Below are positions 1-64,000 of a DNA stretch of 64,000 nt, piece after piece (positions within the stretch are counted from its first letter, which is position 1; each line of letters begins with the position of its first letter). The notes beneath the pieces were generated by a model, which worked only from the letters and a program-made list of their open reading frames with translations, ran no database searches and was not told the DNA's origin. The DNA lies in IMG/VR virus record IMGVR_UViG_3300029906_000003, positions 1 to 64,000 of that record, one strand, 5' to 3'. The position numbers were made by a program, and so were the translations under genes. This stretch comes from a virus. Lineage: Duplodnaviria > Heunggongvirae > Uroviricota > Caudoviricetes.

Positions 1-551
1 ATAAAATTGCTTAAGCAAAAAATTCTATAAGTTTTAAAAGTGTCATGTTTTACACTAATATTAAAAATTGCTTGTCAATCATTAATTAAAAAAGTCCAAT
101 CAGCCAAATCTTTCAAAGTTAATTCCATTCCTTCATATAATTCCATATTTTTATCTCCTTTTGCTTTCTGTAGATTTTTTTGCTATAGATGAAACACCAC
201 AAAAAGTTAGACTCTAAGAGAATATAGAGTCTAAAAATCAGGGGGTTTCTGCTTGTTGAGCGTTTGCTTGACTTCATTATTAATAAATAAAATGACGCAT
301 TTCTTAATCTAATTAGTCTAAAAATTCTTAATTTTTCTTTAATACTACACCCTATTTCTTCAACTCACCCCCAAAATTTCAAATGAGATTTTTTAACGTT
401 CCTTAAGAAAATCTAAAAAACTTTTCTCCAACTAAAAATCTACCTCCATTCAATAAAAATTTTCATATGAAACTGCTAAAATCTCCTTATCTTCCTTTAT
501 AACCAAATCCTCCCACCCATTCTATCCGATAGGAGTGAAAAAACTTTACAT

Positions 552-1106
552 ATGACCGAAAGAGACAGAGAACAGTACTTACTTTATCTCATGCAAAGAC
601 TAATAGATGCCTCTCCCCTTGAGATTTCAAAAAAAGACAGACAAGATATTAAAAAGATCATATTCAAAATGAGAGCCCATTTTTTCCATAAGCCCATAAA
701 TGAAACAGAAGCGCAACTTGAATTAATTGATATAGTATATAATAAATTAGATGATAATATACCAAAATCTACTCGTGAGATAACACTTGAATTAATAGAA
801 GATGGCATTTTCTCTCCCTCCGATGGTTTCCCCAGTATATGTAATGCGGTAGGGGCAGCCCTTAAACGCCTTGATGCCTTATACCAAGTAATAACCGGAA
901 TCCAGGTTCCTCGCACTTATGATACGCGGCATAAGGAAAGAATGTTCATAAAGCGGCCGGAGCCTGGTACTGTAATGGACTTAGACTTTTGGAACGAAAG
1001 ACTTAGACTGGCGGGGAGGCGGCCAGTCCGTTATGTTCTCCCCGCTTACCCGCCCCTAGAAGAAAACGGGAAAAGCGTAGCGAAAGATGCGAGTTGGCGC
1101 CCGTAA
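552..1106 (+). CDS. hypothetical protein. The 3' third runs into a GC-rich structured region, so the true stop is uncertain.
   Basis: ORF track; AGGAG 8 nt upstream of ATG 552; the N-terminal 130 aa are protein-like, the C-terminal part lies in atypical GC-rich sequence. Confidence 0.4.
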   Translation: MTERDREQYLLYLMQRLIDASPLEISKKDRQDIKKIIFKMRAHFFHKPINETEAQLELIDIVYNKLDDNIPKSTREITLELIEDGIFSPSDGFPSICNAVGAALKRLDALYQVITGIQVPRTYDTRHKERMFIKRPEPGTVMDLDFWNERLRLAGRRPVRYVLPAYPPLEENGKSVAKDASWRP

Positions 1107-1440
1107 GGGCTGCAAGGAGCATCTTGAGCGTAGCGAAAGTGCGTCCAGCAGAACATATATATAATATATATATAATACTTACATTCACTTGTTCTATACA
1201 TGGTGGCTTCGCCACCCCAGAGGCGTTTCGCTCACTTCGTTCGCTGCACCCTCTGGACTCCCGCAAAACAATAGCAAAAAGAAAAGGGAAGGCGAAAAGC
1301 CTCCCTTTTTTTATTACATATTTATATATGTTATATATGCTATATACATTATACATATTATATATATTATACAAAACACGTGGCCAGTCACCCCTTGCAT
1401 ACAGTATCGCGTCCTTTGCATACATACACGAAAGCCCGCT
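940..1440. other. GC-rich (about 55%) hairpin-dense region, candidate structured RNA or regulatory element
   Basis: Local GC far above the genome background. Direct repeats gacttagact x2 and agcgtagcgaaag x2. Hairpins GGTGGCttcGCCACC and CCAGAGG..CCTCTGG. Flanked by AT runs. Confidence 0.3.
1286..1313 (+). terminator. rho-independent terminator-like hairpin followed by a T-run
   Basis: gggaaggcgaaaagcctccc followed by tttttttt. Confidence 0.45.
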
Positions 1441-1631
1441 TATATTTCCTTATAATCACAATCTATAACTGCGGGGGCCTCGTCTAATACAGTGACGGTA
1501 CGCATCTCATTGAGTATTTTAACGAGAACCGCGGCGCCCCCAGGTACGCGAGTCTTAAATTCTCTCTTCAAATCATCCACATTTATTAATCGCATTTCTT
1601 TACTTCCTTTTTTAGCTCTCCGTTTCCGCAT
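1440..1631 (-). CDS. hypothetical small protein
   Basis: ORF track; TAA stop. Confidence 0.45.
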   Translation of the reverse strand: MRKRRAKKGSKEMRLINVDDLKREFKTRVPGGAAVLVKILNEMRTVTVLDEAPAVIDCDYKEI

Positions 1632-1699
1632 TAAAATTAATACAAATTTTGAGTTTTAAAAAAGCGGCAAAAACTGCCCAAATTTCAAATCTTCAAATC

Positions 1700-1846
1700 T
1701 CATGCGGCGCCACTCCCAGTCCAATCATTATAACAAACAACCATTATTCCAGCCAGTAGTAAATGAGTAATACTACCTTGTGTAAAAAACATCAGTAAAT
1801 CAAGAACTATAGCAACAAAGCACACAATCTGCATCATTTTAATCAT
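1700..1846 (-). CDS. small hydrophobic membrane peptide (48 aa)
   Basis: manual ORF MIKMMQIVCFVAIVLDLLMFF...; below the ORF-track size cutoff. Confidence 0.3.
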   Translation of the reverse strand: MIKMMQIVCFVAIVLDLLMFFTQGSITHLLLAGIMVVCYNDWTGSGAA

Positions 1847-1867
1847 AGATAGAATCCTCACTTATAC

Positions 1868-2139
1868 TTAATAACTACATTCTTCATATCAGTCATATAC
1901 TTATATTCATCTTCACCAGTTACAATGATATAGAAATCACTTGGCTTACTGAAAGCTAAGACGGGAACAACCTCCCATCCCGTGATATAACCACTATAAA
2001 CATTCTCACCAGCCCCATTAGTTACCCACGCATACATATTAGTAAACGCTTCCGCCCTCTAACTCGCCAAAATACAAATTACTACAATAATAATTCCAAC
2101 AGTAAAACCAATCAAATATTTCTTAATCCCATCTCGCAT
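1868..2139 (-). CDS. hypothetical membrane-anchored protein with 1 in-frame TAG
   Basis: manual: MRDGIKKYLIGFTVGIIIVVICILAS[TAG]RAEAFTNMYAWV...KNVVIK, TAA stop; coherent only if TAG is read through. Confidence 0.4.
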
Positions 2140-2152
2140 ATATTATTTTCCT

Positions 2153-2383
2153 CTATTGTAAAAAATATCCAGTCATAATATCAGTAATAAGAAGATTTAT
2201 ACCTTTTACAATATTTATAATAATCCATGTAATAAGATAAGGGAACCAAAGAACACTATAAGCTATTACTCTTTCTTTCTCCAAGTCATCATTATCAAAG
2301 AAGACCAAAAACACAAGGAAACCTATTAACCCATAAGCGGAAAAACCTAATATAATAGTTGATATTATATAAAACCAATCCAT
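2153..2383 (-). CDS. small membrane protein; ORF ends at a TAG, so it may extend about 10 codons to TAA near 2123
   Basis: ORF track; two TM segments. Confidence 0.45.
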   Translation of the reverse strand: MDWFYIISTIILGFSAYGLIGFLVFLVFFDNDDLEKERVIAYSVLWFPYLITWIIINIVKGINLLITDIMTGYFLQ

Positions 2384-2507
2384 TATTTACTTAAAACTCC
2401 TTTGAATATCTTGAACACTTATAAATAGCAAGAACTAAATAATAAAAACAAGTAAAAGAGCAATAGCGATAATGAAGTGAGCACATCCAGTAAAGAAAAG
2501 CCCTCTA

Positions 2508-3065
2508 TCAATATCCATAATCAACCTCAATGCAATTCATTTCCAACACGCGGCAGGCCGCTTCATGATTTTCCACACGGGTCCCCGCGCAACATGAGGC
2601 GCATACCTTAATGGGGATAGAGGGGAAAGCATTTCTCAACATAATTGCATTACTAAGTACGCATATATCCGTACAAACCCCCACCAGCTCAATACTATCA
2701 ACTTCTTCTTTAAATTCTTTGATTCTATTGATTAAAGTCTTGGCGCCGAAGGTGCTCTTCCAAACTGTATTGAAATGATTTGCATAACCTCTCAATTCGT
2801 CAATAATTTCCCATCCCCAAGTATCAATGAGACAATGCGCGGGCAGCTGTTTCATTTCAATATATTTATTTTGAATCTCTGAACCAAGAGAATGAGTATC
2901 TTGAGTAAAGAAAATGTAGTTTTCTTTATCTTCCAAATATTCTCTAATCTTTTTGTCTATATTAGAAATCATTTTATTAGTCAGAGCTTCATCTTGCTGA
3001 ATAGGCAAAGCTCCTTTCACGTTAATAAAATCATTTTGCATATCAACAACAATTAAAATCTTCAT
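2508..3065 (-). CDS. isochorismatase/cysteine-hydrolase family protein, nicotinamidase (PncA)-like
   Basis: N-terminal MKILIVVDMQNDF and catalytic-Cys motif GVCTDICV, typical of nicotinamidase/pyrazinamidase family; TGA stop; extended -10 promoter TGATATAAT upstream. Confidence 0.7.
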   Translation of the reverse strand: MKILIVVDMQNDFINVKGALPIQQDEALTNKMISNIDKKIREYLEDKENYIFFTQDTHSLGSEIQNKYIEMKQLPAHCLIDTWGWEIIDELRGYANHFNTVWKSTFGAKTLINRIKEFKEEVDSIELVGVCTDICVLSNAIMLRNAFPSIPIKVCASCCAGTRVENHEAACRVLEMNCIEVDYGY

Positions 3066-3287
3066 GCGGCGGCCGTCCTTTCTTACATTATATGCGTGGT
3101 CTCATGCGGCAGTGCGCTTGCCGCATTCCTCTTTTTCTATTGTTTTTTCTTCTTTATATATATTATATCATAAAAAGCAAAAGAAAACAATATATAATTT
3201 TTGATGCGGGCGGCCGTCCCCTGATAACATGAACGCGTCCAAAAAAATAAGCGGTGCCATCCGACACCGCACAGGACGAGGGCCGCA

Positions 3288-4187
3288 TTAAAATTCAATA
3301 ATGGCTTCGCCTTCGTCAGTAATTTTAAGACTTCTAAGAGCGTCCTTAATCATCAGCCCTGTAGACCCATCCCAACTTTCAGCCACTTCATCCAGGCTCT
3401 TGCCTGCGTGCATCTCAAGGATAGAAACAATGGTTTCCGCAATCTTACTCTCATCTTTTAGCATGATTGCGTTCTGCCCCAGTAGATTAGTCCATTCTTC
3501 CTTTACAGGCTGGTAATATACAGGATGGATAATGAGATGATACACGTTATAACGTCTCGACAGTTCAGTCAAGATTTCTTCAGAACTAATATCATCCTGC
3601 ACATCATCGCCAATGAACTCTTTAATGGCTTCCTTACTAATCTTAGGTAAGCAACATTCATCACCAATAGTAAAGATGAAACCTTTCTTCTTGTGTTTAT
3701 CCCAACTATCAATCTTAGTATGTCTTGCCGCAAAGTACCAAGGCAGAGAATAACTCTCACCCGCGTTACCGCCCCCACCTCGTTCAAAGTATACATCATT
3801 GAGCTGTTCCGCGATACGAATGTCACTTTCAAACTGTGTTACTTGAAGGGGGTAATCATCACATTCAGTATCACCAAAGGCCGCGAACATAATCTGCGGG
3901 TCTTCAATGGGCTTGCGGTCATACAGTTCAGAAATCAAATCATTCAGTTTCTTGAAGACACTCTCAAGGCAATGCCCCATAGAACCAGTCACATCCAGCC
4001 CAATGATAATAGGCGTGCTATTAGGATGTTCGTCACTGTCACACGCTTCGCGCGTCACATTCTTAGGACTAAGAGTTTTCTTCATAGAAGTGCACGAATA
4101 AAGAGAATCAACGGTAGAACTCGCACCATAACCCCTAGTTGTAGTATAAGTAGTCCAATCCATTGCAGTCCAACTACCAGAACCCAT
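3288..4187 (-). CDS. von Willebrand factor type A (vWA) domain protein
   Basis: MIDAS motif LDVTGSMG (DxSxS) near the N-terminus. Confidence 0.65.
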   Translation of the reverse strand: MGSGSWTAMDWTTYTTTRGYGASSTVDSLYSCTSMKKTLSPKNVTREACDSDEHPNSTPIIIGLDVTGSMGHCLESVFKKLNDLISELYDRKPIEDPQIMFAAFGDTECDDYPLQVTQFESDIRIAEQLNDVYFERGGGGNAGESYSLPWYFAARHTKIDSWDKHKKKGFIFTIGDECCLPKISKEAIKEFIGDDVQDDISSEEILTELSRRYNVYHLIIHPVYYQPVKEEWTNLLGQNAIMLKDESKIAETIVSILEMHAGKSLDEVAESWDGSTGLMIKDALRSLKITDEGEAIIEF

Positions 4188-4191
4188 AATA

Positions 4192-5199
4192 TCAATCTCC
4201 TTTATAAATCTCGTTTAATGTCCAATCAATCTTTATAAACTTTCGCTCTCCCCATGCAGAGGTGAGGACTTTTTCCCATTTTTTTAACTCAACAACAGCA
4301 TCAGAATTAGAACCAGAATTAAAATATTCAACAAGCGCGGGCGGCGTCTCTGGCGTCATCAGGGTGCGTCCAAATAGCTTTACAGACTCAATATCTGTGA
4401 CAGGACTTGCAATCTTATTGGCTTTTACTGCGGGCGGCATTACGTCAAAGACTTCTTTAGTTGTACCAATCATCTTTTCGCCATCATTGGCCGCGTACTG
4501 CCATCCGCCATATAGATAAATGTCATGATTAGCTAAATCTATAAACATATTATCTAATGTAATTCCATTATGAACGCAACCCCCACCTTTCATATATTTA
4601 AAACAACAGCAAAGGTTAAGAAGGCGAGTAATCATCCAAGCTAAGTGGCGCGGCGGCACATTTAGTCCAAAAAAGTTTTCAACGACTGGCCGCATTGGAA
4701 CTACCTCTGGCCGCTTATTCAAAACAAGCACTTTTTCTTTGTCTATTGTTTCGTAGACTTTGGAAATTTCAGGCAAAAAGTGCTTAAATTTTAAGGCTAT
4801 TTCCTTGTGTGCGAAGTCGATAGCCCCTGTACGGTTAATGTATTGGGCCGAAAATTTTTCTTTGTTTTTATCAAAGATGTACAAAACGTGACTAGCCCCT
4901 ACAAGGCATTTGCCGCACTCAAAGTCATAACTATATTGAGGTCTTACTTCCAAAGTTTTGCTGTCTATTGTTTTTATGCGAACTAAATACTTGCTTTGCC
5001 AATTCCCATTTTGAAGGGCGGCCAGCGCTTCATGATACATGGTATTTAGCTTAGTAAAGGCTTCATATGCATCTTCTTCACAACAAATATCAGGATGACA
5101 AATTTTACTAAGTGCAAAGTACGTTGACTTTACACTGTTAATATCTGGTTCAAATATATCTGCGTACTCTCTTGCCGCAAGAATCTGTTTAATAGTCAT
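4192..5199 (-). CDS. J-domain (HPD motif) protein with a C-terminal kinase-like region
   Basis: YFALSKICHPD (HPD tripeptide of DnaJ J-domains); HNGITLDNMFID resembles a kinase catalytic loop. Confidence 0.5.
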   Translation of the reverse strand: MTIKQILAAREYADIFEPDINSVKSTYFALSKICHPDICCEEDAYEAFTKLNTMYHEALAALQNGNWQSKYLVRIKTIDSKTLEVRPQYSYDFECGKCLVGASHVLYIFDKNKEKFSAQYINRTGAIDFAHKEIALKFKHFLPEISKVYETIDKEKVLVLNKRPEVVPMRPVVENFFGLNVPPRHLAWMITRLLNLCCCFKYMKGGGCVHNGITLDNMFIDLANHDIYLYGGWQYAANDGEKMIGTTKEVFDVMPPAVKANKIASPVTDIESVKLFGRTLMTPETPPALVEYFNSGSNSDAVVELKKWEKVLTSAWGERKFIKIDWTLNEIYKGD

Positions 5200-5490
5200 T
5201 TATTCATTTCCTTTGCTTTTCTTTATATATATATTATATCATAAAAACAAAAGAAAAACAACATGGAATTTTTAAGACGCAAAAAGTGCTATGAACAGAC
5301 ACAAGCAAATCCAACAAAAAGAGAAGCGCCAAAACGCCTCTCCTCATAAATAAAAGTCCTTCTCTGACAAGACTATTTTCTTCTACAACAAGCAGATAAG
5401 GCCCCTATCGAATATTTTATCGTTTCGGAAAAAACTTAGCTCATTCTGCTTGACCGCGCAAAAAGAGGAGGCTTTCGCCCCCTCCATACA

Positions 5491-6366
5491 TTACTCAATA
5501 TTGTTCAATACTGGGATGGTTTCCCCTCCGCCAACATAAGAAGGAAGCTCGCCATTCCACTTACTATCCACGTCCATGATACGATAATATTCAATCAGTT
5601 CAGGCGTAATACTAGAGGTCAATGCCTGGTTAGCTTCCGCCGCTTTCTGGGCCGCATACAATTCAGTATCAGCTGCAATCTTCTGCTGGGTGGCCGCAGC
5701 TTCCGCCTCAATGACCTTCTGTTCAGCCTCCGTCTGGGCGCGTTCCTTATCTTGTTCAGCCTTAGCTTTTGCCTCAACCGCATCTGTAAAGGTGTCCGTG
5801 AAGTCAATATTAATCAGACTAATATAGTCCAGTTCAATATTATAACCACTAAGTTGTGTAGCAAGAGTTTCCGTGATTTCATTCACAGCTTGCGCCCGAC
5901 TTTCAATCAGTTCATTGGCAGTATACTTCGCTAGACCAGTTTTTACTACCTCGCGCATCTTGGGCAAAATGATAATATCTTTATAATTCTTGCCAACTTC
6001 CTTGTACAGGTTCATAGCCGCGTCTTGATTAATTCTATAACCGATTGTAACACTTGCACTCACTTCCTGAATATCAGAACTAAAGCACATCAAGTCTTCA
6101 CTGAACTCTTGCACGCGGTTATCCATTTTAACGACCCCTTGCCACGGAGCGATAAACGACAAACCTGCATCCAGAGTCCTATCTTCAACGCGGCCAAAGG
6201 TAGTAACAATACCCGTATAACCTGTGGGGATGCTCACTACACATGAGGTTACGGCTAGTACTACGGCAAGGGTACACGCCGCCCCGCCAATAATCTTCAT
6301 CTTACCTTTTGTTTTAAGGAAGAGAATCGCGCCAACAATAGCAAAAATAATAGCTACAAAAATCAT
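5491..6366 (-). CDS. SPFH/band-7 (prohibitin/HflK-like) membrane protein
   Basis: N-terminal TM helix; GIVTTFGRV...LSFIAPW signature of SPFH; Ala/Glu-rich coiled-coil tail. Confidence 0.75.
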   Translation of the reverse strand: MIFVAIIFAIVGAILFLKTKGKMKIIGGAACTLAVVLAVTSCVVSIPTGYTGIVTTFGRVEDRTLDAGLSFIAPWQGVVKMDNRVQEFSEDLMCFSSDIQEVSASVTIGYRINQDAAMNLYKEVGKNYKDIIILPKMREVVKTGLAKYTANELIESRAQAVNEITETLATQLSGYNIELDYISLINIDFTDTFTDAVEAKAKAEQDKERAQTEAEQKVIEAEAAATQQKIAADTELYAAQKAAEANQALTSSITPELIEYYRIMDVDSKWNGELPSYVGGGETIPVLNNIE

Positions 6367-7149
6367 TTAATCATTCTCCTTAATTAATTTAGTTACTTTC
6401 TTATAATATTTATTAACAAAATCTTTCTGCGCTTCTTCATCTTCAAAATATGTCAGATGGCGCAAAGCAGATAGATTTTCATCATAATAAAGGAAAGTAT
6501 CCTTTAAAGACTCGTAAGTATAATCACAGTTCTTCAGAAGAGTATCAATCTTATATTCATCCCACTCTTCTTCTTTTGCTTCTTTGATTGCTTGGACAAC
6601 AAAATCGTTATAAGGGATAAAAATATCTCTAATATCTTCGTTTAAACCATGCACATAGTTATCAAGAAATTCCGCTTGGAGGATGGCGTTGACAGTACCT
6701 TTTATTGTACTTTTCTCCAAAAGACTCAAACCCATTTTAACAGAATGAGTAATTGTATTAATTGGATTCAAATAAACAAAAGTATCATACAAATAAGACT
6801 CGCAGAAGTCCCGCCGCCAATATTCAGTCGTGTTAAACCGAGTAAGCAATAGCTCAATGTCTTTGGGATAACCTTGCATTAGACCTTGCGTCCAGGTGCG
6901 GATGTCTTTAAGAACAACCTTCTCTCCATTCTCTAACTGAATCTCTTTATTTACTGGCCCCTTATGCCAGACCGTAAAGTCAAGAGAAGGAATAAATAGA
7001 GTCACGGTATCAACATCGCTTTTTGCAGTGTCGGTTTTATAGTTCTGGCTACCGTACAGATAGGTGCCAAAGTTCTTAGCTTTCGGCGACCACTTCTCCA
7101 ATTCTTTTAAAGCAATACTTTCGTGCGCGGCAAGTGCCTGTTCAATCAT
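6367..7149 (-). CDS. nucleotidyltransferase-fold protein (pol-beta superfamily)
   Basis: GS-x10-DVD motif (YLYGSQNYKTDTAKSDVD) near the N-terminus. Confidence 0.5.
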   Translation of the reverse strand: MIEQALAAHESIALKELEKWSPKAKNFGTYLYGSQNYKTDTAKSDVDTVTLFIPSLDFTVWHKGPVNKEIQLENGEKVVLKDIRTWTQGLMQGYPKDIELLLTRFNTTEYWRRDFCESYLYDTFVYLNPINTITHSVKMGLSLLEKSTIKGTVNAILQAEFLDNYVHGLNEDIRDIFIPYNDFVVQAIKEAKEEEWDEYKIDTLLKNCDYTYESLKDTFLYYDENLSALRHLTYFEDEEAQKDFVNKYYKKVTKLIKEND

Positions 7150-7417
7150 ATGGTATCTCCATTAACTCCAAATTATTAATTAAGAAAACTATGTTAGTAC
7201 CGTTCATTCCATGAGATGATATATTTGCAATTTTACCTTTTTCCATCTTTGCGAAAAGGTTTTTCACGACTGGCCGCGAAACATCACAATCTATACAAAC
7301 CTAAGTAACCACTAAATCTGTGCTTTTTTTCTTTCCACCATCAAAGTATTTATTCAATATATCTTTATACAGGCGACTTTCTTTTTTTGTGAGTGTGGAC
7401 GCAAACATTGCGCGGAG

Positions 7418-7846
7418 CTAATTCTCATCTTTGTCGGGGTCTCGTCCATTGAATTTGTCAATGACCTGCCGCGCGAACTTATAAATAATATTTAACGATT
7501 CTGTTTGCGATGAACTAGTCCATTCTTCTTTTGCTTTAAGGAAAGAATCTTTATATAAAGCATTTTTTAGCGTTGAAGAACTATTATTAAACAATAAATC
7601 AGCTCTTTGAAATGATTCGTGAGTTATGGCATCATCTAATGAATGTAACCCAAAATACTCTCGTATATCAACTACACACACTGAGCCTCTTTCCTTGGTT
7701 GATTTAGGAACTAGACAACTATACAAATCTTTTTCTTTAGGAAGAATTATTCCAAAAATGAGGTTGTTCTAAATTGAAACAACGGCTAGTAACTAATTCC
7801 CATACCATCTGAATAACTCATAGTAACACTCTTTGAGCCCATCCAT
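7418..7846 (-). CDS. hypothetical protein with 2 N-terminal in-frame TAG codons. The track ORF 7418-7726 ends at a TAG; read-through would extend to about 7283.
   Basis: Manual extension upstream through TAGs gives MDGLKECYYELFRWYGN[TAG]LLAVVSI[TAG]NNLIF.. in frame with the track ORF. The sequence downstream of the terminal TAG is protein-like (MFASTLTKKESRLYKDILNKYFDGGKKK). Confidence 0.4.
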
Positions 7847-7985
7847 ATTTCTTTTCTCCTTTTCTCTTGTTTCTTATGTATATATTATATCATCTTTTTA
7901 ATAAAAAATCAATAAGAAATTTTTGGACAAAGATAATTTATGATAAATGGACTATTTTTATAGTAAGAAAAGGAGGTCATGCCTT

Positions 7986-8270
7986 ATGACTTTGAATGGA
8001 AGAATTGGACAAGTTCTAGGCCCATTTGATGCTGGTATTGATTTGCTTGCAGACGATGGCGCTATAGGACAATTTACTCCTGAATCTACTAAGCCTGTCA
8101 TCGAAAAATTAGGTATTCAGACAGATGTGGGTACAATGGTAGAAATTAATGGAGTCCAAATAAAGATTGGAAAAACTGGAATATACGAATTAGACAATCG
8201 TGTAGCAATCAAGACTTTGAAGTTCCCTGATGGGGCAAGTGCAGATACGATTGTTGATTTTGTCTACTAA
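7986..8270 (+). CDS. hypothetical protein (94 aa), possibly structural
   Basis: ORF track, with the start moved to the ATG 9 nt after the AAAGGAGG RBS. Confidence 0.5.
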   Translation: MTLNGRIGQVLGPFDAGIDLLADDGAIGQFTPESTKPVIEKLGIQTDVGTMVEINGVQIKIGKTGIYELDNRVAIKTLKFPDGASADTIVDFVY

Positions 8271-8296
8271 TCAAAAGAAAGAGGTGACTTTAATAC

Positions 8297-11200
8297 ATGA
8301 CTAGCTTTTATGGAAGCGTGAATGGCGGCCAAGGGGGAAGCGGCGAAGGGGTTGATACTTCTACTCTAATGCAGAAGAATAACCCGACCTTCAATGGCAC
8401 TATCACTGGCCCCAATGCGCGCTTTACAGGAACTGTGCAGATTCCTGAACCAACAGAAGATAATCATGCAGCTACCAAAGGCTATGTCGATGCGGCCCTC
8501 GCTGATGTCGATTTAAGTGAAGTTACTACTAGAATGGACGCAATCGAAACCGCATAGGACGAGCTTGCCGCGCAGTTAGATGATAAAGTTGATGCGGAGA
8601 ATCCCGCATTTACTGGCACAGCTACTTTAGATGGAAAGAATATTGCAACTGTAGACTAGATTCCTAATATAAGTGATTTACCTTACCTAGATGAAAATAA
8701 TCCAACTTATACTGGGACTTTAACTGGCGAAAATGCGGCCTTCAGTGGAACCGTCACGGTTGCAACCCCTGCCGCAGAGGGCGAGGCCGCGAACAAAGGC
8801 TATGTGGATGCAGCCAAGACAGAACTTGAAGGAGATATTAATACTTTACAGCAGACTGTTGCAAATCAGGCTGAAACTATTAATACTCTTAATCAATAGG
8901 TAACTAATATAACAGGCGGAACAGTAGAGCTTCCTTATTTGAAGAATACTGGTGATAGCGGCACTGGCGTCTATGATTTCACGGGTGCAACTGTTAATGC
9001 GGCCGACCCAGTTGATAACAGCAATGTTGCAACTAAACACTATGTGGATTAGAAGGTTGCAAGCGCAGGTGGCACAGGTGAAGTCGTAAGCTATACTCAA
9101 GGCGATGGTATTTCTATCTCACCTGAAAATGAGATTAGCTTGTCTATTGATAGCGCGGGCGCCAATGGTTTGAAAGTTGGAGCTAATGGTCTAGGCTTAG
9201 ACCTTGCGACCGGTACAACATCAGGTGCCATGGCCGCATCAGATAAGACTGCTATTGCTTCAAATACGACTGAAATTACTAATATTAAAGATGGAACTAC
9301 TGAATTGCCATACTTAAAAGAGACTAACCCTACATATGAAGGCACTCTAATCGGTGGAGATGCGACTTTCACTGGGAGCGTCTAGATCTCAACTCCTGAC
9401 CAAGACAACGAGGCCGCGAACAAAAGCTATGTAGATACAGCTCTTGCAGAAGCTAAATCTTATACTGATAATGCAGTATCTGGAATTGCTTCTGATGAAA
9501 CAATTCAGCAAATTCAATCTGATATTGAAAATATTGAAAATGGAACTACAGTTCTTCCTTACTTGTCATCAGCTGGGGGAACAGTGACAGGTCCTATCAA
9601 GTATGGAACGAGTCCTAAAGATACGTCAGACTTGGCAAATAAAGCATATGTAGATGCTATCCATGTCCAAGCTGTCGCAGATGCTAAAAATTATACTGAT
9701 AGTGAAATTACTAATCTTGAGAATGGGACAACTGAATTACCTTATATTAAAAACAATGGAGATACTATAACAGGTAGCTATGATTTAACTGGGGCCGCAG
9801 TTACTATCGCTGAACCTGTATCTGATAATAGCCCCGCTACTAAGAAATATGTTGATGATTCTATTTCTGCTATTGATGTAAGTGAATAGATTGCGCCTTT
9901 AACTGGAAGAGTCGCTGCCGCGGAGGGTGAGATTGATACCCTGTAGATTGACGTTGAAGCTGTTGAGATTAGCGTGGCTAATATTACTAATGGGACAACT
10001 GAATTACCTTATGTAAAAGATTCTGGTGACACTGTTACTGGCACCTATAATTTTACGGGAGCTAATGTGACTATTGCCGAACCTACTGTCAGTAATAATC
10101 CTGCTACTAAGAATTACGTTGATACAAAGATAGCAAGCGCAGGCGGCTCTGGAGAAGTTGTGAGTTACACTTAGGGTAATGGTATTAATATTTCTCCTGA
10201 GAACATTATTTCTGTAGTCATTGCCGCAGATAATGCCAATGGTCTCGCTGTCGATACTAATGGTATCAAATTAAATGTGGCGACTTCTACAACAGCTGGT
10301 GCGATGAGTGGAGCTGATAAAGCTAAACTAGATGCTTCTTCTACTACTGAGCAGATGAATCAAGCTATTAGCAGTGCTATTGATGAAGCTCTTGAAGACC
10401 CGACCAAACTGCCTTTTGTAAACATTAATGGAGATACCATGCACGGTAGCCTTACTACCACTGAATTGTTTACTGATTTTGTCACTATTCGTAATGCAGG
10501 GACAGATGGTAAGACAGGTTTCCAGAATAATAGTGATACTGACCATATTAGAGTCTATGATAAAGTAGCCAACACTCTTGTTCCTATTGAAGTTGGAGAA
10601 CCTGTAAACAATCAAGATGCTTCAACCAAGAAATATGTTGACGATAAGGTTACTACTGAAACTGCTGCTAGAGCAGAAGCTATCGAAGACCTTAATGAAG
10701 CAAAAGCAGATAAGGACAATCCCACATTTACTGGCACTCTTTCAGGTGCAAACGCGACTCTTAGTGGCACATTAACTGGCAACACAGCAACCTTCTCAGG
10801 TGGAATTACTGTTCCTCTTGAGCCAGGAGCAGAAGGAAGTGCAACTTCTAAGAAGTATGTTGATGACCAGATTGCCGCCATAGATGTAAGCGAGCAGATT
10901 GAACCTTTAGCTCAAAGAGTTACTACAGCAGAAGGAGAAATTGATACTCTTCAAAGTAATATTGTCAACATCACTAATGGAACTACTGAGTTACCATATA
11001 TTGAAAAATCCAATGGCTCTTATACCGGACAGCTTTTTGGAGAAAACCTTGAGTTGTCTGGCAATATCAACGCAGCAAATGCTGAATTTACTGACAGTGT
11101 TACCGTACCAGTTACACCTATAAATGATGCGAATGCTGCGTCTAAAAAGTATGTAGATGAGAAGGTTGCTACTCTTCCCTATGTAACAAAAGAAGAGGTA

Positions 11201-14200
11201 GAAATTGCTGCTGATACTCGTGATGTAGCTAGAGCATATCGTTATACCTTCAATGATGGTCTTGACGGAACTAATTCTAATGCGGGCTTCGGCTTCATTG
11301 ACTACACTCCTGCTATTGTTACAGAGAAAGATGGAAGTACGGATTTCTCACCTTTGTATATTGGAGAGCCAGAAAAAGAGTCTCAAGCTGCTACTAAGAA
11401 GTATGTCGATGATACTATTGCGGCTGTTAATGCTCCTGAATATACTTTAGCTAAGCAGACCGCAGCAGAAGATGGATATTTCGCCACTTATTATCTGACC
11501 AAAGATAGTGTGCAAGTTGGCGAAAAGATTAATATCCCTAAAGACTACCTAGTTAAAGAAGCAGAATTGTTAGAAGTTGCGGTAACTGATACTCCTTATA
11601 GCGGAGCTGTGATTGGTGACAAGTACATTGACTTTACAATTAATACACAAGCCTCTGATGAAGATGAGCAGCATATCTACTTGCCCGTTAAGGACTTGGT
11701 TGATGTCTATACTGGCGGCAATGGTATAAACATTGACGCATCTAATATTGTAAGTGTTTAGATTGATGCGGCAAATAGTAATGGACTAGCTCTGGGTAGC
11801 GCAGGACTCAAATTAAATCTTGCGACCACGAGCGCCGCAGGAGCTATGAGTGCGGCAGATAAGACTAAATTAGATACTGCAATAAGCGAAGAACAATTAA
11901 CTGCGGTTGAGAATGAAGTTGATACTCTTCAAACAGAAGTAAATAATATTAAGAGCGGGACAACTGACCTTGGTTATTTGAAAGCAACTGACCCAAGTTA
12001 CACAGGAATTATGACTGGTGTCGATGCTACATTCAGTGGAAATGTAGTTGTTCCCGCACCTGATACAGATAATGAAGCTGCTAACAAGAGTTATGTTGAT
12101 ACCGCTATAAGTGGAGCTAAGACAGAGCTTGAAGGAGATATAAGCACTATTCAACAAACTGTTACCGCTGTGCAAGGAACTGTATCTGGTTTTGAGAGTG
12201 AAATTGAAACTCTTACACAAGCCGTAAATAATATTACTAATGGAACAACAGAACTTCCTTATATTAAGGATTCTGGAGATTCTGTTAGTGGTAATTATAG
12301 CTTCAATGGCACTGTTACTGATATTGCATCTCGTACTTCTAATCTTCAGCTTGCCAATTTAAATACTGCTCCTGACCAATGGATAGATGCTGAATATGCT
12401 AATATCAAATACAATTCTACAAATAAGAGAGTAGACTTCAGCCTCATGACCAATACTGGTCTTACTACTAATGGAGTTAAAGTCAGTGGTGCAGAGCCTG
12501 AAGGAACTAATGACTTTACTACTAAAAATTATGTAGATACTAAAGTAACAGACCTTCAGAATAACAAGCTGAATAAAAATAATCCTGCCTTTACTGGCAC
12601 TATTACAGGAGCCAATGCTAGCTTCGCTGGGACATTAACTGGCAATGCAGCAACATTTTCTGGCGGGGTTACTGTACCTCTTGAACCAGGCGAAGAAGGA
12701 AGTGCTACTTCTAAAAAGTATGTTGACAACCAGATTGCTTCTATTGATGTCAGTGAACAAATTGAGCCATTAACTCAAAGAGTCACCGCTGTAGAAGGAG
12801 AAGTTGATACCCTTCAATCTAATGTTGGAACTATTGAAACCAATATCACTAATATTACTAATGGGACAACAGAGCTTCCTTATGTTAAAAAAAGTGGAGA
12901 CACAGTAACTGGCTTGCTTACTCTTGAGCAAGGGGTAAAGAATGTCAACACAGATGACCCCTCTTATGAAACTAATCTAAGTTCTAATGGATTTACTTTT
13001 AAACATGATTCAACAGTAAAAATGCTTAGCCTTCAGGGCAACAAATTAAAATTCTCAGACGCAACTGCTCAAACTTTAGTTCCAGTTGAAGTAGGAACGC
13101 CTATTGAAGATAAAGACGCAGCTACTAAGGGATATGTAGATGAAAATACTTCTCCTTTGTATACGAAGTCTAGCTTTGGTGTAAATATATTTGGATAGCC
13201 CCTAGGCGAAGAAAGCCTAGGAGTTTTCGTAGATAATGTTAAGACTGAAAAGCCTTTATATGGATTAACTCTGTATGGAGACTCGTCTCAAGAACATTAC
13301 GAAGGATATAACTTATTAAATCCTGATAATATTACTGAGAATGTAGGATATAGTGATACTGGTACATCAGAGACTAAACAAGGCGTCTTCAGTATAAAGT
13401 TTGTATTTGAAGAAGGTCAGGATTATGCGTTTGTTCTTGCATGGGATATCAGTAAGAATTTTGAAGAATACTTGTCTCAATTAAATATATTCTATTATAA
13501 TGCTGGACAATCTTTTGTTAGGAAGGAAACCGTCTATTTGGGAAGCCGATATGAGCAATTATTCAATAGTTATACCAACTCTGCTCATTCTGGATATGTA
13601 TATATTGAATTGACTCCTAAAGAGAGTTTTACCCTTACAAAAGAATTTATTACGAATAACTTTATGATTCTTTTAATTGAAAACCGAGCTTTCCCTTTTG
13701 AACCTTATACAGGTAAAAATCCAGCTCCTTCTCTTATATATCCAACTGATATAACAGGTATAGAAGAGAATCCTGTATTATTTGATTATGGACAATTATA
13801 TACGCAAAATAACAGTGGCTCTTCTTCAATTGATTTTGAAAATTTAGGCAAGATACATTTGCCTACTATAACTTCTCCTTTGTATGGAGGTTATCTGGGA
13901 AATATGAGCACTTATAGCGAATCGCCCAATATTATTATGAATTCAATTGCTAGAGCTTCATTTGATAGTGCTACAATATGTAATAATGGTTTAGAAGACT
14001 GTATTTATTATATAGACAAACGTGATTATAAAAAGGGAAAGGATATTAGAGTATTTAAGACTTTAACTATTAATCCTACAGAAGTAAGCGATTACATTAC
14101 TGATGGCGGGGCTTTAGGAAATGGTCATAAGTTTATTCTTAATGTAAATGATAATGTTAAGTTTGAAAATTATAGTTTGAATGACTTAAATGAAAAAGAA

Positions 14201-16123
14201 GAAAAGCTTTTAGTGGTTGTTCCCGTGAATGGTTTTGTTGACTACAATGAAATTGATAGATGGCATCAAAGAATCTGGTGTAACTATTTACAATCTGCTG
14301 ATTTTGAATTTGTTAGTAACCTTGAAGAAGAAAATCCAGAACCAACTACTTCTTATGATACAATTTATTATGATTATGATATTCAAAAGGGTGACGACCC
14401 TTCTAATATAACAATCTCTTTGTCAAATATTGCCATTTATACTACTAGAGCAACAACAGTGGAAGAATTTGCGGCCTTTATTACGACTCCAATGCAAATT
14501 GTATACGCTTTGGATGAACCTGTTGAAACAGATATTCCAGAAGATGAATTACTTAACTTAGATAATATCCATATTAAGAATAATAGCTTATATACTATAC
14601 TGTCAGAAGATATAAACGAAGAGAATCTAAATAGTAATACCGTTAAGATTATTGACTTCGATATTACTTATTATAGAGTTCCTTCTTCCAATGGTGACAT
14701 ATATCCAATTGAAAATCTTAATACTCTGGAGCTCTTTAGCTATAAGGCATTGGCTACTTCCAGTGATAATTCAATAGAAATAAATAATATTAAAGATAAG
14801 CTGACTATTGCAAACCGTGCTGTTTTTATTGGCGATTCAATTTCTCAGGGATATGATAATGATGATTATAGTTTCGTTGATATTTTTAAAAAGAATGACG
14901 ATTTCTCTGGTGTTACTAAATTAGCTGTTGGAGGAGCTACATTAGGTCCTTATCAGATAGTTTCTGAAGCTTCTGGTTATAGTTGTCTTGAACAAATTCA
15001 AGCAAATGAATCTGCGATTTCAGGTGCCAATTTCTGCTTCTTACAGTTCTGCATTAATGATGTAAAATGCTTGGTTTCTAAGAATATCCAGATTGGAACT
15101 CCTTCTGAGACTAGTGCAATAACTACTGTTTGTGGCTATTTGAAGAAGTGTATTGAATTACTGTATACTTATAATCCTACTATTTCTATTGTATTTATTA
15201 ATCTCGCAACTAATGAGCCTGTAATTGATATGATATGGGACAATGAAGTAAATAGCGATGCTGATAAGTATAAATTCTATCATAAAGTTTGGAATCTCAG
15301 CATAGCAGAAGTTCTTGAACAGTATAATATTCCTATGATTAATATCTTTGATTGGACAAGTATAAATGCAAATAACTTTAGCAATTATACAGTTCATACA
15401 GCAGATGGTACTCATTTGAATACAGCTGGAAATACTCTTGCTTATTATCGTATTAAGAATGCTCTTTGGAATGAATCTGAGAAGTCTTATCCAACTCAGC
15501 CAAAGAATTTAATCATTGATGCAACATTAGGCGGAAATATTGGAGTAGAGAATATTGAAAGAATTAAAAACGCTTTTGACAATAATATTCAAGTCTTCTT
15601 CAATCTGAAAGAAAACGAAGATAGTACTGAAGATTTAATTGTCCCTGTTAATTTTAGTTCTGATGTTGGATATGGTTCTCATTTCACATTGGCTCAGGAT
15701 AGCAAATTGTATTTGTATGAATTATAGACAAATACCGTTGGCCAAATTACTTATACATCTTATAATATAACTGATATGAAGGCTAATATTGACATTGCTT
15801 TAGAGGCTGGAACAGAGAAGCTTGAAACTCTTAAGTCTTATTCTGGTGCTACTTATACAATAGATTCTATGAAGCCAAATACTTTGTACAACTTACGCAA
15901 TGTTGACTTACCAACTATTACTGTTACAGCTTTTGAGGCACCAAGTAGTACAGAATATGTTTCTACATATCATATGATTTTCCAGAGTAATGTTACTCCT
16001 GTAATTCTTAATCTGCCAAGTAGTGTTATTTATCCAGAAGATTTTACAATAGAAACTAAGCATATCTATGAAATTAATATCATGGATAATCTGTTAAGCT
16101 ATCAGAGCTGGCCTATGGAATAA
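8297..16123 (+). CDS. giant tail-fiber-like protein (about 2600 aa) with about 13 NGTTELPY-type repeats and a C-terminal SGNH/GDSL esterase domain. It contains at least 12 in-frame TAG codons.
   Basis: Track ORFs 8297-8557, 9140-9385, 9563-9889, 9974-10174, 10277-11761, 11846-13198, 13472-15727 and 15776-16123 are all in one frame and separated only by TAG. Repeats NITNGTTELPY[IV]K, ATKKYVD and AIDVSEQIEPL recur. GDSL motif AVFIGDSISQGY. RBS AAAGAGGTGA. Single gene 8297-15727 versus fusion with 15776-16123 is uncertain. Confidence 0.7.
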
Positions 16124-16134
16124 GAGGTGAGACT

Positions 16135-16859
16135 ATGAATAGTTTAACACGTCGTAGAGTCTTGAAAACGATAACGGGAGGGGGTATCAACTCCATAACT
16201 CGTAATATTTTAGTACAAGAGAAAGATTGCTTGTCAGGAGAAACTTTTGAAGAAAATATGGAATTCACTTCTGCTTATGGAAGTACAGTTGTTGTATATA
16301 TGGATTTTACTTTTACAAGAACTTATACTTCAATAAACAATATTATAGCTATGGGGCGTAATCCTAATACTTGGACAGATGACTCAATAAGACTCTTTGC
16401 TGATACAAACGACCAACTTCTTATTGTTCCTTTTATTAGTTCTGCCCAAACAAACTTCGACGCACCTCCTTTTACTGGGAAAAGAAATAAACTGATTTGT
16501 AAAATTGTTTACCCAACTAGGACAGAAAAAATTCAAACAACAAATATTATGGGTTAGACTCGTAAAATTTCTTATGCCAGTTACACTAATCCAACAGTTA
16601 CTGTCTGGTTAAATGGCCAAGCTGTTTGTACAAATTTTTCTATTTCTGGCAACGGAAGACAAGAGTGTTTAGAAACAGGCTGGTTTGCACAATTCTGGCA
16701 GATTGAAAGCGGATATACGGAAGGTAACTGGGATGCTATTATGGGAGTGAACACCATCTCAAACAAAGAAGGAACTAATAGATTCTATGGAACCTACCAT
16801 GAAATTAGCATAATACAACAAGACTTATCAGATGAAGAACTTTTGGCATTAACAATTTA
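16135..16859 (+). CDS. hypothetical virion-associated protein with 1 in-frame TAG
   Basis: track ORF 16135-16557 ends at TAG and the same frame stays open to TAA 16857-9. Confidence 0.5.
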
Positions 16860-16974
16860 ATGAAGGTAATGTCATGATTGAAGTTAGACGCAGACTCGCA
16901 AGTAATGGGGGGGTAAATAACATACTTCCTATAATTGCGGGATATAAAAGATTGATAAACTTATTAAAAAATAA

Positions 16975-17003
16975 AAAAGAGGGAGCAAATGCTCCCTCTC
17001 TTT
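16975..17003. terminator. bidirectional terminator hairpin
   Basis: aaaaaagagggagcaaatgctccctctctttt between convergent genes. Confidence 0.55.
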
Positions 17004-17005
17004 TC

Positions 17006-18535
17006 TTATGCCATATCAATTACCTTATACCGCTCGCCATCCAGAACTTCATACATCAAATCAGTTCCCGTTTTGCCACTCAAAACCTGCTTGAAGATGA
17101 TGGGGCTGCATCCAGATACATAAGTGATATTAGGGCCATCATCCAGAATGTCAGCATTCCCCGTAGCATTCACATTCCAATACACGAGTTTAGGCAGGGT
17201 AAGGCCATGTGCCGCCCACTTCTCTCGCATATTTTCCATCATAGTTCGCGGATTAGGCTTCTGCGTAGAATATCTGTACACACCACGCGCCGAATCAATC
17301 TGCATATCGCTAATAACAACAAGAGTCTTAGGAATATCTTCCTTTCGAACACCAGGTTGCGTAGCAATCTTCAACAGCAAATCAAAGGTGGCTTCGAGGT
17401 TGGTGTTATCTACGAGATTAGTTCTATAGATACGATTAACCTTATCAACAAAGTCTACGCCTTCAATTTTAATCAACTGCGGGCGAGAAGCAAAAGAAAT
17501 ATAATTGTTCTGGAAAGGACCGCGGCAACGCTCACCGCAGTAGATGCCGAGCGAAATGGCTACGTCAATGGGACGCACAGCATTACCGTAAGTCATGGAA
17601 CCAGAGGTATCCACAACGCACATCATGCTAGATTCCTTGCCCTCAAAGTAATCAGGAAGATTTTCCCAATACTTATTAACAGCAAGCCGCTCAACAGAAT
17701 CGTAATCTGCGGCCTTCACGAATCTCCCATACCGATCCATATGAACGAGGTCAAGGGTCTTCTTAACTACGTCATACGGATAAAGGGTGGCCGCATTGAC
17801 CTTTTTAGTTTCGTCCTTAATGAAAGCCTCATACTCAGCCTTCAAAATGTCGCGGCGGGCAAATGCGTTCTTGTAGATAAGACCTGCACGAGACGGAATC
17901 TTATCAAACATATCCGCAATCTCATCCCAGCGGTTGGCGGACATGAGCTTCTCAAGCACCTTAATGCGCTCACGCAGAATGCTAAGTACCTTCCGATACT
18001 GACGAGAGGTCATACCCAAGTACTTCCGCACATCATGAGCCAGCGCAATGGTCTTGGCCGCACTCGCGTTCTCGGAAGGCAGCCACTTAGCCAGCAAAGA
18101 AGGGGCCTTGCACTCCATATCCAAAGCCAGCTGATGCTTGACAATCTTCATTGCATCATTCCAAAGCTGAGTGCCCTGAGTAATGTACAGAAGGTCGTCC
18201 CAGCGGCCATATTCGGGGATGAACCCAAGATTATGCTTAGCCGCATCCTTGTTATAGCCGATTAGCCAACGATAACAGGTACGAAAGTACCGACGCTCGC
18301 CTTGGCCTCCGCGCACATCCCTTTCATAGAACAAACACTTCAGCGCATAGACGGGATTCTCATCAAACGCATTCTTAAACAAAAGAATGCAATCTTCATC
18401 CGGTCTATTCCGCATCGCGCCCGCATGAGCAAACATATCATACAGAGCTTCGCCCGTACTCTTATGTGCCAGCCCGCCATTCTGGGTGAGGCCATAGTTT
18501 GCAGACTTGTTCATCTCATTCATAAAAGTATTCAT
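17006..18535 (-). CDS. vWA-domain protein (DUF2828/TROVE-like architecture)
   Basis: VVDTSGSM MIDAS motif; 509 aa; the overlapping + ORF 16874-18265 is a shadow ORF. Confidence 0.65.
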   Translation of the reverse strand: MNTFMNEMNKSANYGLTQNGGLAHKSTGEALYDMFAHAGAMRNRPDEDCILLFKNAFDENPVYALKCLFYERDVRGGQGERRYFRTCYRWLIGYNKDAAKHNLGFIPEYGRWDDLLYITQGTQLWNDAMKIVKHQLALDMECKAPSLLAKWLPSENASAAKTIALAHDVRKYLGMTSRQYRKVLSILRERIKVLEKLMSANRWDEIADMFDKIPSRAGLIYKNAFARRDILKAEYEAFIKDETKKVNAATLYPYDVVKKTLDLVHMDRYGRFVKAADYDSVERLAVNKYWENLPDYFEGKESSMMCVVDTSGSMTYGNAVRPIDVAISLGIYCGERCRGPFQNNYISFASRPQLIKIEGVDFVDKVNRIYRTNLVDNTNLEATFDLLLKIATQPGVRKEDIPKTLVVISDMQIDSARGVYRYSTQKPNPRTMMENMREKWAAHGLTLPKLVYWNVNATGNADILDDGPNITYVSGCSPIIFKQVLSGKTGTDLMYEVLDGERYKVIDMA

Positions 18536-18589
18536 AACTTTTCTCCTTTTCTCTTGCTGTAAAAATCTTATCCTAGATTTCTGTATTAC

Positions 18590-19066
18590 TTACTTTGCTC
18601 TTGCCATCTTGCTGTCAAGGTCTTCGATATAATTTGCCACCTTATCATACAGCTTCTTAGCTTCTTTCAGCTTCTTTGCAGCCAGACGCCGCTTGTCCTT
18701 GTAATATTTGCCCAACATTTTGTTCCGAGCAACCTTCATACCTTCTTTCAGATTGAAAGTATCATCAACAGAACAATAAGCTACGCCCTTATAGACTTCA
18801 TTCATATAATAATTAGTATCTGAAAAATAGCTACTTTCCAGAGTTGAAACGTATCCATTGACGACTCGACCAATATCGCGATCATACATATCACCCAGCG
18901 CGTCACAAGCGCAATCGCCCCAGTTCTCATCTTCCTTGCCCATGATTGCAATTACGATTCCCTTATACGGATGGCCGCAATACACGCCCTGGGCCGTTTC
19001 ATCGTAATAATATGCAATCCGATGAGTTTTATCCGCAGGCAGATACTTCATATTATTATTAGCCAT
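18590..19066 (-). CDS. hypothetical protein
   Basis: ORF track; RBS AGGAGAA. Confidence 0.5.
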   Translation of the reverse strand: MANNNMKYLPADKTHRIAYYYDETAQGVYCGHPYKGIVIAIMGKEDENWGDCACDALGDMYDRDIGRVVNGYVSTLESSYFSDTNYYMNEVYKGVAYCSVDDTFNLKEGMKVARNKMLGKYYKDKRRLAAKKLKEAKKLYDKVANYIEDLDSKMARAK

Positions 19067-19087
19067 TTTATTTTCTCCTTTTTTCTC

Positions 19088-19525
19088 TTAAACAATAGAA
19101 CTGAAATAATCAGTTACAACCTTATTCACCAACTTACCGTCAGCTTTTCCTTTTACTTTTGCCATAATCGCTTTCATAAACTTACCTTTATCTTTCGCGG
19201 AAAAAGGATAAAGTTCCTTAGCGACCTGCAAAACAATGACATGAATTTCATCTTCTGTCATCATGCGCGGCAAGTATTTATCAATCACACTAATCTCATA
19301 ATTGATTGTCTTTAGTTCTTCATCTGTGCGGGCGTAGCCTCTGTTTTCAAGAAGCGCGTTCTTTTCTTTGCGGAACGCGTTATAGATTTCATCAACGCCG
19401 CCCCCATCTTTTTCTACTTTCTTAGCAACAGACAGCAAATAAGAATAAATCTTCTCCGCGGGCTTGTCACCATTTTTTAAAGCTTCGATTCTGCGGTCAT
19501 TTAAATTTCTAATCATATTCTTCAT
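19088..19525 (-). CDS. GatB/YqeY-domain protein
   Basis: the EISVIDKYLP...MTEDEIHVIV...GKFMKAIMAKVKGKADG pattern matches YqeY/GatB C-terminal domain family. Confidence 0.55.
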   Translation of the reverse strand: MKNMIRNLNDRRIEALKNGDKPAEKIYSYLLSVAKKVEKDGGGVDEIYNAFRKEKNALLENRGYARTDEELKTINYEISVIDKYLPRMMTEDEIHVIVLQVAKELYPFSAKDKGKFMKAIMAKVKGKADGKLVNKVVTDYFSSIV

Positions 19526-19764
19526 TACTTATTATACCAAATTACATTCTTATATATTCTTGCTTTTGTTAGGAAATTTTCCAAATCAAATAAATCTACT
19601 TCATCTTTTTCCTCCAAAGATTCATTAAGAAAGAATCCATATCCACTCTCCGTATCAAAGATTCCCATAATAACTCCCGTAAGGAACTCATTAACAGGAA
19701 CAATATTTGCGTATGGAGCTATCTCACAAGTCAAGATAAACATAATGTTCACCATCAATAACAA
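19525..19764 (-). CDS. hypothetical small protein overlapping the upstream gene in another frame; could be a frameshift product
   Basis: ORF track; TAATG overlap with the downstream start. Confidence 0.25.
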   Translation of the reverse strand: MLLMVNIMFILTCEIAPYANIVPVNEFLTGVIMGIFDTESGYGFFLNESLEEKDEVDLFDLENFLTKARIYKNVIWYNK

Positions 19765-20035
19765 AGTTCAAACTCTTAAGAAAAGCTCTGAACATATTCC
19801 GAATCGTGGCGGCGTCCTCTTCATCCTTGGACGCACCCTCATATGGCATTTCCTTAAACAAAGAAAATCTCAGGCTCACCTGTGTATCGGGAGAGACTGC
19901 GCCCGCGCTCACATTTTTAGCAAGCTCTTTCTCCTTCAAGTCAGGATACTGCTCATAAAATGCTTCAAGGGCTTCCTGAAAATTAATATGAATAAATGGC
20001 CCCTTTACAAAAAGTTTTTCCTTTTTCTTTGCCAT
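19724..20035 (-). CDS. hypothetical protein
   Basis: ORF track; TGA stop. Confidence 0.5.
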   Translation of the reverse strand: MAKKKEKLFVKGPFIHINFQEALEAFYEQYPDLKEKELAKNVSAGAVSPDTQVSLRFSLFKEMPYEGASKDEEDAATIRNMFRAFLKSLNFVIDGEHYVYLDL

Positions 20036-20175
20036 AAGTTATTTCTCCTTTTGTTTTCTTATGTATAAATTATATCATAAAAAAGGAAAATAATCAATAA
20101 GCAATTTTATTTTTTAAACAATAGAAAAAAGAAAAAGAGACGCGGCAGCTCGTGCCTTACGTCTCTAGTTGCGTT

Positions 20176-20249
20176 GGAGCAGGATACCAGACTCGAACTG
20201 GCGCTGTATGATTGGAAGTCATAAATGCTACCACTACACCAATCCTGCA
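20176..20249 (-). tRNA. tRNA-Gly(UCC)
   Basis: cloverleaf folded by hand: acceptor GCAGGAT/ATCCTGC, anticodon stem TATGA/TCATA with loop CTTCCAA, T-loop TTCGAGT, U73, CCA encoded. Confidence 0.8.
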
Positions 20250-20254
20250 TATGT

Positions 20255-20328
20255 GGAGCCGCCACGAAGAATCGAACTCCGATACGCTCATTACAAGTGA
20301 GCAGTTCTACCGTTAAACTATGGCGGCA
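20255..20328 (-). tRNA. tRNA-Thr(UGU)
   Basis: acceptor GCCGCCA/TGGCGGC, anticodon stem GCTCA/TGAGC, loop CTTGTAA, T-loop TTCGATT. Confidence 0.85.
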
Positions 20329-20406
20329 TAATTACTAGAGACTAAAAATAAATGGAGGTTTTTTCAGAACCGATTTATAAAATAAAATTTGCTGTGAGTC
20401 TCTAAT

Positions 20407-20482
20407 GGAGCACATGGGAATCGAACCCATCTGACTTCTTCCTTGCAAGGGAAGCGAACACCCCATGCATTCCCGTACCCCA
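20407..20482 (-). tRNA. tRNA-Ala(UGC)
   Basis: acceptor GGGGTAC/GTGCTCC with G3:U70, anticodon stem CTTCC/GGAAG, loop CTTGCAA, T-arm ATGGG-TTCGATT-CCCAT; CCA not encoded. Confidence 0.7.
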
Positions 20483-20485
20483 TAT

Positions 20486-20561
20486 GGTTGCAACTCGGAG
20501 ACTTGAACTCCAATCCTTCGATTATCAGTCGAAAGTTTTAACCGGTTAAACTAAGTCGCAT
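20486..20561 (-). tRNA. tRNA-Ile(GAU)
   Basis: anticodon stem TTCGA/TCGAA, loop CTGATAA, T-loop TTCAAGT, CCA. Confidence 0.85.
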
Positions 20562-20636
20562 TATAAAAACTAGAGAGCTTCAAAAATAAATCCAAGTCTT
20601 GTTATTTGATACCTCTTGCTGTAACTCTCTAATGGT

Positions 20637-20725
20637 GGTGCGCCCTGGGGGAATCGAACCCTCACAATGCGATAGCGTCTGAAGATTAGAAGTCAACTGT
20701 TTTATCCAATTAAACTAAGAGCGCT
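20637..20725 (-). tRNA. tRNA-like, type II architecture, anticodon arm does not pair (probable pseudo-tRNA)
   Basis: good acceptor GCGCTCT/AGGGCGC, D-arm GTTT..AAAC and T-arm, but no pairing around ..GTTGACTTCTAATCTTCAG.. Confidence 0.3.
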
Positions 20726-20958
20726 TAAATATAATTGATGAAAGAATTATTTTTGAACAGTCTTACTAATTCTGCGCTATCTACATCATTCAATCGGTTA
20801 GCAAGTTTATTAAGAATCTTAACAGTGCTCTCATTGTAATCTCCTTTATTAAGGATCTTAATAATTTCATCTTTTGCCGCAGAACTGTCCATAATGTACA
20901 AATTTAAAAGATTATCACTTGTAATTTTAGGATAAATAGTCATTCTATTCCCCTTCAA
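20725..20958 (-). CDS. hypothetical small protein
   Basis: ORF track. Confidence 0.4.
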   Translation of the reverse strand: MKGNRMTIYPKITSDNLLNLYIMDSSAAKDEIIKILNKGDYNESTVKILNKLANRLNDVDSAELVRLFKNNSFINYI

Positions 20959-21028
20959 GGCATAATATATTATTTTTTATTTTTCCAGAATAATAATTAA
21001 AAATTGCTGTATATGCCTTCATGGCTGA

Positions 21029-21664
21029 TTATAAATATCTCCATTCATATCCGTAAGCAGTTTTTCTTTTCCCTCTACAAGCAGCAGATATATGACTAAT
21101 GACTCCATTTATTTTTGAAAAAGTAATTCCTTCTTCGATTAAATATCTTGCAGCATCACTCATAGATAAGAATGTTCTTACGGGTAAATTATTTTTATAA
21201 GCAATAACTTTTTTAGAGCAGATTTCTTTCTGAAAAGAGTTATCTTTTATTCTAGGAACTCCTCTCGATTCTAAAATATTATATACTGAATCTACACAAA
21301 TATTCAAAGTATCTGCTACTTTTACACAGTTGTGTAAATTTTGATAAGTTTCAACAACTAAATCATAATCAATATATTTCTTTCCATCTCCTCCTAAAGT
21401 TGCATTATACCCGTTATGGTAAGAACCATAATATTGAATCCAATATCGCTCTCTCTCTTCTGAATTATCTGTTTCTTCAATCAGCTCAATATGGAAATGT
21501 TCTGGTCCATATTTATTCATTGCTGCATATAAAGGGCGCTTTTCGCATTTTTCTCTTTTATAGTCACAAAGATGCTCTTTAAATCTTGATTGAATACTCT
21601 ATTCTGTTTTTCCAATATAGATTTTCTAATTAATGTCGTTTGTAATTTTGTAGATGTATGCCAT
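21029..21664 (-). CDS. GIY-YIG homing endonuclease (I-TevI-like) with 2 in-frame TAG codons inside the GIY-YIG motif
   Basis: Track ORF 21029-21520 extended upstream gives MAYIYKITNDIN[TAG]KIYIGKTE[TAG]SIQSRFKEH. The ERERYWIQYYGS..NGYNATLGG region and the C-terminal ..AYGYEWRYL match I-TevI family. RBS AAGGAG. Confidence 0.75.
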
Positions 21665-21756
21665 ACTTAAATAGCTCCTTTCTATATGGTTCATTCTGTT
21701 AAAATAATAAAATATTTTTATCCAGGCGCACCACGTGGAGGAAAACCTTTGCGCCC

Positions 21757-21852
21757 TCGAGGCGGTGGGATTCGAACCCACATACTAGGGGTCAGAGCCC
21801 TAGGCTGTGAATGTTTTAGAGACATTTGCTGAACCAATTTAGCTACGCCTCG
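21757..21852 (-). tRNA. suppressor tRNA, anticodon CUA (reads UAG), long variable arm (type II), A73
   Basis: acceptor CGAGGCG/CGCCTCG, D-stem GCT/AGC, anticodon stem AATGT/ACATT with loop CTCTAAA (CUA at 34-36), variable arm hairpin CTAGGG-CTCTGAC-CCCTAG, T-arm GTGGG-TTCGAAT-CCCAC; CCA not encoded. Confidence 0.7.
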
Positions 21853-21991
21853 TTACGATACGAGAGGCAATTTACTTATGGTAATACAATCTTTTTTCCT
21901 TGTACTTTATCGCATATATTTGCTGTCTGTCTCTCTTTGTATTTATATTATATCATAATTTTAATTTTATGTCAATAGAATTTTTTAAATA

Positions 21992-22183
21992 TTAAAGAAC
22001 TCCGCGCCGATGAAGTTCATGGCAAATGATATTATACCTTGAAACAATAGCAGAGAAATTAATATACTTGGCTTTTACAGACTCTTCAATTACATTCCAC
22101 AGTTTATCTCGTTCTCTCATTAAACGTTCAGTCGAAAGCTCATTAGGAAAATGAGTCTCAACATTGTACATCTTTTCGTTCAT
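21992..22183 (-). CDS. hypothetical small protein
   Basis: ORF track. Confidence 0.4.
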   Translation of the reverse strand: MNEKMYNVETHFPNELSTERLMRERDKLWNVIEESVKAKYINFSAIVSRYNIICHELHRRGVL

Positions 22184-22216
22184 GCGGCCTCAGTCCTTTC
22201 TTTACAGTATTGAGTA

Positions 22217-22292
22217 TGGTCGGAACGGCGAGACTCGGACTCGCTGCATCCAGATCCCAAATCTGGCATTCTACCAGTTGAATTACGTCCCG
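22217..22292 (-). tRNA. tRNA-Pro(UGG)
   Basis: anticodon stem CCAGA/TCTGG, loop TTTGGGA, D-arm ATTC..GAAT, CCA. Confidence 0.85.
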
Positions 22293-22312
22293 TTTTAGAC
22301 GGCTCCTGCCGC

Positions 22313-22484
22313 ATTATCTTCGCTGTAGGAACCAAATATCTCTCTTCCTTTGTCTCTTGATATTATCTATTTCTTTAGATAAACTACTTATTTTATTTTC
22401 TATTCTTACAATATCTGAAATGATAATTGGAGGATTATTTATAGATTCTAATTCTACTATTTTATCATCTAATTGTTCATACAT
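22313..22484 (-). CDS. hypothetical small coiled-coil protein (56 aa)
   Basis: manual ORF MYEQLDDKIVELESINNPP... Confidence 0.3.
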
Positions 22485-22511
22485 AGTATCACCTGCTCTT
22501 TATCATTCATA

Positions 22512-22587
22512 TGGGCAGAAGGAAGAGAATTGAACTCTTACTATCAAATCCACAATTTGAGGTGCTAACCATTACACTACCAACTGC
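22512..22587 (-). tRNA. tRNA-His(GUG)
   Basis: extra G-1 opposite C73, anticodon stem TCAAA/TTTGA, loop TTGTGGA; two U-U mismatches in the acceptor stem. Confidence 0.7.
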
Positions 22588-22603
22588 ATATTATATTTTT
22601 TAG

Positions 22604-22679
22604 TGGTGCGCTCGGAGAGATTTGAACTCTCGACCAACGGATTAAAGGTCCGCGACTCTTCCAGCTGAGTTACGAGCGC
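22604..22679 (-). tRNA. tRNA-Lys(UUU)
   Basis: acceptor GCGCTCG/CGAGCGC, anticodon loop CCTTTAA (unusual C33), T-loop TTCAAAT, CCA. Confidence 0.75.
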
Positions 22680-22694
22680 ATAGAAAAGAGAAGA

Positions 22695-23231
22695 TTAGCT
22701 CTTCTCTGTTTGATTTAGAATAATTTTAAATATATCTTCCGCTGTTTTAATAGTCTTACTAGCTTTTTCTACTTCCTGAGCGGTTTTTGCTTTCATATCT
22801 TTAAGAAATTCTGCTTGAACCGCGCATTGTTTATCTCTTTCCTCTTGTTCTTTTTTGTCCTTGAAATATTTATCTACTTTGTCGTAGTCTATTGCGGTCT
22901 TTAATTTAATATATTCGTAATTTGGTTCTGAAGAACTCAGATATACACTTATATTAGTATATTGTTGTTTTTTCTTCTTTTCAAATTCTTCATATGACTT
23001 ATCTGAAATATAAATTAAATATTTATGGCCAGGAGTTCTTTTTAAAAGAAAATTTTTAGGATAAAGCTCATGGAATAGAATATATTGGTTTGCTGTTAAT
23101 TCTATACAAGATGCCGAACTAGGAGGACTCATAAATTCATGTATAGCGGATATTTTTGCTAATTTATCAACAATAAAAGCAGTAGCAAAAAACGTACAGA
23201 GAAAAATTAGAACAACTAACATTTTAACCAT
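22695..23231 (-). CDS. hypothetical membrane-anchored protein
   Basis: ORF track; N-terminal TM helix. Confidence 0.55.
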   Translation of the reverse strand: MVKMLVVLIFLCTFFATAFIVDKLAKISAIHEFMSPPSSASCIELTANQYILFHELYPKNFLLKRTPGHKYLIYISDKSYEEFEKKKKQQYTNISVYLSSSEPNYEYIKLKTAIDYDKVDKYFKDKKEQEERDKQCAVQAEFLKDMKAKTAQEVEKASKTIKTAEDIFKIILNQTEKS

Positions 23232-23248
23232 ATATTACCTTCCTTTTG

Positions 23249-23322
23249 TGGAGCACACGGTTGGAGTCGAACCAACTTTCACAGATTTGCAGCCTGCTAT
23301 CTAGCCGTCTGATTCCGTGCGC
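23249..23322 (-). tRNA. tRNA-Cys(GCA)
   Basis: anticodon stem GCAGG/TCTGT (two G-U pairs), loop CTGCAAA, T-loop TTCGACT, U73, CCA. Confidence 0.7.
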
Positions 23323-23617
23323 ATATAAATACTCCCCAATATTTTGTAGTCCGTATCAGACTATTATCCGAATTGTTCTCCTTGGGGAAGGCAAACTCCT
23401 TGAGATTTGCTCAAGTATAGCCAACTATTAATATAGTTGTCAAATAATAAAGCAGGTGTGCTATTACGCTAAAAAATATTATTTTTACCTATTGGCACTT
23501 CATTATTTTATAGGACATTATTTCATGTAGCCTATTATATAATTTTTTGCACCTAATAGAATAATATTTACTCATTATAGGATAGCTGCTTCTAAGCTTA
23601 CCTTCCTGCTTTGCATA

Positions 23618-23709
23618 TGGCGCCGGTTAGAAGATTCGAACTTCTGGAGGGGAATTTCCCCTCAAGGGTTTAGCAAACCCCTGCACTCGACCAACTATGC
23701 GAAACCGGC
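23618..23709 (-). tRNA. tRNA-Ser(GCU)
   Basis: type II: acceptor GCCGGTT/AACCGGC, anticodon loop TTGCTAA, long variable arm GAGGGG-AAATT-CCCCTC, G73, CCA. Confidence 0.85.
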
Positions 23710-23723
23710 AAAAAAAAACAAGA

Positions 23724-23799
23724 CAGTATGTATATACTAATGCGTTACCATTACGCTATATTCGCTATTAATGGCGCGAACATTCGGATTTGAACCGAA
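23724..23799 (-). other. permuted or fragmented tRNA-like element: a 3' half (T-arm, acceptor 3' strand, CCA) lies 6 nt upstream of a matching 5' half (acceptor, D-arm, hairpin)
   Basis: sense order TTCGG-TTCAAAT-CCGAA TGTTCGC G CCA ttaata GCGAATA TA GCGT-AATGGTA-ACGC ...; the two acceptor strands are complementary. Confidence 0.3.
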
Positions 23800-23869
23800 A
23801 ATACTTAGTTCCCTAAGAATTTTGCTGTTACTGTCTTTATTTATATAAAACTATCAAGATACCTTTTTA

Positions 23870-23938
23870 AAACTGGGACTCGAACCCAGACCCTTTTGAT
23901 TATCAGTCAAATGCTCTAACCAGTTGAGCTATTAAGCG
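23870..23938 (-). tRNA. tRNA-Ile(GAU)-like pseudogene (acceptor strands do not pair)
   Basis: D-arm GCTC-AACTGGTTA-GAGC, anticodon arm TTTGA-CTGATAA-TCAAA and T-arm CTGGG-TTCGAGT-CCCAG are good, but the 3' acceptor TTTTAAA does not pair with the 5' side. Confidence 0.3.
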
Positions 23939-24056
23939 CGAGGTGCGCTCAAAAGTGTTTGCTGTAAGTATCTTTAATTGCGGATGGGATTAACCAATAT
24001 ATTTCTGCAAAATTAGTTAAAACAGACTCACCACGTGAAGGTTTTTGCATGAGTCC

Positions 24057-24142
24057 CGGGCGGGGTGGGATTCGAACCCACGGAGGCGTGAACCTCAACG
24101 GTTTTCAAGACCGTCTCAATAATCCAGCTCTGACACCCGCCC
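24057..24142 (-). tRNA. tRNA-Ser(UGA)
   Basis: acceptor GGGCGGG/CCCGCCC, anticodon stem ACGGT/ACCGT, loop CTTGAAA, long variable arm, G73. Confidence 0.85.
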
Positions 24143-24150
24143 AAAATAAT

Positions 24151-24297
24151 GGGGAAATTCACCCCTTGGCCGCATTCATCTGCCGCTTAGCCTTACGAAC
24201 AAGATTCTTATTACTTACCTGCTTTTTACCATTACTTACTGTATCACGATAGTTCAAACGGTTAATACGATTCTGAAAATGTTCAACAGTCTTATTC
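24151..24297 (-). CDS. small basic (Lys/Arg-rich) protein (48 aa)
   Basis: manual ORF MNKTVEHFQNRINRLNYRD...; RBS GGAGGG. Confidence 0.3.
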
Positions 24298-24305
24298 ATA
24301 TTATT

Positions 24306-24524
24306 TTAGCCCTCCAACATTGTCCAAAGAGTTACTTTATAACCAAATTGTGAATCTTCAATTAAAGGAACAATAGCAACAATATCTTTGCTTGCCAAAT
24401 TATTTGCCTTATAAAAAGTGATAAAACTTTCAATAACATTTTTCATAGCCGCCTTTTTGCTTGGATGCGGCCCATCCTCAAAAGTTCTAATTCTCATTTT
24501 CTGTAATAATGTTTTTCCCACCAC
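24306..24524 (-). CDS. hypothetical small protein
   Basis: ORF track. Confidence 0.45.
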   Translation of the reverse strand: MVGKTLLQKMRIRTFEDGPHPSKKAAMKNVIESFITFYKANNLASKDIVAIVPLIEDSQFGYKVTLWTMLEG

Positions 24525-24607
24525 TTCAAATAATCTTTAAGGGTTCCCTGGTTCTTCAAATGCGGCGATGGCGTTCCAAAAATTTTTAATTGCATTCCGA
24601 CGACACC

Positions 24608-24970
24608 TTACTTCCGATACTGAGGGCCGCGCTTATAATAAAAATTAACGAAGTCCTCAAGACTATTAATTTCAGGATGCTTCCACATAAAATATGGAGT
24701 AATTCCAGTTGCTTCATACTCTCTCATTTCGTGATAGTATGAAGCAATAACATCTTTCAAAGGCCAATAACAAATATAATCCGCAATATCCCAAGATTCA
24801 AAATTCTTTCGATAATATTTTTTTGCTCTTGGATTAGATGATTCATCCATTTGCCGCAGGAGGTCTTGCTTCATCTTTCTACGATACTTTCGATTAGCAA
24901 TTTGCTTAATCTGTTTCTTTTTCCTATTGCCATCTTTTGAAACAGGAAATTTCTTATAGCTACGACTCAT
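24608..24970 (-). CDS. hypothetical basic protein
   Basis: ORF track. Confidence 0.5.
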   Translation of the reverse strand: MSRSYKKFPVSKDGNRKKKQIKQIANRKYRRKMKQDLLRQMDESSNPRAKKYYRKNFESWDIADYICYWPLKDVIASYYHEMREYEATGITPYFMWKHPEINSLEDFVNFYYKRGPQYRK

Positions 24971-25090
24971 TAAGCAATCCTCCTACTCTTTTAACAAGAC
25001 AGTTTTTAATAATCACTTATATGATTCAAATTCATATGTTTATATTATAAAAACATTTGCTGTAACTGTCTTTCTTTTGTTTATATGCTT

Positions 25091-25119
25091 ATTATATCAT
25101 TTTTATAAAAATCTGTCAA
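25091..25119 (-). promoter_or_regulatory. sigma-A consensus promoter (TTGACA-17-TGaTATAAT), leftward
   Basis: revcomp reads ttgttgTTGACAgatttttataaaaaTGaTATAATaag; it is followed in the transcript by the conserved leader AAGACAGTTACAGCAAA. Confidence 0.6.
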
Positions 25120-25199
25120 CAACAGATTTCTTAATCTAAAATAAGTAGCAGTTTTACATCATGCTCAGGATGCGTCTTGAGGTAGCGAAATCTCTTGAC

Positions 25200-25286
25200 T
25201 GGTGGGCAGGGAACGGATTTGAACCTTTGAAGGACTAAGCCACCAGAACTACAATCTGGCCTCGTTGACCACTTGAGTACCTACCC
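25200..25286 (-). tRNA. tRNA-Tyr(GUA)
   Basis: type II; anticodon stem CCAGA/TCTGG, loop TTGTAGT, 3-bp D-stem, A73; T-stem has one mismatch and an extra C. Confidence 0.65.
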
Positions 25287-25294
25287 ATAATTAA

Positions 25295-25372
25295 TGGTAC
25301 TGTTGGAGAGACTTGAACTCTCAATTGTACAAGGTTTGAACTTGTTGCGTATGCCAATTCCGCCACAACAGC
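25295..25372 (-). tRNA. tRNA-Leu(CAA), atypically short variable arm
   Basis: anticodon stem ACAAG/CTTGT, loop TTCAAAC, T-arm GAGAG-TTCAAGT-CTCTC, A73, CCA. Confidence 0.6.
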
Positions 25373-25439
25373 ATATAAATTAGCCTTTTAAAGTCATGCT
25401 TAGGACTCATTGAAATGATGTAGTTAATTAGACTGCTAA

Positions 25440-25529
25440 TGGTGCGGGAAGAGAGATTTGAACTCTCATTCCTACTTTGTTCGGAGTCAACTTCTAAGGC
25501 TGATGTGGCTGCCGTTTCACCATTCCCGC
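25440..25529 (-). tRNA. tRNA-Leu(UAG)
   Basis: type II; anticodon stem TCAGC/GTTGA, loop CTTAGAA, T-arm GAGAG-TTCAAAT-CTCTC, A73. Confidence 0.8.
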
Positions 25530-25584
25530 ATATGAGAGCCTTTTATAGTCGTACTCAGGACTAATTTTTGGAGGTTCATCATGG

Positions 25585-25899
25585 TGGTGCTGCTGACGAG
25601 ATTTGAACTCGTAAGCTATTTCTAGCAACGGATTTTCTTACTACTTCATGTCGCCATGACCGCATTTGCGTTGTAGTCTGGAGTATACCTTGACCATATT
25701 ACTATTGTAACTTAGGTCCGCGCCGTCTACTCTCTCCACATTCCATTTTTCAATGTTAGCTCGGCGATAGTCTTAACCGATATTAATTAAGATTTCCCCC
25801 GAATTTGACGCGATTCACTCTAGTCATTTCTTCCTAGGTGCTCAAGCCTTCTTTTGTTAAGGCCAAGTCCGTAGTGTTTGCCAATTTCACCACAGCAGC
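25585..25899 (-). tRNA. tRNA-Leu(UAA) interrupted by a 229-nt putative group I intron in the anticodon loop. Exons are 25866-25899 and 25585-25636; the intron is about 25637-25865.
   Basis: 5' exon: GCTGCTG TG GTG-AAATTGGCAAA-CAC T ACGGA CTT. 3' exon: AAAA TCCGT T-GCTA-GAAA-TAGC-TT ACGAG-TTCAAAT-CTCGT CAGCAGC A CCA. Both acceptor strands and both anticodon-stem strands are complementary. The intron follows U34 and ends in G, as in cyanobacterial tRNA-Leu(UAA) introns. Confidence 0.55.
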
Positions 25900-26613
25900 A
25901 TATAGAAATTGAATACCTCACTTTTAACCACTCGCTAGACCTTCGTCTTACTCTCATCTATTCTCTGTTATATTCAGTCACGAGGCAATGAAGTCTGAGC
26001 TTCGGGTAGCGACCCCTAACTTCTTCACTGGCGGACCTAAATCCGCATTCTCTCTAGCCGCTTGATTACGACTAACTTTCACTCGTCATTCAGACCAATG
26101 TGTATAATACATATTCATCCAACGTCCAGATTTTGAGCTACTTGTACTGAACTCTCCCCTTATAGACAGATTTCTCTGCTTCAACTGGACATTATTTGCT
26201 TACTAGGATTACCTAGAGTTTGCTTAGTTTCCTAGGCTAAACCTTATCTAGGCTTATTCTCGTACTTGCGAGCGTCTATTGCGCAAACGGGGAGTCAAGT
26301 TCATACCTTTAACTAGGGAATAAATTACTAGCACCATAAACTCGCGGAAGTGGCCTTTGGCCGCTCATACTCTCACATCACTGAAAGAGTCATTTGGCTG
26401 TTACAAGGGTATCCTCTTGTCCAGTCCTACCCGCATATTTAAAGCTCATGTCTAGGCCAGATGACCTTCTGTCTTCACCTAGATAGCTAGTGGCTAAAAG
26501 TAAGGTATTCAATTCTCAAAGTTCTATTTATTTATCAAGACAGTATTTAAATCAGACTATCAATCTAACATTATCCAAGCTAAAATTTGCTGTAACTGTC
26601 TTTTGATGTATTT

Positions 26614-26642
26614 ATTATAACAAATTTTTATTTATTTGTCAA
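26614..26642 (-). promoter_or_regulatory. sigma-A consensus promoter (TTGACA-17-TATAAT), leftward, with the conserved leader motif
   Basis: revcomp reads TTGACAaataaataaaaatttgtTATAAT, then ..AGACAGTTACAGCAAATTTT. Confidence 0.6.
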
Positions 26643-26658
26643 TAAGGAATTTTATCTA

Positions 26659-27211
26659 TTAAACTTTGTTAAAGATAAAAACAACTTCCTTAGTGACCTC
26701 TTCCTCGTCAACAGTGTCAGTCAGATTGAGGACAATAGCAACACTAGACCAAGTCTCAGGCTCCTTAAAATAGACAGAACCTTCAAGAGAATAATCAGAA
26801 ATGTTTACGCCGTCTTCATCATGCGGATTCAGATTCACCTCAAGCAGATTATCGTCGCCAGTGTTCACAGGAGTCTCAGGAACATAACTGCCATCAAAAT
26901 AAGCGCGAACCATCAAATTCAAATGACCGTCATCAGGTTCCGCACTATTGATTTCAACGACCTTATCCAAATGATTCACCATTGTAAAATCTACCTGAAT
27001 ATAGCCGTCATGAGTAACGCCATACCCTACAGAATTTACAACGAATGCCTTGTCATCAAAAATCAAACTCTTAGTCTGCGGCTGGGAAGTAATGCCTTCA
27101 TCCTTATCTGCGGCAGGAGTCTGAGCTCAAGCCGTCATCATACTAGTTGCGGCCATGACACCAATAGCAGAAAGAAATGCCCGACGAGAAATCTTATTAA
27201 AATTCTTCATT
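26659..27211 (-). CDS. secreted (Tat-signal) hypothetical protein with an in-frame TGA between the signal peptide and the mature domain
   Basis: MKNFNKISRRAFLSAIGVMAATSMMTA[TGA]AQTPAADKDEG.. runs in frame into track ORF 26659-27066 (which starts at TTG); the twin-arginine motif SRRAFL is present. Confidence 0.35.
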
Positions 27212-27262
27212 AATTTTACCTCACTTTATGTTTTTGTTTTTTAATTTATTTATATTTTTTAC

Positions 27263-27338
27263 TGGAAGCGGCCATGGGGATTGAACCCATATCTCGAACT
27301 TGAGAGGCTCGTATCTTTGCCGATTGGACGAGGCCGCC
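27263..27338 (-). tRNA. tRNA-like, possible Glu(CUC); D-arm poorly formed
   Basis: acceptor GGCGGCC/GGCCGCT, T-arm ATGGG-TTCAATC-CCCAT, CCA; best anticodon stem CGAGC/GTTCG with loop CTCTCAA. Confidence 0.35.
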
Positions 27339-27493
27339 ATAAAAACAAGACGGAGTATAAAATGGAGCTATTTAAAGTAGCAATTTTTATTAGAATATTT
27401 GCTGTATCCGTCTTTAAGCTAATCCTTTTATATGGAGGACTAAAACCATACATCGTTATAGAAAGGAATTAAATATAATGGAACTTACTCCGG

Positions 27494-27569
27494 TGGTTGC
27501 GATGGAAGGATTTAAACCTTCGAATGGAGGAGTCAAAGTCCTCTGCCTTCATCACTTGGCTACACCGCA
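27494..27569 (-). tRNA. tRNA-Gln(UUG)
   Basis: U1:A72, anticodon stem GAGGA/TCCTC, loop CTTTGAC, T-arm GAAGG-TTTAAAT-CCTTC, CCA. Confidence 0.85.
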
Positions 27570-27608
27570 TTATAACTTAGCCTTTTTACATGGAAGGCTA
27601 AAACCGCA

Positions 27609-27684
27609 TGGGTGCGGATACGAGAATCGAACTCGTCCTATACTGCTTATGAGACAGTTCAGTACTCCAGCACTGTCATCCGCG
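27609..27684 (-). tRNA. tRNA-Met(CAU); the C1-A72 mismatch suggests an initiator type
   Basis: anticodon stem ACTGT/GCAGT, loop CTCATAA, T-loop TTCGATT, CCA. Confidence 0.75.
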
Positions 27685-27823
27685 ATATAAAAGCAAGCTT
27701 ATTTTACTACTGGCCTTGCTAACCAGGTGTCTGTTCAGTTCCTCCGAGTTCGTCATTCTTATATTATAGTCCCTTTGAACTCGCCAACTACGTTTTCCCT
27801 CGAAAGGCACAACTAAGGACTGA

Positions 27824-27916
27824 TGGAAGCGTAGAGGAGGCTCGAACTCCCAAACAGTATCACTACTGAGCTCCACTGTGAAAGAGTGGGGACTCTACCA
27901 ATTTGTCTACTACGCC
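27824..27916 (-). tRNA. tRNA-Glu(UUC)-like with an unusual 21-nt variable arm
   Basis: acceptor GGCGTAG/CTACGCT, D-stem GAC/GTC, anticodon stem CCACT/AGTGG, loop CTTTCAC, extra arm CAGT-AGTGAT-ACTG, T-arm GGGAG-TTCGAGC-CTCCT, CCA. Confidence 0.45.
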
Positions 27917-28036
27917 ATATTAAAGAGAAAAGATTTAAAAGTATTACTTTTCTCTTGTTTGTATATCTATTATACCATTTTTTATCTATTTTGTCAATAA
28001 GTAATTTCTTAAATCAAATTTTTCTTTTCTTTCTCT

Positions 28037-28177
28037 CTATGCGTTTTTATACGCTTCTAGCTCTTTCAAAAGTTTACATCCATTACAAGACTTCCTACGT
28101 TCGCAAAACCAACAGTTATCGGTATCCAGAGTAAACCATCGCGGAGGCTCTGGCCGCATCTTTCGTTTCTTTTTCAT
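28037..28177 (-). CDS. small Cys-rich (CxxC..CxxC) protein
   Basis: manual ORF MKKKRKMRPEPPRWFTLDTDNCWFCERRKSCNGCKLLKELEAYKNA, ends at a TAG (possible read-through). Confidence 0.3.
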   Translation of the reverse strand: MKKKRKMRPEPPRWFTLDTDNCWFCERRKSCNGCKLLKELEAYKNA

Positions 28178-28215
28178 AGATGTACTCCTTTTTCTATTGT
28201 TATTTTATTGCTGAC

Positions 28216-28291
28216 TGGTGCGGAATGAGGGATTTGAACCCACTACTTTTTGGATGTAAGCCAAATACTCTACCAACTGAGTTAATCCCGC
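28216..28291 (-). tRNA. tRNA-Val(UAC)
   Basis: acceptor GCGGGAT/ATTCCGC, anticodon stem TTTGG/CCAAA, loop CTTACAT, CCA. Confidence 0.85.
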
Positions 28292-28297
28292 ATTTTT

Positions 28298-28373
28298 TGG
28301 TGAGGTATCTTCGAGTTGAACGAAGATTGATAGATTTTCAGTCTACTGCCTTGACCACCTAGGCTAATACCCC
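28298..28373 (-). tRNA. tRNA-Phe(GAA)
   Basis: anticodon stem GTAGA/TCTAT, loop CTGAAAA, D-arm GCCT..AGGC, CCA. Confidence 0.85.
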
Positions 28374-28374
28374 A

Positions 28375-28450
28375 TGGCATAGTCGGAGAGAATCGAACTC
28401 CCAACATATAGTTTTGGAGACTATTGTTCTACCAGTTGAACTACGACTAC
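28375..28450 (-). tRNA. tRNA-Trp(CCA)
   Basis: anticodon stem ATAGT/ACTAT, loop CTCCAAA, T-loop TTCGATT, CCA. Confidence 0.8.
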
Positions 28451-28455
28451 ATAAT

Positions 28456-28530
28456 TGGCGGGTACACAGAGAATCGAACTCTGATTTTCAACTGGACAGG
28501 TTGAACTTCTAGCCATTGAACTATGCACCC
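28456..28530 (-). tRNA. tRNA-Asp(GUC)
   Basis: anticodon stem TCAAC/GTTGA, loop CTGTCCA, T-arm CAGAG-TTCGATT-CTCTG, CCA. Confidence 0.8.
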
Positions 28531-28534
28531 ATAA

Positions 28535-28611
28535 TGGAGGGGTATTTCAGATTTGAACTGAAGACACGAAGCTTAACAGGCTTCTGCTCTAACCTACTGA
28601 GCTAATACCCC
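28535..28611 (-). tRNA. tRNA-Asn(GUU)
   Basis: acceptor GGGGTAT/ATACCCC, anticodon stem GAAGC/GCTTC, loop CTGTTAA, CCA. Confidence 0.85.
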
Positions 28612-28757
28612 ATATATGGCGGGACAAGATGCGCCCTGCCGCAAGACAGTTTTATATTTCTTGCCTATCAAATATATATAAAAGAAATTTGCTGTATCTG
28701 TCTTATGTATTTATTATACCATTTTTTTATTTTTTTATCAATAAGGATTTTTTTTTA

Positions 28758-29585
28758 TTAAGCTATATAATCCTTTAAAACAGAAGCCCTGATTGGATTC
28801 CTCATCTTCTTGAGGGCGCACTTTTCTACTTGCCGCACTCGTTCTTTAGAAAGACCAATCTTTCTTGCAATTTCATCAAGAGTAAGAGGTTTAATATAAC
28901 CAATACCGAACCGCATCTTTAATATATCAGATTCTTTATCAGGAAGAGTACTCAATACTTTATTTATCTTCTAACACATTTCTTTTTCTTCATACTTCTC
29001 TTGAATTTCTGATTCTTTATCTTCAATAAAATCACCAAAAGAGTCTTCATTATCTTCCGAGATGGGAGAATCAAGAGAAATCATATCATTCATATAACTC
29101 TTAATTTTTTTCAGCTCTTCAAAAGTAATGCCCATTTCCGCGGCAACCTCTTCATCAGAGAACGAGTTATATTTTTGCATCATTCCCGTCGTAATCTTTT
29201 TATACTTATTAATTTTCTCAACAATATGACTAGGAACTCTGATATTTTCAGATTGCTGACTTAATGCTCGCGAAATTGCAGACTTAATCCAATAATAAGC
29301 ATATGTACTAAAACGATAACTACTGGACAAATCATATTTGTCAATAGCTGTCATTAAGCCAATATTACCTTCTTGGACCAAATCCAAAAAAGATAAACTT
29401 GCATTTTGCGAATAATATTTCTTAGCAATAAAAACAACAAGTCTAAGATTAGCCTCAATCAATTCTTCTCGTGCAGTCTTATTTCCTGACTGTGCTTTTT
29501 CAAGAAGAATCCTTTCGGTTTCCGTATCTAATATATTATCAGATAACTCATTTAAATAGATAGAACTAATATCAATATCTGCCAT
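28758..29585 (-). CDS. sigma-70 family sigma factor (regions 2-4, group 3/SigF-G-like) with 1 in-frame TAG between regions 3 and 4
   Basis: Track ORFs 28971-29585 (DLVQEGNIGLMTAIDKYD, region 2) and 28758-28955 (LTLDEIARKIGLSKERVRQVEKCALKKMR, region 4.2 HTH) share one frame and are separated by a single TAG: ..KEMC[TAG]KINKVLSTLPDKESD.. Confidence 0.75.
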
Positions 29586-29646
29586 TTATCTACATTCTCC
29601 TTTTTGTGTCAATAATTATAACATAAAAAAGAAAAAATGTCAATGG

Positions 29647-29865
29647 TTACTTTTTTGTTTTAGTATCCGCACGGTAACACAGCATAGAAACTGTCCAACA
29701 CTCATTTCCACATTCAGGACAACTAGCTGTATAATACGGAGGATTCAAGTCGTCCGCGGGGTGAAGGCACGTTTCTGTCGCCCTTTCAGCTTCAAAGACG
29801 CACCCACACAAATTACAATGGAAACGAATATTATTATAGTGATAACCATGTTCAAGGACTCTCAT
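29647..29865 (-). CDS. zinc-ribbon protein
   Basis: two CxxC pairs (CNLCGC, CPECGNEC). Confidence 0.45.
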   Translation of the reverse strand: MRVLEHGYHYNNIRFHCNLCGCVFEAERATETCLHPADDLNPPYYTASCPECGNECWTVSMLCYRADTKTKK

Positions 29866-29869
29866 TATT

Positions 29870-30463
29870 TTATTCCTCCACTATTACTTGAAAGACTTCC
29901 TTATCTACCCACAATCCAGAATTTAATGCCTCTTCATGCGAATCAAAGTAAATGTCAATAATCTTTTTTCCTAGTCCGCCGCCGCGGTCTTCAACAATGT
30001 ACTCATGTCCATCAATAACAATCTTAGTTCCGAAAGGAATACCATTCATTGCCGCAGTCCTGCCCGCAGTAGCTTTCGTTCCAGATGCAGTAATGCCATC
30101 CGTCTTGCCGCAACACTTTACGCAAGGGCAATAGGCAGAAATCTTATAAACGCCAAGTGAAACCAATTCAGGTTCTTTCTCTTTTTTAGCTTCCGCCTCT
30201 TTAATAATTACAGCATCTTTTTCTTTTTGCTCTAAAGCTAACTGCTCCATAGTAAATTCATACGGAGACTGATATGCGACAAGCTCACTATCGCATTCTT
30301 GAGACGCAATGGCATTTTTTACCGAAATGCATCCTACTAACGCAATAAGTGCGATTCCCGCGATAAATTCCTTTCCCAATCTCATTTCTCTTTCTCCTTT
30401 TCTATTGTTTTGATGCAAAGAATGAGAACTGGGAGGGGTAATATTAATTAAAAAATGAGCCAA
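29870..30463 (-). CDS. 3D-domain (MltA/YocH-like) lytic transglycosylase lipoprotein. The likely true start is MRLGKEF.. near 30388.
   Basis: lipobox LIALVGC; 3D domain YKISAYCPCVKCCGKTDGITASG...IDIYFDSHEEA. Confidence 0.65.
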   Translation of the reverse strand: MAHFLINITPPSSHSLHQNNRKGEREMRLGKEFIAGIALIALVGCISVKNAIASQECDSELVAYQSPYEFTMEQLALEQKEKDAVIIKEAEAKKEKEPELVSLGVYKISAYCPCVKCCGKTDGITASGTKATAGRTAAMNGIPFGTKIVIDGHEYIVEDRGGGLGKKIIDIYFDSHEEALNSGLWVDKEVFQVIVEE

Positions 30464-30659
30464 ATAAATTATCTAAAATAGTCCAGACATCTATAAGGCT
30501 CATTTATTGGTGCCACCCCCGTGAATCGAACACGGAACCTGTCAATTATAAGTTGACTGCTCTGACCAGTTGAGCTAGAGCGGCATATAAGGAGGCTTGA
30601 AGCACCTTGTCGCTTTCACATGGCGGCCTCTTTCTTTATATATTATACCATTTTTATTC

Positions 30660-30812
30660 TTCTTCGTCAATAAAAGATTTTTTAAGCTGAATTACTTCAT
30701 AATCAATGACAGTATAACGCTCCTGAAGAAAATACAAATCAGCAAAATTGTTAATAACACAAATATGCTTAATAGAATAGTCGTCAATATACCAAACCTG
30801 AATATGAAGCAT
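30660..30812 (-). CDS. hypothetical small protein (50 aa)
   Basis: manual ORF; RBS AAGGAGAG. Confidence 0.25.
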
Positions 30813-30829
30813 CTTTAACTCTCCTTCTT

Positions 30830-31114
30830 TTATAGATTAAACTTATCAATCAATCTACGAACATTTTCTAGTTCTTCTTCTGTTGGCATAGAATCAATAG
30901 AAGAAAGAATTGGTGCGGGCAGCTCACTATCTCCACGCTGAGACTCGTGTGATACGTTCTCCTTTGCCGCGGTCATAGTAAGTTTAATTTGAATTTCTTC
31001 ACCATCTTCAATGCCGCAAATTCTTAACTCTTTACCATTAATGAATGAGTTAGGAAAAATCTAAAGAATAAGGTTAGAAATTTTTTCCTTAGTTGCGCTT
31101 CCTTTTGCCGCCAT
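30830..31114 (-). CDS. hypothetical protein with 1 in-frame TAG; possibly an AbrB/SpoVT-like swapped-hairpin regulator
   Basis: manual: MAAKGSATKEKISNLIL[TAG]IFPNSFINGKELRICGIEDGEEIQIKL.. Confidence 0.35.
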
Positions 31115-31182
31115 TATTTTCTCCTTTATATTTTTTATCTTTATTGTATAATTATTATATCATTTTTCTTATTTTTTGTCAA

Positions 31183-31998
31183 TTATGTTTTTTCTTTTTT
31201 ATCTTTTATCTTTTTTGCAACGTGACTCAATTCTTCAATCCTCTTGCACATTTTACATGAGCCATCTATAAGACAACGTTTGCGGCAACTCGTTCTAAAC
31301 CAAGCAAACTCTGGCCCAATGTATCTATTATCAATATCAGAATCTAGTCCCAAGATAATTTCTTTCAGCGGCCCCCACCATTTTTTTTCTTTTGCATATA
31401 TCTTGTATAGAGTTCCATCTGAATTGTTAAAAGATATAAGTTCGCAAACATCAACCCAATTCTCATAAGCAGATATATCCTCTGGCCGCACATAGAATTG
31501 CGTCAATTTATCTCCATACGAGTATGATGACTGACAGATATTAGGGTATATCCGTACAGAGGCGCCGGCCGCATGAACCTTCTTTGCAACATTTTGAATA
31601 TCAAATCCTAATTGGTTTCCAATATATATATCAGTTACACCAAGAGAAAGAAAACCATCTATGGTATCGTAGTCCAATGGGATGTTGACAAAAAAGAATG
31701 GAATCTTATCTTCTTTAAAGAAATCAAGTATATTTTTTATTTTTTCATTGTTAAGATAATAAGCAAATCTTATTTTTATTTTCTCTGGATATTTTTTGAC
31801 TAGAGACTTAATTGATTTATATTCTTGGCCACGCAAAGACAATTTATCTATTACATCATTAGAGCAACTTAGAATAAAAGAGGTGGAATCATCGTCCCAC
31901 CCCTGAATTTGATTCTCTATTGCTTTGATGCGGCCAAAGTCTATGTCAATAATTAGTTCATCCAATCCGGGGACGCTTTTCCGCATACAAAACTTCAT
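31183..31998 (-). CDS. hypothetical protein with a C-terminal Cys cluster
   Basis: ORF track. Confidence 0.55.
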   Translation of the reverse strand: MKFCMRKSVPGLDELIIDIDFGRIKAIENQIQGWDDDSTSFILSCSNDVIDKLSLRGQEYKSIKSLVKKYPEKIKIRFAYYLNNEKIKNILDFFKEDKIPFFFVNIPLDYDTIDGFLSLGVTDIYIGNQLGFDIQNVAKKVHAAGASVRIYPNICQSSYSYGDKLTQFYVRPEDISAYENWVDVCELISFNNSDGTLYKIYAKEKKWWGPLKEIILGLDSDIDNRYIGPEFAWFRTSCRKRCLIDGSCKMCKRIEELSHVAKKIKDKKEKT

Positions 31999-32001
31999 TT
32001 A

Positions 32002-32217
32002 TTACTCCCATCTATCCCATTTTGATTCTCGCAATTCTTTCTTACGGGCATCGCGCATCTTTTCTTCTTTGAGATTTTTACGAGCAGGTTTTCCACCCGG
32101 AATTGCATCATACTTAGAGCACTTCTGACAATAATGCCAGAAAGTTCCTTCTCGCCCTAAAGCACAATGCCCTTCATACTCATAATACTGACACGCAATA
32201 TTTCTTTCTTTTGCCAT
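32002..32217 (-). CDS. small Cys/His-rich protein
   Basis: ORF track. Confidence 0.4.
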   Translation of the reverse strand: MAKERNIACQYYEYEGHCALGREGTFWHYCQKCSKYDAIPGGKPARKNLKEEKMRDARKKELRESKWDRWE

Positions 32218-32247
32218 TGGGATAAATCCTTTCTTTATTATATTATA

Positions 32248-32661
32248 TTACTTTACACTAGAGAACATTGCGTTCAAGAAATTCTTGATAATGTCATCAT
32301 CACTCTTGCCCTTGGGCGCTTTAGTCATATTACCAAAACTCTTAAAAGTATTGTCCAAGTCACGAAGAGTTTCGTCAATAATTTCATCCAAATCCTTCTT
32401 GATAAGTTCAGCAAGGTCCCCTTCGAAGCTAGAATCAACACAAATGACCAAGTAATTCTTCAGTGCCTTAACAAGTTCAACTCTTGCCGCATCGGCCTTA
32501 GCCTTCTGCTCATTCTGGCTATTATCTGCCTTAGCCTTCTCAATAATCCTATCAAGAAATTTGTGATACTGTTCAGCAACCTTCTTCTGATGCTCTGCAT
32601 CAACTCCAAGGCACTCCTTCATATACTCATAATCAACGGACATAATCTTCTTGTTTTCCAT
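32248..32661 (-). CDS. hypothetical protein
   Basis: ORF track. Confidence 0.5.
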   Translation of the reverse strand: MENKKIMSVDYEYMKECLGVDAEHQKKVAEQYHKFLDRIIEKAKADNSQNEQKAKADAARVELVKALKNYLVICVDSSFEGDLAELIKKDLDEIIDETLRDLDNTFKSFGNMTKAPKGKSDDDIIKNFLNAMFSSVK

Positions 32662-32791
32662 TAATAATTTCTCCTTAAAAAGTTAATCAAAACAAACAAA
32701 TTTTCTTTATATTATTATAAGTTAAAAATGCGGCCAGGTCAATATAGCATTTTTGGGACTAATCCAATGTTGCATAGGACGGCTGGCCGCG

Positions 32792-33517
32792 TTACGAATT
32801 GAACCCCGCATAATCAAAAATAATTGGCCGCCCTTCAACATCATAACCATAATTTAGCTCGTGCATATCTCCCAGCAAATTAGCCACATAGTCAAGATGT
32901 TTATTGCTTTCAAGATAACTCGTGAACTTATTTAAGAAAAGTTCTCCATAAATATCATAAACTTTTGCAAGCCATTTCTGCTCAAAATAGCGATTTGCAC
33001 TACTAGGCTTCCTATTGATATAATTTCTTGCTTTGTTTGAAACCTCTATGGCAGAAGCATAAGCCGTTGGAGTTCCAATTACCCCTTGCAAATAATAACT
33101 AATACCTTTCTTGCTCTTGTAAAATTTAATTTCAGCAAAAACATCTAAAAGTTCTTCTTCATTGTCGTCTCTTAACATTTCACAGAAACAAATTTCATCT
33201 TCTAAATAATTATCATTAATGCAGCCAGTGAGATATTTATGAGACAGAGGAATTTTAATTACGATTGGGAGCAAATCCATTTGAAAGACAATCTTTGTTG
33301 CTCCATAATGATAACTAATATCCCCCAGAGAATTACCAAAAACTTTCTTCAAACAATAAACTTTTTTATTTAAAAGTTTTTCCATGGCCTTATCAGACTC
33401 CATTTCATTGTCTAGCCAAGTTGCAGTAGCCTTTTCTAATTCTTTTGTCTGAATATTAATTATATCAATAATCTTATCAATAATATATTTATTTTTTTGA
33501 GTAAGGACAGGAAACAT
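32792..33517 (-). CDS. hypothetical protein
   Basis: ORF track. Confidence 0.55.
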   Translation of the reverse strand: MFPVLTQKNKYIIDKIIDIINIQTKELEKATATWLDNEMESDKAMEKLLNKKVYCLKKVFGNSLGDISYHYGATKIVFQMDLLPIVIKIPLSHKYLTGCINDNYLEDEICFCEMLRDDNEEELLDVFAEIKFYKSKKGISYYLQGVIGTPTAYASAIEVSNKARNYINRKPSSANRYFEQKWLAKVYDIYGELFLNKFTSYLESNKHLDYVANLLGDMHELNYGYDVEGRPIIFDYAGFNS

Positions 33518-33634
33518 TTTAATCTCCTTTTTCTCTTTCTATTGTTTTATCTTTTATAAATGTATTATATCATATATCATATTATTTATCAATAAATAAT
33601 TTTTGCTTCTGAAACAATAGAAGAAAATATATAT

Positions 33635-33662
33635 TGACATATCTATTATAATATGGTATAAT
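33635..33662 (+). promoter_or_regulatory. sigma-A consensus promoter TTGACA-16/17-TATAAT driving the rightward block
   Basis: atatTTGACAtatctattataatatggTATAATtttt. Confidence 0.55.
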
Positions 33663-33696
33663 TTTTTCAGAAAATCAATAGAAAGGAAAAAGATAA

Positions 33697-34881
33697 ATGT
33701 TTTCTAACCTAAAAAATATTTATGCTATTGTTGGTGCAAATTTTGGAGATGAAGGAAAAGGAATGATGACAGCATATTTTGCAAGGGAAGCTAATCATCC
33801 TATTGTCGTTCTCCATAATGGAGGCTGCCAGCGCGGTCATACTGTTCTTTCTAAAGATAATAATATTAGGCATATTTTTCATCATTTTGGGGCAGGTACT
33901 CTTGATGGTGCTCCTACTTTCTTTGCAGATACTTTTCTTATTAATCCAATGGTTCTCGTTCGAGAATATAATGAATTAAAAGAAAAAGGAATTACTCCGC
34001 ATTATTATATTCATAAGGACTGCTTGATTACTACTATTTATGATGTAATGATTAATCAGATTCTTGAAATTGATAGGGGCCGTGTATCTAAGCATGGCTC
34101 TTGCGGCTGGGGCATTTTTGAAACTTTGTATCGAAATCATTCAGCTACAGTTGATTTTAAAGATAAGCTTATTAAAAAATGTAGTATGACGGTAGAAGAG
34201 TTCAATATGCTAAATATTATTAGCAAAATTGATTTTATGGATTTTATTCGCAAAGAATATTTACCACTTCGGCTTAATAGTTTTAATATTCGTAAAGATA
34301 TGAATGAATATTATTCTAAAATTATTAATAGCGATGGCGCAATGATTCATTATATTGAAGATTTCAACTTCATGATTCAGCACGCAGATGGAATTGTAGA
34401 TAATGAAATCCTTAATGGCTATGAAGATATTATTTTTGAAAATGGGCAGGGGCTTTTGCTTGACCAAAATAATGAGGAATATTTTCCCCATTTGACCCCT
34501 AGCAATACTGGAATTAAAAATCCTGTCGCTATCATGAAAACTATCAATACTAATATCCCTATCCATGCCTGTTATGTATCTCGTACTTATGTGACTAGAC
34601 ATGGAGCAGGTCGTCTTGACAATGAGTGCGATAAAAAGGATATCTGTGCTAATATGTGGGATAGAACTAATATTTATAACCCTTGGCAGGATTCTCTTAG
34701 ATATGGTTTTCTTGACTATAAAAATCTAATGAAAAATATCAATAATGATATCAAAGATGGAGCTGGGCTAGTAGATTTTTCTATTGCATTTACTCATTTG
34801 AATGAATATCCTATGAAAAGGTTCTTTCCCGAAAATCGCTATATTTCTTTTAAGGATGGTGAAGTTATTAAACGATGGTAA
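33697..34881 (+). CDS. adenylosuccinate synthetase (PurA) homolog, candidate PurZ
   Basis: P-loop GANFGDEGKGM, GGCQRGHTV (PurA GxxxAGHT), SCGWG; phage-encoded and immediately followed by an HD hydrolase. Confidence 0.7.
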   Translation: MFSNLKNIYAIVGANFGDEGKGMMTAYFAREANHPIVVLHNGGCQRGHTVLSKDNNIRHIFHHFGAGTLDGAPTFFADTFLINPMVLVREYNELKEKGITPHYYIHKDCLITTIYDVMINQILEIDRGRVSKHGSCGWGIFETLYRNHSATVDFKDKLIKKCSMTVEEFNMLNIISKIDFMDFIRKEYLPLRLNSFNIRKDMNEYYSKIINSDGAMIHYIEDFNFMIQHADGIVDNEILNGYEDIIFENGQGLLLDQNNEEYFPHLTPSNTGIKNPVAIMKTINTNIPIHACYVSRTYVTRHGAGRLDNECDKKDICANMWDRTNIYNPWQDSLRYGFLDYKNLMKNINNDIKDGAGLVDFSIAFTHLNEYPMKRFFPENRYISFKDGEVIKRW

Positions 34882-35378
34882 AAGAATTTTCAATTTTTAA
34901 AGATGAACCTGCGACTTATGATTCTGTAGAAAGATTTAAAGAAATTTGTGAATATTCTTATCAAAAGGATAGTTATAAGCATATTTTCCAAGTTGGAGAA
35001 AAAATAGTAGAGCTATTTTGTGGAAAAATGCACGATCTTAGTCAATATAATTTTATAATTGCTGTAGCCTATGGACACGATCTCTTAGAAGATACTCTTT
35101 TTGCAAAAGAAGAAGATCTTTCTAAATTTGATGAAGATTTTATTAAGGCAATTTCTTATCTTACGAGAGATAAAGAAAAAGAATCTTATAAAGACTATAT
35201 TATTAAAATTAAAACTTTTTATGAAGATAGCAAATCTAAATCAGAATATGAAAAGAAGCTTGCAGAAGCTGTATATTATGTAAAACTAGCAGACATATTT
35301 GACCATTTGTCAAGGATAAAAACTTTGAAACCTTCTTTAAAGAAAAGATATTTGGAGGCACTTGATATTTTGCTATAA
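34875..35378 (+). CDS. HD-domain phosphohydrolase, DatZ-like
   Basis: H..HD..D pattern (KH, AVAYGHDLLED, KLADIFDHL); about 167 aa; ATGGTAA overlap with the upstream gene. Confidence 0.55.
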   Translation: MVKEFSIFKDEPATYDSVERFKEICEYSYQKDSYKHIFQVGEKIVELFCGKMHDLSQYNFIIAVAYGHDLLEDTLFAKEEDLSKFDEDFIKAISYLTRDKEKESYKDYIIKIKTFYEDSKSKSEYEKKLAEAVYYVKLADIFDHLSRIKTLKPSLKKRYLEALDILL

Positions 35379-35383
35379 GAAAA

Positions 35384-36130
35384 ATGTTGAATAAAAAAAT
35401 AAAATATTATATAATACTTATAGGAAGTATATTTCTATTATGGAATATTGGAGCAAAATTAACTTCTCCAATTTTTATTCCAGATCCATTTACCGTTTTT
35501 GATTCATTTATTAAAATGGCTTTAAATGGACAATTATGGATAGCGTTTATTTATTCATTTACTAGAATTACAATAGCATCAATAATAAGTGCAGTTTTAG
35601 CAATTTTTCTTGGGTGTTTAATAAAAATTTATTATCCGGTAAATACTTTATTAAGCCCTATTGTAAATATTATGCGTTTTCTTCCAGTTACCGCCTTTTA
35701 TCCAATGCTTACTATTTGGTTCGGTATTGGAGAAGAAATGAAAATTGCATTTCTTTTTGTAGCAACTTTTGTATATATGTTGCCAAGCGTAATTCTTGCC
35801 TTAAATGAAGTAAATAAAGACGTAATAGAAGCAGCTTCTGTAGAAGGAGCAAATAAAGAACAATTAATTCATAAAATTATTCTTCCAATTGCGACGCCTT
35901 CTATTGCGCAGTCTTTTGCAATGATGTATGGAATTGGATATACTTATATTGCAGTAGCTGAACAAACAAATGCGAAATATGGAATTGGATATTTAATTTA
36001 TACATCTTCCGCAAGAGGATTAACCTACATGACATTTGTAGGAATTTTAACTATAATCTTAGTTGGAATTTTATTTGATTTATTTGCAAATAAAATAATA
36101 AAGAGTATTTTTAATTGGAAATTTAATTAA
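35384..36130 (+). CDS. ABC transporter permease (NitT/TauT/SsuC family)
   Basis: 6 TM segments; EAASVEGANKEQLIHKIILPIATPSI signature. Confidence 0.7.
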   Translation: MLNKKIKYYIILIGSIFLLWNIGAKLTSPIFIPDPFTVFDSFIKMALNGQLWIAFIYSFTRITIASIISAVLAIFLGCLIKIYYPVNTLLSPIVNIMRFLPVTAFYPMLTIWFGIGEEMKIAFLFVATFVYMLPSVILALNEVNKDVIEAASVEGANKEQLIHKIILPIATPSIAQSFAMMYGIGYTYIAVAEQTNAKYGIGYLIYTSSARGLTYMTFVGILTIILVGILFDLFANKIIKSIFNWKFN

Positions 36131-36154
36131 TTAAAGAAAGGAAAAATATAAAAT

Positions 36155-36715
36155 ATGAAGAAAAATTTTCTTGAAAAGCTAGGACTTATTGAAACTTCTG
36201 AAAGTGAAGATGGAAAATCTTCAATTCTTCCAGAAGAAATGCTAGAGACAGATGTTCCTGAAGAAATTCCCGAAGTTCCTGTTCATTTTTCTTCTGACGA
36301 CGTACTAACTATTGAAGGTATTTATACATCAAATGATGTTAATGATTTATCTCAAACTGTATATAAAGTTAAAGAAATGATTGATACGCTACCCAAGGAA
36401 ATGCCAGATAAGACCAAGCAGACTACCGTATGTAGCATGATGAATGTTATTGGCTTAAGCATAGATTCAATTTTTGAAGATGCAAAAAATCGTATAAGTA
36501 TTTTGCACTCTGCTTTTGAAGCTAAAAATAGAAATCTAACAAAAGACCTCAATGATAATGAAATGAGCATTGAGGCACTTAAGCAAGAAATTGAAAACAG
36601 ACAAAAGCGTAGCCAAGAAATTCAAAAGGCTATCAAAGAAAATGGAGATACAATGAGTAAGGAATTAGAAAAAATTAGCTATATTACAGAATTTATTGGG
36701 GGTGAAAAAGAATGA
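36155..36715 (+). CDS. hypothetical acidic protein
   Basis: ORF track. Confidence 0.5.
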   Translation: MKKNFLEKLGLIETSESEDGKSSILPEEMLETDVPEEIPEVPVHFSSDDVLTIEGIYTSNDVNDLSQTVYKVKEMIDTLPKEMPDKTKQTTVCSMMNVIGLSIDSIFEDAKNRISILHSAFEAKNRNLTKDLNDNEMSIEALKQEIENRQKRSQEIQKAIKENGDTMSKELEKISYITEFIGGEKE

Positions 36716-37461
36716 CCCTTACAACAACACAATTTATTATAATCTGTGCTATTGTCTTATTCGCTATTATCCTATTTATTTTCCCATCTTTCAGAAAACA
36801 GCTTAAGTCTCTTGTTGGTGGATTCTTACAGATTTTCATTCAGGATAAAGCAAAAACCCCAGAAGGCGCAAGAGCAATCTATTCTCAAGCGATTGAAGAG
36901 CGCCAAGAAGACTATAGAAAAATCTGCAATGCAGTAGATGATTTTGCTGGAAAATTTAAGTCTTTTACTGACGAGTATAACAAAAACAAAAAAATTGCAG
37001 AAGATGCAGACAACAAAGCGCGTCTTGCTGTAAGCAGAAATGATATGGAAACTGCGAGAACTTGGGCACAAACGCGGCAAGAAGCTATTGATATGTGTAA
37101 TAATATTTCTCCATATATCGAAGAAACAAAAAGTGCTCTTGAAGAAGCAAGAAAAATTAAAGAGCAAATTGGAAATGAACTTGCAAAACTGAAAAGAGAA
37201 AGCAAAAATGTTATTACTCAAATGGAATTTAATGAGAAAATGACAGACTCTTATTCAAGGATGGATAACCTTCGCGTTGATTCAGCAACAGAAAAACTTC
37301 TTAATGCCACAAGAGAAGGAATCCAAGAAAAGAAAGAGCGTGCTGCTGGAGCTAAGATGAATTATCAAACTAGCCGAGAAGGAAAACAGGCTGCGGCAAA
37401 AGCAAAGGCAGCAGATTATGATATTGACGCATATTTGAATTCAATTAAGAAAAAGAATTAA
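36712..37461 (+). CDS. PspA/IM30-family protein with an N-terminal TM helix
   Basis: coiled-coil EERQEDYRK...ARLAVSRNDMETARTWAQTRQEA, similar to PspA/LiaH. Confidence 0.55.
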   Translation: MTLTTTQFIIICAIVLFAIILFIFPSFRKQLKSLVGGFLQIFIQDKAKTPEGARAIYSQAIEERQEDYRKICNAVDDFAGKFKSFTDEYNKNKKIAEDADNKARLAVSRNDMETARTWAQTRQEAIDMCNNISPYIEETKSALEEARKIKEQIGNELAKLKRESKNVITQMEFNEKMTDSYSRMDNLRVDSATEKLLNATREGIQEKKERAAGAKMNYQTSREGKQAAAKAKAADYDIDAYLNSIKKKN

Positions 37462-37472
37462 GGAGTAAATAA

Positions 37473-39062
37473 ATGAATAAATTTAAGCTTACTACGGCAG
37501 GTCGAATTTTGATTGTTGTTATTGTGCTTGCTATTTTGGGAGGCATTGGCGCTTTTGCTTTTAAGTCAGGCTTTATTAACATTGACAAAAATAGTACAGA
37601 TGACAGTATCACGTCTATTATTCCTGATAAAGACTCTACTGCTACACCAGTATCAGAAGATAATACTATCAATTTGTCTCTTGATGAATGGGCGGGATGG
37701 CTTTCTATCGTAACTGCGAACGGCGGTTTAACTACTCAACCTGGCTCTGTATTTGATGAACTCGGTATTAAGGTAAATATTAATGTTATTAACGATGCTA
37801 CTGAGTCTAGCAATGCTCTAATTGCAGGCGATCTTCAGGCGGCAGGATATACTACTAACCGCGTTGCTTTCTTGTCCAATAAGTTTAAATCTGCAAATTT
37901 TGATGTTGTAATGCCAGTTTTTACTAACTATTCTTATGGTGGCGATGGCATTATCGCTTCTAAGAATTTTGCAGATATTGATACTTGGGTTAATGCCCGT
38001 ATTGGCGTACCTGAATTCTCTGAGGCACAGACCATCGTGGCCTGGTTCGTTAAAAACTCTGATTTGAGTGAAGAGGATCAGAACAAAATTCTTGACAATT
38101 TGATTACTTTTGCTACTGCTGATGACACTGCGAAGGCTTTCTTTGCTGGCGAGCTTGATGTTGCTGCTACTTGGGAGCCTTATCTTACTCAGGCAAAAAC
38201 TTATACGAATTCTACTGTTGTATTTGACACTAAATCTTCTAGTTCGTTGGTTATGGACGGTATCCTTTTTGATCGTGATTGGGCAGAAGCACATCGTGAC
38301 ACAGTTGAAAAATTTATTCAGGGTGTAATCATGTGTTATGACCAGCCTATCAATTATGATGCTGCTCGTGAAGTATTCCCTATGTACGGTACAAGTTCTG
38401 ATGAAGATATTGCCGCAACTTATGCTAATGCAAAAATGGCAAGCTGGGGAGATAACTATGAAATTCTGACTGAAACAGCGCCTATGATTTATAATCAGAT
38501 GTGCGATATTTGGATTGAGCTAGGTGAAACTGTAAATAAAGATCTGTCTAGCACTATTTTTGATGTAAGTTATATTGAAAATCTTAAGAGCACTTTTGCT
38601 GGTACAAATGCATCAAGCGAGACTACAAATGCAAATGTATCTAGCGATTATAAAAATTCTGTAACCGAGATGGTATCTAATAATCTTGATTATGAATCTC
38701 TGCTGAGTAAGTCTGCAAATGTTACTTTCGTACCTGATACAGCAGTATTTAGCGATCAGACAACTGCGGCAGCCGAGTTGAATGAGTTTGTAGATATTGC
38801 AAAAACTCTTAATGGAACTATCATTGTAATTAATGGTAATATTAATACTGCTTCTGCAACAGAGTTTGGTAAGAATTTGTCTGTAAATCGTGCTCAAGCA
38901 GTCGCAAATTATCTTGCAACGCAAGGTATTGATACTAATCGAATGATTATTACTGGGGCTGGAAATGCTAAGTATCTTGCTGACCAGGCCGCAGGTACAC
39001 TCAATTCTGATGCTTCTGTCTATCAGTCTACTGATATTAGCTTTCTTAGAATTGAGGGATAA
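37473..39062 (+). CDS. membrane-anchored substrate-binding (SsuA/NMT1-like) protein fused to a C-terminal OmpA-like peptidoglycan-binding domain
   Basis: N-terminal TM helix; C-terminal NRAQAVANYLATQGIDTNRMIITGAGN (OmpA_C motif). Confidence 0.55.
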   Translation: MNKFKLTTAGRILIVVIVLAILGGIGAFAFKSGFINIDKNSTDDSITSIIPDKDSTATPVSEDNTINLSLDEWAGWLSIVTANGGLTTQPGSVFDELGIKVNINVINDATESSNALIAGDLQAAGYTTNRVAFLSNKFKSANFDVVMPVFTNYSYGGDGIIASKNFADIDTWVNARIGVPEFSEAQTIVAWFVKNSDLSEEDQNKILDNLITFATADDTAKAFFAGELDVAATWEPYLTQAKTYTNSTVVFDTKSSSSLVMDGILFDRDWAEAHRDTVEKFIQGVIMCYDQPINYDAAREVFPMYGTSSDEDIAATYANAKMASWGDNYEILTETAPMIYNQMCDIWIELGETVNKDLSSTIFDVSYIENLKSTFAGTNASSETTNANVSSDYKNSVTEMVSNNLDYESLLSKSANVTFVPDTAVFSDQTTAAAELNEFVDIAKTLNGTIIVINGNINTASATEFGKNLSVNRAQAVANYLATQGIDTNRMIITGAGNAKYLADQAAGTLNSDASVYQSTDISFLRIEG

Positions 39063-39065
39063 TAA

Positions 39066-39173
39066 TGATTTGGATAAGCATTCTTAATATTGTATATATT
39101 TTTTTAGCAGGTTTGATTATAGGTTCTCTTATAACCGCTATTGGAATTATTCATCATATAAAGAATAAATAAT
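39066..39173 (+). CDS. 35-aa hydrophobic peptide
   Basis: manual ORF MIWISILNIVYIFLAGLIIGSLITAIGIIHHIKNK. Confidence 0.25.
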
Positions 39174-39182
39174 TTTTAAAGA

Positions 39183-39215
39183 ATACAGCTTAATTAAGCT
39201 GTATTCTTTTTATTA
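39183..39215 (+). terminator. rho-independent terminator
   Basis: aatacagcttaattaagctgtatt followed by ctttttatt. Confidence 0.55.
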
Positions 39216-39294
39216 TCAAAAATTTCTTATTGATTTTTTATTAAAAAGATGATATAATATATACATAAGAAACAAAAGAAAAGGAGAATAGACT

Positions 39295-40533
39295 ATGGTT
39301 AATCCTAAAACTGGTATGCGGGAACTTGCTTACGTTGTTAAAGTAGATTGTATTAATCCTCTCCCTGGGTATGACCGGGTTGAGCAGGCAGTCGTGGGTG
39401 GCTGGTGTCTGGTTGTGAAAAAAGACCAGTTTAAGCCCGGAGACCTTGGAATCTATTTTGAGATTGATTCCAAAGTTCCCGCTGTAGAACCCTTCCTGTT
39501 CCTTGAATCTAAACATTATAAGATTAAGACCCAGCGTATGTGTAAATCTATTTCGCAGGGTTTGCTTATGCATCCGTCTGATTTTGGTTGGACTTTGAAT
39601 GAAGATGGGACTATTAATGCGGATGGCGACACCCTTGCATTGGGCGATTTCTTGACTGCACGTCTTAACGTAACTTATGCGTCTGAAGAGGATAATGCGC
39701 GTAAGGGCATTAATCCTACTTCGTCTAAGTATCAGAGCATGGCCGCCCGCAACAAAGAACGCTTTAAGAAAGCTCCGTATCGTTGGCTTATGAAATATGA
39801 GCTTGGCCGCAAGTTTCTTTTCCTTATTTTTGGCAAGAAACGCGATACTATTCCCACTCACTTCCCAACTAAGTTCAATGGGGTATCTAAAACCGATTCT
39901 GAGCGGGTTGAGAATATGCCTTGGGTGTTGAAGGATAAGAGTCCTTTAATTGTAACTTCTAAGGTAGATGGCACTTCTAGCACTTTTATCTTAGAGAAGA
40001 AGCCTTTCGGCAAATACGAATATTATGTTTGTTCTCGTAACGTGAGACAGCTTGTCCCTGACCAGAAAAACTTTCATGCGGAAGATGAAAATGTTTACTG
40101 GGAGGTTAGTGACAAATTTCATATTAAGGAATTTCTTAAGGATTATATCGAAAAGAATAATTTTGCTTGGGCCGCAATTCAAGGCGAGACTGCGGGCATT
40201 AGTTTGAAGGGAGTTAAAATTCAGGGCAACCCGCATGGCTTAGGAGAACTTTCTTTCTTTGCTTTTGATTTAATTAACTCTAAGGAAGGCAAGGTAAATC
40301 CTGTTGAAGGTGAATATCTTGTTAGACCTTATGGAATTAATTGGGTTCCTATTATCTCAACCAACTTCATTCTTCCTGATACCATGGAGGAATTCAAAAA
40401 GCAGGCGGACGGGCCTTGTGACATTAAGCATTCAACCGGACTTCGCGAAGGGTTCGTCTATCGCCGCGCCGATAATCCGAACTTTAACTTCAAAAATGTT
40501 AGCAATCAATATCTGTTGAAGAAGAAGGAGTAA
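39295..40533 (+). CDS. RNA ligase (Rnl-like)
   Basis: nucleotidyltransferase motif I TSKVDGTS (KxDG); 412 aa; extended -10 promoter TGATATAAT upstream. Confidence 0.65.
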   Translation: MVNPKTGMRELAYVVKVDCINPLPGYDRVEQAVVGGWCLVVKKDQFKPGDLGIYFEIDSKVPAVEPFLFLESKHYKIKTQRMCKSISQGLLMHPSDFGWTLNEDGTINADGDTLALGDFLTARLNVTYASEEDNARKGINPTSSKYQSMAARNKERFKKAPYRWLMKYELGRKFLFLIFGKKRDTIPTHFPTKFNGVSKTDSERVENMPWVLKDKSPLIVTSKVDGTSSTFILEKKPFGKYEYYVCSRNVRQLVPDQKNFHAEDENVYWEVSDKFHIKEFLKDYIEKNNFAWAAIQGETAGISLKGVKIQGNPHGLGELSFFAFDLINSKEGKVNPVEGEYLVRPYGINWVPIISTNFILPDTMEEFKKQADGPCDIKHSTGLREGFVYRRADNPNFNFKNVSNQYLLKKKE

Positions 40534-40536
40534 TTT

Positions 40537-41331
40537 ATGGCTAATAGGATTTTTCTTTGTGGGGACATCCATGGGGATGCATCCCCTATTTTTGATTTTG
40601 CGAACAGAGTTAAATTAGACGAGACTGATTATATTATCTTTCTTGGTGACTTTGGTGCTAATTATTGGCTTGACCATAGAGATGATAAATTTAAGCAACA
40701 GATGGAAGAAATCCCTGGATATAAGATTGTTCTGCGCGGCAACCATGAAGCTAGACCATCCGAGCTAATGGAAACTGCAACCGCATTTGACAAATGGAAT
40801 ATAATTAATGTGACAGAATTAGCTATCCAAGGAAATTTCATTGTATAGAATAGATACCCTCATATTCTTTATATGAGCGATGGACCTTCTATTTATACTA
40901 TACGCGGCAAAACCATTATAACTCTCCCCGGCGCTTATAGTGTAGATAAATATTATCGTTTGCAGAAAGGTTGGCGCTGGTTTGAGCATGAGCAAATGAT
41001 GGAAGGTGAAATGAATATTGTCCGTAGTTGGATGAGAAATAAATTACATATTAACGGCGTTTTCTCTCACACTTGCCCGCTCAAATATGAACCAACTGAT
41101 TTGTTTTTGCCTATGGTTGACCAATCTTCTGTTGATAAGACTATGGAAAATTTCTTCGATGAAGTTGATGATAAACTTCGTCCAAACGTATGGGTATGGG
41201 GCCACTTCCATCAATATCGCGAGTACCCGCGCGGAGAGGACGGCCGCCGCGCCCTTATGCTATCCAATGATAAACTCGTTCTTTTTGACGAACTTTTTGA
41301 CAAAGAAAAAGACTCGTTGACAACTTATTAA
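40537..41331 (+). CDS. metallophosphoesterase (PPP/lambda-phosphatase-like) with 1 in-frame TAG
   Basis: Track ORFs 40537-40848 and 40873-41331 share a frame and are joined through the TAG at 40846. Motifs LCGDIHGD, GNHE, GHFH. Confidence 0.7.
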
Positions 41332-41409
41332 AAATATGATATAATTATTATAGAGAACAGAAAAAAGACAATTCTGTTCTCTATTGTTTTATAAAGGAGG
41401 AAATAAAAA

Positions 41410-41865
41410 ATGATTGTTAAGTGCATGGCTAGAAAAATTCTCGAAAAGAATATTAATAATTTTGATGTACCAACTATCATTATTTCTATTCGCAGTATTG
41501 GAGATAAACCTCCTAAAAAGCTTTTTCTTCATTCGAATCCTCAAGTAAAAGACTTCATCACCCTTGCTTTTGATGATGTTATTACTTATTGCCAAGGCTA
41601 TTATCCTATTACTGAACAGCAAGCCAGAAAAATTGCAAGATTTGTTATGCGCTATAAAGATAGTAGAGTAGAGCAAATTGTTGTCCATTGTGATGCGGGC
41701 ATTTCCAGGAGTGCGGGAGTAGCTGCGGCAATCGCTCAATATCTGAATGGAAATGACGATGACTTTTTTGTCAGAAGCCCATACCATCCAAATATGACTT
41801 GTTATTCTAAAGTGCTTTTTGCACTCCATGTTGCGGAGTTAGAGGAGGAAGATAACAATGGCTAA
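41410..41865 (+). CDS. Cys-based (CX5R) phosphatase, dual-specificity/RNA-phosphatase-like
   Basis: VVHCDAGISRSAG P-loop. Confidence 0.6.
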   Translation: MIVKCMARKILEKNINNFDVPTIIISIRSIGDKPPKKLFLHSNPQVKDFITLAFDDVITYCQGYYPITEQQARKIARFVMRYKDSRVEQIVVHCDAGISRSAGVAAAIAQYLNGNDDDFFVRSPYHPNMTCYSKVLFALHVAELEEEDNNG

Positions 41866-42274
41866 TTTTAAACAACTTAAAAAATACCAAAGAAAAATTA
41901 ACAAATTGGTTCGTGAGCTTAATAATATTTTAGCCGCAGACCCTTTATTTAATAATATTCATGTGAAATTTTTTAAACGAGAATATTATTATAAGCAAGA
42001 GCCAAAGACAGAATGTTTTATTCCTAAACAGGGGGTAGATTTTTTCTTGCTCTATACTAATGATTATAATAATAATGAATGGACATCTAACTTACCTTTT
42101 GAAAACACGACAGAAAATAAATTAGATGATGCTCTCAAACAATTAAGCTATTATATTCATCAATGGATGCCGGACTACCTTGAGCATACCTACCAATCAA
42201 TAGATGAAGATGAATGGAATGAGAAATGTTCTAATTCTATTGTATATAAATATTTAAATGAGGAAAATAATTGA
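41858..42274 (+). CDS. hypothetical protein
   Basis: ORF track. Confidence 0.5.
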   Translation: MANFKQLKKYQRKINKLVRELNNILAADPLFNNIHVKFFKREYYYKQEPKTECFIPKQGVDFFLLYTNDYNNNEWTSNLPFENTTENKLDDALKQLSYYIHQWMPDYLEHTYQSIDEDEWNEKCSNSIVYKYLNEENN

Positions 42275-42558
42275 TGAACAAGAATTTTGGAGAAGCTTCT
42301 AAATTTTATTGCACGAAATGCGGGAAAGAAGCTCTGCCTGTTTTTCGCACTTCTAAAAATCAGCGTGGGCCTGGGCATCTAAAAGTATTGTATTGCCCGC
42401 ATTGTAAAGATGTTCATAATTGTGTTGAGATTAAACCCATAAGTAATTATACAAAAGAAATTTTCAAGATTGAATTTGAAGGTCACAATTTTGATGAAAA
42501 AGGAAACAGAATTGTGCCTTGGGAGAAATTTATTAGAAAGAAGGATAATAATGGCTAA
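42274..42558 (+). CDS. zinc-ribbon protein
   Basis: CTKCG...CPHCK. Confidence 0.45.
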   Translation: MNKNFGEASKFYCTKCGKEALPVFRTSKNQRGPGHLKVLYCPHCKDVHNCVEIKPISNYTKEIFKIEFEGHNFDEKGNRIVPWEKFIRKKDNNG

Positions 42559-43102
42559 TTTATATATGATGATGGGCTTGCCTGGAAGCGGAAAAACTAC
42601 TTTTGCTCATACTTATTTTAAGCATCAGCCAGGGCCGCCCCCCGTATATATTTCCAGAGATGAAATTAGATTTGGAATCTTGGAAAAGTATAATATTGAT
42701 ACAGAAGATGAATACTTTGCTCATGAAGTAGAAGTCTATGAGAAATTCTGCAATCAAATTATTCTCTATCTTAAAAAAGGATACGATGTAATTGCTGATG
42801 CTACTCATCTTTATAATGCTTCAAGATGGAAGCTGATAAATCGTGTAAGTGATTACTATGATAAATGGATTATTATTTTTCTCAACCCTAATGTAAGAGA
42901 GTGCATTGAAAACAATAGAAAAAGAACAGGACTTGCGCGCGTGCCTGAAAATGTTATTTATCATATGAATCGTAATATGGAGTATCCTTCACTTAATAAA
43001 GATATGCTTGGGCGCGGCATCAATGAAATTTGGACTGTAACCCCTAAGTCAAAGAAATGGTGTATTGACGTACATACTTATAAGGAGATTTTGAATGAGT
43101 GA
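42551..43102 (+). CDS. P-loop polynucleotide-kinase-like protein (PNK/AAA_33)
   Basis: MMMGLPGSGKTT Walker A; start moved to the internal ATG behind an RBS. Confidence 0.6.
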   Translation: MANLYMMMGLPGSGKTTFAHTYFKHQPGPPPVYISRDEIRFGILEKYNIDTEDEYFAHEVEVYEKFCNQIILYLKKGYDVIADATHLYNASRWKLINRVSDYYDKWIIIFLNPNVRECIENNRKRTGLARVPENVIYHMNRNMEYPSLNKDMLGRGINEIWTVTPKSKKWCIDVHTYKEILNE

Positions 43103-43643
43103 GATATTCTTTACTTCTGATTGGCATTTTTGTCATGATAAACCTTTTATATACGAGAGTAGACATTTCTCTGATATTGAGTCAATGAATGAAAGCATTG
43201 TTGAAAACTATAACAGCTTAGTTTCTCCAAATGATACTGTTTATTGTCTTGGAGACTGTATGTTGGTGAATGATGCGGCCGCCCTTGCTTATATTAGACG
43301 CCTCCATGGCAATATTAAGCTAGTCCTGGGGAATCATGACACGGCTGCCCGCATAAAAAAGTATTCAGAACTGCCTAACATTGAAATTCTTGGCTATGCT
43401 TATATGCTTAAATTAACAAAAACAAAAAATGCTTTTCTTTGTCACTACCCAACTATTTGTGATAATGGCGATAATAAGGTATTTAGTTTACACGGACATA
43501 CTCATTCTCGCTATTGCTTTGAGATGGTTGATGCAGAGTCTGATAGATGGACTTTAAATGTTGGTATTGACGCATGGAATTGCTGCCCAGTTCATGTTAG
43601 CCAAGTAATTGATTCAATACAGAAAGGCCCTTGGGCAAATTAA
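43095..43643 (+). CDS. calcineurin-like metallophosphoesterase
   Basis: SDWHFCH, GNHD, GHTH. Confidence 0.65.
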   Translation: MSEIFFTSDWHFCHDKPFIYESRHFSDIESMNESIVENYNSLVSPNDTVYCLGDCMLVNDAAALAYIRRLHGNIKLVLGNHDTAARIKKYSELPNIEILGYAYMLKLTKTKNAFLCHYPTICDNGDNKVFSLHGHTHSRYCFEMVDAESDRWTLNVGIDAWNCCPVHVSQVIDSIQKGPWAN

Positions 43644-43696
43644 AATAATCTTTAAAGCCTTACTCCTATAAAAAATAGGGAGTGAGGCTTTTTATT

Positions 43697-44146
43697 ATGA
43701 AATCATATAGACAAAGAGCTGCAAGGATACAGCAAAAGAAAGAAGAATGGGAAAAAGAAAAAGTCCTATTACAAGAAGAATATAATCTTAAACAAGAGAA
43801 AAAGCTCTTTAAACAAAAGCAGAAAAAGAAATGGTTTGATAAACTAAGCAAAATAAAAAAGCCAAATACTTCTAAAATGTTAATTCTCTTTCTGTTTATT
43901 AACTGTACTCTTATTGAATTATTTTCTTGTGGAATTATCATTTACGCATTAACGTTATCAAAGACGACTATGTTAGCTGTTGATTTTTCACCCTTGACCG
44001 CATTGATTGGCGCTATTGTTACAGAAGTTATTGGATATGCGGTCTATTCTATTAAATCAATGAAAGAAAACACTAAGGGCGGCATTACTTATGAAACAGC
44101 AATATTGAATGGAGGTCAAGATAAAAACAATGAACAAAATGAATAA
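43697..44146 (+). CDS. membrane protein with an N-terminal basic region
   Basis: ORF track; two TM helices. Confidence 0.45.
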   Translation: MKSYRQRAARIQQKKEEWEKEKVLLQEEYNLKQEKKLFKQKQKKKWFDKLSKIKKPNTSKMLILFLFINCTLIELFSCGIIIYALTLSKTTMLAVDFSPLTALIGAIVTEVIGYAVYSIKSMKENTKGGITYETAILNGGQDKNNEQNE

Positions 44147-44451
44147 AATAACTGACTTTGAATTGAAGTTCTTTAACTTATTAAAAAATGAACTTAAAAC
44201 CCAATATAATATTGACGTTGCTATTGATTTACAAGAGGAAAATGGTATTACTGATATTTTTGGAGACAACATAATAAATGCAATATTGCAAGTTCTCTAT
44301 TAGCAAACTCAACCAGCAAAGAAAGTATTATATAATATACTCAAAGAATTTATTCCAAAAGAATTAAGATTTGAACAAATAGTTACTTTTGAAGAATTTA
44401 GTTCTTTGATTGACCATATTTTATAGATTCTAATTTAGAATTAAGGTGATA
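44130..44451 (+). CDS. hypothetical protein with 3 in-frame TAG codons
   Basis: track ORF 44109-44303 continues ..ILQVLY[TAG]QTQPAKKVLYNILKEF...HIL[TAG]ILI[TAG]N to TAA. Confidence 0.35.
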
Positions 44452-44454
44452 TAA

Positions 44455-45119
44455 TTGAGTGTACAAACATATTCATTAAGGACACAAGGAGATAATTTTT
44501 TAAGTAAGAATTTTAGAGTGCGGGAGTTTAAGTGCAATGATGGTTCGGACTCAATCTTAATTGACAGTGACTTAGTTAATGTTTTACAAAAAGTGCGTGA
44601 CCATTTTAATTAGCCCGTAACCATAAATAGTGCGTATAGAACACAATCATATAATCGAAAAGTGGGCGGAAGCAGCTCTAGTCAACATTGTAAGGGGACT
44701 GCCGCAGATATAGTTGTTAAAAATATTAATCCTTTGGCTGTTGCTTTATACATTGTTTCTTTACCCGAGTTTGCGGCAAAAGGTGGAGTTGGATATTATT
44801 CAAGAGCTAACTTAAAAAGCGGCTTTGTCCATGTAGACACGCGCAGCTATGTAAGTAGATGGATTAGTAAGGCTGGAACATCATATTTAAGCACTTCTAA
44901 AATTATGCCTACAATTAAACGCGGTCAGAGAGATGCCACTTCAAAAGGTAGAATTAGTTACGCTGTAACTGTATTACAACGTCACTTAAAGCTAACTGCT
45001 GATGGCATCTTTGGGACTAATACAGAAACAAAAGTAAAAGAATTTTAGAAACAAGCAGGTCTTACAGTTGATGGAATAGTAGGACAAAAAACTTGGGAAA
45101 AATTAGGAGGATTATAATT
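44455..45119 (+). CDS. endolysin: peptidase M15 (VanY/L-Ala-D-Glu peptidase type) plus two PG_binding_1 repeats, with 2 in-frame TAG codons
   Basis: FRVREFKC..DSDLVNVLQKVRDHFN[TAG]PVTINSAYR..SQHCKGTAADI; C-terminal LQRHLKLTADGIFGTNT..[TAG]..QAGLTVDGIVGQKTW; TTG start proposed. Confidence 0.65.
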
Positions 45120-45503
45120 ATGGAAAATGTTTTAGGCTTTTTAGTTGGAAACTGGGTTCTGATTATTTTATGTATCGCGGCCCTAGCTTATTTGATTTAT
45201 AAAGTTTATAAATTTACTAAGGCGCCCACTGACGTACAGATTGCAAACCTGAAAGAATGGTTGAAAGGTGCGGTTACAGAAGCGGAGGCGGCCTTGGGGA
45301 GTGGAACAGGCCAATTAAAATTAAGATACGTTTATGATTTAGCTATAGAAAAGTTTTCTTGGCTAGAAACATTCGTTACTTTTGAACAATTTAGCGCTAT
45401 GGTAGATGAAGCCTTAGACTGGATGGACAAACAGCTAAGTGATAATGAAGCCATCAAAACCTATGTTATTAATGGAGACATTACTCCTATTGAATTAGAA
45501 TAA
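45120..45503 (+). CDS. putative holin or membrane protein
   Basis: starts at ATG directly after the endolysin TAA with RBS GGAGGA; one TM helix. Confidence 0.4.
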   Translation: MENVLGFLVGNWVLIILCIAALAYLIYKVYKFTKAPTDVQIANLKEWLKGAVTEAEAALGSGTGQLKLRYVYDLAIEKFSWLETFVTFEQFSAMVDEALDWMDKQLSDNEAIKTYVINGDITPIELE

Positions 45504-45517
45504 AATAAAATAATAAA

Positions 45518-45548
45518 AAGAGGTAGGTTATATATCTACCTCTTTATC
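45518..45548 (+). terminator. rho-independent terminator
   Basis: gaggtaggttatatatctacctc followed by tttatctttt. Confidence 0.55.
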
Positions 45549-45688
45549 TTTTGTTAATAATTATGAACAGTTCTTGTATAAAATATTGACAAATTATGAA
45601 CAGGGTATGTCTATAAGTAAAAATAAAAGGTAAGAGATAGATATTTCTCTTACCTAATTTACTTTATCTAATAAGTACATATACTATT

Positions 45689-45709
45689 ATATATATATAT
45701 ATATATATA
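45689..45709. repeat. (AT)10 microsatellite
   Basis: atatatatatatatatatata. Confidence 0.9.
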
Positions 45710-45893
45710 CTAATACCTTTCCTCTGGAGTATTTAAAACCAATAATCATCATCGTCTCTCTCTGTTAATATTGTACCAAAAATTTTTTGGGTTGTCAAGA
45801 GGGGAATTTTTGAGACTAGGTACGAAGTAGCATAAATGAGGATAGATTTTAAGCAAAATATATGATATAATGAAAGAAAAAGGGGAAAAGAAT

Positions 45894-46415
45894 ATGAAAA
45901 AATATCTTCAAATATATACAGACGGTTCTAGTCGTGGTGATAGACAAGGTGGATATGGTGTGGTAGTTATTGAAAATAATGAAATACCTATTCTTATTGA
46001 GTCTCGTCAATTTAGCAACGTAACGAATAATCAAATGGAATTAATTGCAATATTAAGAGCTTTACAATTAGCTTGTAATGAATATAAAGATTGCAGAGTT
46101 TCTATTTATAGCGATTCTGCTTATTGCGTAAATATATGCACGGATTGGATTTATAAATGGGAGAAGAATGGCTGGTCAAGGTCAGCTACTAAAAAACAAG
46201 AGATAAAGAATTTAGAAATAATCCAAAAGATTTTTTCTCTTTTACCCACATCTCCGCTGGGCTTTAATATCTGTAATTACAGTATTAATAAAGTACGCGG
46301 ACATACGGGTATATTCGGGAATGAACTAGCTGACTGTGCGGCCACAGGCTGTAAAAATAAAATTAAAAAAGCCCTCGAAGAAAAACACGTTACACAATGT
46401 ATCCTTGATTTTTGA
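45894..46415 (+). CDS. rnhA: ribonuclease HI
   Basis: IYTDGSS, NNQMELIA, IYSDSAY, VRGHTGIFGNELADCAA. Confidence 0.75.
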   Translation: MKKYLQIYTDGSSRGDRQGGYGVVVIENNEIPILIESRQFSNVTNNQMELIAILRALQLACNEYKDCRVSIYSDSAYCVNICTDWIYKWEKNGWSRSATKKQEIKNLEIIQKIFSLLPTSPLGFNICNYSINKVRGHTGIFGNELADCAATGCKNKIKKALEEKHVTQCILDF

Positions 46416-46471
46416 CAGAAAATTATATATAATATGATAGATAAAATACATAAAAAAGGAGAAAGGTAGAC

Positions 46472-48376
46472 GTGTCAGAAAAAGATAAAAATCTATATGG
46501 AAAAGACTCGATTGAGTCATTGAACCCACGAGAGTTTACACGTTTGCGGCCGCAGGTATACGCAGGTGATTGCACTTATTCTACGCAATTACTCGTTGAA
46601 ATTATATCGAATGCAGTCGATGAATACAATATTGGGCATGGCCGCGATATTTTTGTAACAATAGATGAAGATATATGTGAAGTAAGAGATTGCGGCCAAG
46701 GCTTTATTCCAGGACTAATTCGAGAAGATGGAATATCAGTTCTTGAAGCCGCTTTTAGTGTTCTTAATACAAGCGGCAAGTTCAAAAATGATGGGGCCTA
46801 TGAAGGTACTTCACTTGGCAGCTTTGGGATAGGCGCAAAGATAACTAACTTCTTGTCTCATTGGTTTGAAGTTGAAACTTACAGAGACGGAAAAAGCGAA
46901 AAACTATATTTTGTTGAAGGATTGCGGCAAGGAGATATGGTTTTAAGCGAGACTAAAGAAAGGAATGGGACGAAAGTTAGGTGGCAACCGAGTGAAGAAT
47001 TTTTTACTCACACAGAAGTTGATATTAAAGTAATTAAAGACTTATTCAACACAATTAGTTGTCTGTGTCCTGGACTTAATATTCTTTTAACTTATAATGG
47101 AGAAGCCATTCAATATTATTCTAAGAATGGATTAAATGATTTGTTAAACGATAAAGTTAAAAATAATGAAATTATTAAGAATAGATTTAATGCGAATATT
47201 GTTTCTGGGAAGAGTCGTTTGAATTTAGTTCTCACTTATACAAATAGTTACACTAGTTCTATCATTCCTTATGTGAATGTCGGTTTTACAGAGTCGGGGC
47301 CGCACATTACACAAATAAAGACTCTTATTACAAGAGAATTAAATAAGTTTTTTCGCGAAAAGAAATGGTTAAAAGAAAAAGATGAAAATCTGTCTGGCGA
47401 TGACTGTCAAGAAGGTATGAATGTAATCTTTAATATTACTGCTTCAAATGTCGGATATGATGCGCAAGTTAAAAGCAGAATAACTAAGATAGATATTAAA
47501 GACTTACTTACTCAACTTTCTATTGATTTTCAAAAATGGTTAGTCTTAAATGAGAAAGACATTAAACAGATTGCAGATAAAGCTCTGAATGCGCGTAAAG
47601 CGCGTGAGGCCGCACGGAAAGCTAAAGAGGTAGTCCGTAATAAGGGAGAGAAAAAGCCTAAACTACTTACTCTTCCCACTAAATTGGTTGATGCATGGTC
47701 TAAAGATAGGTCTAAATGTGAATTAGCTATCACAGAGGGAGATTCAGCTGCTGCAGGATTGATTGAAGCCCGCGATAGTGAAACGCAAGGTGTCTTTCCT
47801 ATACGCGGTAAGATATTGTCTGTAATGAAAGCCACAGACGAAAAGATTTGGTCTAATCAAGAGATAGTGAATCTTGTTAAGGCGCTAGGATTAGATGTCG
47901 ACGCAAAAACACGGAAGCTTGTTTATGATAAGACTAAACTACGATATGATAAGATACTCATGTGCTGTGATGGTGATGCAGATGGCGAGCAAATACGAAA
48001 TCTTTTACTCACATTGTTTTGGGTATTATGTCCAGAGCTAATCATTAATGGTCATGTATATGCAACTTATCCTCCGTTATTTCGTATAACAACAGCTAAG
48101 AATGAATATATATTCTTAAAGGATGCGGCCGCACTTAATGAATACAAGAACGCACATCAAGGCGAAAAGTATCTAGTCTCACGAAATAAGGGACTAGGGG
48201 AAAGCGACGGGGACGAACTAAGATATTGTATACTTGACCCCGCCACGAGAAATATTGAACAAATGCAAGTGAATGATATTGAAGATACTGATAAGTTATT
48301 TGATATATTAATGGGGCCATCTGTCCCGCCAAGACGCGAATATATATTAATACACGGGGAGGAAGCGAGAGTTTAA
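46472..48376 (+). CDS. type IIA DNA topoisomerase, ATPase/TOPRIM subunit (GyrB/T4 gp39-like)
   Basis: GHKL ATPase N-terminus; TOPRIM motif EGDSAAAG. Confidence 0.8.
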   Translation: MSEKDKNLYGKDSIESLNPREFTRLRPQVYAGDCTYSTQLLVEIISNAVDEYNIGHGRDIFVTIDEDICEVRDCGQGFIPGLIREDGISVLEAAFSVLNTSGKFKNDGAYEGTSLGSFGIGAKITNFLSHWFEVETYRDGKSEKLYFVEGLRQGDMVLSETKERNGTKVRWQPSEEFFTHTEVDIKVIKDLFNTISCLCPGLNILLTYNGEAIQYYSKNGLNDLLNDKVKNNEIIKNRFNANIVSGKSRLNLVLTYTNSYTSSIIPYVNVGFTESGPHITQIKTLITRELNKFFREKKWLKEKDENLSGDDCQEGMNVIFNITASNVGYDAQVKSRITKIDIKDLLTQLSIDFQKWLVLNEKDIKQIADKALNARKAREAARKAKEVVRNKGEKKPKLLTLPTKLVDAWSKDRSKCELAITEGDSAAAGLIEARDSETQGVFPIRGKILSVMKATDEKIWSNQEIVNLVKALGLDVDAKTRKLVYDKTKLRYDKILMCCDGDADGEQIRNLLLTLFWVLCPELIINGHVYATYPPLFRITTAKNEYIFLKDAAALNEYKNAHQGEKYLVSRNKGLGESDGDELRYCILDPATRNIEQMQVNDIEDTDKLFDILMGPSVPPRREYILIHGEEARV

Positions 48377-50710
48377 ATGGATATAAGAGATGAATTAAGA
48401 CAAAATGCTGTTGATTATGCATATGAAGTTAATGTACAACGAGCTTTCCCTGATGTAAGAGATGGATTGAAACTTGGACAGCGGGCTTGCATATGGGAAA
48501 TGTATGTACGAGGCTATGCCTCAAATAAACCTCATGTCAAGTCGGCAAAGGTCTCAGGAGGGGTGATAGCGAACTGGCACCCTCACGGTGACGCTGCAGC
48601 CTATGAAACTTTTGCGCGTATGTCTATGCCATGGATTAATAATATTCCAGAAGTTGACTGGCATGGCGCGAACGGGAACCAAATTATTGGAAACGCTCCT
48701 GCTAGTTCTCGCTATACTGAAACGAGATTATCAAAAGCAACAGAAGAAGGTATGTTGCAAGGATTAAAGAAGAATAATGTTGATATGCAGTTAAATTTTT
48801 CAGAAGATGAAGAATGGCCTGTTGTATTGCCTGCAATTATGCCTCGACTTCTAATTAATGGTTGTCAAGGGATTGGTTTCACTATTTCAAATTGCTGGTT
48901 GCCTAATAATTTAAAGGAAATAAGCAAAGTTATTAATGAATATATATTAACAGGCACTCTTAACTATGATAATATATTTCCTGATTTTCCCACAGGTGGA
49001 ATCATCTTAAACAAAGATGAAATACATAAGATATATGAAACAGGAAAAGGTAGAGTCGTCTTGCGCGGCAAAGCAGAAATTGATAAGGATTCTATTCTTA
49101 TAACAGAACTCCCTTATCAAGTTTTTGTAGAACCTTTAATTGAGCAAATTAAGAAATTAGTAGAATCAGAAGATATTCTATATATTAAAGATATACTTAA
49201 TAAAAGCGATAGAAAAAAGCTACTTATTGAAATTGAGTGCGAGAAGAATAAAGCCTCAATAGTTTTAGCTAAATTATTTGAAATAACAGACCTTCAAAAG
49301 ACTTACAATGCAAATCAATACGCCTTGGTAGGCAAAACTCCTCAACTATTGACCTTAAAAGATTATATTGATATTTATGTAAAACATAATATTGAGTGTA
49401 TAAAGAGAGAATATCAATTTGACTTAAATAAAGTCCAAAATAGAATGGAAATAGTTTTGGGCTTAATTAAAGCGCTTGAAGATATAGATAATATTATTAG
49501 TTTAATTAAGAAAGCTGATAATTCTAAAGATGCTCAAAATAAATTGATAGAAAGATATTCTTTTACAGAGAGGCAAGCGAAAGGTATTATTGATATGAGG
49601 CTTGGTAAGCTAGCTCACCTTGAGAAAATTGAATTAAATCAAGAGAAAGAAGAATTGATTTCTCAAATTAAGGCTTTCAATCAAGTTTTAAGTTCTCAAC
49701 AAAGTCAAATCCAGATTTTATTAGATAGATTAAACACATTCGTTAAGAAATATGGCTATGAAAGAAGAACAAAAGTTATTCAACTAGAAGAAGATAAGAA
49801 AGCAAAAGAAGAAAAAGCTAAAAGTATTCCTAGTGAAAAAACTTTAATCAAGGTTAAAAGTAATAATGCAATAGAAAGAGAAAACATTAAGGACATAAAA
49901 GTCCAAAAAAAGTATGGTAAGGGGACTAAGGCCAATAATGAGTCATTAATCACTTTAATTTCTTCTTATACAGATAAGTATATAATGCTTTTTACAAACA
50001 TGGGAAGAATGTATAAGATATTAATAAATGATATTCCTGAATTAAATACAAATCTTTCTGACTTAATAAAACTAAAAGAAGATGAAAAAGTAATCGCGGC
50101 CGCCGTCCCTGAAAATACCGAGACTAAGTATGTCGTGTTCTTTACACGGAATGGATTACTAAAGAAGACTAGTTTCAGTGAGTATAATGATTTGAAGCGT
50201 GGGAGCGGGGTCGCAGCAATTAAATTGCTACCAGGAGATTCTGTAGTGAATGTGATTTTTATTAACGAAGAAAATGTATTTATCTTAACCAAAAACGGAA
50301 TTGGTATTCAATTTGAAACTAAAGATATTAAAGCAATAGGAAGAAATACTAGTGGAGTAAAGGCTATTAAATTAGAGGAAGGTGATAGTGTAGTACGCGG
50401 CCTCGCGTCCTCTGATGATTCATACGCAAGTCTTGCAATCTTTACTGAAAATGGATATGGTAAAAGGATTGGTGTCGATGAACTCTTTATCCAAGGCCGC
50501 GGAGGTAAAGGTCTTCAATACTATAAGTCAACTGACGAAACAGGTAAGATTATTGGAGGAATTTTTATAAAGGATTCTGATTCAAAGATTCTGTTAAGTG
50601 GAGTTTCTTCTAATCTATGTCTTGCTGCATCAGACATAATTCAAGCAGGCCGCTATAGTCAAGGGCATCTTCTAGCAAAGAACTATATCTTATCAGCAAC
50701 TTTGTTATAA
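48377..50710 (+). CDS. type IIA DNA topoisomerase, breakage-reunion subunit (GyrA/ParC-like)
   Basis: N-terminal RAFPDVRDGLKLGQRACIW; 777 aa. Confidence 0.8.
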   Translation: MDIRDELRQNAVDYAYEVNVQRAFPDVRDGLKLGQRACIWEMYVRGYASNKPHVKSAKVSGGVIANWHPHGDAAAYETFARMSMPWINNIPEVDWHGANGNQIIGNAPASSRYTETRLSKATEEGMLQGLKKNNVDMQLNFSEDEEWPVVLPAIMPRLLINGCQGIGFTISNCWLPNNLKEISKVINEYILTGTLNYDNIFPDFPTGGIILNKDEIHKIYETGKGRVVLRGKAEIDKDSILITELPYQVFVEPLIEQIKKLVESEDILYIKDILNKSDRKKLLIEIECEKNKASIVLAKLFEITDLQKTYNANQYALVGKTPQLLTLKDYIDIYVKHNIECIKREYQFDLNKVQNRMEIVLGLIKALEDIDNIISLIKKADNSKDAQNKLIERYSFTERQAKGIIDMRLGKLAHLEKIELNQEKEELISQIKAFNQVLSSQQSQIQILLDRLNTFVKKYGYERRTKVIQLEEDKKAKEEKAKSIPSEKTLIKVKSNNAIERENIKDIKVQKKYGKGTKANNESLITLISSYTDKYIMLFTNMGRMYKILINDIPELNTNLSDLIKLKEDEKVIAAAVPENTETKYVVFFTRNGLLKKTSFSEYNDLKRGSGVAAIKLLPGDSVVNVIFINEENVFILTKNGIGIQFETKDIKAIGRNTSGVKAIKLEEGDSVVRGLASSDDSYASLAIFTENGYGKRIGVDELFIQGRGGKGLQYYKSTDETGKIIGGIFIKDSDSKILLSGVSSNLCLAASDIIQAGRYSQGHLLAKNYILSATLL

Positions 50711-50786
50711 TGTTTTGAGGTCAAGATTTTTATCTTGACCATTTTATTTTATTATGGTATAATTATTATAAGAAAGTAGGTGTATT

Positions 50787-52709
50787 ATGGAAAATAATAT
50801 CCAAGAAAAGATTGCATTATTGAATAGAGCGACTAAAGCCTATGATGAAGGACATCCAATCATGTCTGATAAAGAATGGGACTCTATTTATTTTAGTATT
50901 AAGAGACAAGCAGATAGTCAAGGGATTGATTATCAAGTAGTATCTGAACTTAAAAAGGTTGAACACAATCATCCAATGCTTAGTCTCAATAAGACAAAAG
51001 ATATTGAAGTATTGAAATCATTTATTGGCGACCGAGAATATGTAGTTATGCCTAAATACGATGGTTTATCGTGTTCTCTATTGTATAAAAAAGGCAAATT
51101 AGTACGCGCTGAAACTCGCGGCAATGGCCAAGTCGGAGAGGATATTACTCATAATGCGATGGTTATTCCGTCTATCCCAAAATGGATTAACGACGAAAGT
51201 AAAGAAGTAATTGTTGATGGTGAAATTATTTGCCGCAATAATATTTTTCAGAAAAACTTTTCTGACCAATATAGTAATTCGAGAAATTTTGCGGCGGGCA
51301 GTATTAGATTGCTTGATGCTAATGAATGCGGCAAAAGAGGACTAGAGTTCTGGGCTTGGACACTAATTAAGAGTGATTCTAAGTCTAATTCTTTCAATCA
51401 GAATATGCTTTCTCTTTTTAACAATAGATTTTATGAGACTTGGATTTCATCAAAAGATGTACCTTCAATAGAGGCAGCGATTAGTGAACTAAAGTCTTGG
51501 GCCGCGTATAATTTTATTCCTATTGATGGCGTAGTAGTTAGATATGATGATGAAGAATATTCATCTTCTCTTGGTAATACTGCACATCATCCTCGTGGCG
51601 CATTGGCTTTTAAATTTTATGATGAAACTTATCCTACAAGGCTTGAAAATATTGAGTGGACTATGGGCCGTTTGGGCACTCTAACTCCCGTAGCTGTGTT
51701 TCAAGCTGTGGAAATTGATGGTGCAGTTATTAATAGAGCTAATTTACATAATATAACCATTATGAATGAGTTGCTTGGTCCGCATCCATATCAAGGGCAA
51801 GAAATTGAAGTCTATCGTGCAAACATGATAATTCCGCAAGTCTATTCGGCAGATAAAAAAATTCCTTCTGTGAAAGTAGAATACTTTGTAAAACCAGCAA
51901 TTTGTCCGTATTGCGGAGAGAAACTCGTTGAAAAAACTTTGAATGATTCTACAGTTTTAATGTGTGTAAACACTAGTTGTGAGTCAAACATGATTGAACG
52001 TTTGAATCATTTTGCGGGTAAGAAGGGTATGGATATTAAAGGATTATCTAAAGCTACCATAGAAAAACTTATCCGTAAAGGCTGGCTGAACTCTCCTTAT
52101 GATTTTTATGAATTAAAGAGTCATAAAGAAGAAATGATAAAGATGCCAGGTTTTGGTGTTAAATCTGTTGATAAAATTTTGAAAGCAATAGAACAAAGTA
52201 AAGAGGAATGCGACTGGCCGCAGTTTCTTTCTGCTATAGGTATTCCTTCTATTGGTATAAATGTGGCCAAAGAATTAGCTAATTATTTTGATTCATATCA
52301 GAGTTTTAGAGATGCAATCAATCAAGGATATAACTTCATGTCTCTGTATAATTTTGGTGAAAGCAAACATATTGAAATAATGAAATTTGATTATACAGAA
52401 GCGGATAAAGTGGCATCTATATTGACGTTCAAAAAAAATAATGTTATAAAAGATATAAGAAAAGGAAATAATCTTGAAGGACTAACTTTTGTTATTACTG
52501 GTAAACTTTCTCACTTTAAGAATAGAGATGAACTGAAAAGTTTGATTGAAAGTTATGGTGGTAAAGTAAAAGAAACTGTTAATAGAGATATTTCTTACCT
52601 TATTAATAATGATATTCAGTCAGGTTCTGCAAAAAATAAGAAGGCTAAAGATTTGAATATTCCTATTATTTCAGAAGAAACATTCTTGGAAAGATTTGAC
52701 TTATCATAA
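50787..52709 (+). CDS. ligA: NAD-dependent DNA ligase
   Basis: adenylation motif MPKYDGLS (KxDG), Cys4 zinc finger CPYCGE..C, C-terminal BRCT region. Confidence 0.85.
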   Translation: MENNIQEKIALLNRATKAYDEGHPIMSDKEWDSIYFSIKRQADSQGIDYQVVSELKKVEHNHPMLSLNKTKDIEVLKSFIGDREYVVMPKYDGLSCSLLYKKGKLVRAETRGNGQVGEDITHNAMVIPSIPKWINDESKEVIVDGEIICRNNIFQKNFSDQYSNSRNFAAGSIRLLDANECGKRGLEFWAWTLIKSDSKSNSFNQNMLSLFNNRFYETWISSKDVPSIEAAISELKSWAAYNFIPIDGVVVRYDDEEYSSSLGNTAHHPRGALAFKFYDETYPTRLENIEWTMGRLGTLTPVAVFQAVEIDGAVINRANLHNITIMNELLGPHPYQGQEIEVYRANMIIPQVYSADKKIPSVKVEYFVKPAICPYCGEKLVEKTLNDSTVLMCVNTSCESNMIERLNHFAGKKGMDIKGLSKATIEKLIRKGWLNSPYDFYELKSHKEEMIKMPGFGVKSVDKILKAIEQSKEECDWPQFLSAIGIPSIGINVAKELANYFDSYQSFRDAINQGYNFMSLYNFGESKHIEIMKFDYTEADKVASILTFKKNNVIKDIRKGNNLEGLTFVITGKLSHFKNRDELKSLIESYGGKVKETVNRDISYLINNDIQSGSAKNKKAKDLNIPIISEETFLERFDLS

Positions 52710-52732
52710 AAAATAATATATAATAAGGATAT

Positions 52733-52906
52733 ATGACAAAGAAAGAAATAAAAAAGTACGCGCAGAAGATTGCGCAAATTGAAACTGATGATACTATTTC
52801 AAATAGCAAGAAAGAAGAATTGATTTATCAAATTATTGCGACTTTTTCTACGCAGGATATTCTTGCTATCGGAAATCAAGTTGATAAAATTTTAGATAAT
52901 TATTAA
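52733..52906 (+). CDS. hypothetical 57-aa protein
   Basis: manual ORF MTKKEIKKYAQKIAQIETDD.. Confidence 0.3.
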   Translation: MTKKEIKKYAQKIAQIETDDTISNSKKEELIYQIIATFSTQDILAIGNQVDKILDNY

Positions 52907-52920
52907 AGGAGACAAAAATT

Positions 52921-53241
52921 ATGTTGAAAGAAAACGCTCGTATTGTATTTAAGTATTTGCTTGACCATGATGGAGAGAATTTTACTGCAAGTGATATTGC
53001 AGAAGAGACTGGCCTGAATATTAAGTCTGTTAATGGTATTTTGACCCAGGCATTTCAACGCCATCGTGACCCTGTTACCAGAGAAATCGTTCCCCTGATT
53101 GAACGGGTTCCCGCAGAGCTTGAGATGACTGATGAAGATGGTAATGTAACTCACAAGCCCATTAAGTTGATTGTTCTGACTGACGAAGGCCGGGAGTTCG
53201 ACCCTGACGAGACTGCACCCGTCGAAAATCCAGACGAGTAA
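52921..53241 (+). CDS. hypothetical acidic protein
   Basis: ORF track. Confidence 0.5.
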   Translation: MLKENARIVFKYLLDHDGENFTASDIAEETGLNIKSVNGILTQAFQRHRDPVTREIVPLIERVPAELEMTDEDGNVTHKPIKLIVLTDEGREFDPDETAPVENPDE

Positions 53242-53246
53242 AATAC

Positions 53247-53275
53247 ATGGGACTCATAATGAGTCCCTTTTTTTG
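53247..53275 (+). terminator. rho-independent terminator
   Basis: gggactcataatgagtccc followed by tttttttg. Confidence 0.65.
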
Positions 53276-53286
53276 TAGGAGAATAT

Positions 53287-54237
53287 ATGACCATTGTTAT
53301 AATAATATTATTAATGCTTGTTATAATTCTTCTATTTATAAATACTTCTATAAAAAAAATAGATGCAAGAGAAGCATAGCTAAAAGTAGAAGAATTATAG
53401 CATAAGAATACGATACTACAGTATACAATATAGCAATAGCAAGATGAAAAAGAAAAATATTCTAGCAAGATAAATAATCTAATTCAAGAGAAAGAAAAAC
53501 TTGATACTGAAATAAACCAGAAGAAAATATGCTTAGTTAATTATGAAAAAGATATTGAACTAGATTACTAGAATAAACAATAGCAAATGAAAAATGCGGC
53601 AAGTCTTTATTTTGACTCGCTAGAAAAATCATATAAAACAAAAGAAGAAGAATATGATAAGAAGTGCGCGGCCCTCGTCTCAGAAATGGCGGACATGCAA
53701 TCCTAGTATGCAGAGATTTAGTCCCAACTTGTATAGGGCGCCGCGGCCGCATTAAGAGAGCGAGAAAAGAAAGAGAAGATTAATTTCTACAAACTCAAAT
53801 TATCAGATTCTGATTCTATTGATATAAAAGAATTGTTTGAGCTAAGAAAGAGGTTCCGCAATCCTTCTGCATTAAGCAAATTGGTTTGGAGCGAATACTT
53901 CTTGAAGTAGACCTCTGAATTATGTAATAGAGTATTGGGGACTAATACGAAATGCGGAATTTATAAAATAACTAACTTAATTTCTAATCAGGCTTATATT
54001 GGTCAAAGTGTAGATATAGCTAGTCGTTTTAAGCAACACATTAAATGCGGTTTGGGCATAGACGCGCCTGCATCAAATAAACTATATAAATCCATGATCG
54101 AAGATGGTGTTTGGAATTTTTCTTTTGAATTATTAGAAGAATGCCCTAAAGATAAATTAAATGAAAGAGAATCTTTCTGGATAGATTTATATTAGACTAA
54201 TAAAGTAGGATTAAATAGTACGAAAGGAAATGGCTAA
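53287..54237 (+). CDS. coiled-coil protein with a C-terminal GIY-YIG nuclease domain; 13 in-frame TAG codons
   Basis: One frame runs from ATG 53287 (RBS AGGAG) into track ORF 53935-54195 (GIYKITNLISNQAYIGQS..R..H..ERESFWI). Translation with TAG as X gives a Q/E/K-rich coiled coil. Confidence 0.6.
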
Positions 54238-54905
54238 TGGGACAAATTATTTTACAACCAGAAACTACAAAGAATGTATTTGAGCTAATGGGGCGGGCCG
54301 CGGGTTACTGTTATGGTTCAGACATTAGCAATGTTGAGAAGAATGTCAAGCGAGGCCGCGAGTGTTTTAAGAATAAGCACGACAGAACATTAGAATATCC
54401 TCAAATTTATGTAGTCTTTAAAGACTATTCTGCAAGAGTCATGAGAGAATTGTATACGCATATTGGCGGCGCACCTACAAGATTGCAGTCAAGTACGCGC
54501 TATATTAATTATGGAAATTTCAATTATGTAACGCCTAAAGCAATAGAGAAAGATAAAGATTTAAAAGACGAGTATGATAGGGCGATGAATAACATTGTTC
54601 TTAGTTATTGTGAGCTATTGTCTAAAGGGGTTAGCAAAGAAGATTTAGGTAATTTACTGCCATTAGGAATGTGTACTACAGTCTTTTTCCGTACTAATGC
54701 GCGCCAAGTGATTGATATGGCTCATACTCGTTTGTGCACGCGTGCGCTCCCTGAGTTTCAAGGACTCATGCATGATTTCAAAAGTGCGCTTGCCGCATAC
54801 TCACCAGACTGGGAAGAGATAGTTAATATTACTTTTCGTCCAAAATGTGAAATTCTTGGATACTGCCCAGAGAAAAATAGCTGCGGACGAATGCCGAAAA
54901 AGTGA
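54237..54905 (+). CDS. ThyX-family (flavin-dependent thymidylate synthase-like) protein with a divergent active-site motif
   Basis: GRAAGYCYGS, KHDRTLEY (compare GHESVLEH), SSTRY (SxRY), LPLGMCTTVFFRTNARQ; the canonical RHR motif reads THI here. Confidence 0.55.
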   Translation: MGQIILQPETTKNVFELMGRAAGYCYGSDISNVEKNVKRGRECFKNKHDRTLEYPQIYVVFKDYSARVMRELYTHIGGAPTRLQSSTRYINYGNFNYVTPKAIEKDKDLKDEYDRAMNNIVLSYCELLSKGVSKEDLGNLLPLGMCTTVFFRTNARQVIDMAHTRLCTRALPEFQGLMHDFKSALAAYSPDWEEIVNITFRPKCEILGYCPEKNSCGRMPKK

Positions 54906-54980
54906 TATAGAAAAAACAAAAATAATATCGTATAATATATATGTAGTTTATAATAGTTTTTAAGATTGGAGAAAAAGTAA

Positions 54981-55958
54981 ATGAGAAAGAAAGTAATTAA
55001 TAATACTGTTATTTATGGATACGTTTATCAGCTAGGAACTACAGACAAAAACAGATTGCAGGTAAAGACTGTAAAGAATCCTAATTCTCCGAACTTTGGA
55101 AAAGAGTTCATTCAGGGCGAGCTTGATGTTGCAGTAGATGAAGATGGGTTGAACGTAGTCCCAATTCATTTTACTTATGTGACTCGTTACCAGAAAGATG
55201 GTAAGACTGAAAATCGGACTTATGGTATCTTGAAGTCTTTGATTGAAAATGAGTCTGATAAGACTTGGATTAGCGCGGGTAAGGAGAACGCAGCTAAGGT
55301 AAAAGTAACGACCTCTCTTGATGTAAATGACTTCTATAGCGTTAAGCAAAATCAGCTTGTTGCCGCGCTACAAATCAGAGGCTCTTTTGTTGATAATATC
55401 TCAACTCTTCCTGTAGAAGATGAAAGAAATAAGTTCGAAGCAGATATTCTATTCAATAGAGCAAGTAGAATTGAAGCAGATGAAGAAAAAGGTATCGAGC
55501 AGGATTATCTTGAATTGGGCGGAGCTGTATTTAATTTCAAAGGAGAGCTTTTGCCGCTAAAGTTCTGTGTCAGAATTGAAAGTGGTATAGAATACTTTGA
55601 GAGCCTTGATATTTCTTCTTCTAATCCTCAGTTCATGTCTTGCATTGGTCATGTTAATTGTATGACAGTCAGAAAAGAGCTTCATAGCGAAAGTGTGTGG
55701 GGCGAAGCTAAAGTTGATGTCTTTGAAAATAAGAGTAAGACTTTAGATATTACTGGTATTCAGAAGGTTTATGACTTTGGCGACGAAGATAATGGTATTA
55801 CTGCGGAAGAGCTTAAGACTAAGATGCAGGATAGACAGATTAAGTTGGCAACTATTAAGAAAGATACCGAAGATTATCAGGCTAATAAAGAGAAAACTAC
55901 ATCTTCATTTGATAAAATCCTACCTAAAGACGACAATGATGAAGATTATGATTTTTAA
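54981..55958 (+). CDS. hypothetical protein with an acidic tail
   Basis: ORF track. Confidence 0.5.
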   Translation: MRKKVINNTVIYGYVYQLGTTDKNRLQVKTVKNPNSPNFGKEFIQGELDVAVDEDGLNVVPIHFTYVTRYQKDGKTENRTYGILKSLIENESDKTWISAGKENAAKVKVTTSLDVNDFYSVKQNQLVAALQIRGSFVDNISTLPVEDERNKFEADILFNRASRIEADEEKGIEQDYLELGGAVFNFKGELLPLKFCVRIESGIEYFESLDISSSNPQFMSCIGHVNCMTVRKELHSESVWGEAKVDVFENKSKTLDITGIQKVYDFGDEDNGITAEELKTKMQDRQIKLATIKKDTEDYQANKEKTTSSFDKILPKDDNDEDYDF

Positions 55959-55980
55959 TGATTGATGGAGGATAAATAAT

Positions 55981-56334
55981 ATGGCAATAGATTTATTGGC
56001 AATTTAGCCTCACAAGGTTAGTCGTGATTTGTCGGGGTACGCAGTCTATGTGTACGGACCAGCTAAAGTCGGCAAGACGACATTTGCGTCCCAGTTCCCG
56101 AATACACTCCTTCTCGCGTGTGAAAAAGGTTATAGCGCAATCCCCGGTATCTATCCCGTGGATATTACCTCATGGCGCGAGATTCGTGATGTCATAAGAG
56201 AGTTGAAAAAACCAGCAGTTAAAGAAAAGTTTCATACGATTGCTATTGATACAGTAGACCTTGCTGGAATGATGTGTGAAAAATATGTTTGCGCTTAGAA
56301 TGGCGTAGATAAGATTACCGAATTGCCTTACGGT
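55981..56334 (+). CDS. Sak4-like/AAA_24 recombination ATPase, exon 1 (1 in-frame TAG at codon 9)
   Basis: MAIDLLAI[TAG]PHKVSRDLSGYAVYVYGPAKVGKTT..IAIDTVD..ITELPYG; splice site inferred. Confidence 0.55.
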
Positions 56335-57430
56335 CTAAACTTGGCCGCCTAAGATAGAAATATTTTAGTGAAAACAGAGTAAAAACTGGAAGGCTGAAAT
56401 GCTAATCAGAGCGGAAGTTGGATTTTAAAAGGTCTAACACGCGCAACGCATAGGACTATTAAACAATAAAAGGGAGGTTTGGCCTGAATGGCGAAACGGA
56501 GAGAATTTTCTTTAGAAGAGATAGAAGATATATGTAATTCTTATAAATTAGGAGTTCCAAGACAACAATTAAGTTTAAAATATCATTGTACAGATAAAGT
56601 CATAGTTAGGATATTAGAAGAAAATAATATAAAAATTAGAAGAGTAAAGAATCCAGGAAAACATCCAAAAAGATATAATGTTAATGAAGAATATTTTAAT
56701 ATAAATAATCAAAGCAATAATAGTGCTTATATATTAGGTATATTAGCATCTGATGGATGTGTAGCAAAAAATCAAAATCAAATTTATATAGAGTTACAAA
56801 GATGTGATAAAGAGCTTTTAGAGAAGATAAATAAAGAAATAGAAAACGAACGGCCAATAAAAGATTACCATAATAACTCAAAAAATTATGATAATAGTAA
56901 ATTATATTTCTTCTCTAAACAAATAAAAGATGATTTATCTTTATATAATATAATTCCTAACAAGACTGCTTATAATAATGACTTTTTACATAATATTGAC
57001 CCCAGATATTATATAGACTTTATTAGAGGCTTATTTGATGGAGATGGAGCTATTAAATGGACAGGAGGTTCTATTCAATGGCAAATTGATTCCACTTCAT
57101 TAAAAACTCTTAATCATATTCAAGAAATATTAAAAGAAATAGGAATAGAAACAAAAATAGTTGGCAAGTCAGAAAAACAAATAATCCATTATAATGTTTA
57201 TAGAATATACTGCTATAACTATGAAAACTGTTATAAACTTTATCAATTATTTTATTCTAAAGAAAATGTCATTTGTTTAAACAGGAAAAAAGAACATTTT
57301 AAAGAACTTTTATTGAAATATAAGTCCCACGAGACTCTGGGCCTGTAAAAAGGCTAAAAGATATGCTGAACTTATACGAATAAGTAAGTATAAGAACTAG
57401 AGGATAAAAAGCCTCTAGGATAACATAATG
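56335..57430 (+). mobile_element. putative group I intron (about 1.1 kb) carrying a LAGLIDADG homing endonuclease ORF
   Basis: separates the two halves of the AAA_24 gene; 5' exon ends in U, intron ends in G; P9-like hairpin CTAGAGG..CCTCTAG near the 3' end. Confidence 0.5.
56488..57348 (+). CDS. LAGLIDADG homing endonuclease (double-motif)
   Basis: YILGILASDGCV and FIRGLFDGDGAI; own RBS AAGGGAGG. Confidence 0.8.
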   Translation: MAKRREFSLEEIEDICNSYKLGVPRQQLSLKYHCTDKVIVRILEENNIKIRRVKNPGKHPKRYNVNEEYFNINNQSNNSAYILGILASDGCVAKNQNQIYIELQRCDKELLEKINKEIENERPIKDYHNNSKNYDNSKLYFFSKQIKDDLSLYNIIPNKTAYNNDFLHNIDPRYYIDFIRGLFDGDGAIKWTGGSIQWQIDSTSLKTLNHIQEILKEIGIETKIVGKSEKQIIHYNVYRIYCYNYENCYKLYQLFYSKENVICLNRKKEHFKELLLKYKSHETLGL

Positions 57431-58075
57431 CAAGGTTGGAATCTAATGAAGCGTGAGTTTGAAGATGTGTGCAGAAACATAACGCAATCTGGATACGCAT
57501 TGATTTTCATCTCACACGATAAAGACCGCACTATAAAAGATGACAAAGGGCAAGAGATAATCCAAATCTTCCCTTCCTGCCCGTCTAGTTTTAATGATAT
57601 TGCAAAAAATGCAGCAGATATATATGGATATGCTCAAAAGTATAAAGATGAATCTGGTAAACCTAAAGTTCGTTTGGTATTACGTTCAGCGGATGGAAAT
57701 ATTGACACAGGGAGTCGTTTCAAGTACATTCGCCCTAGTATTGAATTTACTTATACAGCTCTTGTCGAAGCTGTAAATGAAGCAATAGACAAAGAAGCTG
57801 CGGAAACTGATAACAAGTTTATTACGAATGAGAGAGAAACCTTCAAAGAAGAAGAAAAGCTAGATTATAATACTTTAATTCAGCAGTTCAATGAAGAAGT
57901 ATCTCTCCTCATGGAGAAGAATAAGAGTTATTATGCTCCATATATTACAACTATTGTGAATAAGTATCTTGGAAAGAATAAAAAGGTCTCTGACTCAACC
58001 CCTGAACAAGTTGACTTAATTAAACTCATTGTTGACGAAATCAATGATGAATTAGTTAGCAAGATGAACTTATAA
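57431..58075 (+). CDS. Sak4-like/AAA_24 ATPase, exon 2
   Basis: QGWNLMKREF..GYALIFISHDKD (Walker B region) continues the frame from exon 1. Confidence 0.55.
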   Translation, partial: QGWNLMKREFEDVCRNITQSGYALIFISHDKDRTIKDDKGQEIIQIFPSCPSSFNDIAKNAADIYGYAQKYKDESGKPKVRLVLRSADGNIDTGSRFKYIRPSIEFTYTALVEAVNEAIDKEAAETDNKFITNERETFKEEEKLDYNTLIQQFNEEVSLLMEKNKSYYAPYITTIVNKYLGKNKKVSDSTPEQVDLIKLIVDEINDELVSKMNL

Positions 58076-58147
58076 AGATAACGAGGTCAAGGATAAAACC
58101 TTGACTTTTTTTTGTTATTATGATATATTTATTATAAGGTGATTTTT

Positions 58148-58669
58148 ATGGGCTTAAGAACCTGCATTTATTGTAAACAAAAATTTGACATAGATAAAGT
58201 TGATAAAGCAACTTTAGTTAAAGTTACTCCATCCAGATATGCTCACAAAAAATGCTATGAAGATTTTAATAACAATAGACTAAAGAAAAAAGGAAATGAA
58301 GTTACTCTTGAAGCGGTAAAGGCTTATATTAATGAAGCCTTAAAAGGGACTGAAATTAATTGGCCTAATCTAATGAAAGAGATTGTTAAGTATACCAAAT
58401 CAGGATATAATTATGAAAGAATTTATAAGACTTTGATTTATTGTTTTGAAGTCAAGAGAATAGATAAATTTAAGTTTAATGGGCATATTGGATTAATTAA
58501 TAATTATTTTGCAGAAGCGGCTAAGTATTATAAAGATATTGATAAATATAACGAATTAAAGGCAATAGAAATAAAGAAAGAGGACGCGGCCAAGCAGATA
58601 AAAATCCTGCCGCCGCGCAGTAAACCAAATATAAAGTTAATTGATTTGGAGGAAGATTTAGGTCTATGA
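58148..58669 (+). CDS. hypothetical zinc-finger protein
   Basis: ORF track (start at MGLRTCIYC). Confidence 0.5.
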   Translation: MGLRTCIYCKQKFDIDKVDKATLVKVTPSRYAHKKCYEDFNNNRLKKKGNEVTLEAVKAYINEALKGTEINWPNLMKEIVKYTKSGYNYERIYKTLIYCFEVKRIDKFKFNGHIGLINNYFAEAAKYYKDIDKYNELKAIEIKKEDAAKQIKILPPRSKPNIKLIDLEEDLGL

Positions 58670-60195
58670 ATAAAAGGATTGTAGATATGCAAAGTAATCT
58701 TCAAGTATTAGGAAATTTGTTGTTGAATCCTAGCCTTTTAGACCAGCCAGAATATAATGTAATCAAAGAAGATTTTACAGAAGATTTACATAGAGTAATT
58801 TTTGCCGCAGTAACTAATTTGTACAAGTTAGGAAATAAAGAAATTACTGCGCCTCTCATTAATGATTATTTAAGAGATAAAGTAAAAGCCTATACAATCT
58901 TCAAATCTTGTAATGGTATTAACTGGATAAAACAAACTCTTGAAATTGTTCAATCTAATGGATTTAATTATTATTATAAGAGAATGAAGAAGTTCACTCT
59001 TTTAAGAATGTATAATGATATTGGATTAGATATATCAAATTTTTATGATGCTGATAATGCTTTTGATTTAAAGAAGAAACAAAAGCAAGATGAATGGTTG
59101 GATAATACAGACGTTGAAGAAATAGCTGACTTAATTGATAAGAAAATTAATTCTATTAAGTTAAAATATGCGAATGTTTCAGAGTCAGATTTTTTTGATG
59201 GCGGCGATGGCATTGTCGAGTTGATTGAAAGTTTTAAATCAACCCCTGATGTGGGAATGCCTTTATATGGAGACATTATTAATACCGTAACGCGCGGCGC
59301 TCGTCTCGGAAAGTTTTATTTGCGCTCTATGCCGACAAATACTGGTAAGTCGCGTATGATGATTGCAGACGTATGTAACTTTGGATGCGATGAAATTTAT
59401 AATATTGAGACTGGTCGCTGGGAAAAGAATGGCGTGAAGGTAGAAACTTTATTCATCATTACAGAGCAGAAAAAAGATGAAGTACAAACTGCTATGTTGG
59501 CTTTTTTGTCTGGTGTTAATGAAGAAAAGATTAGATTATACTCATATAATGAGGATGAGTTGCAAAGAATTTATCATGCGGCTGAATTAATAAAGAACTC
59601 TAAAATCCATATAAAAGAATTACCAGATTTTTCCATGCAAGATATTGAAAATGCAATAAAATATTCAATTAATGAATGGGGAGTTCAATACGTATTATTT
59701 GATTATCTACATTCATCTTTGAAAATATTAAGTGAAGTATCTAGTAAAGCGCGAGTATCTAATTTAAGAGAAGATAACATTCTTTTTATGATTAGTACTC
59801 GCCTTAAAGATTTATGCACGCAATATGATATTTTTATTCTAACTTCCACCCAGTTGAATGGAGGATACCAAGATGCAACGGTATATGACCAGAACCTGTT
59901 GCGAGGAGCGAAGAGTATCGCGGACAAGACGGATATCGGAATGATTGGACTTGGTACCACAGAGAAAGACCGCGAGACACTGCAAAATCTCACTATACAG
60001 CTTGGTGTTCCAATGCCAAATATAAAAATCTCAATATATAAGAACAGGGGCGGCCGCTGGAAAGATATTATTCTATGGTGCAATGCAGATAAAGGTATTT
60101 GTAGATATAATCCAATCTTTGTTACAGACTATAACTATGAGTTGATTCCTATTGTTGATTTAAAAATTAATGTAGAGGATTTAAATAATGCTTGA
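58666..60195 (+). CDS. DnaB-family replicative helicase
   Basis: N-terminal DnaB-like domain; RecA-fold motifs GARLGKFYLRSMPTNTGKS and KNRGG. Confidence 0.7.
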   Translation: MNKRIVDMQSNLQVLGNLLLNPSLLDQPEYNVIKEDFTEDLHRVIFAAVTNLYKLGNKEITAPLINDYLRDKVKAYTIFKSCNGINWIKQTLEIVQSNGFNYYYKRMKKFTLLRMYNDIGLDISNFYDADNAFDLKKKQKQDEWLDNTDVEEIADLIDKKINSIKLKYANVSESDFFDGGDGIVELIESFKSTPDVGMPLYGDIINTVTRGARLGKFYLRSMPTNTGKSRMMIADVCNFGCDEIYNIETGRWEKNGVKVETLFIITEQKKDEVQTAMLAFLSGVNEEKIRLYSYNEDELQRIYHAAELIKNSKIHIKELPDFSMQDIENAIKYSINEWGVQYVLFDYLHSSLKILSEVSSKARVSNLREDNILFMISTRLKDLCTQYDIFILTSTQLNGGYQDATVYDQNLLRGAKSIADKTDIGMIGLGTTEKDRETLQNLTIQLGVPMPNIKISIYKNRGGRWKDIILWCNADKGICRYNPIFVTDYNYELIPIVDLKINVEDLNNA

Positions 60196-61294
60196 TAAAG
60201 ACCAAATAAAAAATTCTTTAAGTATCAATCAAATCTTTGATTTTTTATCAGAGTATGGCGGCGAGCCAATAGTGAAAGATAGTAATACTATTATTAGTAA
60301 AACTATCTGTCATAATGCAATAGAAGAAATAAATGATGCAAGTTATAAGTTATATTATTATGACAACACTCATTTGTTTCATTGTTATACTGGATGTGCA
60401 GAGCCTAGCTTTGATATATACGATTTAATGACTAAAATCAAAAATATTAATGGCAATGACCAATGGAAAATGGCTAATTCTGTTTTTTATATAGCAGAGT
60501 ATTTTGGTTATTCTCAATTAGATTCAACTTTAAGCCAAGAAGAAAAAGTTTTACCAGATTGGAAAATCCTTAAAGATTATGATAAAATAAATTTAGAAAT
60601 AGATGAAAAACAAATTGTTGAATTAAAAATCTATGATGAAAAAGTTCTTAGATATTTGCCTAGGCCGCATATCTTAAATTGGGAAAGAGAAGGAATAACT
60701 AAACAGGTCATGCAAAAGAATAATATTTGTTATGACCCTTTAAGTCAAGGGATAGTTATTCCACATTATAATATTGAGAATCAATTAATTGGAATAAGAG
60801 AAAGAACACTAATTAAAGATAAAGAAATAGAAGGAAAATATAAACCAGCTTTTTTGAATGGGCAATTATATAATCATCCATTAGGATTTAATTTATATAA
60901 TATAAACAATAGCAAAAATAACATAAAACTAATGCAGAAAGCTATTATCTTTGAGTCAGAGAAATCAACTTTGTTAATGCAATCATATTTTCCTGGAGCT
61001 GATATTAGTGTAGCGTGCTGCGGCAGCAATTTAACTAATTATCAATTCAAGTTATTGTTATCTCTTGGCGTAAATGAAGTTTCAATAGCTTTTGATAGGC
61101 AATTTAAGAAAGTTGGAGATGAAGAATTTAAAAGATGGACAAAAAAGCTGGAGAGTATTAATAATAAATATAAAGGCTTTTGTCGTATTACTTTTCTGTT
61201 TGATAAAAAAGGACTATTAAATTACAAAGATAGTCCAATAGATTGCGGGCCAGATATATTTATGAAATTATACACAGAAAGGATTGCTATGTAA
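60188..61294 (+). CDS. DNA primase (zinc-binding plus TOPRIM)
   Basis: CHNAI..HLFHCYTGC zinc finger; TOPRIM IIFESEKS. Confidence 0.7.
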   Translation: MLDKDQIKNSLSINQIFDFLSEYGGEPIVKDSNTIISKTICHNAIEEINDASYKLYYYDNTHLFHCYTGCAEPSFDIYDLMTKIKNINGNDQWKMANSVFYIAEYFGYSQLDSTLSQEEKVLPDWKILKDYDKINLEIDEKQIVELKIYDEKVLRYLPRPHILNWEREGITKQVMQKNNICYDPLSQGIVIPHYNIENQLIGIRERTLIKDKEIEGKYKPAFLNGQLYNHPLGFNLYNINNSKNNIKLMQKAIIFESEKSTLLMQSYFPGADISVACCGSNLTNYQFKLLLSLGVNEVSIAFDRQFKKVGDEEFKRWTKKLESINNKYKGFCRITFLFDKKGLLNYKDSPIDCGPDIFMKLYTERIAM

Positions 61295-61298
61295 GAAA

Positions 61299-63062
61299 AT
61301 GGGTTTTAACTTTAAACTAATTAATCCTAGAAATGAATTATATACAATAGAAGAATAGATATTAACGAATCGTGGAATCCCTTATGAATTAGTTAGCTCT
61401 TATTTGGATAGAAATAACTTTGATGACATTGCTGAACCAGAAACTTTAGGAGAAGAATTGTTGGAGAAGGCGGCTAAAGCAATAGGAGAATGTATTGAAC
61501 GCGGCGGCCGCACCCTTGTCATAGTGGATTGCGATGTTGATGGGTATACCTCTAGTGCTTTACTTGTCAATTATTTAAATCGTATTGCCCCCACATGGGC
61601 TAAGGACAATCTCTTTTATTATCATCATACCTCTAAACAACATGGTCTGGGAGATTGTATAGATGAAGCGTTGAAATATGATTTAGTTATTTGTCCAGAT
61701 AGTGCATCTTCTGATGTAAATGAGCATAAGAGATTATATGATGCAGGAATACCTTTAATCGTATTAGACCACCACTTGACAGACATCGGAGAAAATACTT
61801 TAAACTATCCTTATGCTATTATTATAAATAGCTAGTGCAATGGATACAAAAATAAAGATTTATCTGGCGTAGGAGTTGTTTGGCAGTTCTGTAGATATTG
61901 TGATAAAAGAATGAACCGCAATTATGCAGATGATTATTTAGACTTGGCCGCGGTTGGACTAGTAGGAGATATGATGGATTTGAAGTCTATGGAGACGAAG
62001 GAACTAGTCCAATTAGGGCTTGGCCGCATCCATAATCCTTTTCTTGTTGGTATGTGTGAGAAGAACGCTTTCTCAATGAAGGGTGCAGTTAATCCATTTA
62101 CCGTAACATTTTATATTGTGCCTTTTGTTAATGCGATAACTAGAAGCGGAACTCAAGAGGAAAAAGAATTAATTTTTGATTCAATGCTTGAGTCAAAAGC
62201 TAATAATAAGATTCTTTCAACAAAAAGAGGTCATAAGTTAGGAGAACAAGAAACAATCCTTACGCAAGCTCTTAGGGTAGTTACAAATGTTAAAAAACGT
62301 CAAACTGATGCTCAAGATGCTAGTGTAGAATATCTAGAGCGCATTATCGCAGAGAAAGGACTGGCCGCGCACAAAACTTTAATTATCACTTTAGAAAATA
62401 ATAATAAGGTTGAACCAGAAGTTAGAGGTTTAATTGCTAATAAATTAATGGCTAAATATTGCAGGCCTTGTTGCATTTTAACGTTGCGGAATGACATCTA
62501 TGAAGGTAGTGCAAGAGGATATGAAAAAGGTAGTGTGAAAGATTTCAAAAATATATGCGAACAAACTGGCTTGATTGAATACGCGCAAGGTCATATGTCC
62601 GCCTTTGGTCTTAGTGTGGCTAAAGAAAATTTAGCTAAATTTATTGAGACATTAGATGATATTCTTGTAGATTTTACCCCTGATTCTTCTTACTTTGTTG
62701 ATTTTATTTATGAGAATAAAGATATTCCTGATAAAGACATTCTGACTATTGCTTCCATGAATGATTTGTGGGGGCAAGGAGTAGCAGAACCTTATATTGC
62801 AATTATTCATTTAAAATTGACTAAAGATATGATAACACTAATGTCGCCTGGCGCGCATCCTACACTAAAGTTTTCTGTCAATAAAATAGGTATTATTAAA
62901 TTTAAAGCTAGTCAAGAAGAATATGAACAGTTAATAGCTGATGGATACGTTGAACTTAATATTATTGGTAGATGCGCAAAAAATGAATGGCATGGAAGAA
63001 TTTCACCTCAAATACTTGTAACTGATTATGAAATAATTAGTAAATGTGATTATGATTTTTGA
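61299..63062 (+). CDS. recJ: RecJ-like DHH-family 5'-3' ssDNA exonuclease with 2 in-frame TAG codons
   Basis: One frame from ATG 61299 runs through the TAGs at about 61365 and 61836 and joins track ORFs 61404-61835 and 61911-63062. Motifs ILTNRGI, VIVDCDVDGYTS, VLDHHLTD. Confidence 0.7.
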
Positions 63063-63145
63063 TTAAGCTGCTGTGGAAGCAGCTTTTTCTATATTGATAA
63101 AAAAGTAAAAATATGATATAATTATTATATATGAGGTGATAATTA

Positions 63146-64000
63146 TGGAATTGAATGAAGGCCAGAAGAAAGCTGTTCAAGAAGCAATTAAAAGAATCAA
63201 TAATCATGAAATTTGTACTTGTATAGCTGGGCCTGCGGGCACAGGCAAAGCTCAACCGGTAAGCACCAAGATTCCTACTCCAACTGGAAAAATGCGTATG
63301 GGCGATTTAAGGGTTGGAGACTTTGTTTTTAATGAAAAAGGTCAACCAACAAAGGTAATTGGAGTTTTTCCGCAAGGAGTCAAAGAAATTTATGAAGTTA
63401 GTTTACAAGATGGGAGAAAAACTCAGTGCTGCGAAGAGCATCTGTGGTATGTAAAGCAGATTGGCTGTAAGAATTGGAAAGTATTCACTACAAAAGAAAT
63501 ACTAGATAGCAATTTGTATTTGATTGCCGCATATAGAATCCCAGTATGTAATAATCCAGTAGAATATAATTATCCTGATGAAATTGGAATAGATTATTTC
63601 CTTGCAGGCCAGCAACTAGCTATTCAAGAAGAAGAGATTCCAGAATCTTATAAATATATTTCAATTCCTAGTCGTCATAAACTAATCCAAGGCTTAATGT
63701 CTTGGGGTGGCACGATAAATAGCGAGAGTTATGATGTTAGGTTTAGTACCAAAAATGAGGCACTGGCCGCAGATGTCCAAGAAGTGTTATATAGTCTAGG
63801 ATATATTTCTTCTTTATCTATTGATTTATCTTATCATTTGAATATTGATATTCCAAATAAGAAAAAATATAAGTTATTTGAAAAAGGCTCGGAACACTAT
63901 CTACTTGCATTGGAAGCAATGAAAATAAAGCAGCTTAGAGATTTTGATTCAACTGCTATTGTTAATATTCAACCAACTGGTCGTTATGAAGAGATGGTCT
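63146..64000 (+). CDS. SF1 (Dda/RecD-like) helicase, 5' part, interrupted by an intein (Hint plus LAGLIDADG-like domain) inserted in the Walker A motif; truncated by the window end
   Basis: LNEGQKKAV..CIAGPAGTGK, then AQPVSTKIPTPTGKMRMGDLRVGDFVF..KTQCCEEHLWYV (Hint blocks A and B), then YFLAGQQLAIQ. Confidence 0.55.

What the first reader, a model, noticed from the sequence alone, without database searches (positions are those of the whole stretch)
53287..54237. TAG hot-spot gene: 13 amber codons in 316 codons of a coiled-coil GIY-YIG protein, with heptad-like spacing
The first three TAGs are at codons 31, 38 and 45, exactly 7 apart, and further ones cluster in the Q-rich stretch ..TI*Q*QDEK.. 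. Such density makes expression strictly dependent on the suppressor tRNA, acting as a translational timer for this nuclease. Regular placement in the heptad means the inserted residue sits at a defined coiled-coil position. That bears on whether it is Gln (e/g position) or a hydrophobic residue (a/d).
Basis: seen in the sequence. Interest (0 to 1): 0.6.

Follow-up and report, generated by a model that had tools for sequence, protein, structure and literature searches.

The report
Amber-codon-rich membrane nuclease gene in phage
A conserved phage gene for a membrane-anchored DNA-cutting enzyme carries 11 in-frame "stop" codons that the phage's own suppressor tRNA reads as glutamine, so the enzyme can only be made once that tRNA is active; the same gene is the densest such hot-spot in more than 20 related phages, though the recoding itself is a known phenomenon.

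Summary
The ORF 53287-54237 (+) is real, but it has 11 in-frame TAGs, not 13. They fall at codons 31, 38, 49, 51, 95, 99, 140, 145, 150, 208 and 303. Codon 45 is CAG here and TAG only in close relatives, so the "7-7" spacing fails.

The gene is a conserved, syntenic core gene of a Phass-1-like family of ~130-140 kb gut phages. Its product has an N-terminal TM helix, a ~150-residue helix, a small helical domain and a C-terminal I-TevI-type GIY-YIG nuclease with its catalytic residues intact.

A CUA-anticodon suppressor tRNA lies in the window at 21757-21853 (-); ARAGORN mislabelled it Phe. Within-clade TAG<->CAA/CAG swaps, one at an invariant Gln, show that TAG means Gln. TAGs sit at surface heptad positions.

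The gene has 3.5 TAG per 100 codons against 0.17 in 51 other window genes. Its gyrase, ligase, ThyX, YorF and DnaB neighbours have none. In 26 recoded relatives the orthologue averages 3.0 against 0.18, and is the densest ORF in 23.

Suppressor dependence follows directly. A "timer" role is plausible but unproven: TAG ≈ CAA >> CAG also fits neutral drift. This is a new member of a known kind, with a SNIPE-like architecture and unknown function.

The parts
53287..54237 (+). Gene for a 316-aa TM + coiled-coil + GIY-YIG protein. It has 11 in-frame TAG codons and ends in TAA.
   Evidence: no TAA/TGA in frame; 0 of 20,000 shuffles; 2400 homologues, and P0001 is identical to the TAG->Q translation; conserved synteny.
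53287..53346 (+). Codons 1-20: N-terminal hydrophobic transmembrane helix (MTIVIIILLMLVIILLFINT), followed by KK. The predicted topology is N-out/C-in by the positive-inside rule (inference).
   Evidence: Sequence. The helix is conserved in orthologues (alignment A1) and is helical in the AF2 model.
53347..53790 (+). Codons 21-168: long alpha-helical, coiled-coil-like stalk that holds 9 of the 11 TAGs.
   Evidence: AF2 helix 2-168, pLDDT mostly above 80. Heptad analysis. Only coiled-coil proteins match this part.
53806..53937 (+). Codons 174-217: small, conserved helical domain (..DIKELFELRKRFRNPSALSKLVWSEYFLKQTSELCNRVLG). It contains TAG208. Its function is unknown; it may bind DNA (inference).
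   Evidence: AF2 helices 174-187 and 193-217. Many invariant columns. No Pfam family matches it.
53950..54207 (+). Codons 222-307: GIY-YIG catalytic domain of the I-TevI type. Y226, Y237, G239, R247, H251, E295 and N310 are invariant in the family and E293 is nearly invariant. It contains TAG303.
53377..53379 (+). First in-frame TAG (codon 31), directly after the TM helix. The other TAGs start at 53398, 53431, 53437, 53569, 53581, 53704, 53719, 53734, 53908 and 54193.
   Evidence: One search lists all eleven coordinates. In 25 recoded orthologues the first TAG has a median position of codon 31 and a maximum of 55.
53249..53274 (+). Intrinsic-terminator-like hairpin (GGGACTCATAATGAGTCCC followed by T7), placed between the upstream small ORF (stop at 53241) and this gene.
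   Evidence: 8-bp stem with 5 GC pairs; 5 terminator-like sites found in the region against 0.9 expected.
53277..53281 (+). Shine-Dalgarno AGGAG, 5 nt upstream of the ATG.
54237..54905 (+). Downstream thyX (Thy1 family). It has no TAG, and its start overlaps this gene's stop (TAATG).
   Evidence: (PF02511).
21757..21853 (-). Amber suppressor tRNA: anticodon loop CUCUAAA (CUA), a 25-nt long variable arm with apical loop CUCUGAC, discriminator A, and no encoded CCA. It is the only CUA-anticodon tRNA candidate in the window.
   Evidence: Rfam tRNA 56.7 bits with alignment. Sequence. Regex check. ARAGORN called it tRNA-Phe(aaa) through a mis-registered anticodon.

Best explanation
The ORF is a functional, conserved core gene of a family of ~130-140 kb gut phages related to Phass-1. 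It sits at a fixed place in the replication module: gyrB-gyrA-NAD ligase-two small ORFs-THIS GENE-thyX-yorF-AAA_24-yorH-dnaB.

Its product is a membrane-anchored nuclease. It has an N-terminal TM helix, a ~150-residue helical stalk, a small helical domain, and a C-terminal I-TevI-type GIY-YIG catalytic domain with its catalytic residues intact.

The phage uses TAG as a Gln codon, read by its own CUA suppressor tRNA at 21757-21853 (-). This gene uses TAG for about half of its glutamines, while its replication neighbours avoid TAG completely. In a standard-code host cytoplasm, release factor 1 would therefore stop translation at codon 31, leaving only the TM peptide. The nuclease domain is made only when suppression is efficient. 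With 11 TAGs the yield scales as (efficiency)^11: 0.05% at 50% efficiency, 31% at 90%, 90% at 99%. Production of a potentially dangerous nuclease is thus confined to the suppressor-active, presumably later, phase of infection.

Shown: the coding status, the conservation, TAG = Gln, the presence of the suppressor tRNA, and the gene-specific and lineage-recurrent TAG enrichment.

Inferred: the timing, that the gate is the selected function rather than a by-product, and what the nuclease does. My leading guess for the function is a SNIPE-like, membrane-tethered nuclease that acts on DNA at the membrane, for example to exclude superinfecting phages. This rests on architecture only.
For: Coding and conservation. 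There is no TAA/TGA in 316 codons, against 0 of 20,000 shuffles. There are 2400 homologues. Standard-code orthologues L001 and L004 have 0 TAG and the same architecture. Synteny is conserved. Invariant GIY-YIG residues are listed.

TAG = Gln. Among six clade members, every variable TAG site swaps with CAA/CAG (codons 45, 78, 98, 208, 240, 303), including the invariant Gln of the YIGQS motif. The per-site Q-minus-E log-odds at TAG columns is +0.46 for the window and +1.32 for L003. True Gln positions give +0.79±0.37 and true Glu positions give -1.08±0.30.

Suppressor tRNA.

Hot-spot. The window gene has 3.48 TAG per 100 codons against 0.17 elsewhere, P=1.4e-11. gyrB, gyrA, ligase, thyX, yorF and dnaB have 0 TAG. 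In 26 non-redundant recoded loci, including published Phass-1, the orthologue has 3.02 TAG per 100 codons against 0.18 for its neighbours. It is the densest ORF in 23 of 26. TAG positions turn over between lineages, while the count stays at 6-21. The first TAG is always early, at median codon 31. All 11 window TAGs are kept in relatives at 90-96% nucleotide identity.

Context. The endolysin (2 TAG), the tail-fibre-like ORF (11 TAG) and a sigma factor (1 TAG) are also recoded. This is the pattern described for code-15 phages (bioRxiv 10.1101/2021.08.26.457843).

Architecture parallel. SNIPE has a TM helix, a middle DNA-binding domain and a C-terminal GIY-YIG domain, and it is toxic when freed from the membrane (PMC13190303).
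Against: There are no expression, proteomic or timing data. When the suppressor tRNA is made is unknown.

The gene lies in the same strand block as, and is translationally coupled to, TAG-free thyX. Its mRNA is therefore probably present whenever thyX mRNA is.

Codon usage of TAG 11, CAA 9 and CAG 3 is what neutral AT-biased mutation would give if TAG were simply a free synonym. The high count therefore need not be adaptive.

TAGs are 3x denser in the weakly constrained coil than in the catalytic half, which also fits relaxed constraint.

The SNIPE parallel is weak. No DUF4041 Pfam hit appears in any of 34 family members, and no PD-lambda-1 family appears among the 25 PADLOC families listed. 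The GIY-YIG domain is of the I-TevI type.

The tRNA's identity elements (C1:G72, A73, long V-arm) are not those of a classical tRNA-Gln.
Confidence: 0.65

Rival explanations
1. Neutral by-product. The gene is translated only after the code switch and at a low level, so TAG is a cost-free Gln synonym. CAG->TAG transitions have then drifted to the AT-biased equilibrium. The TAG count carries no regulatory design beyond that of the first TAG.
For: TAG ≈ CAA >> CAG in this gene (11:9:3) and in orthologues (for example L039 at 21:21:3 and L020 at 13:20:1). New TAGs in close relatives arise at CAG codons (45, 78, 240). TAG positions are not conserved between lineages. TAGs concentrate in the weakly constrained coil.
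Against: This rival still requires the gene to belong to a different expression class from all its neighbours, which is the core of the gating idea. The tail-fibre-like gene, presumably late, uses TAG for only 14% of Gln codons against 48% here. The orthologue is the densest ORF in 23 of 26 lineages, and an early first TAG is universal. Both suggest more than drift.
Confidence: 0.3
2. Throttle rather than timer. Many imperfectly suppressed TAGs serve to keep the steady-state level of the nuclease very low at all times, not to delay it.
For: The yield falls multiplicatively with the number of TAGs (arithmetic). Nucleases are typically needed in few copies. The terminator-like hairpin directly upstream would also lower expression.
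Against: Nothing distinguishes a throttle from a timer in sequence data. Weak RBSs or weak promoters are the usual way to throttle a gene, yet the RBS here is a strong AGGAG.
Confidence: 0.15
3. Dual product. In the standard-code phase the ORF yields a ~30-residue TM micro-peptide with its own function. The full-length nuclease is a second, later product.
For: The first TAG falls directly after the TM helix in essentially all recoded orthologues (median codon 31, maximum 55).
Against: Standard-code orthologues make only the full-length protein. The TM sequence is poorly conserved. An early first TAG is also expected simply because the Q/E-rich coil begins there.
Confidence: 0.07
4. A free-standing GIY-YIG homing endonuclease: a mobile selfish gene brought in from a more heavily recoded phage.
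For: The catalytic domain matches I-TevI-type models best. The gene is AT-rich (31% GC). The window holds other homing-endonuclease genes (21029-21664 -, and the LAGLIDADG ORF at 56488-57348).
Against: The gene occupies the same syntenic slot in standard-code and recoded phages down to 35-45% identity. The domain order is reversed, with the catalytic domain C-terminal. There is a TM anchor and a coiled coil in place of a NUMOD/HTH DNA-binding tail.
Confidence: 0.04
5. A pseudogene, a non-coding region, or a region translated in another frame; or TAG decoded as a non-Gln residue in this phage.
For: Eleven stop codons under the standard code. The suppressor tRNA has a class-II-like long variable arm and A73, which resembles Leu/Tyr/Ser tRNAs more than tRNA-Gln. 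TAG150 aligns with an invariant Ala in standard-code orthologues.
Against: There is no TAA/TGA in frame, against 22 and 33 in the other frames. The catalytic residues are conserved. Within the clade, TAG swaps only with CAA/CAG. The column test is Gln-like and far from the Glu distribution. TAGs sit at surface heptad positions.
Confidence: 0.03

Closest known systems
Code-15 (TAG->Gln) stop-codon recoding in gut phages as a proposed regulator of late and lysis genes (Borges et al., bioRxiv 10.1101/2021.08.26.457843; validated by proteomics for crAss-like phages, PMC9523058)
   Same: The host presumably uses the standard code (inferred from the cited literature; no host sequence was examined here). 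The phage carries a CUA suppressor tRNA, and only a subset of genes carry in-frame TAG. The window's tail-fibre-like gene and its endolysin are recoded, while most replication genes are not. The proposed logic, that recoded genes wait for the suppressor, is the same.
   Different: Here the most TAG-dense gene is neither a structural nor a lysis gene. It is a nuclease embedded as a single-gene island inside an otherwise TAG-free replication module. That status recurs in 23 of 26 recoded relatives. The papers I read do not mention this gene family ('nuclease' occurs 0 times in the Borges preprint).
Phass-1 and the proposed Phassvirus / 'Caudoviricetes code 15 clade' (OQ749652.1; PMC10607447)
   Same: A ~136 kb gut phage with a large tRNA set, Sup-CTA tRNAs, and TAG in about 28% of its ORFs. 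It has an orthologue of this gene (326 aa, 8 TAG, 40.7% identity over the C-terminal half) flanked by TAG-free large ORFs. One of its Sup tRNAs also has a long variable arm.
   Different: The window is not a close relative: megablast finds no match. In the GenBank record the orthologue is annotated only as a 145-aa C-terminal 'hypothetical protein'. The paper's text has no occurrence of 'GIY' and one of 'endonuclease'.
SNIPE / PD-lambda-1, a bacterial membrane-bound GIY-YIG nuclease that cleaves phage DNA during injection (PMC13190303)
   Same: An elongated single polypeptide with an N-terminal TM anchor, a cytoplasmic middle region and a GIY-YIG nuclease near the C-terminus. For SNIPE, the nuclease is dangerous when not restrained.
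   Different: No DUF4041 hit appears in any of 34 family members, and no PD-lambda-1 family appears among the 25 PADLOC families listed. The catalytic domain is of the I-TevI type. The gene is phage-encoded and sits in a replication module. No functional data exist. This is an analogy of architecture, not demonstrated homology.
I-TevI and other GIY-YIG homing endonucleases
   Different: The catalytic domain is C-terminal rather than N-terminal. No DNA-binding tail is recognisable. A TM helix and coiled coil are present. The gene is syntenic and vertically inherited, not mobile.
T4 endonuclease II (DenA), a GIY-YIG nuclease that degrades host DNA
   Different: Identity is only 17%. EndoII is a small soluble early protein with no TM helix or coiled coil (established knowledge, not tested here).

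Membership tests
GIY-YIG nuclease superfamily | GIY...YIG motifs with a conserved Arg, His/Tyr, Glu and Asn, in an alpha/beta fold | tested here: met
I-TevI-type homing endonuclease | N-terminal catalytic domain joined by a linker to a C-terminal sequence-tolerant DNA-binding domain (zinc finger/NUMOD/HTH) | tested here: not met
   The catalytic domain is C-terminal (aa 222-307). The N-terminus is a TM helix plus a 150-residue helix. No DNA-binding Pfam domain appears in 34 members.
I-TevI-type homing endonuclease | Mobile: sporadic distribution, variable insertion sites, often intron- or intein-associated | tested here: not met
   The gene lies in the same slot between ligase and thyX/yorF in standard-code and recoded phages across the family.
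SNIPE (PD-lambda-1) defence nucleases | TM or other membrane-targeting N-terminal region | tested here: met
   Residues 2-19 are uniformly hydrophobic and are followed by KK. The region is conserved as hydrophobic in orthologues. There is no experimental localisation.
SNIPE (PD-lambda-1) defence nucleases | Central DUF4041 domain (DNA and tape-measure binding) | tested here: not met
   No DUF4041 hit at E<=0.1 in any of 34 members. No PD-lambda-1 family appears among the 25 PADLOC families listed. A structural comparison with a SNIPE model was not possible: no sequence was at hand and afdb50 was unavailable.
SNIPE (PD-lambda-1) defence nucleases | Cleaves incoming phage DNA at the injection site | not testable with these tools
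   This needs infection assays.
Code-15 recoded phage genes | In-frame TAG in a conserved ORF that is intact when TAG is read as sense | tested here: met
Code-15 recoded phage genes | Phage-encoded tRNA with a CUA anticodon | tested here: met
   Window 21757-21853 (-): Rfam tRNA at 56.7 bits, anticodon loop CUCUAAA.
Code-15 recoded phage genes | TAG corresponds to Gln, not another residue | tested here: met
   Six of six within-clade TAG polymorphisms exchange with CAA/CAG, including the invariant Gln of YIGQS. The column test is Gln-like. There is no proteomic confirmation.
Code-15 recoded phage genes | Expression confined to the late, suppressor-active phase | not testable with these tools
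   This needs a time-resolved transcriptome, translatome or proteome.
Theta (minimal HDV-like) ribozyme 3' of suppressor tRNAs (PMC10879173) | P1 with a G·U base pair at its base, P3/L3, P1.1, and a catalytic C as the first base of J4/2 | tested here: not met
   The tRNA lacks CCA and is followed by GGGCGCAAAGGTTTTCCTCCACGTGGTGCGCCTGGAT. By hand it can form P1 (GGGCGCA/UGCGCCU with G·U), P3 and P1.1. The J4/2 position is A and no C follows for 25 nt. Rfam reports no ribozyme there. This was a manual parse only.

The most novel reading that the evidence does not exclude
The TAG load of this gene is an evolved multi-codon lock, an ultrasensitive switch in which yield scales as efficiency^n. It keeps a phage-encoded, SNIPE-like membrane nuclease silent until the phage has switched the cell's genetic code.

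The lock has been rebuilt repeatedly in a phage family whose lineages reassigned TAG to different amino acids: Gln in this window, apparently Glu in one clade, and Tyr in one lineage. Charging of the Gln suppressors would be aided by a variable-arm hairpin that displays a Gln anticodon (CUG or UUG followed by A).
Probability: 0.2. Interest if true: 0.8.

Novelty: new member of a known kind. Interest (0 to 1): 0.5.

Why it matters
Stop-codon recoding in gut phages is thought to time late genes, but the evidence is correlative and centred on structural and lysis genes. This gene offers an unusually clean test case. It is a single, short, heavily recoded gene inside a standard-code replication operon. 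Natural TAG-free orthologues are available as controls, and dozens of independent replicates exist across lineages. Swapping TAG for CAA, or moving the gene into a standard-code relative, would test directly whether recoding gates a toxic activity.

The work also defines an uncharacterised, widespread family (about 2400 database homologues) of membrane-anchored phage nucleases. Their architecture echoes the bacterial SNIPE defence.

The comparative work also threw up two leads of wider interest. One is a clade where TAG behaves as Glu. The other is a conserved Gln-anticodon-like motif in the variable arm of phage amber suppressors.

Tried and rejected
- **Megablast to INPHARED phages.** A search with 12 kb around the gene found no match.
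- **ARAGORN alone.** It reported no suppressor because it mis-registered the anticodon of the 96-nt tRNA as AAA/Phe. Rfam alignment and manual reading corrected this.
- **DUF4041 / T5orf172 / PD-lambda-1 membership.** No DUF4041 hit appears for any of 34 family members, and neither T5orf172 nor PD-lambda-1 appears among the families listed. SNIPE homology is therefore not claimed.
- **Theta ribozyme after the suppressor tRNA.** The helices look plausible, but the catalytic C is absent and Rfam is silent. Rejected as an active theta ribozyme.
- **afdb50 fold search.** Unavailable. The BFVD and PDB searches matched the catalytic domain, coiled-coil proteins and two uncharacterised viral relatives.
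- **Literature search for Uzume/UzuA.** It returned nothing relevant. The PADLOC UzuA hits in 18 of 34 members remain uninterpreted.
- **Suppressor tRNAs near the orthologue in 26 recoded loci.** None was found except in Phass-1, so the suppressors of the Glu-like clade were not examined.
- **Regular heptad placement of TAGs.** Rejected.
- **Pseudogene, wrong frame and mobile-element readings.** Rejected.
Full report
**1. Observation**

The ORF at 53287-54237 (+) starts with ATG, is preceded by AGGAG, and ends with TAA. Translation gives 316 sense codons with 11 in-frame TAGs, at codons 31, 38, 49, 51, 95, 99, 140, 145, 150, 208 and 303. There is no in-frame TAA or TGA.

Close relatives at 90-96% nucleotide identity do have TAG at codon 45 and carry 12-14 TAGs. 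The TI*Q*Q cluster is real.

The ORF is not a chance feature. None of 20,000 shuffles lacks in-frame TAA/TGA, and the other two frames hold 22 and 33 such stops.

**2. What the gene encodes**

With TAG read as Gln, the protein is identical to a database protein, P0001. The search returned 2400 homologues with E <= 0.001.

The AF2 model (pLDDT 87.8) shows one long helix from residue 2 to 168. Its first ~20 residues are a uniformly hydrophobic TM segment followed by KK. A small helical domain follows (174-217), then a GIY-YIG domain (224-307).

The catalytic domain matches several models and structures:
- Pfam GIY-YIG.
- TIGR01453 'group I intron endonuclease', above its cutoff.

The GIY, YIG, Arg, His, Glu and Asn positions are invariant or nearly so across the family. 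The enzyme is therefore probably active.

Nothing else in the protein matches a described family. None of 34 members hits DUF4041, and no PD-lambda-1 family appears among the 25 PADLOC families listed.

**3. Genomic setting**

Gene calls on contigs carrying P0001 and its relatives show a fixed order: gyrB, gyrA, NAD-dependent ligase, two small ORFs, this gene, thyX (or another small gene), yorF, AAA_24, yorH, dnaB, an unknown ORF, a DHH/RecJ-like gene, and a helicase.

The same slot is occupied in phages down to about 35% identity. The gene is thus a vertically inherited core gene of the replication module, not a roaming homing endonuclease.

A terminator-like hairpin with a T7 run lies 12 nt upstream of the RBS. 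The stop codon overlaps the thyX start (TAATG).

The family includes the published code-15 phage Phass-1 (OQ749652.1). Its orthologue (326 aa, 8 TAG) is annotated only as a 145-aa C-terminal fragment.

**4. How TAG is read**

ARAGORN reported 23 tRNAs and no suppressor. Its 96-nt 'tRNA-Phe(aaa)' at 21757-21852 (-) is mis-registered. The Rfam alignment (56.7 bits) places CUCUAAA in the anticodon loop, giving anticodon CUA, with a 25-nt variable-arm insertion. It is the only CUA candidate in the window.

Three results point to Gln as the inserted residue:
- Among six members of the window's clade, every TAG site that varies swaps with CAA or CAG (codons 45, 78, 98, 208, 240, 303). Codon 240 is the invariant Gln of the YIGQS motif.
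- I ran a Codetta-like column test against 27 standard-code orthologues and calibrated it on true Gln positions (+0.79±0.37 per site) and true Glu positions (-1.08±0.30). It gives +0.46 for the window and +1.32 for its 69%-identical relative L003.
- By my own heptad scoring, 8 of the 9 TAGs in the helix fall at b, c, e, f or g positions. These are solvent-exposed and fit a polar residue.

One oddity remains. TAG150 is conserved in all six clade members, yet it aligns with an invariant Ala in standard-code orthologues.

**5. The hot-spot is real and recurrent**

In the window, this gene has 3.48 TAG per 100 codons against 0.17 for 51 other genes (P=1.4e-11). TAG supplies 48% of its Gln-type codons against 5.7% elsewhere.

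gyrB, gyrA, ligase, thyX, yorF and dnaB have no TAG at all. Other TAG-bearing genes in the window are:

| Gene | Coordinates | TAGs |
|---|---|---|
| Tail-fibre-like ORF with a GDSL esterase domain | 8297-16123 | 11 in 2608 codons |
| Endolysin (Peptidase_M15_3 + PG_binding_1) | 44455-45117 | 2 |
| Sigma-70-like factor | 28758-29585 (-) | 1 |
| RecJ-like gene | 61299-63062 | 2 |
| Two unknown ORFs | 7142-7846 (-); 44109-44444 | 4; 3 |

In IMG/VR relatives the orthologue is bimodal. Standard-code lineages have 0 TAG and recoded lineages have 6-21, with L039 reaching 21 of 318 codons.

Over 26 non-redundant recoded loci the orthologue has 3.02 TAG per 100 codons, against 0.18 for neighbouring ORFs (16.5-fold). 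It is the densest ORF in 23 of 26 loci.

TAG positions differ between lineages, but the first TAG is always early (median codon 31, maximum 55). The coil carries 4.7 TAG per 100 codons against 1.5 in the C-terminal half.

**6. Mechanism**

What follows directly is this. In a cell with active RF1 and no suppressor, translation ends at codon 31 and no nuclease domain is made. With suppression efficiency e, the yield is about e^11: 0.05% at e=0.5, 9% at 0.8, 31% at 0.9 and 90% at 0.99. The gene therefore belongs to a different translational class from the replication genes around it.

This matches, and sharpens, the model of Borges et al., who proposed that recoded genes wait for the code switch. 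The novelty is that the extreme case is a single nuclease gene inside a standard-code module.

What is not shown is that the gate, or the number of TAGs, is selected. Usage of TAG 11, CAA 9 and CAG 3 is what AT-biased mutation would produce if TAG were a free synonym, because CAG->TAG is allowed and CAA->TAA is not. Orthologues show the same TAG ≈ CAA >> CAG pattern.

Against pure drift, the tail-fibre-like gene (presumably late) uses TAG for only 14% of Gln codons. The hot-spot also recurs in nearly every recoded lineage.

I rate 'suppressor-gated expression of the nuclease' as well supported. I rate 'adaptive timer' as plausible, at roughly even odds against drift or a throttle.

**7. What the protein may do**

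The closest functional analogue I found is SNIPE (PD-lambda-1). It is a bacterial inner-membrane protein with a TM helix, a DUF4041 domain and a C-terminal GIY-YIG domain. It cleaves phage DNA during injection, and it becomes toxic by cutting the chromosome when its TM anchor is removed (PMC13190303).

The window protein shares the layout but not the DUF4041 domain, and its nuclease domain is of the I-TevI type. This is an analogy, not membership.

A phage-encoded version could exclude superinfecting phages, or act on DNA at the membrane late in infection. Either role would make untimely expression risky, for the phage's own incoming or replicating DNA as well. This step is inference only.

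**8. Novelty**

TAG->Gln recoding, phage suppressor tRNAs and preferential recoding of some genes are all known. This gene family, its membrane-anchored architecture and its status as a conserved TAG hot-spot are not mentioned in the papers I read. I file it as a new member of a known kind.

**9. Side observations**

(a) A related clade appears to read TAG as Glu. The loci are L013, L015, L017, L019, L020, L022, L031/L032 and L039, and probably also L014, L018, L021 and L036. Three lines of evidence agree:
- TAG columns in this gene score -0.6 to -1.1 per site, while the same genomes' CAA/CAG positions score +0.4 to +1.5.
- TAGs in their AAA_24 and YorF genes fall on conserved Glu columns. Lineages classed Gln-like fall on conserved Gln columns instead.
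- In relatives at least 55% identical, TAG pairs with Glu 125 times, Gln 51 times and Lys 40 times.

L084 has TAG at four conserved Tyr columns. I found no report of TAG = Glu in phages.

(b) The suppressor tRNA's variable arm is a hairpin with apical loop CUCUGAC. Of 33 distinct long-V-arm CUA tRNAs recovered from IMG/VR, 31 carry CUGA (24) or UUGA (7) at the V-arm apex, against 5.1 expected. These are the two Gln anticodons followed by A. This suggests an identity mimic, but it is untested, and relatedness among the tRNAs inflates the statistic.

(c) Further items are listed under 'noticed in passing'.

Noticed in passing
window 21757-21853 (-); L089 7920-8007; loci L094-L213: The amber suppressor tRNA has a 25-nt variable-arm hairpin whose apical loop is CUCUGAC. 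Of 33 distinct long-V-arm CUA tRNAs in IMG/VR, 31 show CUGA (24) or UUGA (7) at the V-arm apex, against 5.1 expected from shuffles. These are the two Gln anticodons followed by A37. This may be an anticodon mimic that supports Gln charging. No description turned up in the library.
   Followed up: partly
loci L013, L015, L017, L019, L020, L022, L031/L032, L039 (IMG/VR relatives); L084: In one clade of relatives, in-frame TAG behaves as Glu rather than Gln. Three analyses support this: the column test in the GIY-YIG gene, conserved Glu columns in AAA_24/YorF, and Glu as the main partner in close relatives. In L084, TAG sits on four conserved Tyr columns. The phage family may therefore hold three different meanings for TAG.
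   Followed up: partly
window 25918-26506 (-): A full-length ROOL RNA (Rfam RF03087, 303 bits, E=9e-69) lies inside the tRNA array.
   Followed up: no
window 21029-21664 (-): A second GIY-YIG gene of classical homing-endonuclease layout (N-terminal catalytic domain, 211 aa) starts about 90 nt downstream of the suppressor tRNA. It carries 2 in-frame TAGs, at codons 13 and 22.
   Followed up: partly
window 21721-21756 (-): Directly 3' of the suppressor tRNA, which lacks CCA, lies GGGCGCAAAGGTTTTCCTCCACGTGGTGCGCCTGGA. By hand this can be drawn with HDV-like P1 (G·U), P3 and P1.1 helices. It has A where the catalytic C should be, so it is not an active theta ribozyme by the published criterion.
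   Followed up: partly
window 55981-58075 (+): The AAA_24 (Sak4-like) gene is split into two parts (55981-56352 and 57428-58075) by a LAGLIDADG endonuclease ORF (56488-57348). This suggests an intron or a homing-endonuclease insertion. Rfam found no group I intron at the gathering threshold.
   Followed up: no
window 20636-20724 (-), 27824-27916 (-), 23252-23322 (-), 23871-23933 (-): tRNA-Arg(UCU) at 89 nt and tRNA-Glu(UUC) at 93 nt also carry long insertions in the variable region, which is unusual for class I tRNAs. Rfam found two tRNA-like genes that ARAGORN missed: a Cys GCA tRNA and a partial Ile GAU-like one.
   Followed up: no
window 28758-29585 (-) and 44455-45117 (+): A sigma-70-family factor (regions 2, 3 and 4) carries one in-frame TAG between regions 3 and 4. 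The endolysin (Peptidase_M15_3 + PG_binding_1) carries two. Full-length sigma and lysin therefore also need the suppressor.
   Followed up: partly
L089 (OQ749652.1 62995-63985): In the GenBank record of Phass-1, the orthologue (326 aa with 8 TAG) is annotated only as a 145-aa C-terminal 'hypothetical protein'. Two Sup-CTA tRNAs, 72 nt and 88 nt, lie about 400 nt downstream.
   Followed up: yes
alignment A2 (family members): PADLOC UzuA (Uzume) models hit 18 of 34 family members (best E=3.8e-8), though not the window protein itself. It was not determined which region matches.
   Followed up: no
window 53734-53736 (codon 150): TAG150 is conserved in all six clade members examined, yet it aligns with an Ala that is invariant in 27 standard-code orthologues. 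This does not fit a simple Gln-for-Gln history.
   Followed up: no

What the first reader, a model, noticed from the sequence alone, without database searches (positions are those of the whole stretch)
55981..58075. Sak4-like (AAA_24) recombination ATPase gene split by a LAGLIDADG-encoding group I-like intron
The N-terminal part (P-loop GPAKVGKTT ... ELPYG) and the C-terminal part (QGWN..ALIFISHDKD...) of one AAA_24 protein are separated by about 1.1 kb. That gap contains a free-standing double-motif LAGLIDADG endonuclease ORF with its own RBS in a different frame. The exon 1 reading frame otherwise terminates 5 codons after the proposed splice point. The proposed boundaries (after ..TACGGT at about 56334 and before CAAGGT at about 57431) restore ..ELPYG|QGW.., which is typical of the family.
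Basis: partly seen in the sequence, partly recalled or inferred. Interest (0 to 1): 0.7.

Follow-up and report, generated by a model that had tools for sequence, protein, structure and literature searches.

The report
Mobile group I intron splitting phage Sak4 gene
A phage recombination gene (Sak4/AAA_24) is interrupted by a 1,096-base self-splicing-type group I intron that carries its own LAGLIDADG homing endonuclease gene, a well-known kind of selfish element. The gene also contains two amber (TAG) codons that this phage most likely reads as glutamine.

Summary
Exon 1 is 55981-56334, the intron is 56335-57430, and exon 2 is 57431-58075. Joined, they give a 332-aa protein that matches Pfam AAA_24 end to end in one stretch. 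It aligns without a gap to uninterrupted homologues that read ..YGQGWNLMKREF.. across the junction.

The gap has group I anatomy:
- a U.G pair at the 5' splice site, made with an internal guide;
- a P10 pairing with exon 2;
- a terminal G;
- helices P2-P9.1, with the P3/P7 pseudoknot.

This intron family occurs in many phage contigs. Across 14 members, 99.3% of helix positions pair and 32 of 48 pairs show compensatory changes. Four diverged Sak4 genes carry the intron at the same codon, and their P10 guides change to match their own exon 2.

The LAGLIDADG ORF (56488-57348) sits in a hairpin between P7 and P3'.

Two points were missed or wrong. Exon 1 has two in-frame TAG codons; homologues have Gln at both positions, and an amber-suppressor tRNA lies in the window. 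The endonuclease ORF is in the same frame as exon 1.

Rfam's group I model does not detect this family. A model of the family's 3' domain finds the validated Twort introns in register.

Verdict: a new member of a known kind, of moderate interest.

The parts
55981..56334 (+). Exon 1 of the Sak4-like/AAA_24 gene (118 codons). It has a GGAGG ribosome-binding site 7 nt upstream, Walker A GPAKVGKT and Walker B IAIDTVD.
   Evidence: The N-terminus MAIDLLAI(TAG)PHKVSRDLSGY is conserved with L004, L005 and L025.
56005..56007 (+). In-frame TAG, codon 9 of exon 1, most likely read as Gln.
   Evidence: Homologues have Q here in L004, L005, L025 and SPbeta YorG, and E in the Enterococcus and Geobacillus phages.
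56296..56298 (+). In-frame TAG, codon 107 of exon 1, most likely read as Gln.
   Evidence: Homologues have Q here in L004, L005, L025, L026, VRE9_4 and SPbeta, and K in Geobacillus phage GR1.
56335..57430 (+). Group I intron (1,096 nt), ending in the terminal G at 57430.
56331..56347 (+). P1 and the internal guide. Exon CGGU plus intron C (56331-56335) pairs with GGCCG (56343-56347), with U56334.G56344 at the splice site. CUUG (56340-56343) pairs with exon 2 CAAG to form P10.
   Evidence: Read from the sequence. The same CGGU/GCCG pairing occurs in L023, L025 and L026. P10 covaries: CAAG/CUUG, GCAGG/UUUGC, GGAG/CUCU.
56349..56368 (+). P2 hairpin, 8 bp, with a GAAA tetraloop.
   Evidence: The loop is GAAA, GUGA or GUAA in most family members, GAGA in L025, and the 3-nt CAA in L011 and L017.
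56375..56380 (+). P3 5' strand CAGAGU, followed by J3/4 AAAAA.
   Evidence: Pairs with ACUCUG at 57334-57339. All 6 pairs show compensatory changes across the family (helix 1).
56386..56409 (+). P4-P5 domain: CUGG AA GGC UGAAAU GCU AA UCAG.
   Evidence: An exact 24-mer shared with 16 IMG/VR contigs and unique in the window. P5 covaries in L025, ACC/GGU.
56411..56442 (+). P6 (GCG/CGC) enclosing the P6a hairpin (56417-56438).
   Evidence: helices 3 and 4: GCG/CGC, GGU/GCC, GUG/CAC.
56444..56451 (+). P7 5' strand CAACGCAU. It has two bulged bases and an invariant G-C pair, the presumed guanosine-binding site.
   Evidence: Pairs with AUGCUG at 57363-57368. Two pairs covary, A-U to G-C (helix 5). 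The arrangement matches Twort GCAACGACUA / UAGUCUG.
56453..56457 (+). 5' strand (GGACU) of the P7.1-like hairpin between P7 and P3'. Its loop holds the endonuclease gene.
   Evidence: Pairs with AGUCC at 57323-57327. In other members without an ORF here it is a short hairpin. 4 of 5 pairs covary (helix 6).
56488..57348 (+). Double-motif LAGLIDADG homing endonuclease ORF (286 aa) with RBS AAAGGGAGG at 56469-56477. Its last 26 nt overlap the P7.1-like 3' strand, P3' and the P8 5' strand. It contains no TAG codon and is 24.7% GC.
   Evidence: Both motifs, ILGILASDG and IRGLFDGDG, keep the acidic residue.
57323..57339 (+). P7.1-like 3' strand AGUCC, conserved junction CACGAG, and P3 3' strand ACUCUG.
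57340..57355 (+). P8 hairpin GGCCU-GUAAAA-AGGCU.
   Evidence: (helix 7).
57356..57368 (+). J8/7 (AAAAGAU) and P7 3' strand (AUGCUG).
57371..57430 (+). P9 (57371-57394), P9.1 (57397-57418) and the 3' tail GAUAACAUAAUG ending in the terminal G.
   Evidence: (helices 8 and 9). Model R1 scores 94.4 bits here and aligns in register to the 3' ends of Twort introns.
57431..58075 (+). Exon 2 of the Sak4-like gene (214 codons plus a TAA stop).
58083..58108 (+). Terminator-like hairpin plus T-run after the Sak4 stop. No such site lies between the exons on this strand.
21757..21852 (-). tRNA with anticodon CUA (amber suppressor) and a 25-nt insertion in the variable region. It is the probable decoder of the two exon 1 TAG codons.
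   Evidence: Rfam tRNA alignment at 56.7 bits places CUA in the anticodon position. The ARAGORN call 'Phe(aaa)' rests on a poor stem.

Best explanation
The window encodes a single Sak4-like (AAA_24, YorG-type) recombination ATPase. A mobile group I intron interrupts it between codons 118 and 119, inside the conserved motif PYG|QGW.

How it most likely works:
- The gene is transcribed as one unit.
- The intron folds into a compact core resembling subgroup IA: P1-P2, P3-P8, P4-P6, P7, one extra hairpin between P7 and P3', then P9 and P9.1.
- Its internal guide pairs with the last bases of exon 1 through a U.G wobble, and with the first bases of exon 2 (P10).
- Two transesterifications, started by a free guanosine and ending at the terminal G (57430), join the exons into an mRNA for a 332-aa protein.
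- The in-frame TAA five codons into the intron would release ribosomes before they enter the ribozyme core.
- The double-motif LAGLIDADG endonuclease is encoded in the loop of the extra hairpin. It would cut intron-less Sak4 alleles at the PYG/QGW site and copy the intron in by repair (homing).
- Making full-length Sak4 also requires reading two TAG codons in exon 1 as an amino acid, most likely Gln, using the phage's own tRNA(CUA).

Shown here: the anatomy, covariation of the helices, exact boundaries, recurrence at the same site, existence of intron-less alleles, and Gln in homologues at the TAG positions.

Inferred: catalytic splicing, endonuclease activity and homing, and which amino acid is inserted at TAG.
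For: 1. **One gene.** The spliced product hits AAA_24 over 2-194/195 in one stretch (E=4e-37) and phrog_124 Sak4-like (E=1.3e-50). Uninterrupted homologues cover 98% of it. L004 and L005 are 56% identical, syntenic, and read AYGQGWNLMKREF across the junction.

2. **Splice-site rules.**
- U is the last exon base and pairs with G of the guide GGCCG.
- The intron ends in G.
- P10 is CAAG/CUUG.
- In three other Sak4 alleles with the intron at the same codon, P1 is kept. P10 changes with exon 2: GCAGG/UUUGC in L023 and GGAG/CUCU in L026.

3. **Core structure.**
- A 24-nt P4-P5 segment is identical in 16 IMG/VR contigs.
- On 14 members, 99.3% of cells pair and 32 of 48 pairs show changes on both sides.
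- The covariation score is 0.697 against 0.186 in shuffles (0 of 500 shuffles reach it). Slid controls pair at 31-39%.
- This includes the P3 and P7 pseudoknot helices.

4. **Link to validated group I introns.** A covariance model of the family's 3' domain finds Twort orf142 introns I2 and I3 in register at their 3' ends (24.0 and 20.3 bits; E about 0.005 and 0.035). The P7 layout (GCAACG.. / ..CUGAAC) and the tail (GUAACAUAAUUG against GAUAACAUAAUG) match.

5. **Endonuclease.** Two LAGLIDADG_3 stretches. About 28% identity to I-MsaII, annotated as intron-encoded in the rec gene of Staphylococcus phage MSA6. 179 homologues with E<=1e-10. Two relatives whose contigs were fetched sit in the same split-Sak4 arrangement.

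6. **Co-transcription.** There is no terminator-like site on the + strand between the exons, and there is one after exon 2.

7. **TAG read as sense.** Gln in homologues at both positions. Conserved protein sequence upstream of the first TAG. A tRNA(CUA) in the window. Other long ORFs with 11 in-frame TAGs each.
Against: - Rfam's group I model RF00028 gives no hit at E<=10, in the window or in ORF-less family members L010 and L020. It does detect the three Twort introns at 64-101 bits. Group I membership therefore rests on anatomy and covariation, plus a weak covariance-model link.
- A sequence-only profile of the family does not reach Twort significantly.
- The helix strands used for the covariation count were extracted with anchors and RNAfold, so that alignment leans towards the structure. 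The 14 sequences are also related to each other.
- Exon 2 is immediately preceded by ATG, with AGGA 7 nt upstream, so separate translation of the second half cannot be excluded.
- No transcript or biochemical data exist.
Confidence: 0.9

Rival explanations
1. Gene in pieces without splicing. The endonuclease cassette split Sak4 into two separately translated polypeptides that reassemble. The N-terminal piece would end at the TAA at 56350. The C-terminal piece would start at the ATG at 57428. Split phage genes flanking free-standing homing endonuclease genes are a precedent.
For: - The ORF at 57428-58075 starts with ATG exactly at the junction, and AGGA lies 7 nt upstream.
- Gene callers annotate the halves as separate genes in L025 and L026.
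- Three of the four Sak4 alleles end the insert in ATG and the fourth in TTG.
Against: - The terminal NUG is a feature of the whole family: CUG, GUG, UUG, AUG and UCG occur in other host genes.
- AGGA is not conserved; other members have ACGAUAACA, AAGAUAACA or UAGAUAACA.
- About 235 nt of non-coding flank is conserved as a covarying ribozyme core. A free-standing endonuclease gene would have no need for it.
- The guide sequence tracks exon 1 and exon 2 in each allele, which only makes sense if the exons are ligated.
- The split falls inside the ATPase core.
Confidence: 0.05
2. Decayed gene. The Sak4 gene is a pseudogene inactivated by two amber stops and by an intron that no longer splices.
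For: - Under the standard code, exon 1 is broken at codons 9 and 107.
- No curated RNA model recognises the intron.
Against: - The protein sequence is conserved on both sides of each TAG, and homologues have Gln at both positions.
- In-frame TAGs recur in other long ORFs of the window, and a tRNA(CUA) is present.
- There are no frameshifts or other stops in 332 codons.
- All family-invariant core positions and all helices are intact in the window copy.
- The endonuclease ORF is intact, with both catalytic motifs.
Confidence: 0.04
3. Another kind of intervening element: an intein or a group II intron.
For: LAGLIDADG endonucleases also occur in inteins and in some organellar group II introns (general knowledge).
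Against: - The ORF is separated from exon 1 by five stop codons and is out of frame with exon 2, so it cannot be an intein.
- There is no reverse transcriptase, the insert is only 1.1 kb, and Rfam finds no group II match at its gathering threshold.
- The RNA has group I topology.
Confidence: 0.01

Closest known systems
Group I introns of Staphylococcus phage Twort orf142 (subgroup IA2; self-splicing shown experimentally and a ribozyme crystal structure solved, from my own knowledge of the literature)
   Same: - Same order of helices.
- An extra hairpin region between P7 and P3'.
- P7 with bulged bases: GCAACG.. pairing with ..CUGAAC.
- J8/7 of the AAGAUAU type.
- P9 and P9.1 followed by the tail (G)AUAACAUAAU(U)G.
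- A GUAA loop on P2 in Twort, the same kind of tetraloop as the window's GAAA.
- The family's 3'-domain model finds Twort I2 and I3 in register.
   Different: - Much smaller P4-P6 domain: P4 has 4 bp and P5 has 3 bp.
- P7 is one pair shorter.
- A single hairpin in place of P7.1 plus P7.2.
- Not detected by Rfam RF00028, which scores Twort at 64-101 bits.
- A sequence profile alone does not connect the two.
- The host gene differs.
rec (RecA-like) gene intron with I-MsaII in Staphylococcus phage MSA6 (Kayvirus)
   Same: - A LAGLIDADG endonuclease of the same PHROG-level family (about 28% identity over 93%).
- It sits inside an annotated intron of a recombination gene of a Firmicutes phage.
- The ORF's 3' end overlaps the ribozyme core.
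   Different: - A different host gene.
- A different ribozyme core, with P7 GACUAU/AUAGUC.
- By eye, the ORF lies further downstream, towards P8, rather than in the hairpin between P7 and P3'.
Introns of Bastillevirinae, T-even and other phages (PMC11878797, PMC3984707)
   Same: - Self-splicing-type group I introns of the IA kind in essential phage genes.
- A homing endonuclease is often carried in a loop.
- There is often an in-frame stop just inside the intron.
   Different: - Reported host genes are DNA polymerase, terminase, thymidylate synthase and ribonucleotide reductase. A full-text search found no paper that reports an intron in a Sak4 gene.
- LAGLIDADG is the minority endonuclease type in phage introns.
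TAG-to-Gln recoded phages (genetic code 15; bioRxiv 10.1101/2021.08.26.457843)
   Same: - In-frame TAG at Gln positions.
- A phage-encoded suppressor tRNA.
- Uneven use of TAG among genes.
- That paper also notes a group I intron endonuclease in recoded phages.
   Different: - In the reported TGA-recoded Agate phages it is the intron endonuclease that is preferentially recoded. Here the endonuclease ORF has no TAG and the host exon has two.
- The suppressor tRNA here has an unusually long variable-region insertion.

Membership tests
Group I intron | The last exon base is U and forms a U.G wobble with the internal guide sequence (P1). | tested here: met
   CGGU|C pairs with GGCCG (56331-56335 with 56343-56347). 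The same pairing occurs in L023, L025 and L026.
Group I intron | The intron ends in G, and the guide pairs with the start of the 3' exon (P10). | tested here: met
   G at 57430. All family members whose 3' end could be located (15 loci and the window) end in G. P10 is CAAG/CUUG and covaries with exon 2 in L023 and L026.
Group I intron | A conserved core of P3-P8 and P4-P6 domains, with P3 and P7 forming the characteristic pseudoknot. | tested here: met
   99.3% of cells pair and 32 of 48 pairs show compensatory change. P3 shows it in 6 of 6 pairs and P7 in 2 of 6. No shuffle of 500 reaches the observed values. Caveat: the alignment was built with structure-aware extraction.
Group I intron | A guanosine-binding G-C pair in P7 next to a bulged base, A-rich J3/4 and J4/5, and J8/7. 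| tested here: met
   G-C at columns 64/126 is invariant and flanked by a bulge. J3/4 is AAAAA, J4/5 is AA, and J8/7 is AAAAGAU. Function is inferred only.
Group I intron | A match to the curated covariance model Rfam RF00028. | tested here: not met
   No hit at E<=10 in the window, in L013, or in L010 and L020. The positive control, Twort, scores 64-101 bits. This is a property of the model rather than a defining biological feature.
Group I intron | Detectable homology to an experimentally validated self-splicing intron. | tested here: inconclusive
   Model R1 finds Twort I2 and I3 in register, but only at 20-24 bits (rough E of 0.005-0.035). nhmmer is not significant.
Group I intron | Guanosine-dependent self-splicing. 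| not testable with these tools
   Needs in vitro transcription and splicing, or RNA-seq.
Subgroup IA2 | P7.1 and P7.2 helices between P7 and P3'. | tested here: inconclusive
   One covarying hairpin occupies that position, with a small nested hairpin in some members. Two separate helices are not seen.
LAGLIDADG homing endonuclease | Two LAGLIDADG motifs with conserved acidic residues in a single chain. | tested here: met
   Pfam LAGLIDADG_3, two stretches, E=7e-17. The motifs are ILGILASDG and IRGLFDGDG.
LAGLIDADG homing endonuclease | Site-specific cleavage of the intron-less allele, and homing. | not testable with these tools
   Circumstantial only. The insertion codon is the same in four diverged Sak4 genes, and intron-less alleles carry TATGGT|CAAGGTTGG.
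Sak4-like / AAA_24 (YorG-type) protein | A full-length AAA_24 domain with Walker A and B. | tested here: met
   AAA_24 over 2-194/195, E=4e-37. phrog_124, E=1.3e-50. The synteny YorF-like, Sak4, YorH-like, DnaB is shared with SPbeta and Enterococcus phages.
Sak4-like / AAA_24 (YorG-type) protein | Single-strand annealing activity. | not testable with these tools
   A biochemical property.
Genetic code 15 (TAG = Gln) phage | In-frame TAG at conserved Gln positions, plus a suppressor tRNA. | tested here: met
   Both Sak4 TAGs and RecJ-like codon 189 align with Q. tRNA(CUA) lies at 21757-21852. The amino acid actually inserted is not shown.
Intein | An in-frame fusion of the endonuclease with both host protein halves. 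| tested here: not met
   Five stop codons lie between exon 1 and the ORF, and the ORF is out of frame with exon 2.

The most novel reading that the evidence does not exclude
The intron belongs to a compact, widespread lineage of group I introns in phages of Firmicutes that the curated Rfam model does not detect.
- One ribozyme scaffold carries endonuclease ORFs (LAGLIDADG wherever one was identified) in at least two different places: upstream of the guide/P2, and in the hairpin between P7 and P3'. Further insertions with unidentified content lie in P8 and downstream of P9.
- It has colonised at least five different essential genes: terminase, Pol III alpha-like, GyrA-like, an AAA+ gene and Sak4.
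- In this TAG-recoded phage the host exon is amber-gated and the endonuclease is not. Sak4 production would then depend on both splicing and the onset of suppression, while the endonuclease can be made under the standard code.

If this holds, it would justify a new covariance model or subgroup. It would also be a test case for how recoding and intron mobility are timed.
Probability: 0.25. Interest if true: 0.5.

Novelty: new member of a known kind. Interest (0 to 1): 0.35.

Why it matters
- **Annotation.** Under the standard code and without intron awareness, this one gene is called as three or four unrelated fragments. The same happens in related contigs, where gene callers report two AAA_24 stubs around a LAGLIDADG gene.
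- **Detection.** The family is common: 16 exact core matches in IMG/VR and 45 GenBank phage records, mostly unannotated. Rfam's group I model does not detect it, so a dedicated model would recover many split phage genes.
- **Biology.** It adds a recombination ATPase to the list of phage genes invaded by mobile introns. It also shows an intron-bearing gene that needs stop-codon suppression as well. Neither point changes what is known about how such elements work.

Tried and rejected
1. **Rfam scans.** The whole window at gathering threshold, and 56200-57600 at E<=10, gave no group I hit. At first this looked uninformative, because the annotated MSA6 rec intron is also missed. Later controls were clearer: Twort is found while ORF-less family members are not.

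2. **My first hand folds.** Comparative data rejected both.
- P8 = UUUGGCC/GGCUAAA enclosing the ORF, with a weak P3.
- P7 = GGACU/AGUCC, by analogy with MSA6. GGACU/AGUCC is in fact the hairpin between P7 and P3'. The true P3' (ACUCUG) and P8 lie at and just after the end of the ORF.

3. **Plain minimum-free-energy folding of the ORF-deleted intron.** It recovers the hairpins but not the pseudoknotted core.

4. **Pattern-based search for the endonuclease in IMG/VR.** It found nothing. The large protein database and a DNA core pattern worked instead.

5. **nhmmer profile of the family against Twort and MSA6.** Not significant.

6. **ARAGORN's 'tRNA-Phe(aaa)'.** Rejected in favour of anticodon CUA.

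7. **Loci I first took to be ORF-less.** L011, L013, L014, L017, L019 and L021 have a LAGLIDADG ORF upstream of the guide/P2.

8. **Other copies in the window.** A search for further copies of the intron core found none.
Full report
**What is at the coordinates**

- An ATG at 55981, preceded by GGAGG, opens a frame that encodes MAIDLLAI..GPAKVGKTT..IAIDTVD..ELPYG. The frame runs into a TAA at 56350, five codons after 56334.
- A 286-aa ORF at 56488-57348 has its own AAAGGGAGG ribosome-binding site.
- From 57431 a third frame encodes QGWNLMKREF..ALIFISHDKD.. to a TAA at 58073-58075.

Joining 56334 to 57431 gives 332 codons. That protein matches Pfam AAA_24 over profile positions 2-194 of 195 in a single stretch (E=4e-37). 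It also matches PHROG 124, 'Sak4-like ssDNA annealing protein' (E=1.3e-50). The middle ORF has two LAGLIDADG_3 stretches (E=7e-17).

Two details differ from the finding.
- The endonuclease ORF is in the same frame as exon 1 (offset 507 nt), separated from it by five stops. It is out of frame only with exon 2.
- Exon 1 has two in-frame TAG codons, at codon 9 (56005) and codon 107 (56296).

**Are the halves one gene?**

Yes.
- Uninterrupted homologues exist in Enterococcus phages (41% identity over 98% of the length), SPbeta (YorG) and others.
- The neighbourhood is the same: a YorF-like gene upstream, and a YorH-like gene and a DnaB helicase downstream.
- Two IMG/VR contigs, L004 and L005, carry 56%-identical, syntenic, uninterrupted genes. 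They read ..AYGQGWNLMKREF.. where the window reads ..LPYG|QGWNLMKREF...
- The multiple alignment has no gap at the junction.

**Is the gap a group I intron?**

Rfam finds nothing there, even at E<=10. I therefore worked from the sequence and from relatives.

A 24-nt segment, CTGGAAGGCTGAAATGCTAATCAG, is present exactly in 16 IMG/VR contigs and only once in the window. Lining these up showed a shared RNA. In order, it has:
- a guide sequence;
- P2, whose loop is a GNRA-type tetraloop in most members;
- P3, then an A-rich J3/4;
- P4 (CUGG/UCAG) with AA on both sides of a 3-bp P5;
- P6 and P6a;
- the P7 5' strand, CAACGCAU;
- a hairpin, then a conserved CACGAG;
- P3', then P8;
- J8/7 (AAAAGAU), then P7' (AUGCUG);
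- P9 and P9.1;
- the tail GAUAACA-N3-5-G.

In the window these elements lie at the coordinates given under 'parts'. I built a helix-normalised, gapless alignment of 14 members. On it, 99.3% of helix cells pair and 32 of 48 pairs show changes on both sides. The covariation score is 0.697 against 0.186 in shuffles (0 of 500 reach it). Sliding the partners by 1-3 columns drops pairing to 31-39%. All six P3 pairs and two P7 pairs covary, so the P3/P7 pseudoknot that defines group I topology is supported. One caveat applies: the strands were picked using anchors and RNAfold, so the alignment leans towards the structure, and the sequences are related to each other.

**Splice sites**

- The last exon base is U56334. 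It pairs with G56344 within CGGU|C / GGCCG.
- CUUG, just 5' of that guide, pairs with the first four bases of exon 2 (CAAG).
- The intron ends in G57430.

Four other contigs carry a Sak4 gene split at the same codon by the same intron plus a LAGLIDADG ORF: L023, L025, L026 and L027.
- Their P1 pairing is the same.
- Their P10 guides differ in step with their own exon 2: GCAGG/UUUGC in L023 and GGAG/CUCU in L026.
- That is what exon ligation at exactly this junction predicts.
- L025 also shows a compensatory change in P5, ACC/GGU.

**Relation to known group I introns**

- Rfam RF00028 detects the three validated Twort orf142 introns at 64-101 bits.
- It does not detect ORF-less members of this family. 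The family therefore lies outside that model.
- A covariance model built only from the family's 3' domain finds Twort introns I2 and I3 in register at their 3' ends. The scores are 24.0 and 20.3 bits, with rough E-values of 0.005 and 0.035.
- The P7 layout, with its two bulges, and the tail sequence correspond.
- A sequence-only profile is not significant.
- In the Rfam alignment of Twort, the extra P7.1/P7.2 region is an insertion between P7 and P3'. The window's ORF-bearing hairpin sits in the same place.

I conclude that this is a compact group I intron resembling subgroup IA. Assignment to IA2 itself stays open.

**The endonuclease**

- Both motifs (ILGILASDG and IRGLFDGDG) keep the acidic residue.
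- The ORF is about 28% identical to I-MsaII, annotated as intron-encoded in the rec gene of Staphylococcus phage MSA6.
- It has 179 homologues with E<=1e-10.
- It is 24.7% GC, against 35-44% for the exons.
- Its last 26 nt overlap the hairpin's 3' strand, P3' and the start of P8.
- Intron-less alleles have TATGGT|CAAGGTTGG at the site, and intron-bearing alleles have TACGGT|.

Homing is inferred from these facts and was not tested.

**The family elsewhere**

The same ribozyme scaffold interrupts several other genes:
- terminase-like genes (L010, L018, L019, L020, L024);
- an AAA+ gene (L011);
- a Pol III alpha-like gene (L013);
- a GyrA-like gene (L021).

In several of these a LAGLIDADG ORF lies upstream of the guide/P2 instead. 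L009 has an insertion in P8 that holds a short ORF. L012 has extra sequence downstream of P9 that begins an ORF. BLAST finds the 3' domain in 45 GenBank phage records, mostly without annotation. They include C. difficile phiCD211, Staphylococcus phage 6ec, C. perfringens phages, S. suis phages and a phage named cr128_1.

**The rival reading**

Exon 2 is preceded by ATG with AGGA 7 nt upstream, so the halves might be translated separately. Three observations make this a minor possibility.
- The terminal NUG is a feature of the whole family (CUG, GUG, UUG, AUG, UCG), and AGGA is not conserved.
- The conserved, covarying core would have no purpose.
- The guide sequences track both exons.

**The TAG codons**

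- Protein conservation continues across both TAGs.
- L004, L005 and L025 have Gln codons at both positions, and most other homologues also have Q.
- Other ORFs have many in-frame TAGs: 8294-16123 has 11, and the coiled-coil/GIY-YIG gene at 53263-54237 has 11.
- A tRNA at 21757-21852 (- strand), which ARAGORN mislabels, has anticodon CUA in the Rfam alignment.

The phage therefore most likely reads TAG as Gln, as described for recoded gut phages. The endonuclease ORF has no TAG.

**Comparison with the literature and verdict**

- Group I introns with homing endonucleases in phage genes are well known (PMC3984707, PMC11878797).
- An in-frame stop just inside the intron is a recognised feature.
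- Recoded phages with intron endonucleases have been noted.
- A full-text search for Sak4 together with 'group I intron' found one paper, on the SPP1 genome. It mentions each term once and is not about such an intron.

This is a correct finding of an ordinary kind of element. It sits in a new host gene and belongs to an under-annotated intron lineage, with stop-codon recoding in the host exon as an added feature.

Noticed in passing
window 21757-21852 (- strand): A tRNA with anticodon CUA (amber suppressor) carrying a 25-nt stem-loop insertion in the variable region and discriminator A. ARAGORN calls it tRNA-Phe(aaa) on a poor stem. A long variable arm is typical of Ser, Leu and Tyr tRNAs, yet TAG aligns with Gln in homologues. 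How it is charged is unexplained.
   Followed up: partly
window 8294-16123 (+), 53263-54237 (+), 61266-63062 (+), 7142-7873 (-): Long ORFs that are open only if TAG is sense, with 11, 11, 2 and 4 in-frame TAGs. Many other long ORFs have none (for example 46454-52709 and 58666-61294). TAG use is very uneven among genes.
   Followed up: partly
window 53263-54237 (+): A TAG-rich gene encoding an N-terminal transmembrane/coiled-coil region and a C-terminal GIY-YIG nuclease domain (Pfam E=1.2e-8). It lies next to thyX (54234-54902). A homologue is present in the syntenic contig L004. It may be a free-standing homing endonuclease.
   Followed up: partly
window 25918-26506 (- strand): A full-length ROOL RNA (Rfam RF03087, 303 bits) embedded in the tRNA array.
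   Followed up: no
window 20175-30584 (- strand): An array of at least 24 tRNA genes. Rfam finds one that ARAGORN misses (23252-23322; Cys GCA by eye). It also finds a tRNA-like fragment lacking a 3' acceptor strand (23871-23933; anticodon GAU by eye).
   Followed up: partly
L026 1096-2043 and 4714-5882 (NCBI GCA_947632375.1): A related phage has a second LAGLIDADG ORF immediately upstream of the AAA_24 fragment that carries the P-loop, in addition to the one at the PYG site. Its DnaB helicase gene carries a LAGLIDADG domain (intein-like). The replication module appears to be a hotspot for selfish elements.
   Followed up: no
L009-L024 (IMG/VR), L010 and L020 in particular: The same ribozyme scaffold interrupts terminase-like, AAA+, Pol III alpha-like and GyrA-like genes. 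A LAGLIDADG ORF lies upstream of the guide/P2 in several members, and other members have insertions in P8 or downstream of P9. Compact ORF-less members of about 250 nt get no Rfam RF00028 hit at E<=10, while Twort introns score 64-101 bits.
   Followed up: partly
GenBank phages, for example NC_029048.2 28794-28862, NC_024355.1 22656-22719, NC_011318.1 5778-5823, NC_055885.1 76982-77050: The 3' domain of this intron family matches unannotated stretches ('none' under the match) in C. difficile phiCD211, Staphylococcus phage 6ec, C. perfringens phiCP39-O and uncultured phage cr128_1. These are probably unannotated introns.
   Followed up: no
window 56488-57348: The endonuclease ORF is 24.7% GC, against 35-44% for the flanking exons. 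It contains no TAG codon although the host exon does.
   Followed up: partly

What the first reader, a model, noticed from the sequence alone, without database searches (positions are those of the whole stretch)
63146..64000. Intein inserted in the Walker A motif of a Dda/RecD-like helicase
The helicase N-terminus ends ..GPAGTGK and is followed directly by Hint-domain blocks and a LAGLIDADG-like segment. The block A-like sequence is ..STKIPTPTG.. and the block B-like sequence is TQCCEEHLWYV. This interrupts the P-loop where an S or T is expected. Insertion in a P-loop is a classic intein site, and the first intein residue appears to be Ala (non-canonical class). The element runs off the window end.
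Basis: partly seen in the sequence, partly recalled or inferred. Interest (0 to 1): 0.65.

Follow-up and report, generated by a model that had tools for sequence, protein, structure and literature searches.

The report
Class 3 intein splitting a phage helicase P-loop
A phage DNA-helicase gene is interrupted inside its ATP-binding loop by a self-splicing protein element (an intein) of the well-known "class 3" type with a decayed homing-endonuclease domain; it is real, but it is an ordinary example of a very common kind.

Summary
An ORF starts at ATG 63145, one base before the stated start. It encodes 35 residues of an SF1B Dda/RecD2-like helicase ending GPAGTGK, then runs in frame into an intein (Ala36, 63250) that leaves the window.

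The window's own intein sequence matches solved inteins: gp41-1 at 3e-10 and class 3 DnaB inteins at about 1e-5.

Four closest relatives (81% and about 52% identity) continue ...EEMVCIKVD...NDFIVTHN|TTVV. Splicing would therefore restore GPAGTGK-TT. More than 1,000 intein-less homologues have the uninterrupted loop.

Ala1 and Trp at block B12 are in the window. Cys F4, Thr G5, His-Asn and Thr+1 are seen in every relative. Together these are the class 3 signature, so the block F cysteine should start splicing rather than residue 1.

The LAGLIDADG domain has lost its first lobe and both catalytic acids, so homing is probably dead.

This family is very large (12,792 cluster representatives; 479 deposited phage genomes). 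Lys|Thr of a P-loop is its classic insertion site. I rate it a new member of a known kind, of low interest.

In passing: the window comes from a phage that reads TAG as Gln and carries a ROOL RNA. A relative has a group I intron in the same helicase gene.

The parts
63065..63085 (+). Terminator-like hairpin plus T-run that closes the upstream RecJ-like gene
   Evidence: 8-bp stem AAGCTGCT/AGCAGCTT followed by TTTCTATATT. Two such sites were found against 0.2 expected.
63094..63122 (+). Sigma-70-type promoter-like site for the helicase gene (TTGATA, 17 nt spacer, TATAAT, with TG before the -10)
   Evidence: 11 of 12 consensus matches. This is a consensus match only, and function is inferred.
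63133..63139 (+). Shine-Dalgarno-like GAGGTGA, 5 nt before the ATG
   Evidence: Read directly.
63145..63249 (+). N-extein: helicase residues 1-35 (MELNEGQK...CIAGPAGTGK). The first seven residues of Walker A are at 63229-63249.
   Evidence: Weak AAA_11, AAA_30 and ResIII hits on residues 1-38. It is collinear with more than 1,000 intein-less helicases that carry GxAGxGK[ST]T.
63250..64000 (+). Intein, partial: residues 36-285 of the precursor, about 250 of a predicted 268-278 residues. It runs off the window.
   Evidence: phmmer against PDB inteins at 3e-10 to 2e-5. P0001 is 81% identical and continues to THN|T.
63250..63288 (+). Intein block A (AQPVSTKIPTPTG). Residue 1 is Ala (GCT 63250-63252), which is not a nucleophile.
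   Evidence: Ala36 is invariant in alignments A1-A3. Of 149 related N-terminal intein halves, 98 start with Ala.
63412..63453 (+). Intein block B (GRKTQCCEEHLWYV). B7 is Cys96, B10 is His99 (63439-63441), and B12 is Trp101 (63445-63447), the 'W' of the class 3 WCT triplet.
   Evidence: C95, H99 and W101 are invariant. The definition of B12 Trp is from PMC2807308.
63589..63624 (+). Remnant of the first LAGLIDADG motif (IDYFLAGQQLAI). It has no acidic residue, and about 60-90 residues of the first lobe are deleted relative to P0005, P0006, P0134 and P0144.
   Evidence: Alignments. Intact relatives read DPYxxGxFLGDGCC.
63676..63723 (+). Second LAGLIDADG motif, degenerate (HKLIQGLMSWGGTINS). Intact relatives read QGLMDTDGS. 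Both Asp residues are replaced, by Ser and Gly.
   Evidence: Pfam LAGLIDADG_3 on residues 181-227, E=0.0015, below the cut-off. Alignment.
63724..63948 (+). Rest of the retained endonuclease lobe (alpha-beta-beta-alpha-beta-beta-alpha) and linker
   Evidence: The AF2 model of P0001 has block-mean pLDDT mostly 77-94 over residues about 150-270. Foldseek hits PI-SceI at 4e-8 and I-DmoI at 1e-3. This is the most diverged stretch against L003 (58-78% nt identity).
63949..63999 (+). Start of the C-terminal splicing region (STAIVNIQPTGRYEEMV). It ends one residue before the block F Cys.
   Evidence: Relatives continue MVCIKVDNP.ELYLTNDFIVTHN|TT. Base 64000 is T, and the codon is TGT in L003.

Best explanation
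The gene encodes a precursor of a phage SF1B (Dda/RecD2-type) DNA helicase. Its Walker A loop, GPAGTGK|T, is interrupted between the invariant Lys and the following Thr by a class 3 intein of about 270 residues.

**Proposed mechanism**
1. Residue 1 is Ala, so it cannot start splicing. Instead the block F cysteine (F4) attacks the Lys35-Ala36 peptide bond, activated by block B His99 and Trp101. This gives a thioester-branched intermediate.
2. The N-extein is then passed to the side chain of Thr+1.
3. The C-terminal Asn cyclises, helped by the penultimate His and by Thr G5, and releases the intein.
4. An O-to-N acyl shift leaves an intact GPAGTGKTT loop.

Until this happens the helicase cannot bind ATP.

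**Endonuclease domain**
The intein's LAGLIDADG homing-endonuclease domain has lost its first lobe and both catalytic acidic residues. The element is probably no longer mobile by homing. It persists because imprecise loss would destroy the P-loop.

**Shown versus inferred**
- Shown: sequence homology, collinearity of the exteins, and the residues Ala1, His B10 and Trp B12 in the window.
- Inferred from four close relatives and many same-site alleles: Cys F4, Thr G5, His-Asn, Thr+1 and the rest of the helicase.
- Inferred from published biochemistry of class 3 inteins: the chemistry itself.
For: **In the window**
- The ORF and its motifs are read directly.
- The window's intein matches solved inteins: gp41-1 6qaz at 3e-10, gp41-1_WCT 6riz at 2.3e-11, and the class 3 DnaB inteins of Mycobacterium chimaera and M. 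smegmatis (6rix/6riy and 6bs8) at 6e-6 and 2e-5 (structure identities from PMC7664689).

**Close relatives**
- P0001 (81% identity) and P0002-4 (about 52%) continue ...EEMVCIKVDxPxELYLTNDFIVTHN|T[TS]VVR.IIDELGL.
- In L005 the whole 688-aa precursor is readable through helicase motifs III to VI.
- The spliced sequence aligns without a gap across the junction to RecD2 (1.2e-15) and T4 Dda (2.6e-15).

**Intein-less alleles**
- There are 1,192 intein-less homologues. The 120 best listed are 45-56% identical, most over the full query length. Of those, 98 show an uninterrupted GxAGxGK[ST]T loop.

**Selection**
- The N-extein and N-terminal splicing domain are under strong purifying selection against L003: dN/dS is 0.05 over 90 codons.

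**Family pattern**
- Same-site full-length alleles P0144, P0164 and P0201 have Cys F4, Thr G5, HN and Thr+1.
- Among the 150 best relatives, 98 of 149 intein starts are Ala and 20 are Pro. At least 79 follow GxGK.
- In a rough regex count with overlapping matches, F4 is Cys in 159 of 216 candidate C-junctions, G5 is Thr in 204 of 216, and +1 is Thr or Ser in 203 of 216.

**Literature**
- The class 3 definition and mechanism are from PMC2807308.
- The Lys|Thr 'classic P-loop insertion' is described in PMC5050341.

**Endonuclease decay**
- Shown by the alignments.
- Foldseek on the AF2 model returns PI-SceI (4e-8), the TliVMA intein, 6bs8 and I-DmoI.
Against: - Blocks F and G, the +1 residue and the C-extein of this particular genome lie beyond base 64000. 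The source contig could not be retrieved from any collection. Three of the class-defining residues therefore rest on relatives.
- No curated intein model (Pfam or NCBIfam) reaches its threshold.
- The AF2 model is poor over the Hint part, with pLDDT below 50 for residues 23-79 and 291-314.
- Grafting Ala1 and WCT onto the closest solved homologue, gp41-1, did not give a splicing intein (PMC7664689). The triplet alone does not guarantee activity.
- Splicing has not been observed.
Confidence: 0.88

Rival explanations
1. It is an intein that splices by a class 2 (KlbA-like) route. With Ala at position 1, the +1 residue attacks the N-terminal junction directly, and no block F nucleophile is used.
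For: [quoted passage not shown] The block F residue of this genome is not visible in the window.
Against: - Class 2 inteins lack the WCT triplet and use Cys+1 (PMC2807308).
- Here Trp B12 is present in the window.
- Every close relative has Cys F4, Thr G5 and Thr+1.
- Sequence similarity is to class 3 DnaB inteins and gp41-1. The PDB search returned no KlbA-type intein.
Confidence: 0.04
2. It is a decayed, non-splicing intein relic. The helicase gene would be a pseudogene, or its product an inactive or merely self-cleaving protein.
For: - The endonuclease domain is clearly decaying.
- The central region is highly diverged between close phages (58-78% nt identity).
- A non-splicing intein pseudogene has been reported in this intein group: the Arthrobacter sp. 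FB24 Arth_1007 intein (title and abstract of PMC3196547, listed).
- The C-terminal half of this copy is unseen.
Against: - The frame is open for all 285 codons in an AT-rich genome.
- The splicing blocks are invariant across relatives that are only about 52% identical.
- dN/dS is 0.05 in the N-terminal splicing domain and 0.22 even in the endonuclease remnant.
- The gene has its own promoter-like site and SD and sits in a replication module.
- In L005 the complete helicase is intact.
Confidence: 0.06
3. It is a naturally split intein or fractured gene like gp41-1, the closest solved homologue. The helicase would then be made as two polypeptides joined in trans.
For: gp41-1, the best PDB match, is a naturally split intein. 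The window ends inside the element.
Against: - The reading frame is continuous from block A through the endonuclease remnant into the start of block F.
- In L003, L005 and L001 the intein is contiguous and in cis.
Confidence: 0.01
4. The motifs resemble an intein by chance, or the junction is an assembly chimera between a helicase fragment and an unrelated ORF.
For: Pfam and NCBIfam hits are all below their cut-offs.
Against: - E-values are 3e-10 to solved inteins and 3.4e-152 to an independent metagenome contig with the same junction.
- The same junction occurs in four or more independent assemblies.
- DNA identity to L003 across the junction is 98-100%.
Confidence: 0.01

Closest known systems
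Class 3 inteins, prototype mycobacteriophage Bethlehem DnaB intein (Tori et al. 2010, PMC2807308)
   Same: - No Cys/Ser/Thr at position 1.
- Trp at B12. Cys at F4 and Thr at G5, both seen in relatives.
- Thr at +1 (in relatives).
- The host is a phage helicase-type ATPase, and the insertion is in the P-loop.
   Different: - The host is an SF1B Dda/RecD2-like helicase, not DnaB.
- Sequence similarity is only distant: E about 1e-5 to 1e-8 against the bacterial DnaB class 3 inteins.
- Block B carries Cys-Cys at B6-B7.
- The endonuclease domain is reduced to one dead lobe.
gp41-1 intein (cyanophage-like DNA helicase, PDB 6qaz), and its engineered Ala1/WCT version 6riz
   Same: - It is the best solved match: 3e-10 for the native protein and 2.3e-11 for the engineered one.
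- Blocks A and B are similar (..KTQVQTPQG.. and ..CSEEHL[F/W]).
- Both end in THN followed by a hydroxyl residue.
   Different: - gp41-1 is class 1: Cys1, Phe at B12, Asp at F4.
- It is naturally split and has no endonuclease domain.
- The engineered WCT version does not splice (PMC7664689). The natural family here carries Ala1 plus WCT throughout.
Mycobacterium smegmatis / M. chimaera DnaBi1 class 3 mini-inteins (PDB 6bs8, 6rix, 6riy)
   Same: - Class 3 signature.
- P-loop of a helicase.
- Block F reads ..C.EVDNP.HLYL.. and block G reads THN.
   Different: - These are bacterial chromosomal DnaB mini-inteins with no endonuclease domain.
- Block B reads ADAAHQW rather than CCEEHLW.
TerL1-a and other 'classic' P-loop inteins (Kelley et al. 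2016, PMC5050341)
   Same: The insertion lies exactly between the invariant Lys and the nucleophilic Thr of Walker A. They are phage-borne, and many are class 3.
   Different: The extein is a terminase ATPase rather than a helicase.
PI-SceI / TliVMA intein-endonucleases
   Same: The overall architecture is a Hint domain with an inserted LAGLIDADG domain. They are the top Foldseek hits (4e-8 to 1e-6).
   Different: - They are class 1 inteins.
- They have a complete two-lobed, active endonuclease.
- TM-scores are only about 0.3-0.4, on a mediocre model.

Membership tests
Intein (Hint-fold protein-splicing element) | Significant homology of the insert to known intein splicing domains | tested here: met
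   The window's own sequence against PDB: gp41-1 at 3e-10 and class 3 DnaB inteins at 6e-6 and 2e-5. Foldseek on the relative's model returns PI-SceI, TliVMA and 6bs8. Curated Pfam and NCBIfam models are sub-threshold.
Intein (Hint-fold protein-splicing element) | The exteins are collinear with intein-less homologues, with no residue gained or lost at the junction | tested here: met
   GPAGTGK|TTVVRYII from the N-extein (window) plus the C-extein (P0001) lines up with GYAGTGKSTLVKFII in 120 intein-less homologues. It aligns without a gap to RecD2 and Dda. The C-extein comes from relatives only.
Class 3 intein | Non-nucleophilic residue at intein position 1 | tested here: met
   Ala36, GCT at 63250-63252. 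It is invariant in relatives.
Class 3 intein | Trp at block B position 12, two residues after the B10 His | tested here: met
   His99, Leu100, Trp101 at 63439-63447.
Class 3 intein | Cys at block F position 4, the obligate nucleophile | tested here: inconclusive
   The window ends after Val285 plus one base (T). The next codon is TGT (Cys) in L003. Cys is present in P0001-4, P0134, P0144, P0164 and P0201. It is not visible for this genome.
Class 3 intein | Thr at block G position 5, followed by His-Asn at the intein C-terminus | tested here: inconclusive
   This lies beyond the window. The close relatives P0001-4 and the same-site alleles P0144, P0164 and P0201 read VTHN, and P0134 reads VSHN.
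Class 3 intein | [quoted passage not shown] | tested here: inconclusive
   This lies beyond the window. All eight relatives printed (P0001-4, P0134, P0144, P0164, P0201) have Thr+1. Among related inteins generally, +1 is Thr or Ser in 203 of 216 candidate junctions (rough regex count).
Class 3 intein | Splicing through a thiol-labile block F branched intermediate; Cys(F4) is essential | not testable with these tools
   This needs expression and mutagenesis.
Class 2 (KlbA-type) intein | No N-terminal nucleophile, no WCT triplet, Cys at +1 | tested here: not met
   Trp B12 is present in the window. Relatives have Cys F4, Thr G5 and Thr+1.
Active LAGLIDADG homing endonuclease | Two LAGLIDADG helices, each ending in a catalytic Asp or Glu | tested here: not met
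   - The first motif is reduced to FLAGQQLAI, and the lobe behind it is deleted.
- The second reads GLMSWGG where intact relatives read GLMDTDG.
- LAGLIDADG_3 scores only 19.2 bits against a cut-off of 22.5.
Naturally split intein (gp41-1 type) | The N- and C-terminal intein halves are encoded by separate genes | tested here: not met
   There is one open frame from block A to the start of block F in the window. The intein is contiguous in L001, L003 and L005.
SF1B Dda/RecD2-like helicase (host protein) | Walker A, Walker B (DE), motif III (GDxxQLPPV) and motifs V/VI in order | tested here: inconclusive
   - Only Walker A (split) is in the window.
- Relatives show VVDEVS, GDDA(Q)LPPI, TVWKAQGSEW and YTGITRA.
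- They match RecD2 and Dda in PDB, TIGR01448 RecD2 at 4.7e-13, and AAA_30 and AAA_19 above their cut-offs.

The most novel reading that the evidence does not exclude
The one-lobed LAGLIDADG remnant may not be mere debris. It is kept in frame, is predicted as a confident compact fold, and shows dN/dS of about 0.22 despite having lost both catalytic acids. It could therefore have a new role, for example DNA or extein binding that tunes splicing. In this reading the intein acts as a conditional switch on helicase activity in a TAG-recoded phage. In the closest relatives the same gene also carries a TAG at the invariant Gln of motif III, so the helicase would be gated twice: by suppressor-tRNA-dependent translation and by protein splicing. 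This natural Ala1/WCT family is also clearly homologous to class 1 gp41-1. It could serve to test whether class 3 inteins diverged from class 1 or arose convergently, as proposed in PMC7664689.
Probability: 0.12. Interest if true: 0.5.

Novelty: new member of a known kind. Interest (0 to 1): 0.25.

Why it matters
The practical value is mainly for annotation.

- **The intein is missed by standard pipelines.** Pfam and NCBIfam thresholds do not call it.
- **Relatives' genes are miscalled.** Gene callers also truncate the gene in the closest relatives at a recoded TAG. Public predictions therefore list a 424-433 aa 'AAA domain' protein rather than a helicase precursor of about 690 aa.
- **Correct reading needs two corrections.** The replication module of this phage group only reads correctly once both the intein and the TAG=Gln code are recognised.

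Biologically, it adds one more case to a known rule: class 3 inteins live in phage helicase and ATPase P-loops. It also shows a late stage of the homing cycle, in which the splicing domain is conserved and the endonuclease is half deleted. It does not open a new question on its own.

Tried and rejected
**Extending the window.** None of these found the source contig.
- Exact 34-mer from the window end against viral, genome and metagenome collections.
- A degenerate back-translated pattern for GTGKAQPVxTxIPTPTG against viral and metagenome collections.
- Megablast of 61000-64000 against deposited phages.

**Related loci.** The search for related loci in viral contigs returned only a 26%-identical relative, L004, which was not used.

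**Curated domain libraries.** All intein, Hint and LAGLIDADG hits for the window and for P0001 and P0004 were below the curated cut-offs. Homology was therefore established through PDB sequences and the metagenome protein sets instead.

**Structure model.** AF2 on a 7-sequence alignment gave a mediocre model: pLDDT 68, with the Hint part below 50. It was used only as weak corroboration.

**Other readings considered and rejected.**
- The 72-aa minus-strand ORF 63037-63255 overlaps the promoter and N-extein. It was treated as spurious. It was not searched. It lies antisense to a conserved coding region.
- A second intein of this family elsewhere in the window: none found by phmmer against all six-frame ORFs with TAG read as Gln.
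- A suppressor tRNA (anticodon CTA) in the window: none among the 23 ARAGORN tRNAs or the 2 extra Rfam tRNAs.

**L001 intron splice junctions.** The exon alignment to L005 demands ...GAGCAT|intron|CAATTACCC. The last intron base would then be A, and the nearest G lies 10 nt upstream, which breaks the frame. This is left unresolved.
Full report
**What is in the window**

An ORF on the + strand begins at ATG 63145. The finding's start, 63146, is one base late. A terminator-like hairpin at 63065-63085 closes the upstream gene. It is followed by a promoter-like site with 11 of 12 consensus matches at 63094-63122, and by GAGGTGA at 63133-63139.

The frame is open for all 285 codons to the window end. 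It reads MELNEGQKKAVQEAIKRINNHEICTCIAGPAGTGK, then AQPVSTKIPTPTGKMRMGDLRVGDFVFNEKGQPTKVIGVFPQGVKEIYEVSLQDGRKTQCCEEHLWYV..., then ...IDYFLAGQQLAI...HKLIQGLMSWGGTINS...STAIVNIQPTGRYEEMV.

Curated domain libraries give only sub-threshold hints. Pfam reports LAGLIDADG_3 at 0.0015, Hom_end_hint at 0.01, and AAA_11 and AAA_30 at about 0.01. NCBIfam gives nothing significant.

**Is it more than chance?**

Yes. The window's own intein segment (63250-63999) matches solved inteins by plain phmmer:
- gp41-1 (6qaz) at 3e-10
- the engineered gp41-1_WCT (6riz) at 2.3e-11
- the class 3 Mycobacterium chimaera DnaB1 intein (6rix/6riy) at 6e-6
- the class 3 M. smegmatis DnaB1 intein (6bs8) at 2e-5

The identities of these entries come from PMC7664689. 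An exhaustive HMMER scan of 1.84 billion cluster representatives found 12,792 relatives at E<=1e-3 and 6,422 at E<=1e-10.

**What lies past the window end**

The source contig could not be recovered from any collection. Four independent metagenome proteins share the same N-extein, the same junction and the same intein. P0001 is 81% identical and P0002-4 are about 52% identical.

All four continue ...EEM[VL]CIKVDxPxELYLTNDFIVTHN|T[TS]VVR.IIDELGL..EVAFA.FTGKAAQVL... The intein therefore ends His-Asn and the first C-extein residue is Thr. The ligated product reads GPAGTGK-TT, which is a normal Walker A loop.

Several results confirm the host protein and the junction:
- Spliced in silico, the L001 protein aligns without a gap across the junction to Deinococcus RecD2 (3e1s, 1.2e-15) and T4 Dda (3upu, 2.6e-15).
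- The spliced query finds 1,192 intein-less homologues. The 120 best listed are 45-56% identical, most over the full query length. Of these, 98 show an uninterrupted GxAGxGK[ST]T loop and 109 a GDxxQ[LI]x[PSA][VI] motif III.
- In contig L005 the complete 688-residue precursor can be read through motifs III to VI.

In every relative that test comes out in favour of the intein.

**Which kind of intein**

Tori et al. (PMC2807308) define class 3 inteins by two features: no Cys, Ser or Thr at position 1, and the co-varying WCT triplet. The triplet is Trp at block B position 12, Cys at block F position 4, and Thr at block G position 5. Thr or Ser at +1 usually accompanies it. [quoted passage not shown]

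In the window:
- Position 1 is Ala (63250-63252).
- Block B is GRKTQCCEEHLWYV, which places His99 at B10 and Trp101 at B12.

The window stops one base (T) into the codon that is TGT (Cys F4) in L003. All eight relatives inspected have Cys F4, His-Asn and Thr+1. Thr G5 is present in all of them except P0134, which has Ser.

Among the 150 best relatives:
- 98 of 149 recognisable intein starts are Ala and 20 are Pro.
- At least 79 follow a GxGK P-loop.
- 28 sit in the N-terminal P-loop of a protein.

A rough regex count of candidate C-junctions, with overlapping matches, gives the same picture:
- Cys dominates F4 (159 of 216).
- Thr dominates G5 (204 of 216).
- Thr or Ser dominates +1 (203 of 216).

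Class 2 lacks WCT and uses Cys+1. The Lys|Thr position is what Kelley et al. call the 'classic' P-loop intein insertion (PMC5050341).

**How it most likely works**

These steps are inferred from the published class 3 pathway:
1. The Cys F4 thiol attacks the Lys35-Ala36 bond, activated by His B10 and Trp B12. This forms a thioester branch.
2. The N-extein moves to the Thr+1 hydroxyl.
3. The terminal Asn cyclises and frees the intein.
4. An O-to-N shift gives the native Lys-Thr bond.

The precursor has about 270 residues wedged into its phosphate-binding loop. It should be inactive until it is spliced.

**The endonuclease domain**

More distant same-site alleles (P0005, P0006, P0134, P0144, P0232, P0262) have two proper LAGLIDADG motifs. 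They read ..G.FLGDGCC.. and ..QGLMDTDGS...

The window, P0001 and P0002-4 lack about 60-90 residues of the first lobe. What remains of motif 1 is FLAGQQLAI. Motif 2 reads GLMSWGG, so both acidic residues are gone. An active two-lobed LAGLIDADG enzyme is therefore excluded by sequence.

The retained lobe is still predicted as a confident compact fold, with block-mean pLDDT mostly 77-94 for residues about 150-270 of P0001. The Hint part of the same model is poor, and the overall pLDDT is 68. Foldseek on that model returns PI-SceI (4e-8), the TliVMA intein, 6bs8 and I-DmoI.

**Evolutionary pattern**

I compared the window with L003 region by region:

| Region | nt identity | dS | dN/dS |
|---|---|---|---|
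| N-extein plus N-terminal splicing domain | 98% | 0.05-0.10 | 0.25 (N-extein, 35 codons); 0.05 (splicing domain, 90 codons) |
| Upstream RecJ-like gene | mostly 82-97% | not computed | not computed |
| Endonuclease remnant | 75% | 0.90 | 0.22 |

The tenfold jump in synonymous divergence cannot come from relaxed selection alone. It points to recombination between diverged intein alleles. The remnant's dN/dS of 0.22 suggests some remaining constraint. These estimates rest on 140 codons and one pair of sequences.

**Context**

The gene closes a replication module:
- DnaB-like helicase, 58666-60195
- primase-like protein, 60188-61294
- RecJ-like exonuclease, 61266-63062

In the relative L001 the helicase is followed by a DNA polymerase III alpha gene and by another intein-bearing gene. 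tblastn finds related inteins in 479 deposited phage genomes, 169 of them mycobacteriophages. All are below 60% identity, and none is a close relative of this phage.

**Things seen on the way**

- **TAG is read as an amino acid, almost certainly Gln.**
  - An ORF at 8294-16123 reads through 11 TAGs to give a 2,610-residue tail-fibre-like protein.
  - The ORF at 53263-54237 has 11 TAGs and a GIY-YIG domain.
  - The RecJ-like gene needs 2 TAGs, and one of them lies inside its Pfam DHH match.
  - In L003 and L005 the helicase itself has a TAG exactly at the invariant Gln of motif III, GDDA-TAG-L[SP]P[VI]. This is why the public gene calls P0001-3 all stop at ...GDDA. P0004 stops at ...GDEH for a different reason, described next.
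  - This code is known for gut phages (PMC9523058; bioRxiv 10.1101/2021.08.26.457843).
- **A group I intron in a relative.**
  - In L001 the same codon position holds an insert of about 1.25 kb.
  - It has partial group I intron matches, with conserved P3/P7-type segments, at E of 0.001 and 0.016. Both are below the gathering score.
  - It also holds an ORF carrying four in-frame TAGs that ends at TAA. An apparent same-frame continuation with two more TAGs follows. I could not place the splice junctions consistently.
- **RNA genes.** The window carries a full-length ROOL RNA (25918-26506, minus strand, 303 bits) inside an array of about 25 tRNA genes. None has a CTA anticodon.

**Verdict**

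It is sharpened to a class 3 intein with a decayed one-lobed LAGLIDADG domain, inserted at the classic Lys|Thr position of the Walker A loop of a Dda/RecD2-like helicase, in a TAG-recoded phage.

This is a new member of a thoroughly described and very abundant kind. Three of the class-defining residues are inferred from relatives, because the window ends one codon too early. Interest is low. The main value is correct annotation of the gene.

Noticed in passing
window 8294-16123 (+), 53263-54237 (+), 61266-63062 (+): The phage reads TAG as a sense codon, most likely Gln (code 15). A 2,610-aa tail-fibre-like ORF contains 11 in-frame TAGs. A 325-codon ORF with a GIY-YIG domain contains 11. The RecJ-like gene contains 2, one of them inside its Pfam DHH match. 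Under the standard code these genes are broken into pieces.
   Followed up: partly
L003 1988-1990; L005 about 1973-1975: In the closest relatives the helicase gene has a TAG exactly at the invariant Gln of motif III (GDDA-TAG-LSPV and GDDA-TAG-LPPI), and the frame continues to a complete helicase. Public gene calls P0001-3 are truncated there. Whether the window's own gene has this TAG cannot be seen.
   Followed up: yes
L001 2534-3774: In a relative that is 52% identical, the same motif III codon position holds an insert of about 1.25 kb.
- It has partial Rfam group I intron matches at 2561-2713 and 3705-3736, below the gathering score.
- It contains an ORF with Zn-finger-like CxxC pairs, carrying four in-frame TAGs and ending at TAA. 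An apparent same-frame continuation with two more TAGs has a PD-(D/E)xK-like tail.
- The exon alignment requires a 3' junction with no G as the last intron base, so the splice sites are unresolved.

This helicase gene can therefore carry an intein, an intron and a recoded stop.
   Followed up: partly
window 25918-26506 (-): There is a full-length ROOL RNA (Rfam RF03087, 303 bits, E=9e-69, model positions 1-574) embedded in the tRNA array.
   Followed up: no
window 20175-30584 (-): The window holds an array of 23 tRNA genes by ARAGORN, plus two more found by Rfam: 23252-23322, which looks like Cys-GCA, and 23871-23933, which is a partial model match. Several are unusually long, for example Phe(aaa) at 96 nt, Glu(ttc) at 93 nt and Arg(tct) at 89 nt. 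No CTA-anticodon suppressor tRNA is present in the window despite the TAG recoding.
   Followed up: partly
window 63540-63930 vs L003: There is a sharp mosaic boundary inside the intein. Flanks and splicing domain are 98% identical to L003, while the endonuclease remnant is only 58-78% identical. Its dS is 0.90 against 0.05-0.10 in the flanks, and there is a 10-codon indel. This suggests recombination between diverged intein alleles.
   Followed up: partly
L001 9699-10533: A second intein-containing gene lies about 5 kb downstream of the helicase in the relative's replication module, with precomputed Pfam Intein_splicing and faint LAGLIDADG_3 hits. The corresponding region lies beyond this window.
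   Followed up: no
P0007, P0130, P0133, P0137, P0138 and others: The same intein family occupies two further recurrent sites in PhoH-like ATPases...AYMRGR|AQP... and ...GFLPG|PQP.... Several proteins among the relatives carry two or more of these inteins, some at PhoH-type sites.
   Followed up: no
window 63427-63429 (Cys95, block B position 6): A Cys at B6, next to the B7 Cys in CCEEHLW, is invariant in all close relatives and common across the family. gp41-1 also has it, but the mycobacterial DnaB class 3 inteins do not. Its role is unknown. A partner for the catalytic block F Cys, as a redox control, is only a guess.
   Followed up: no
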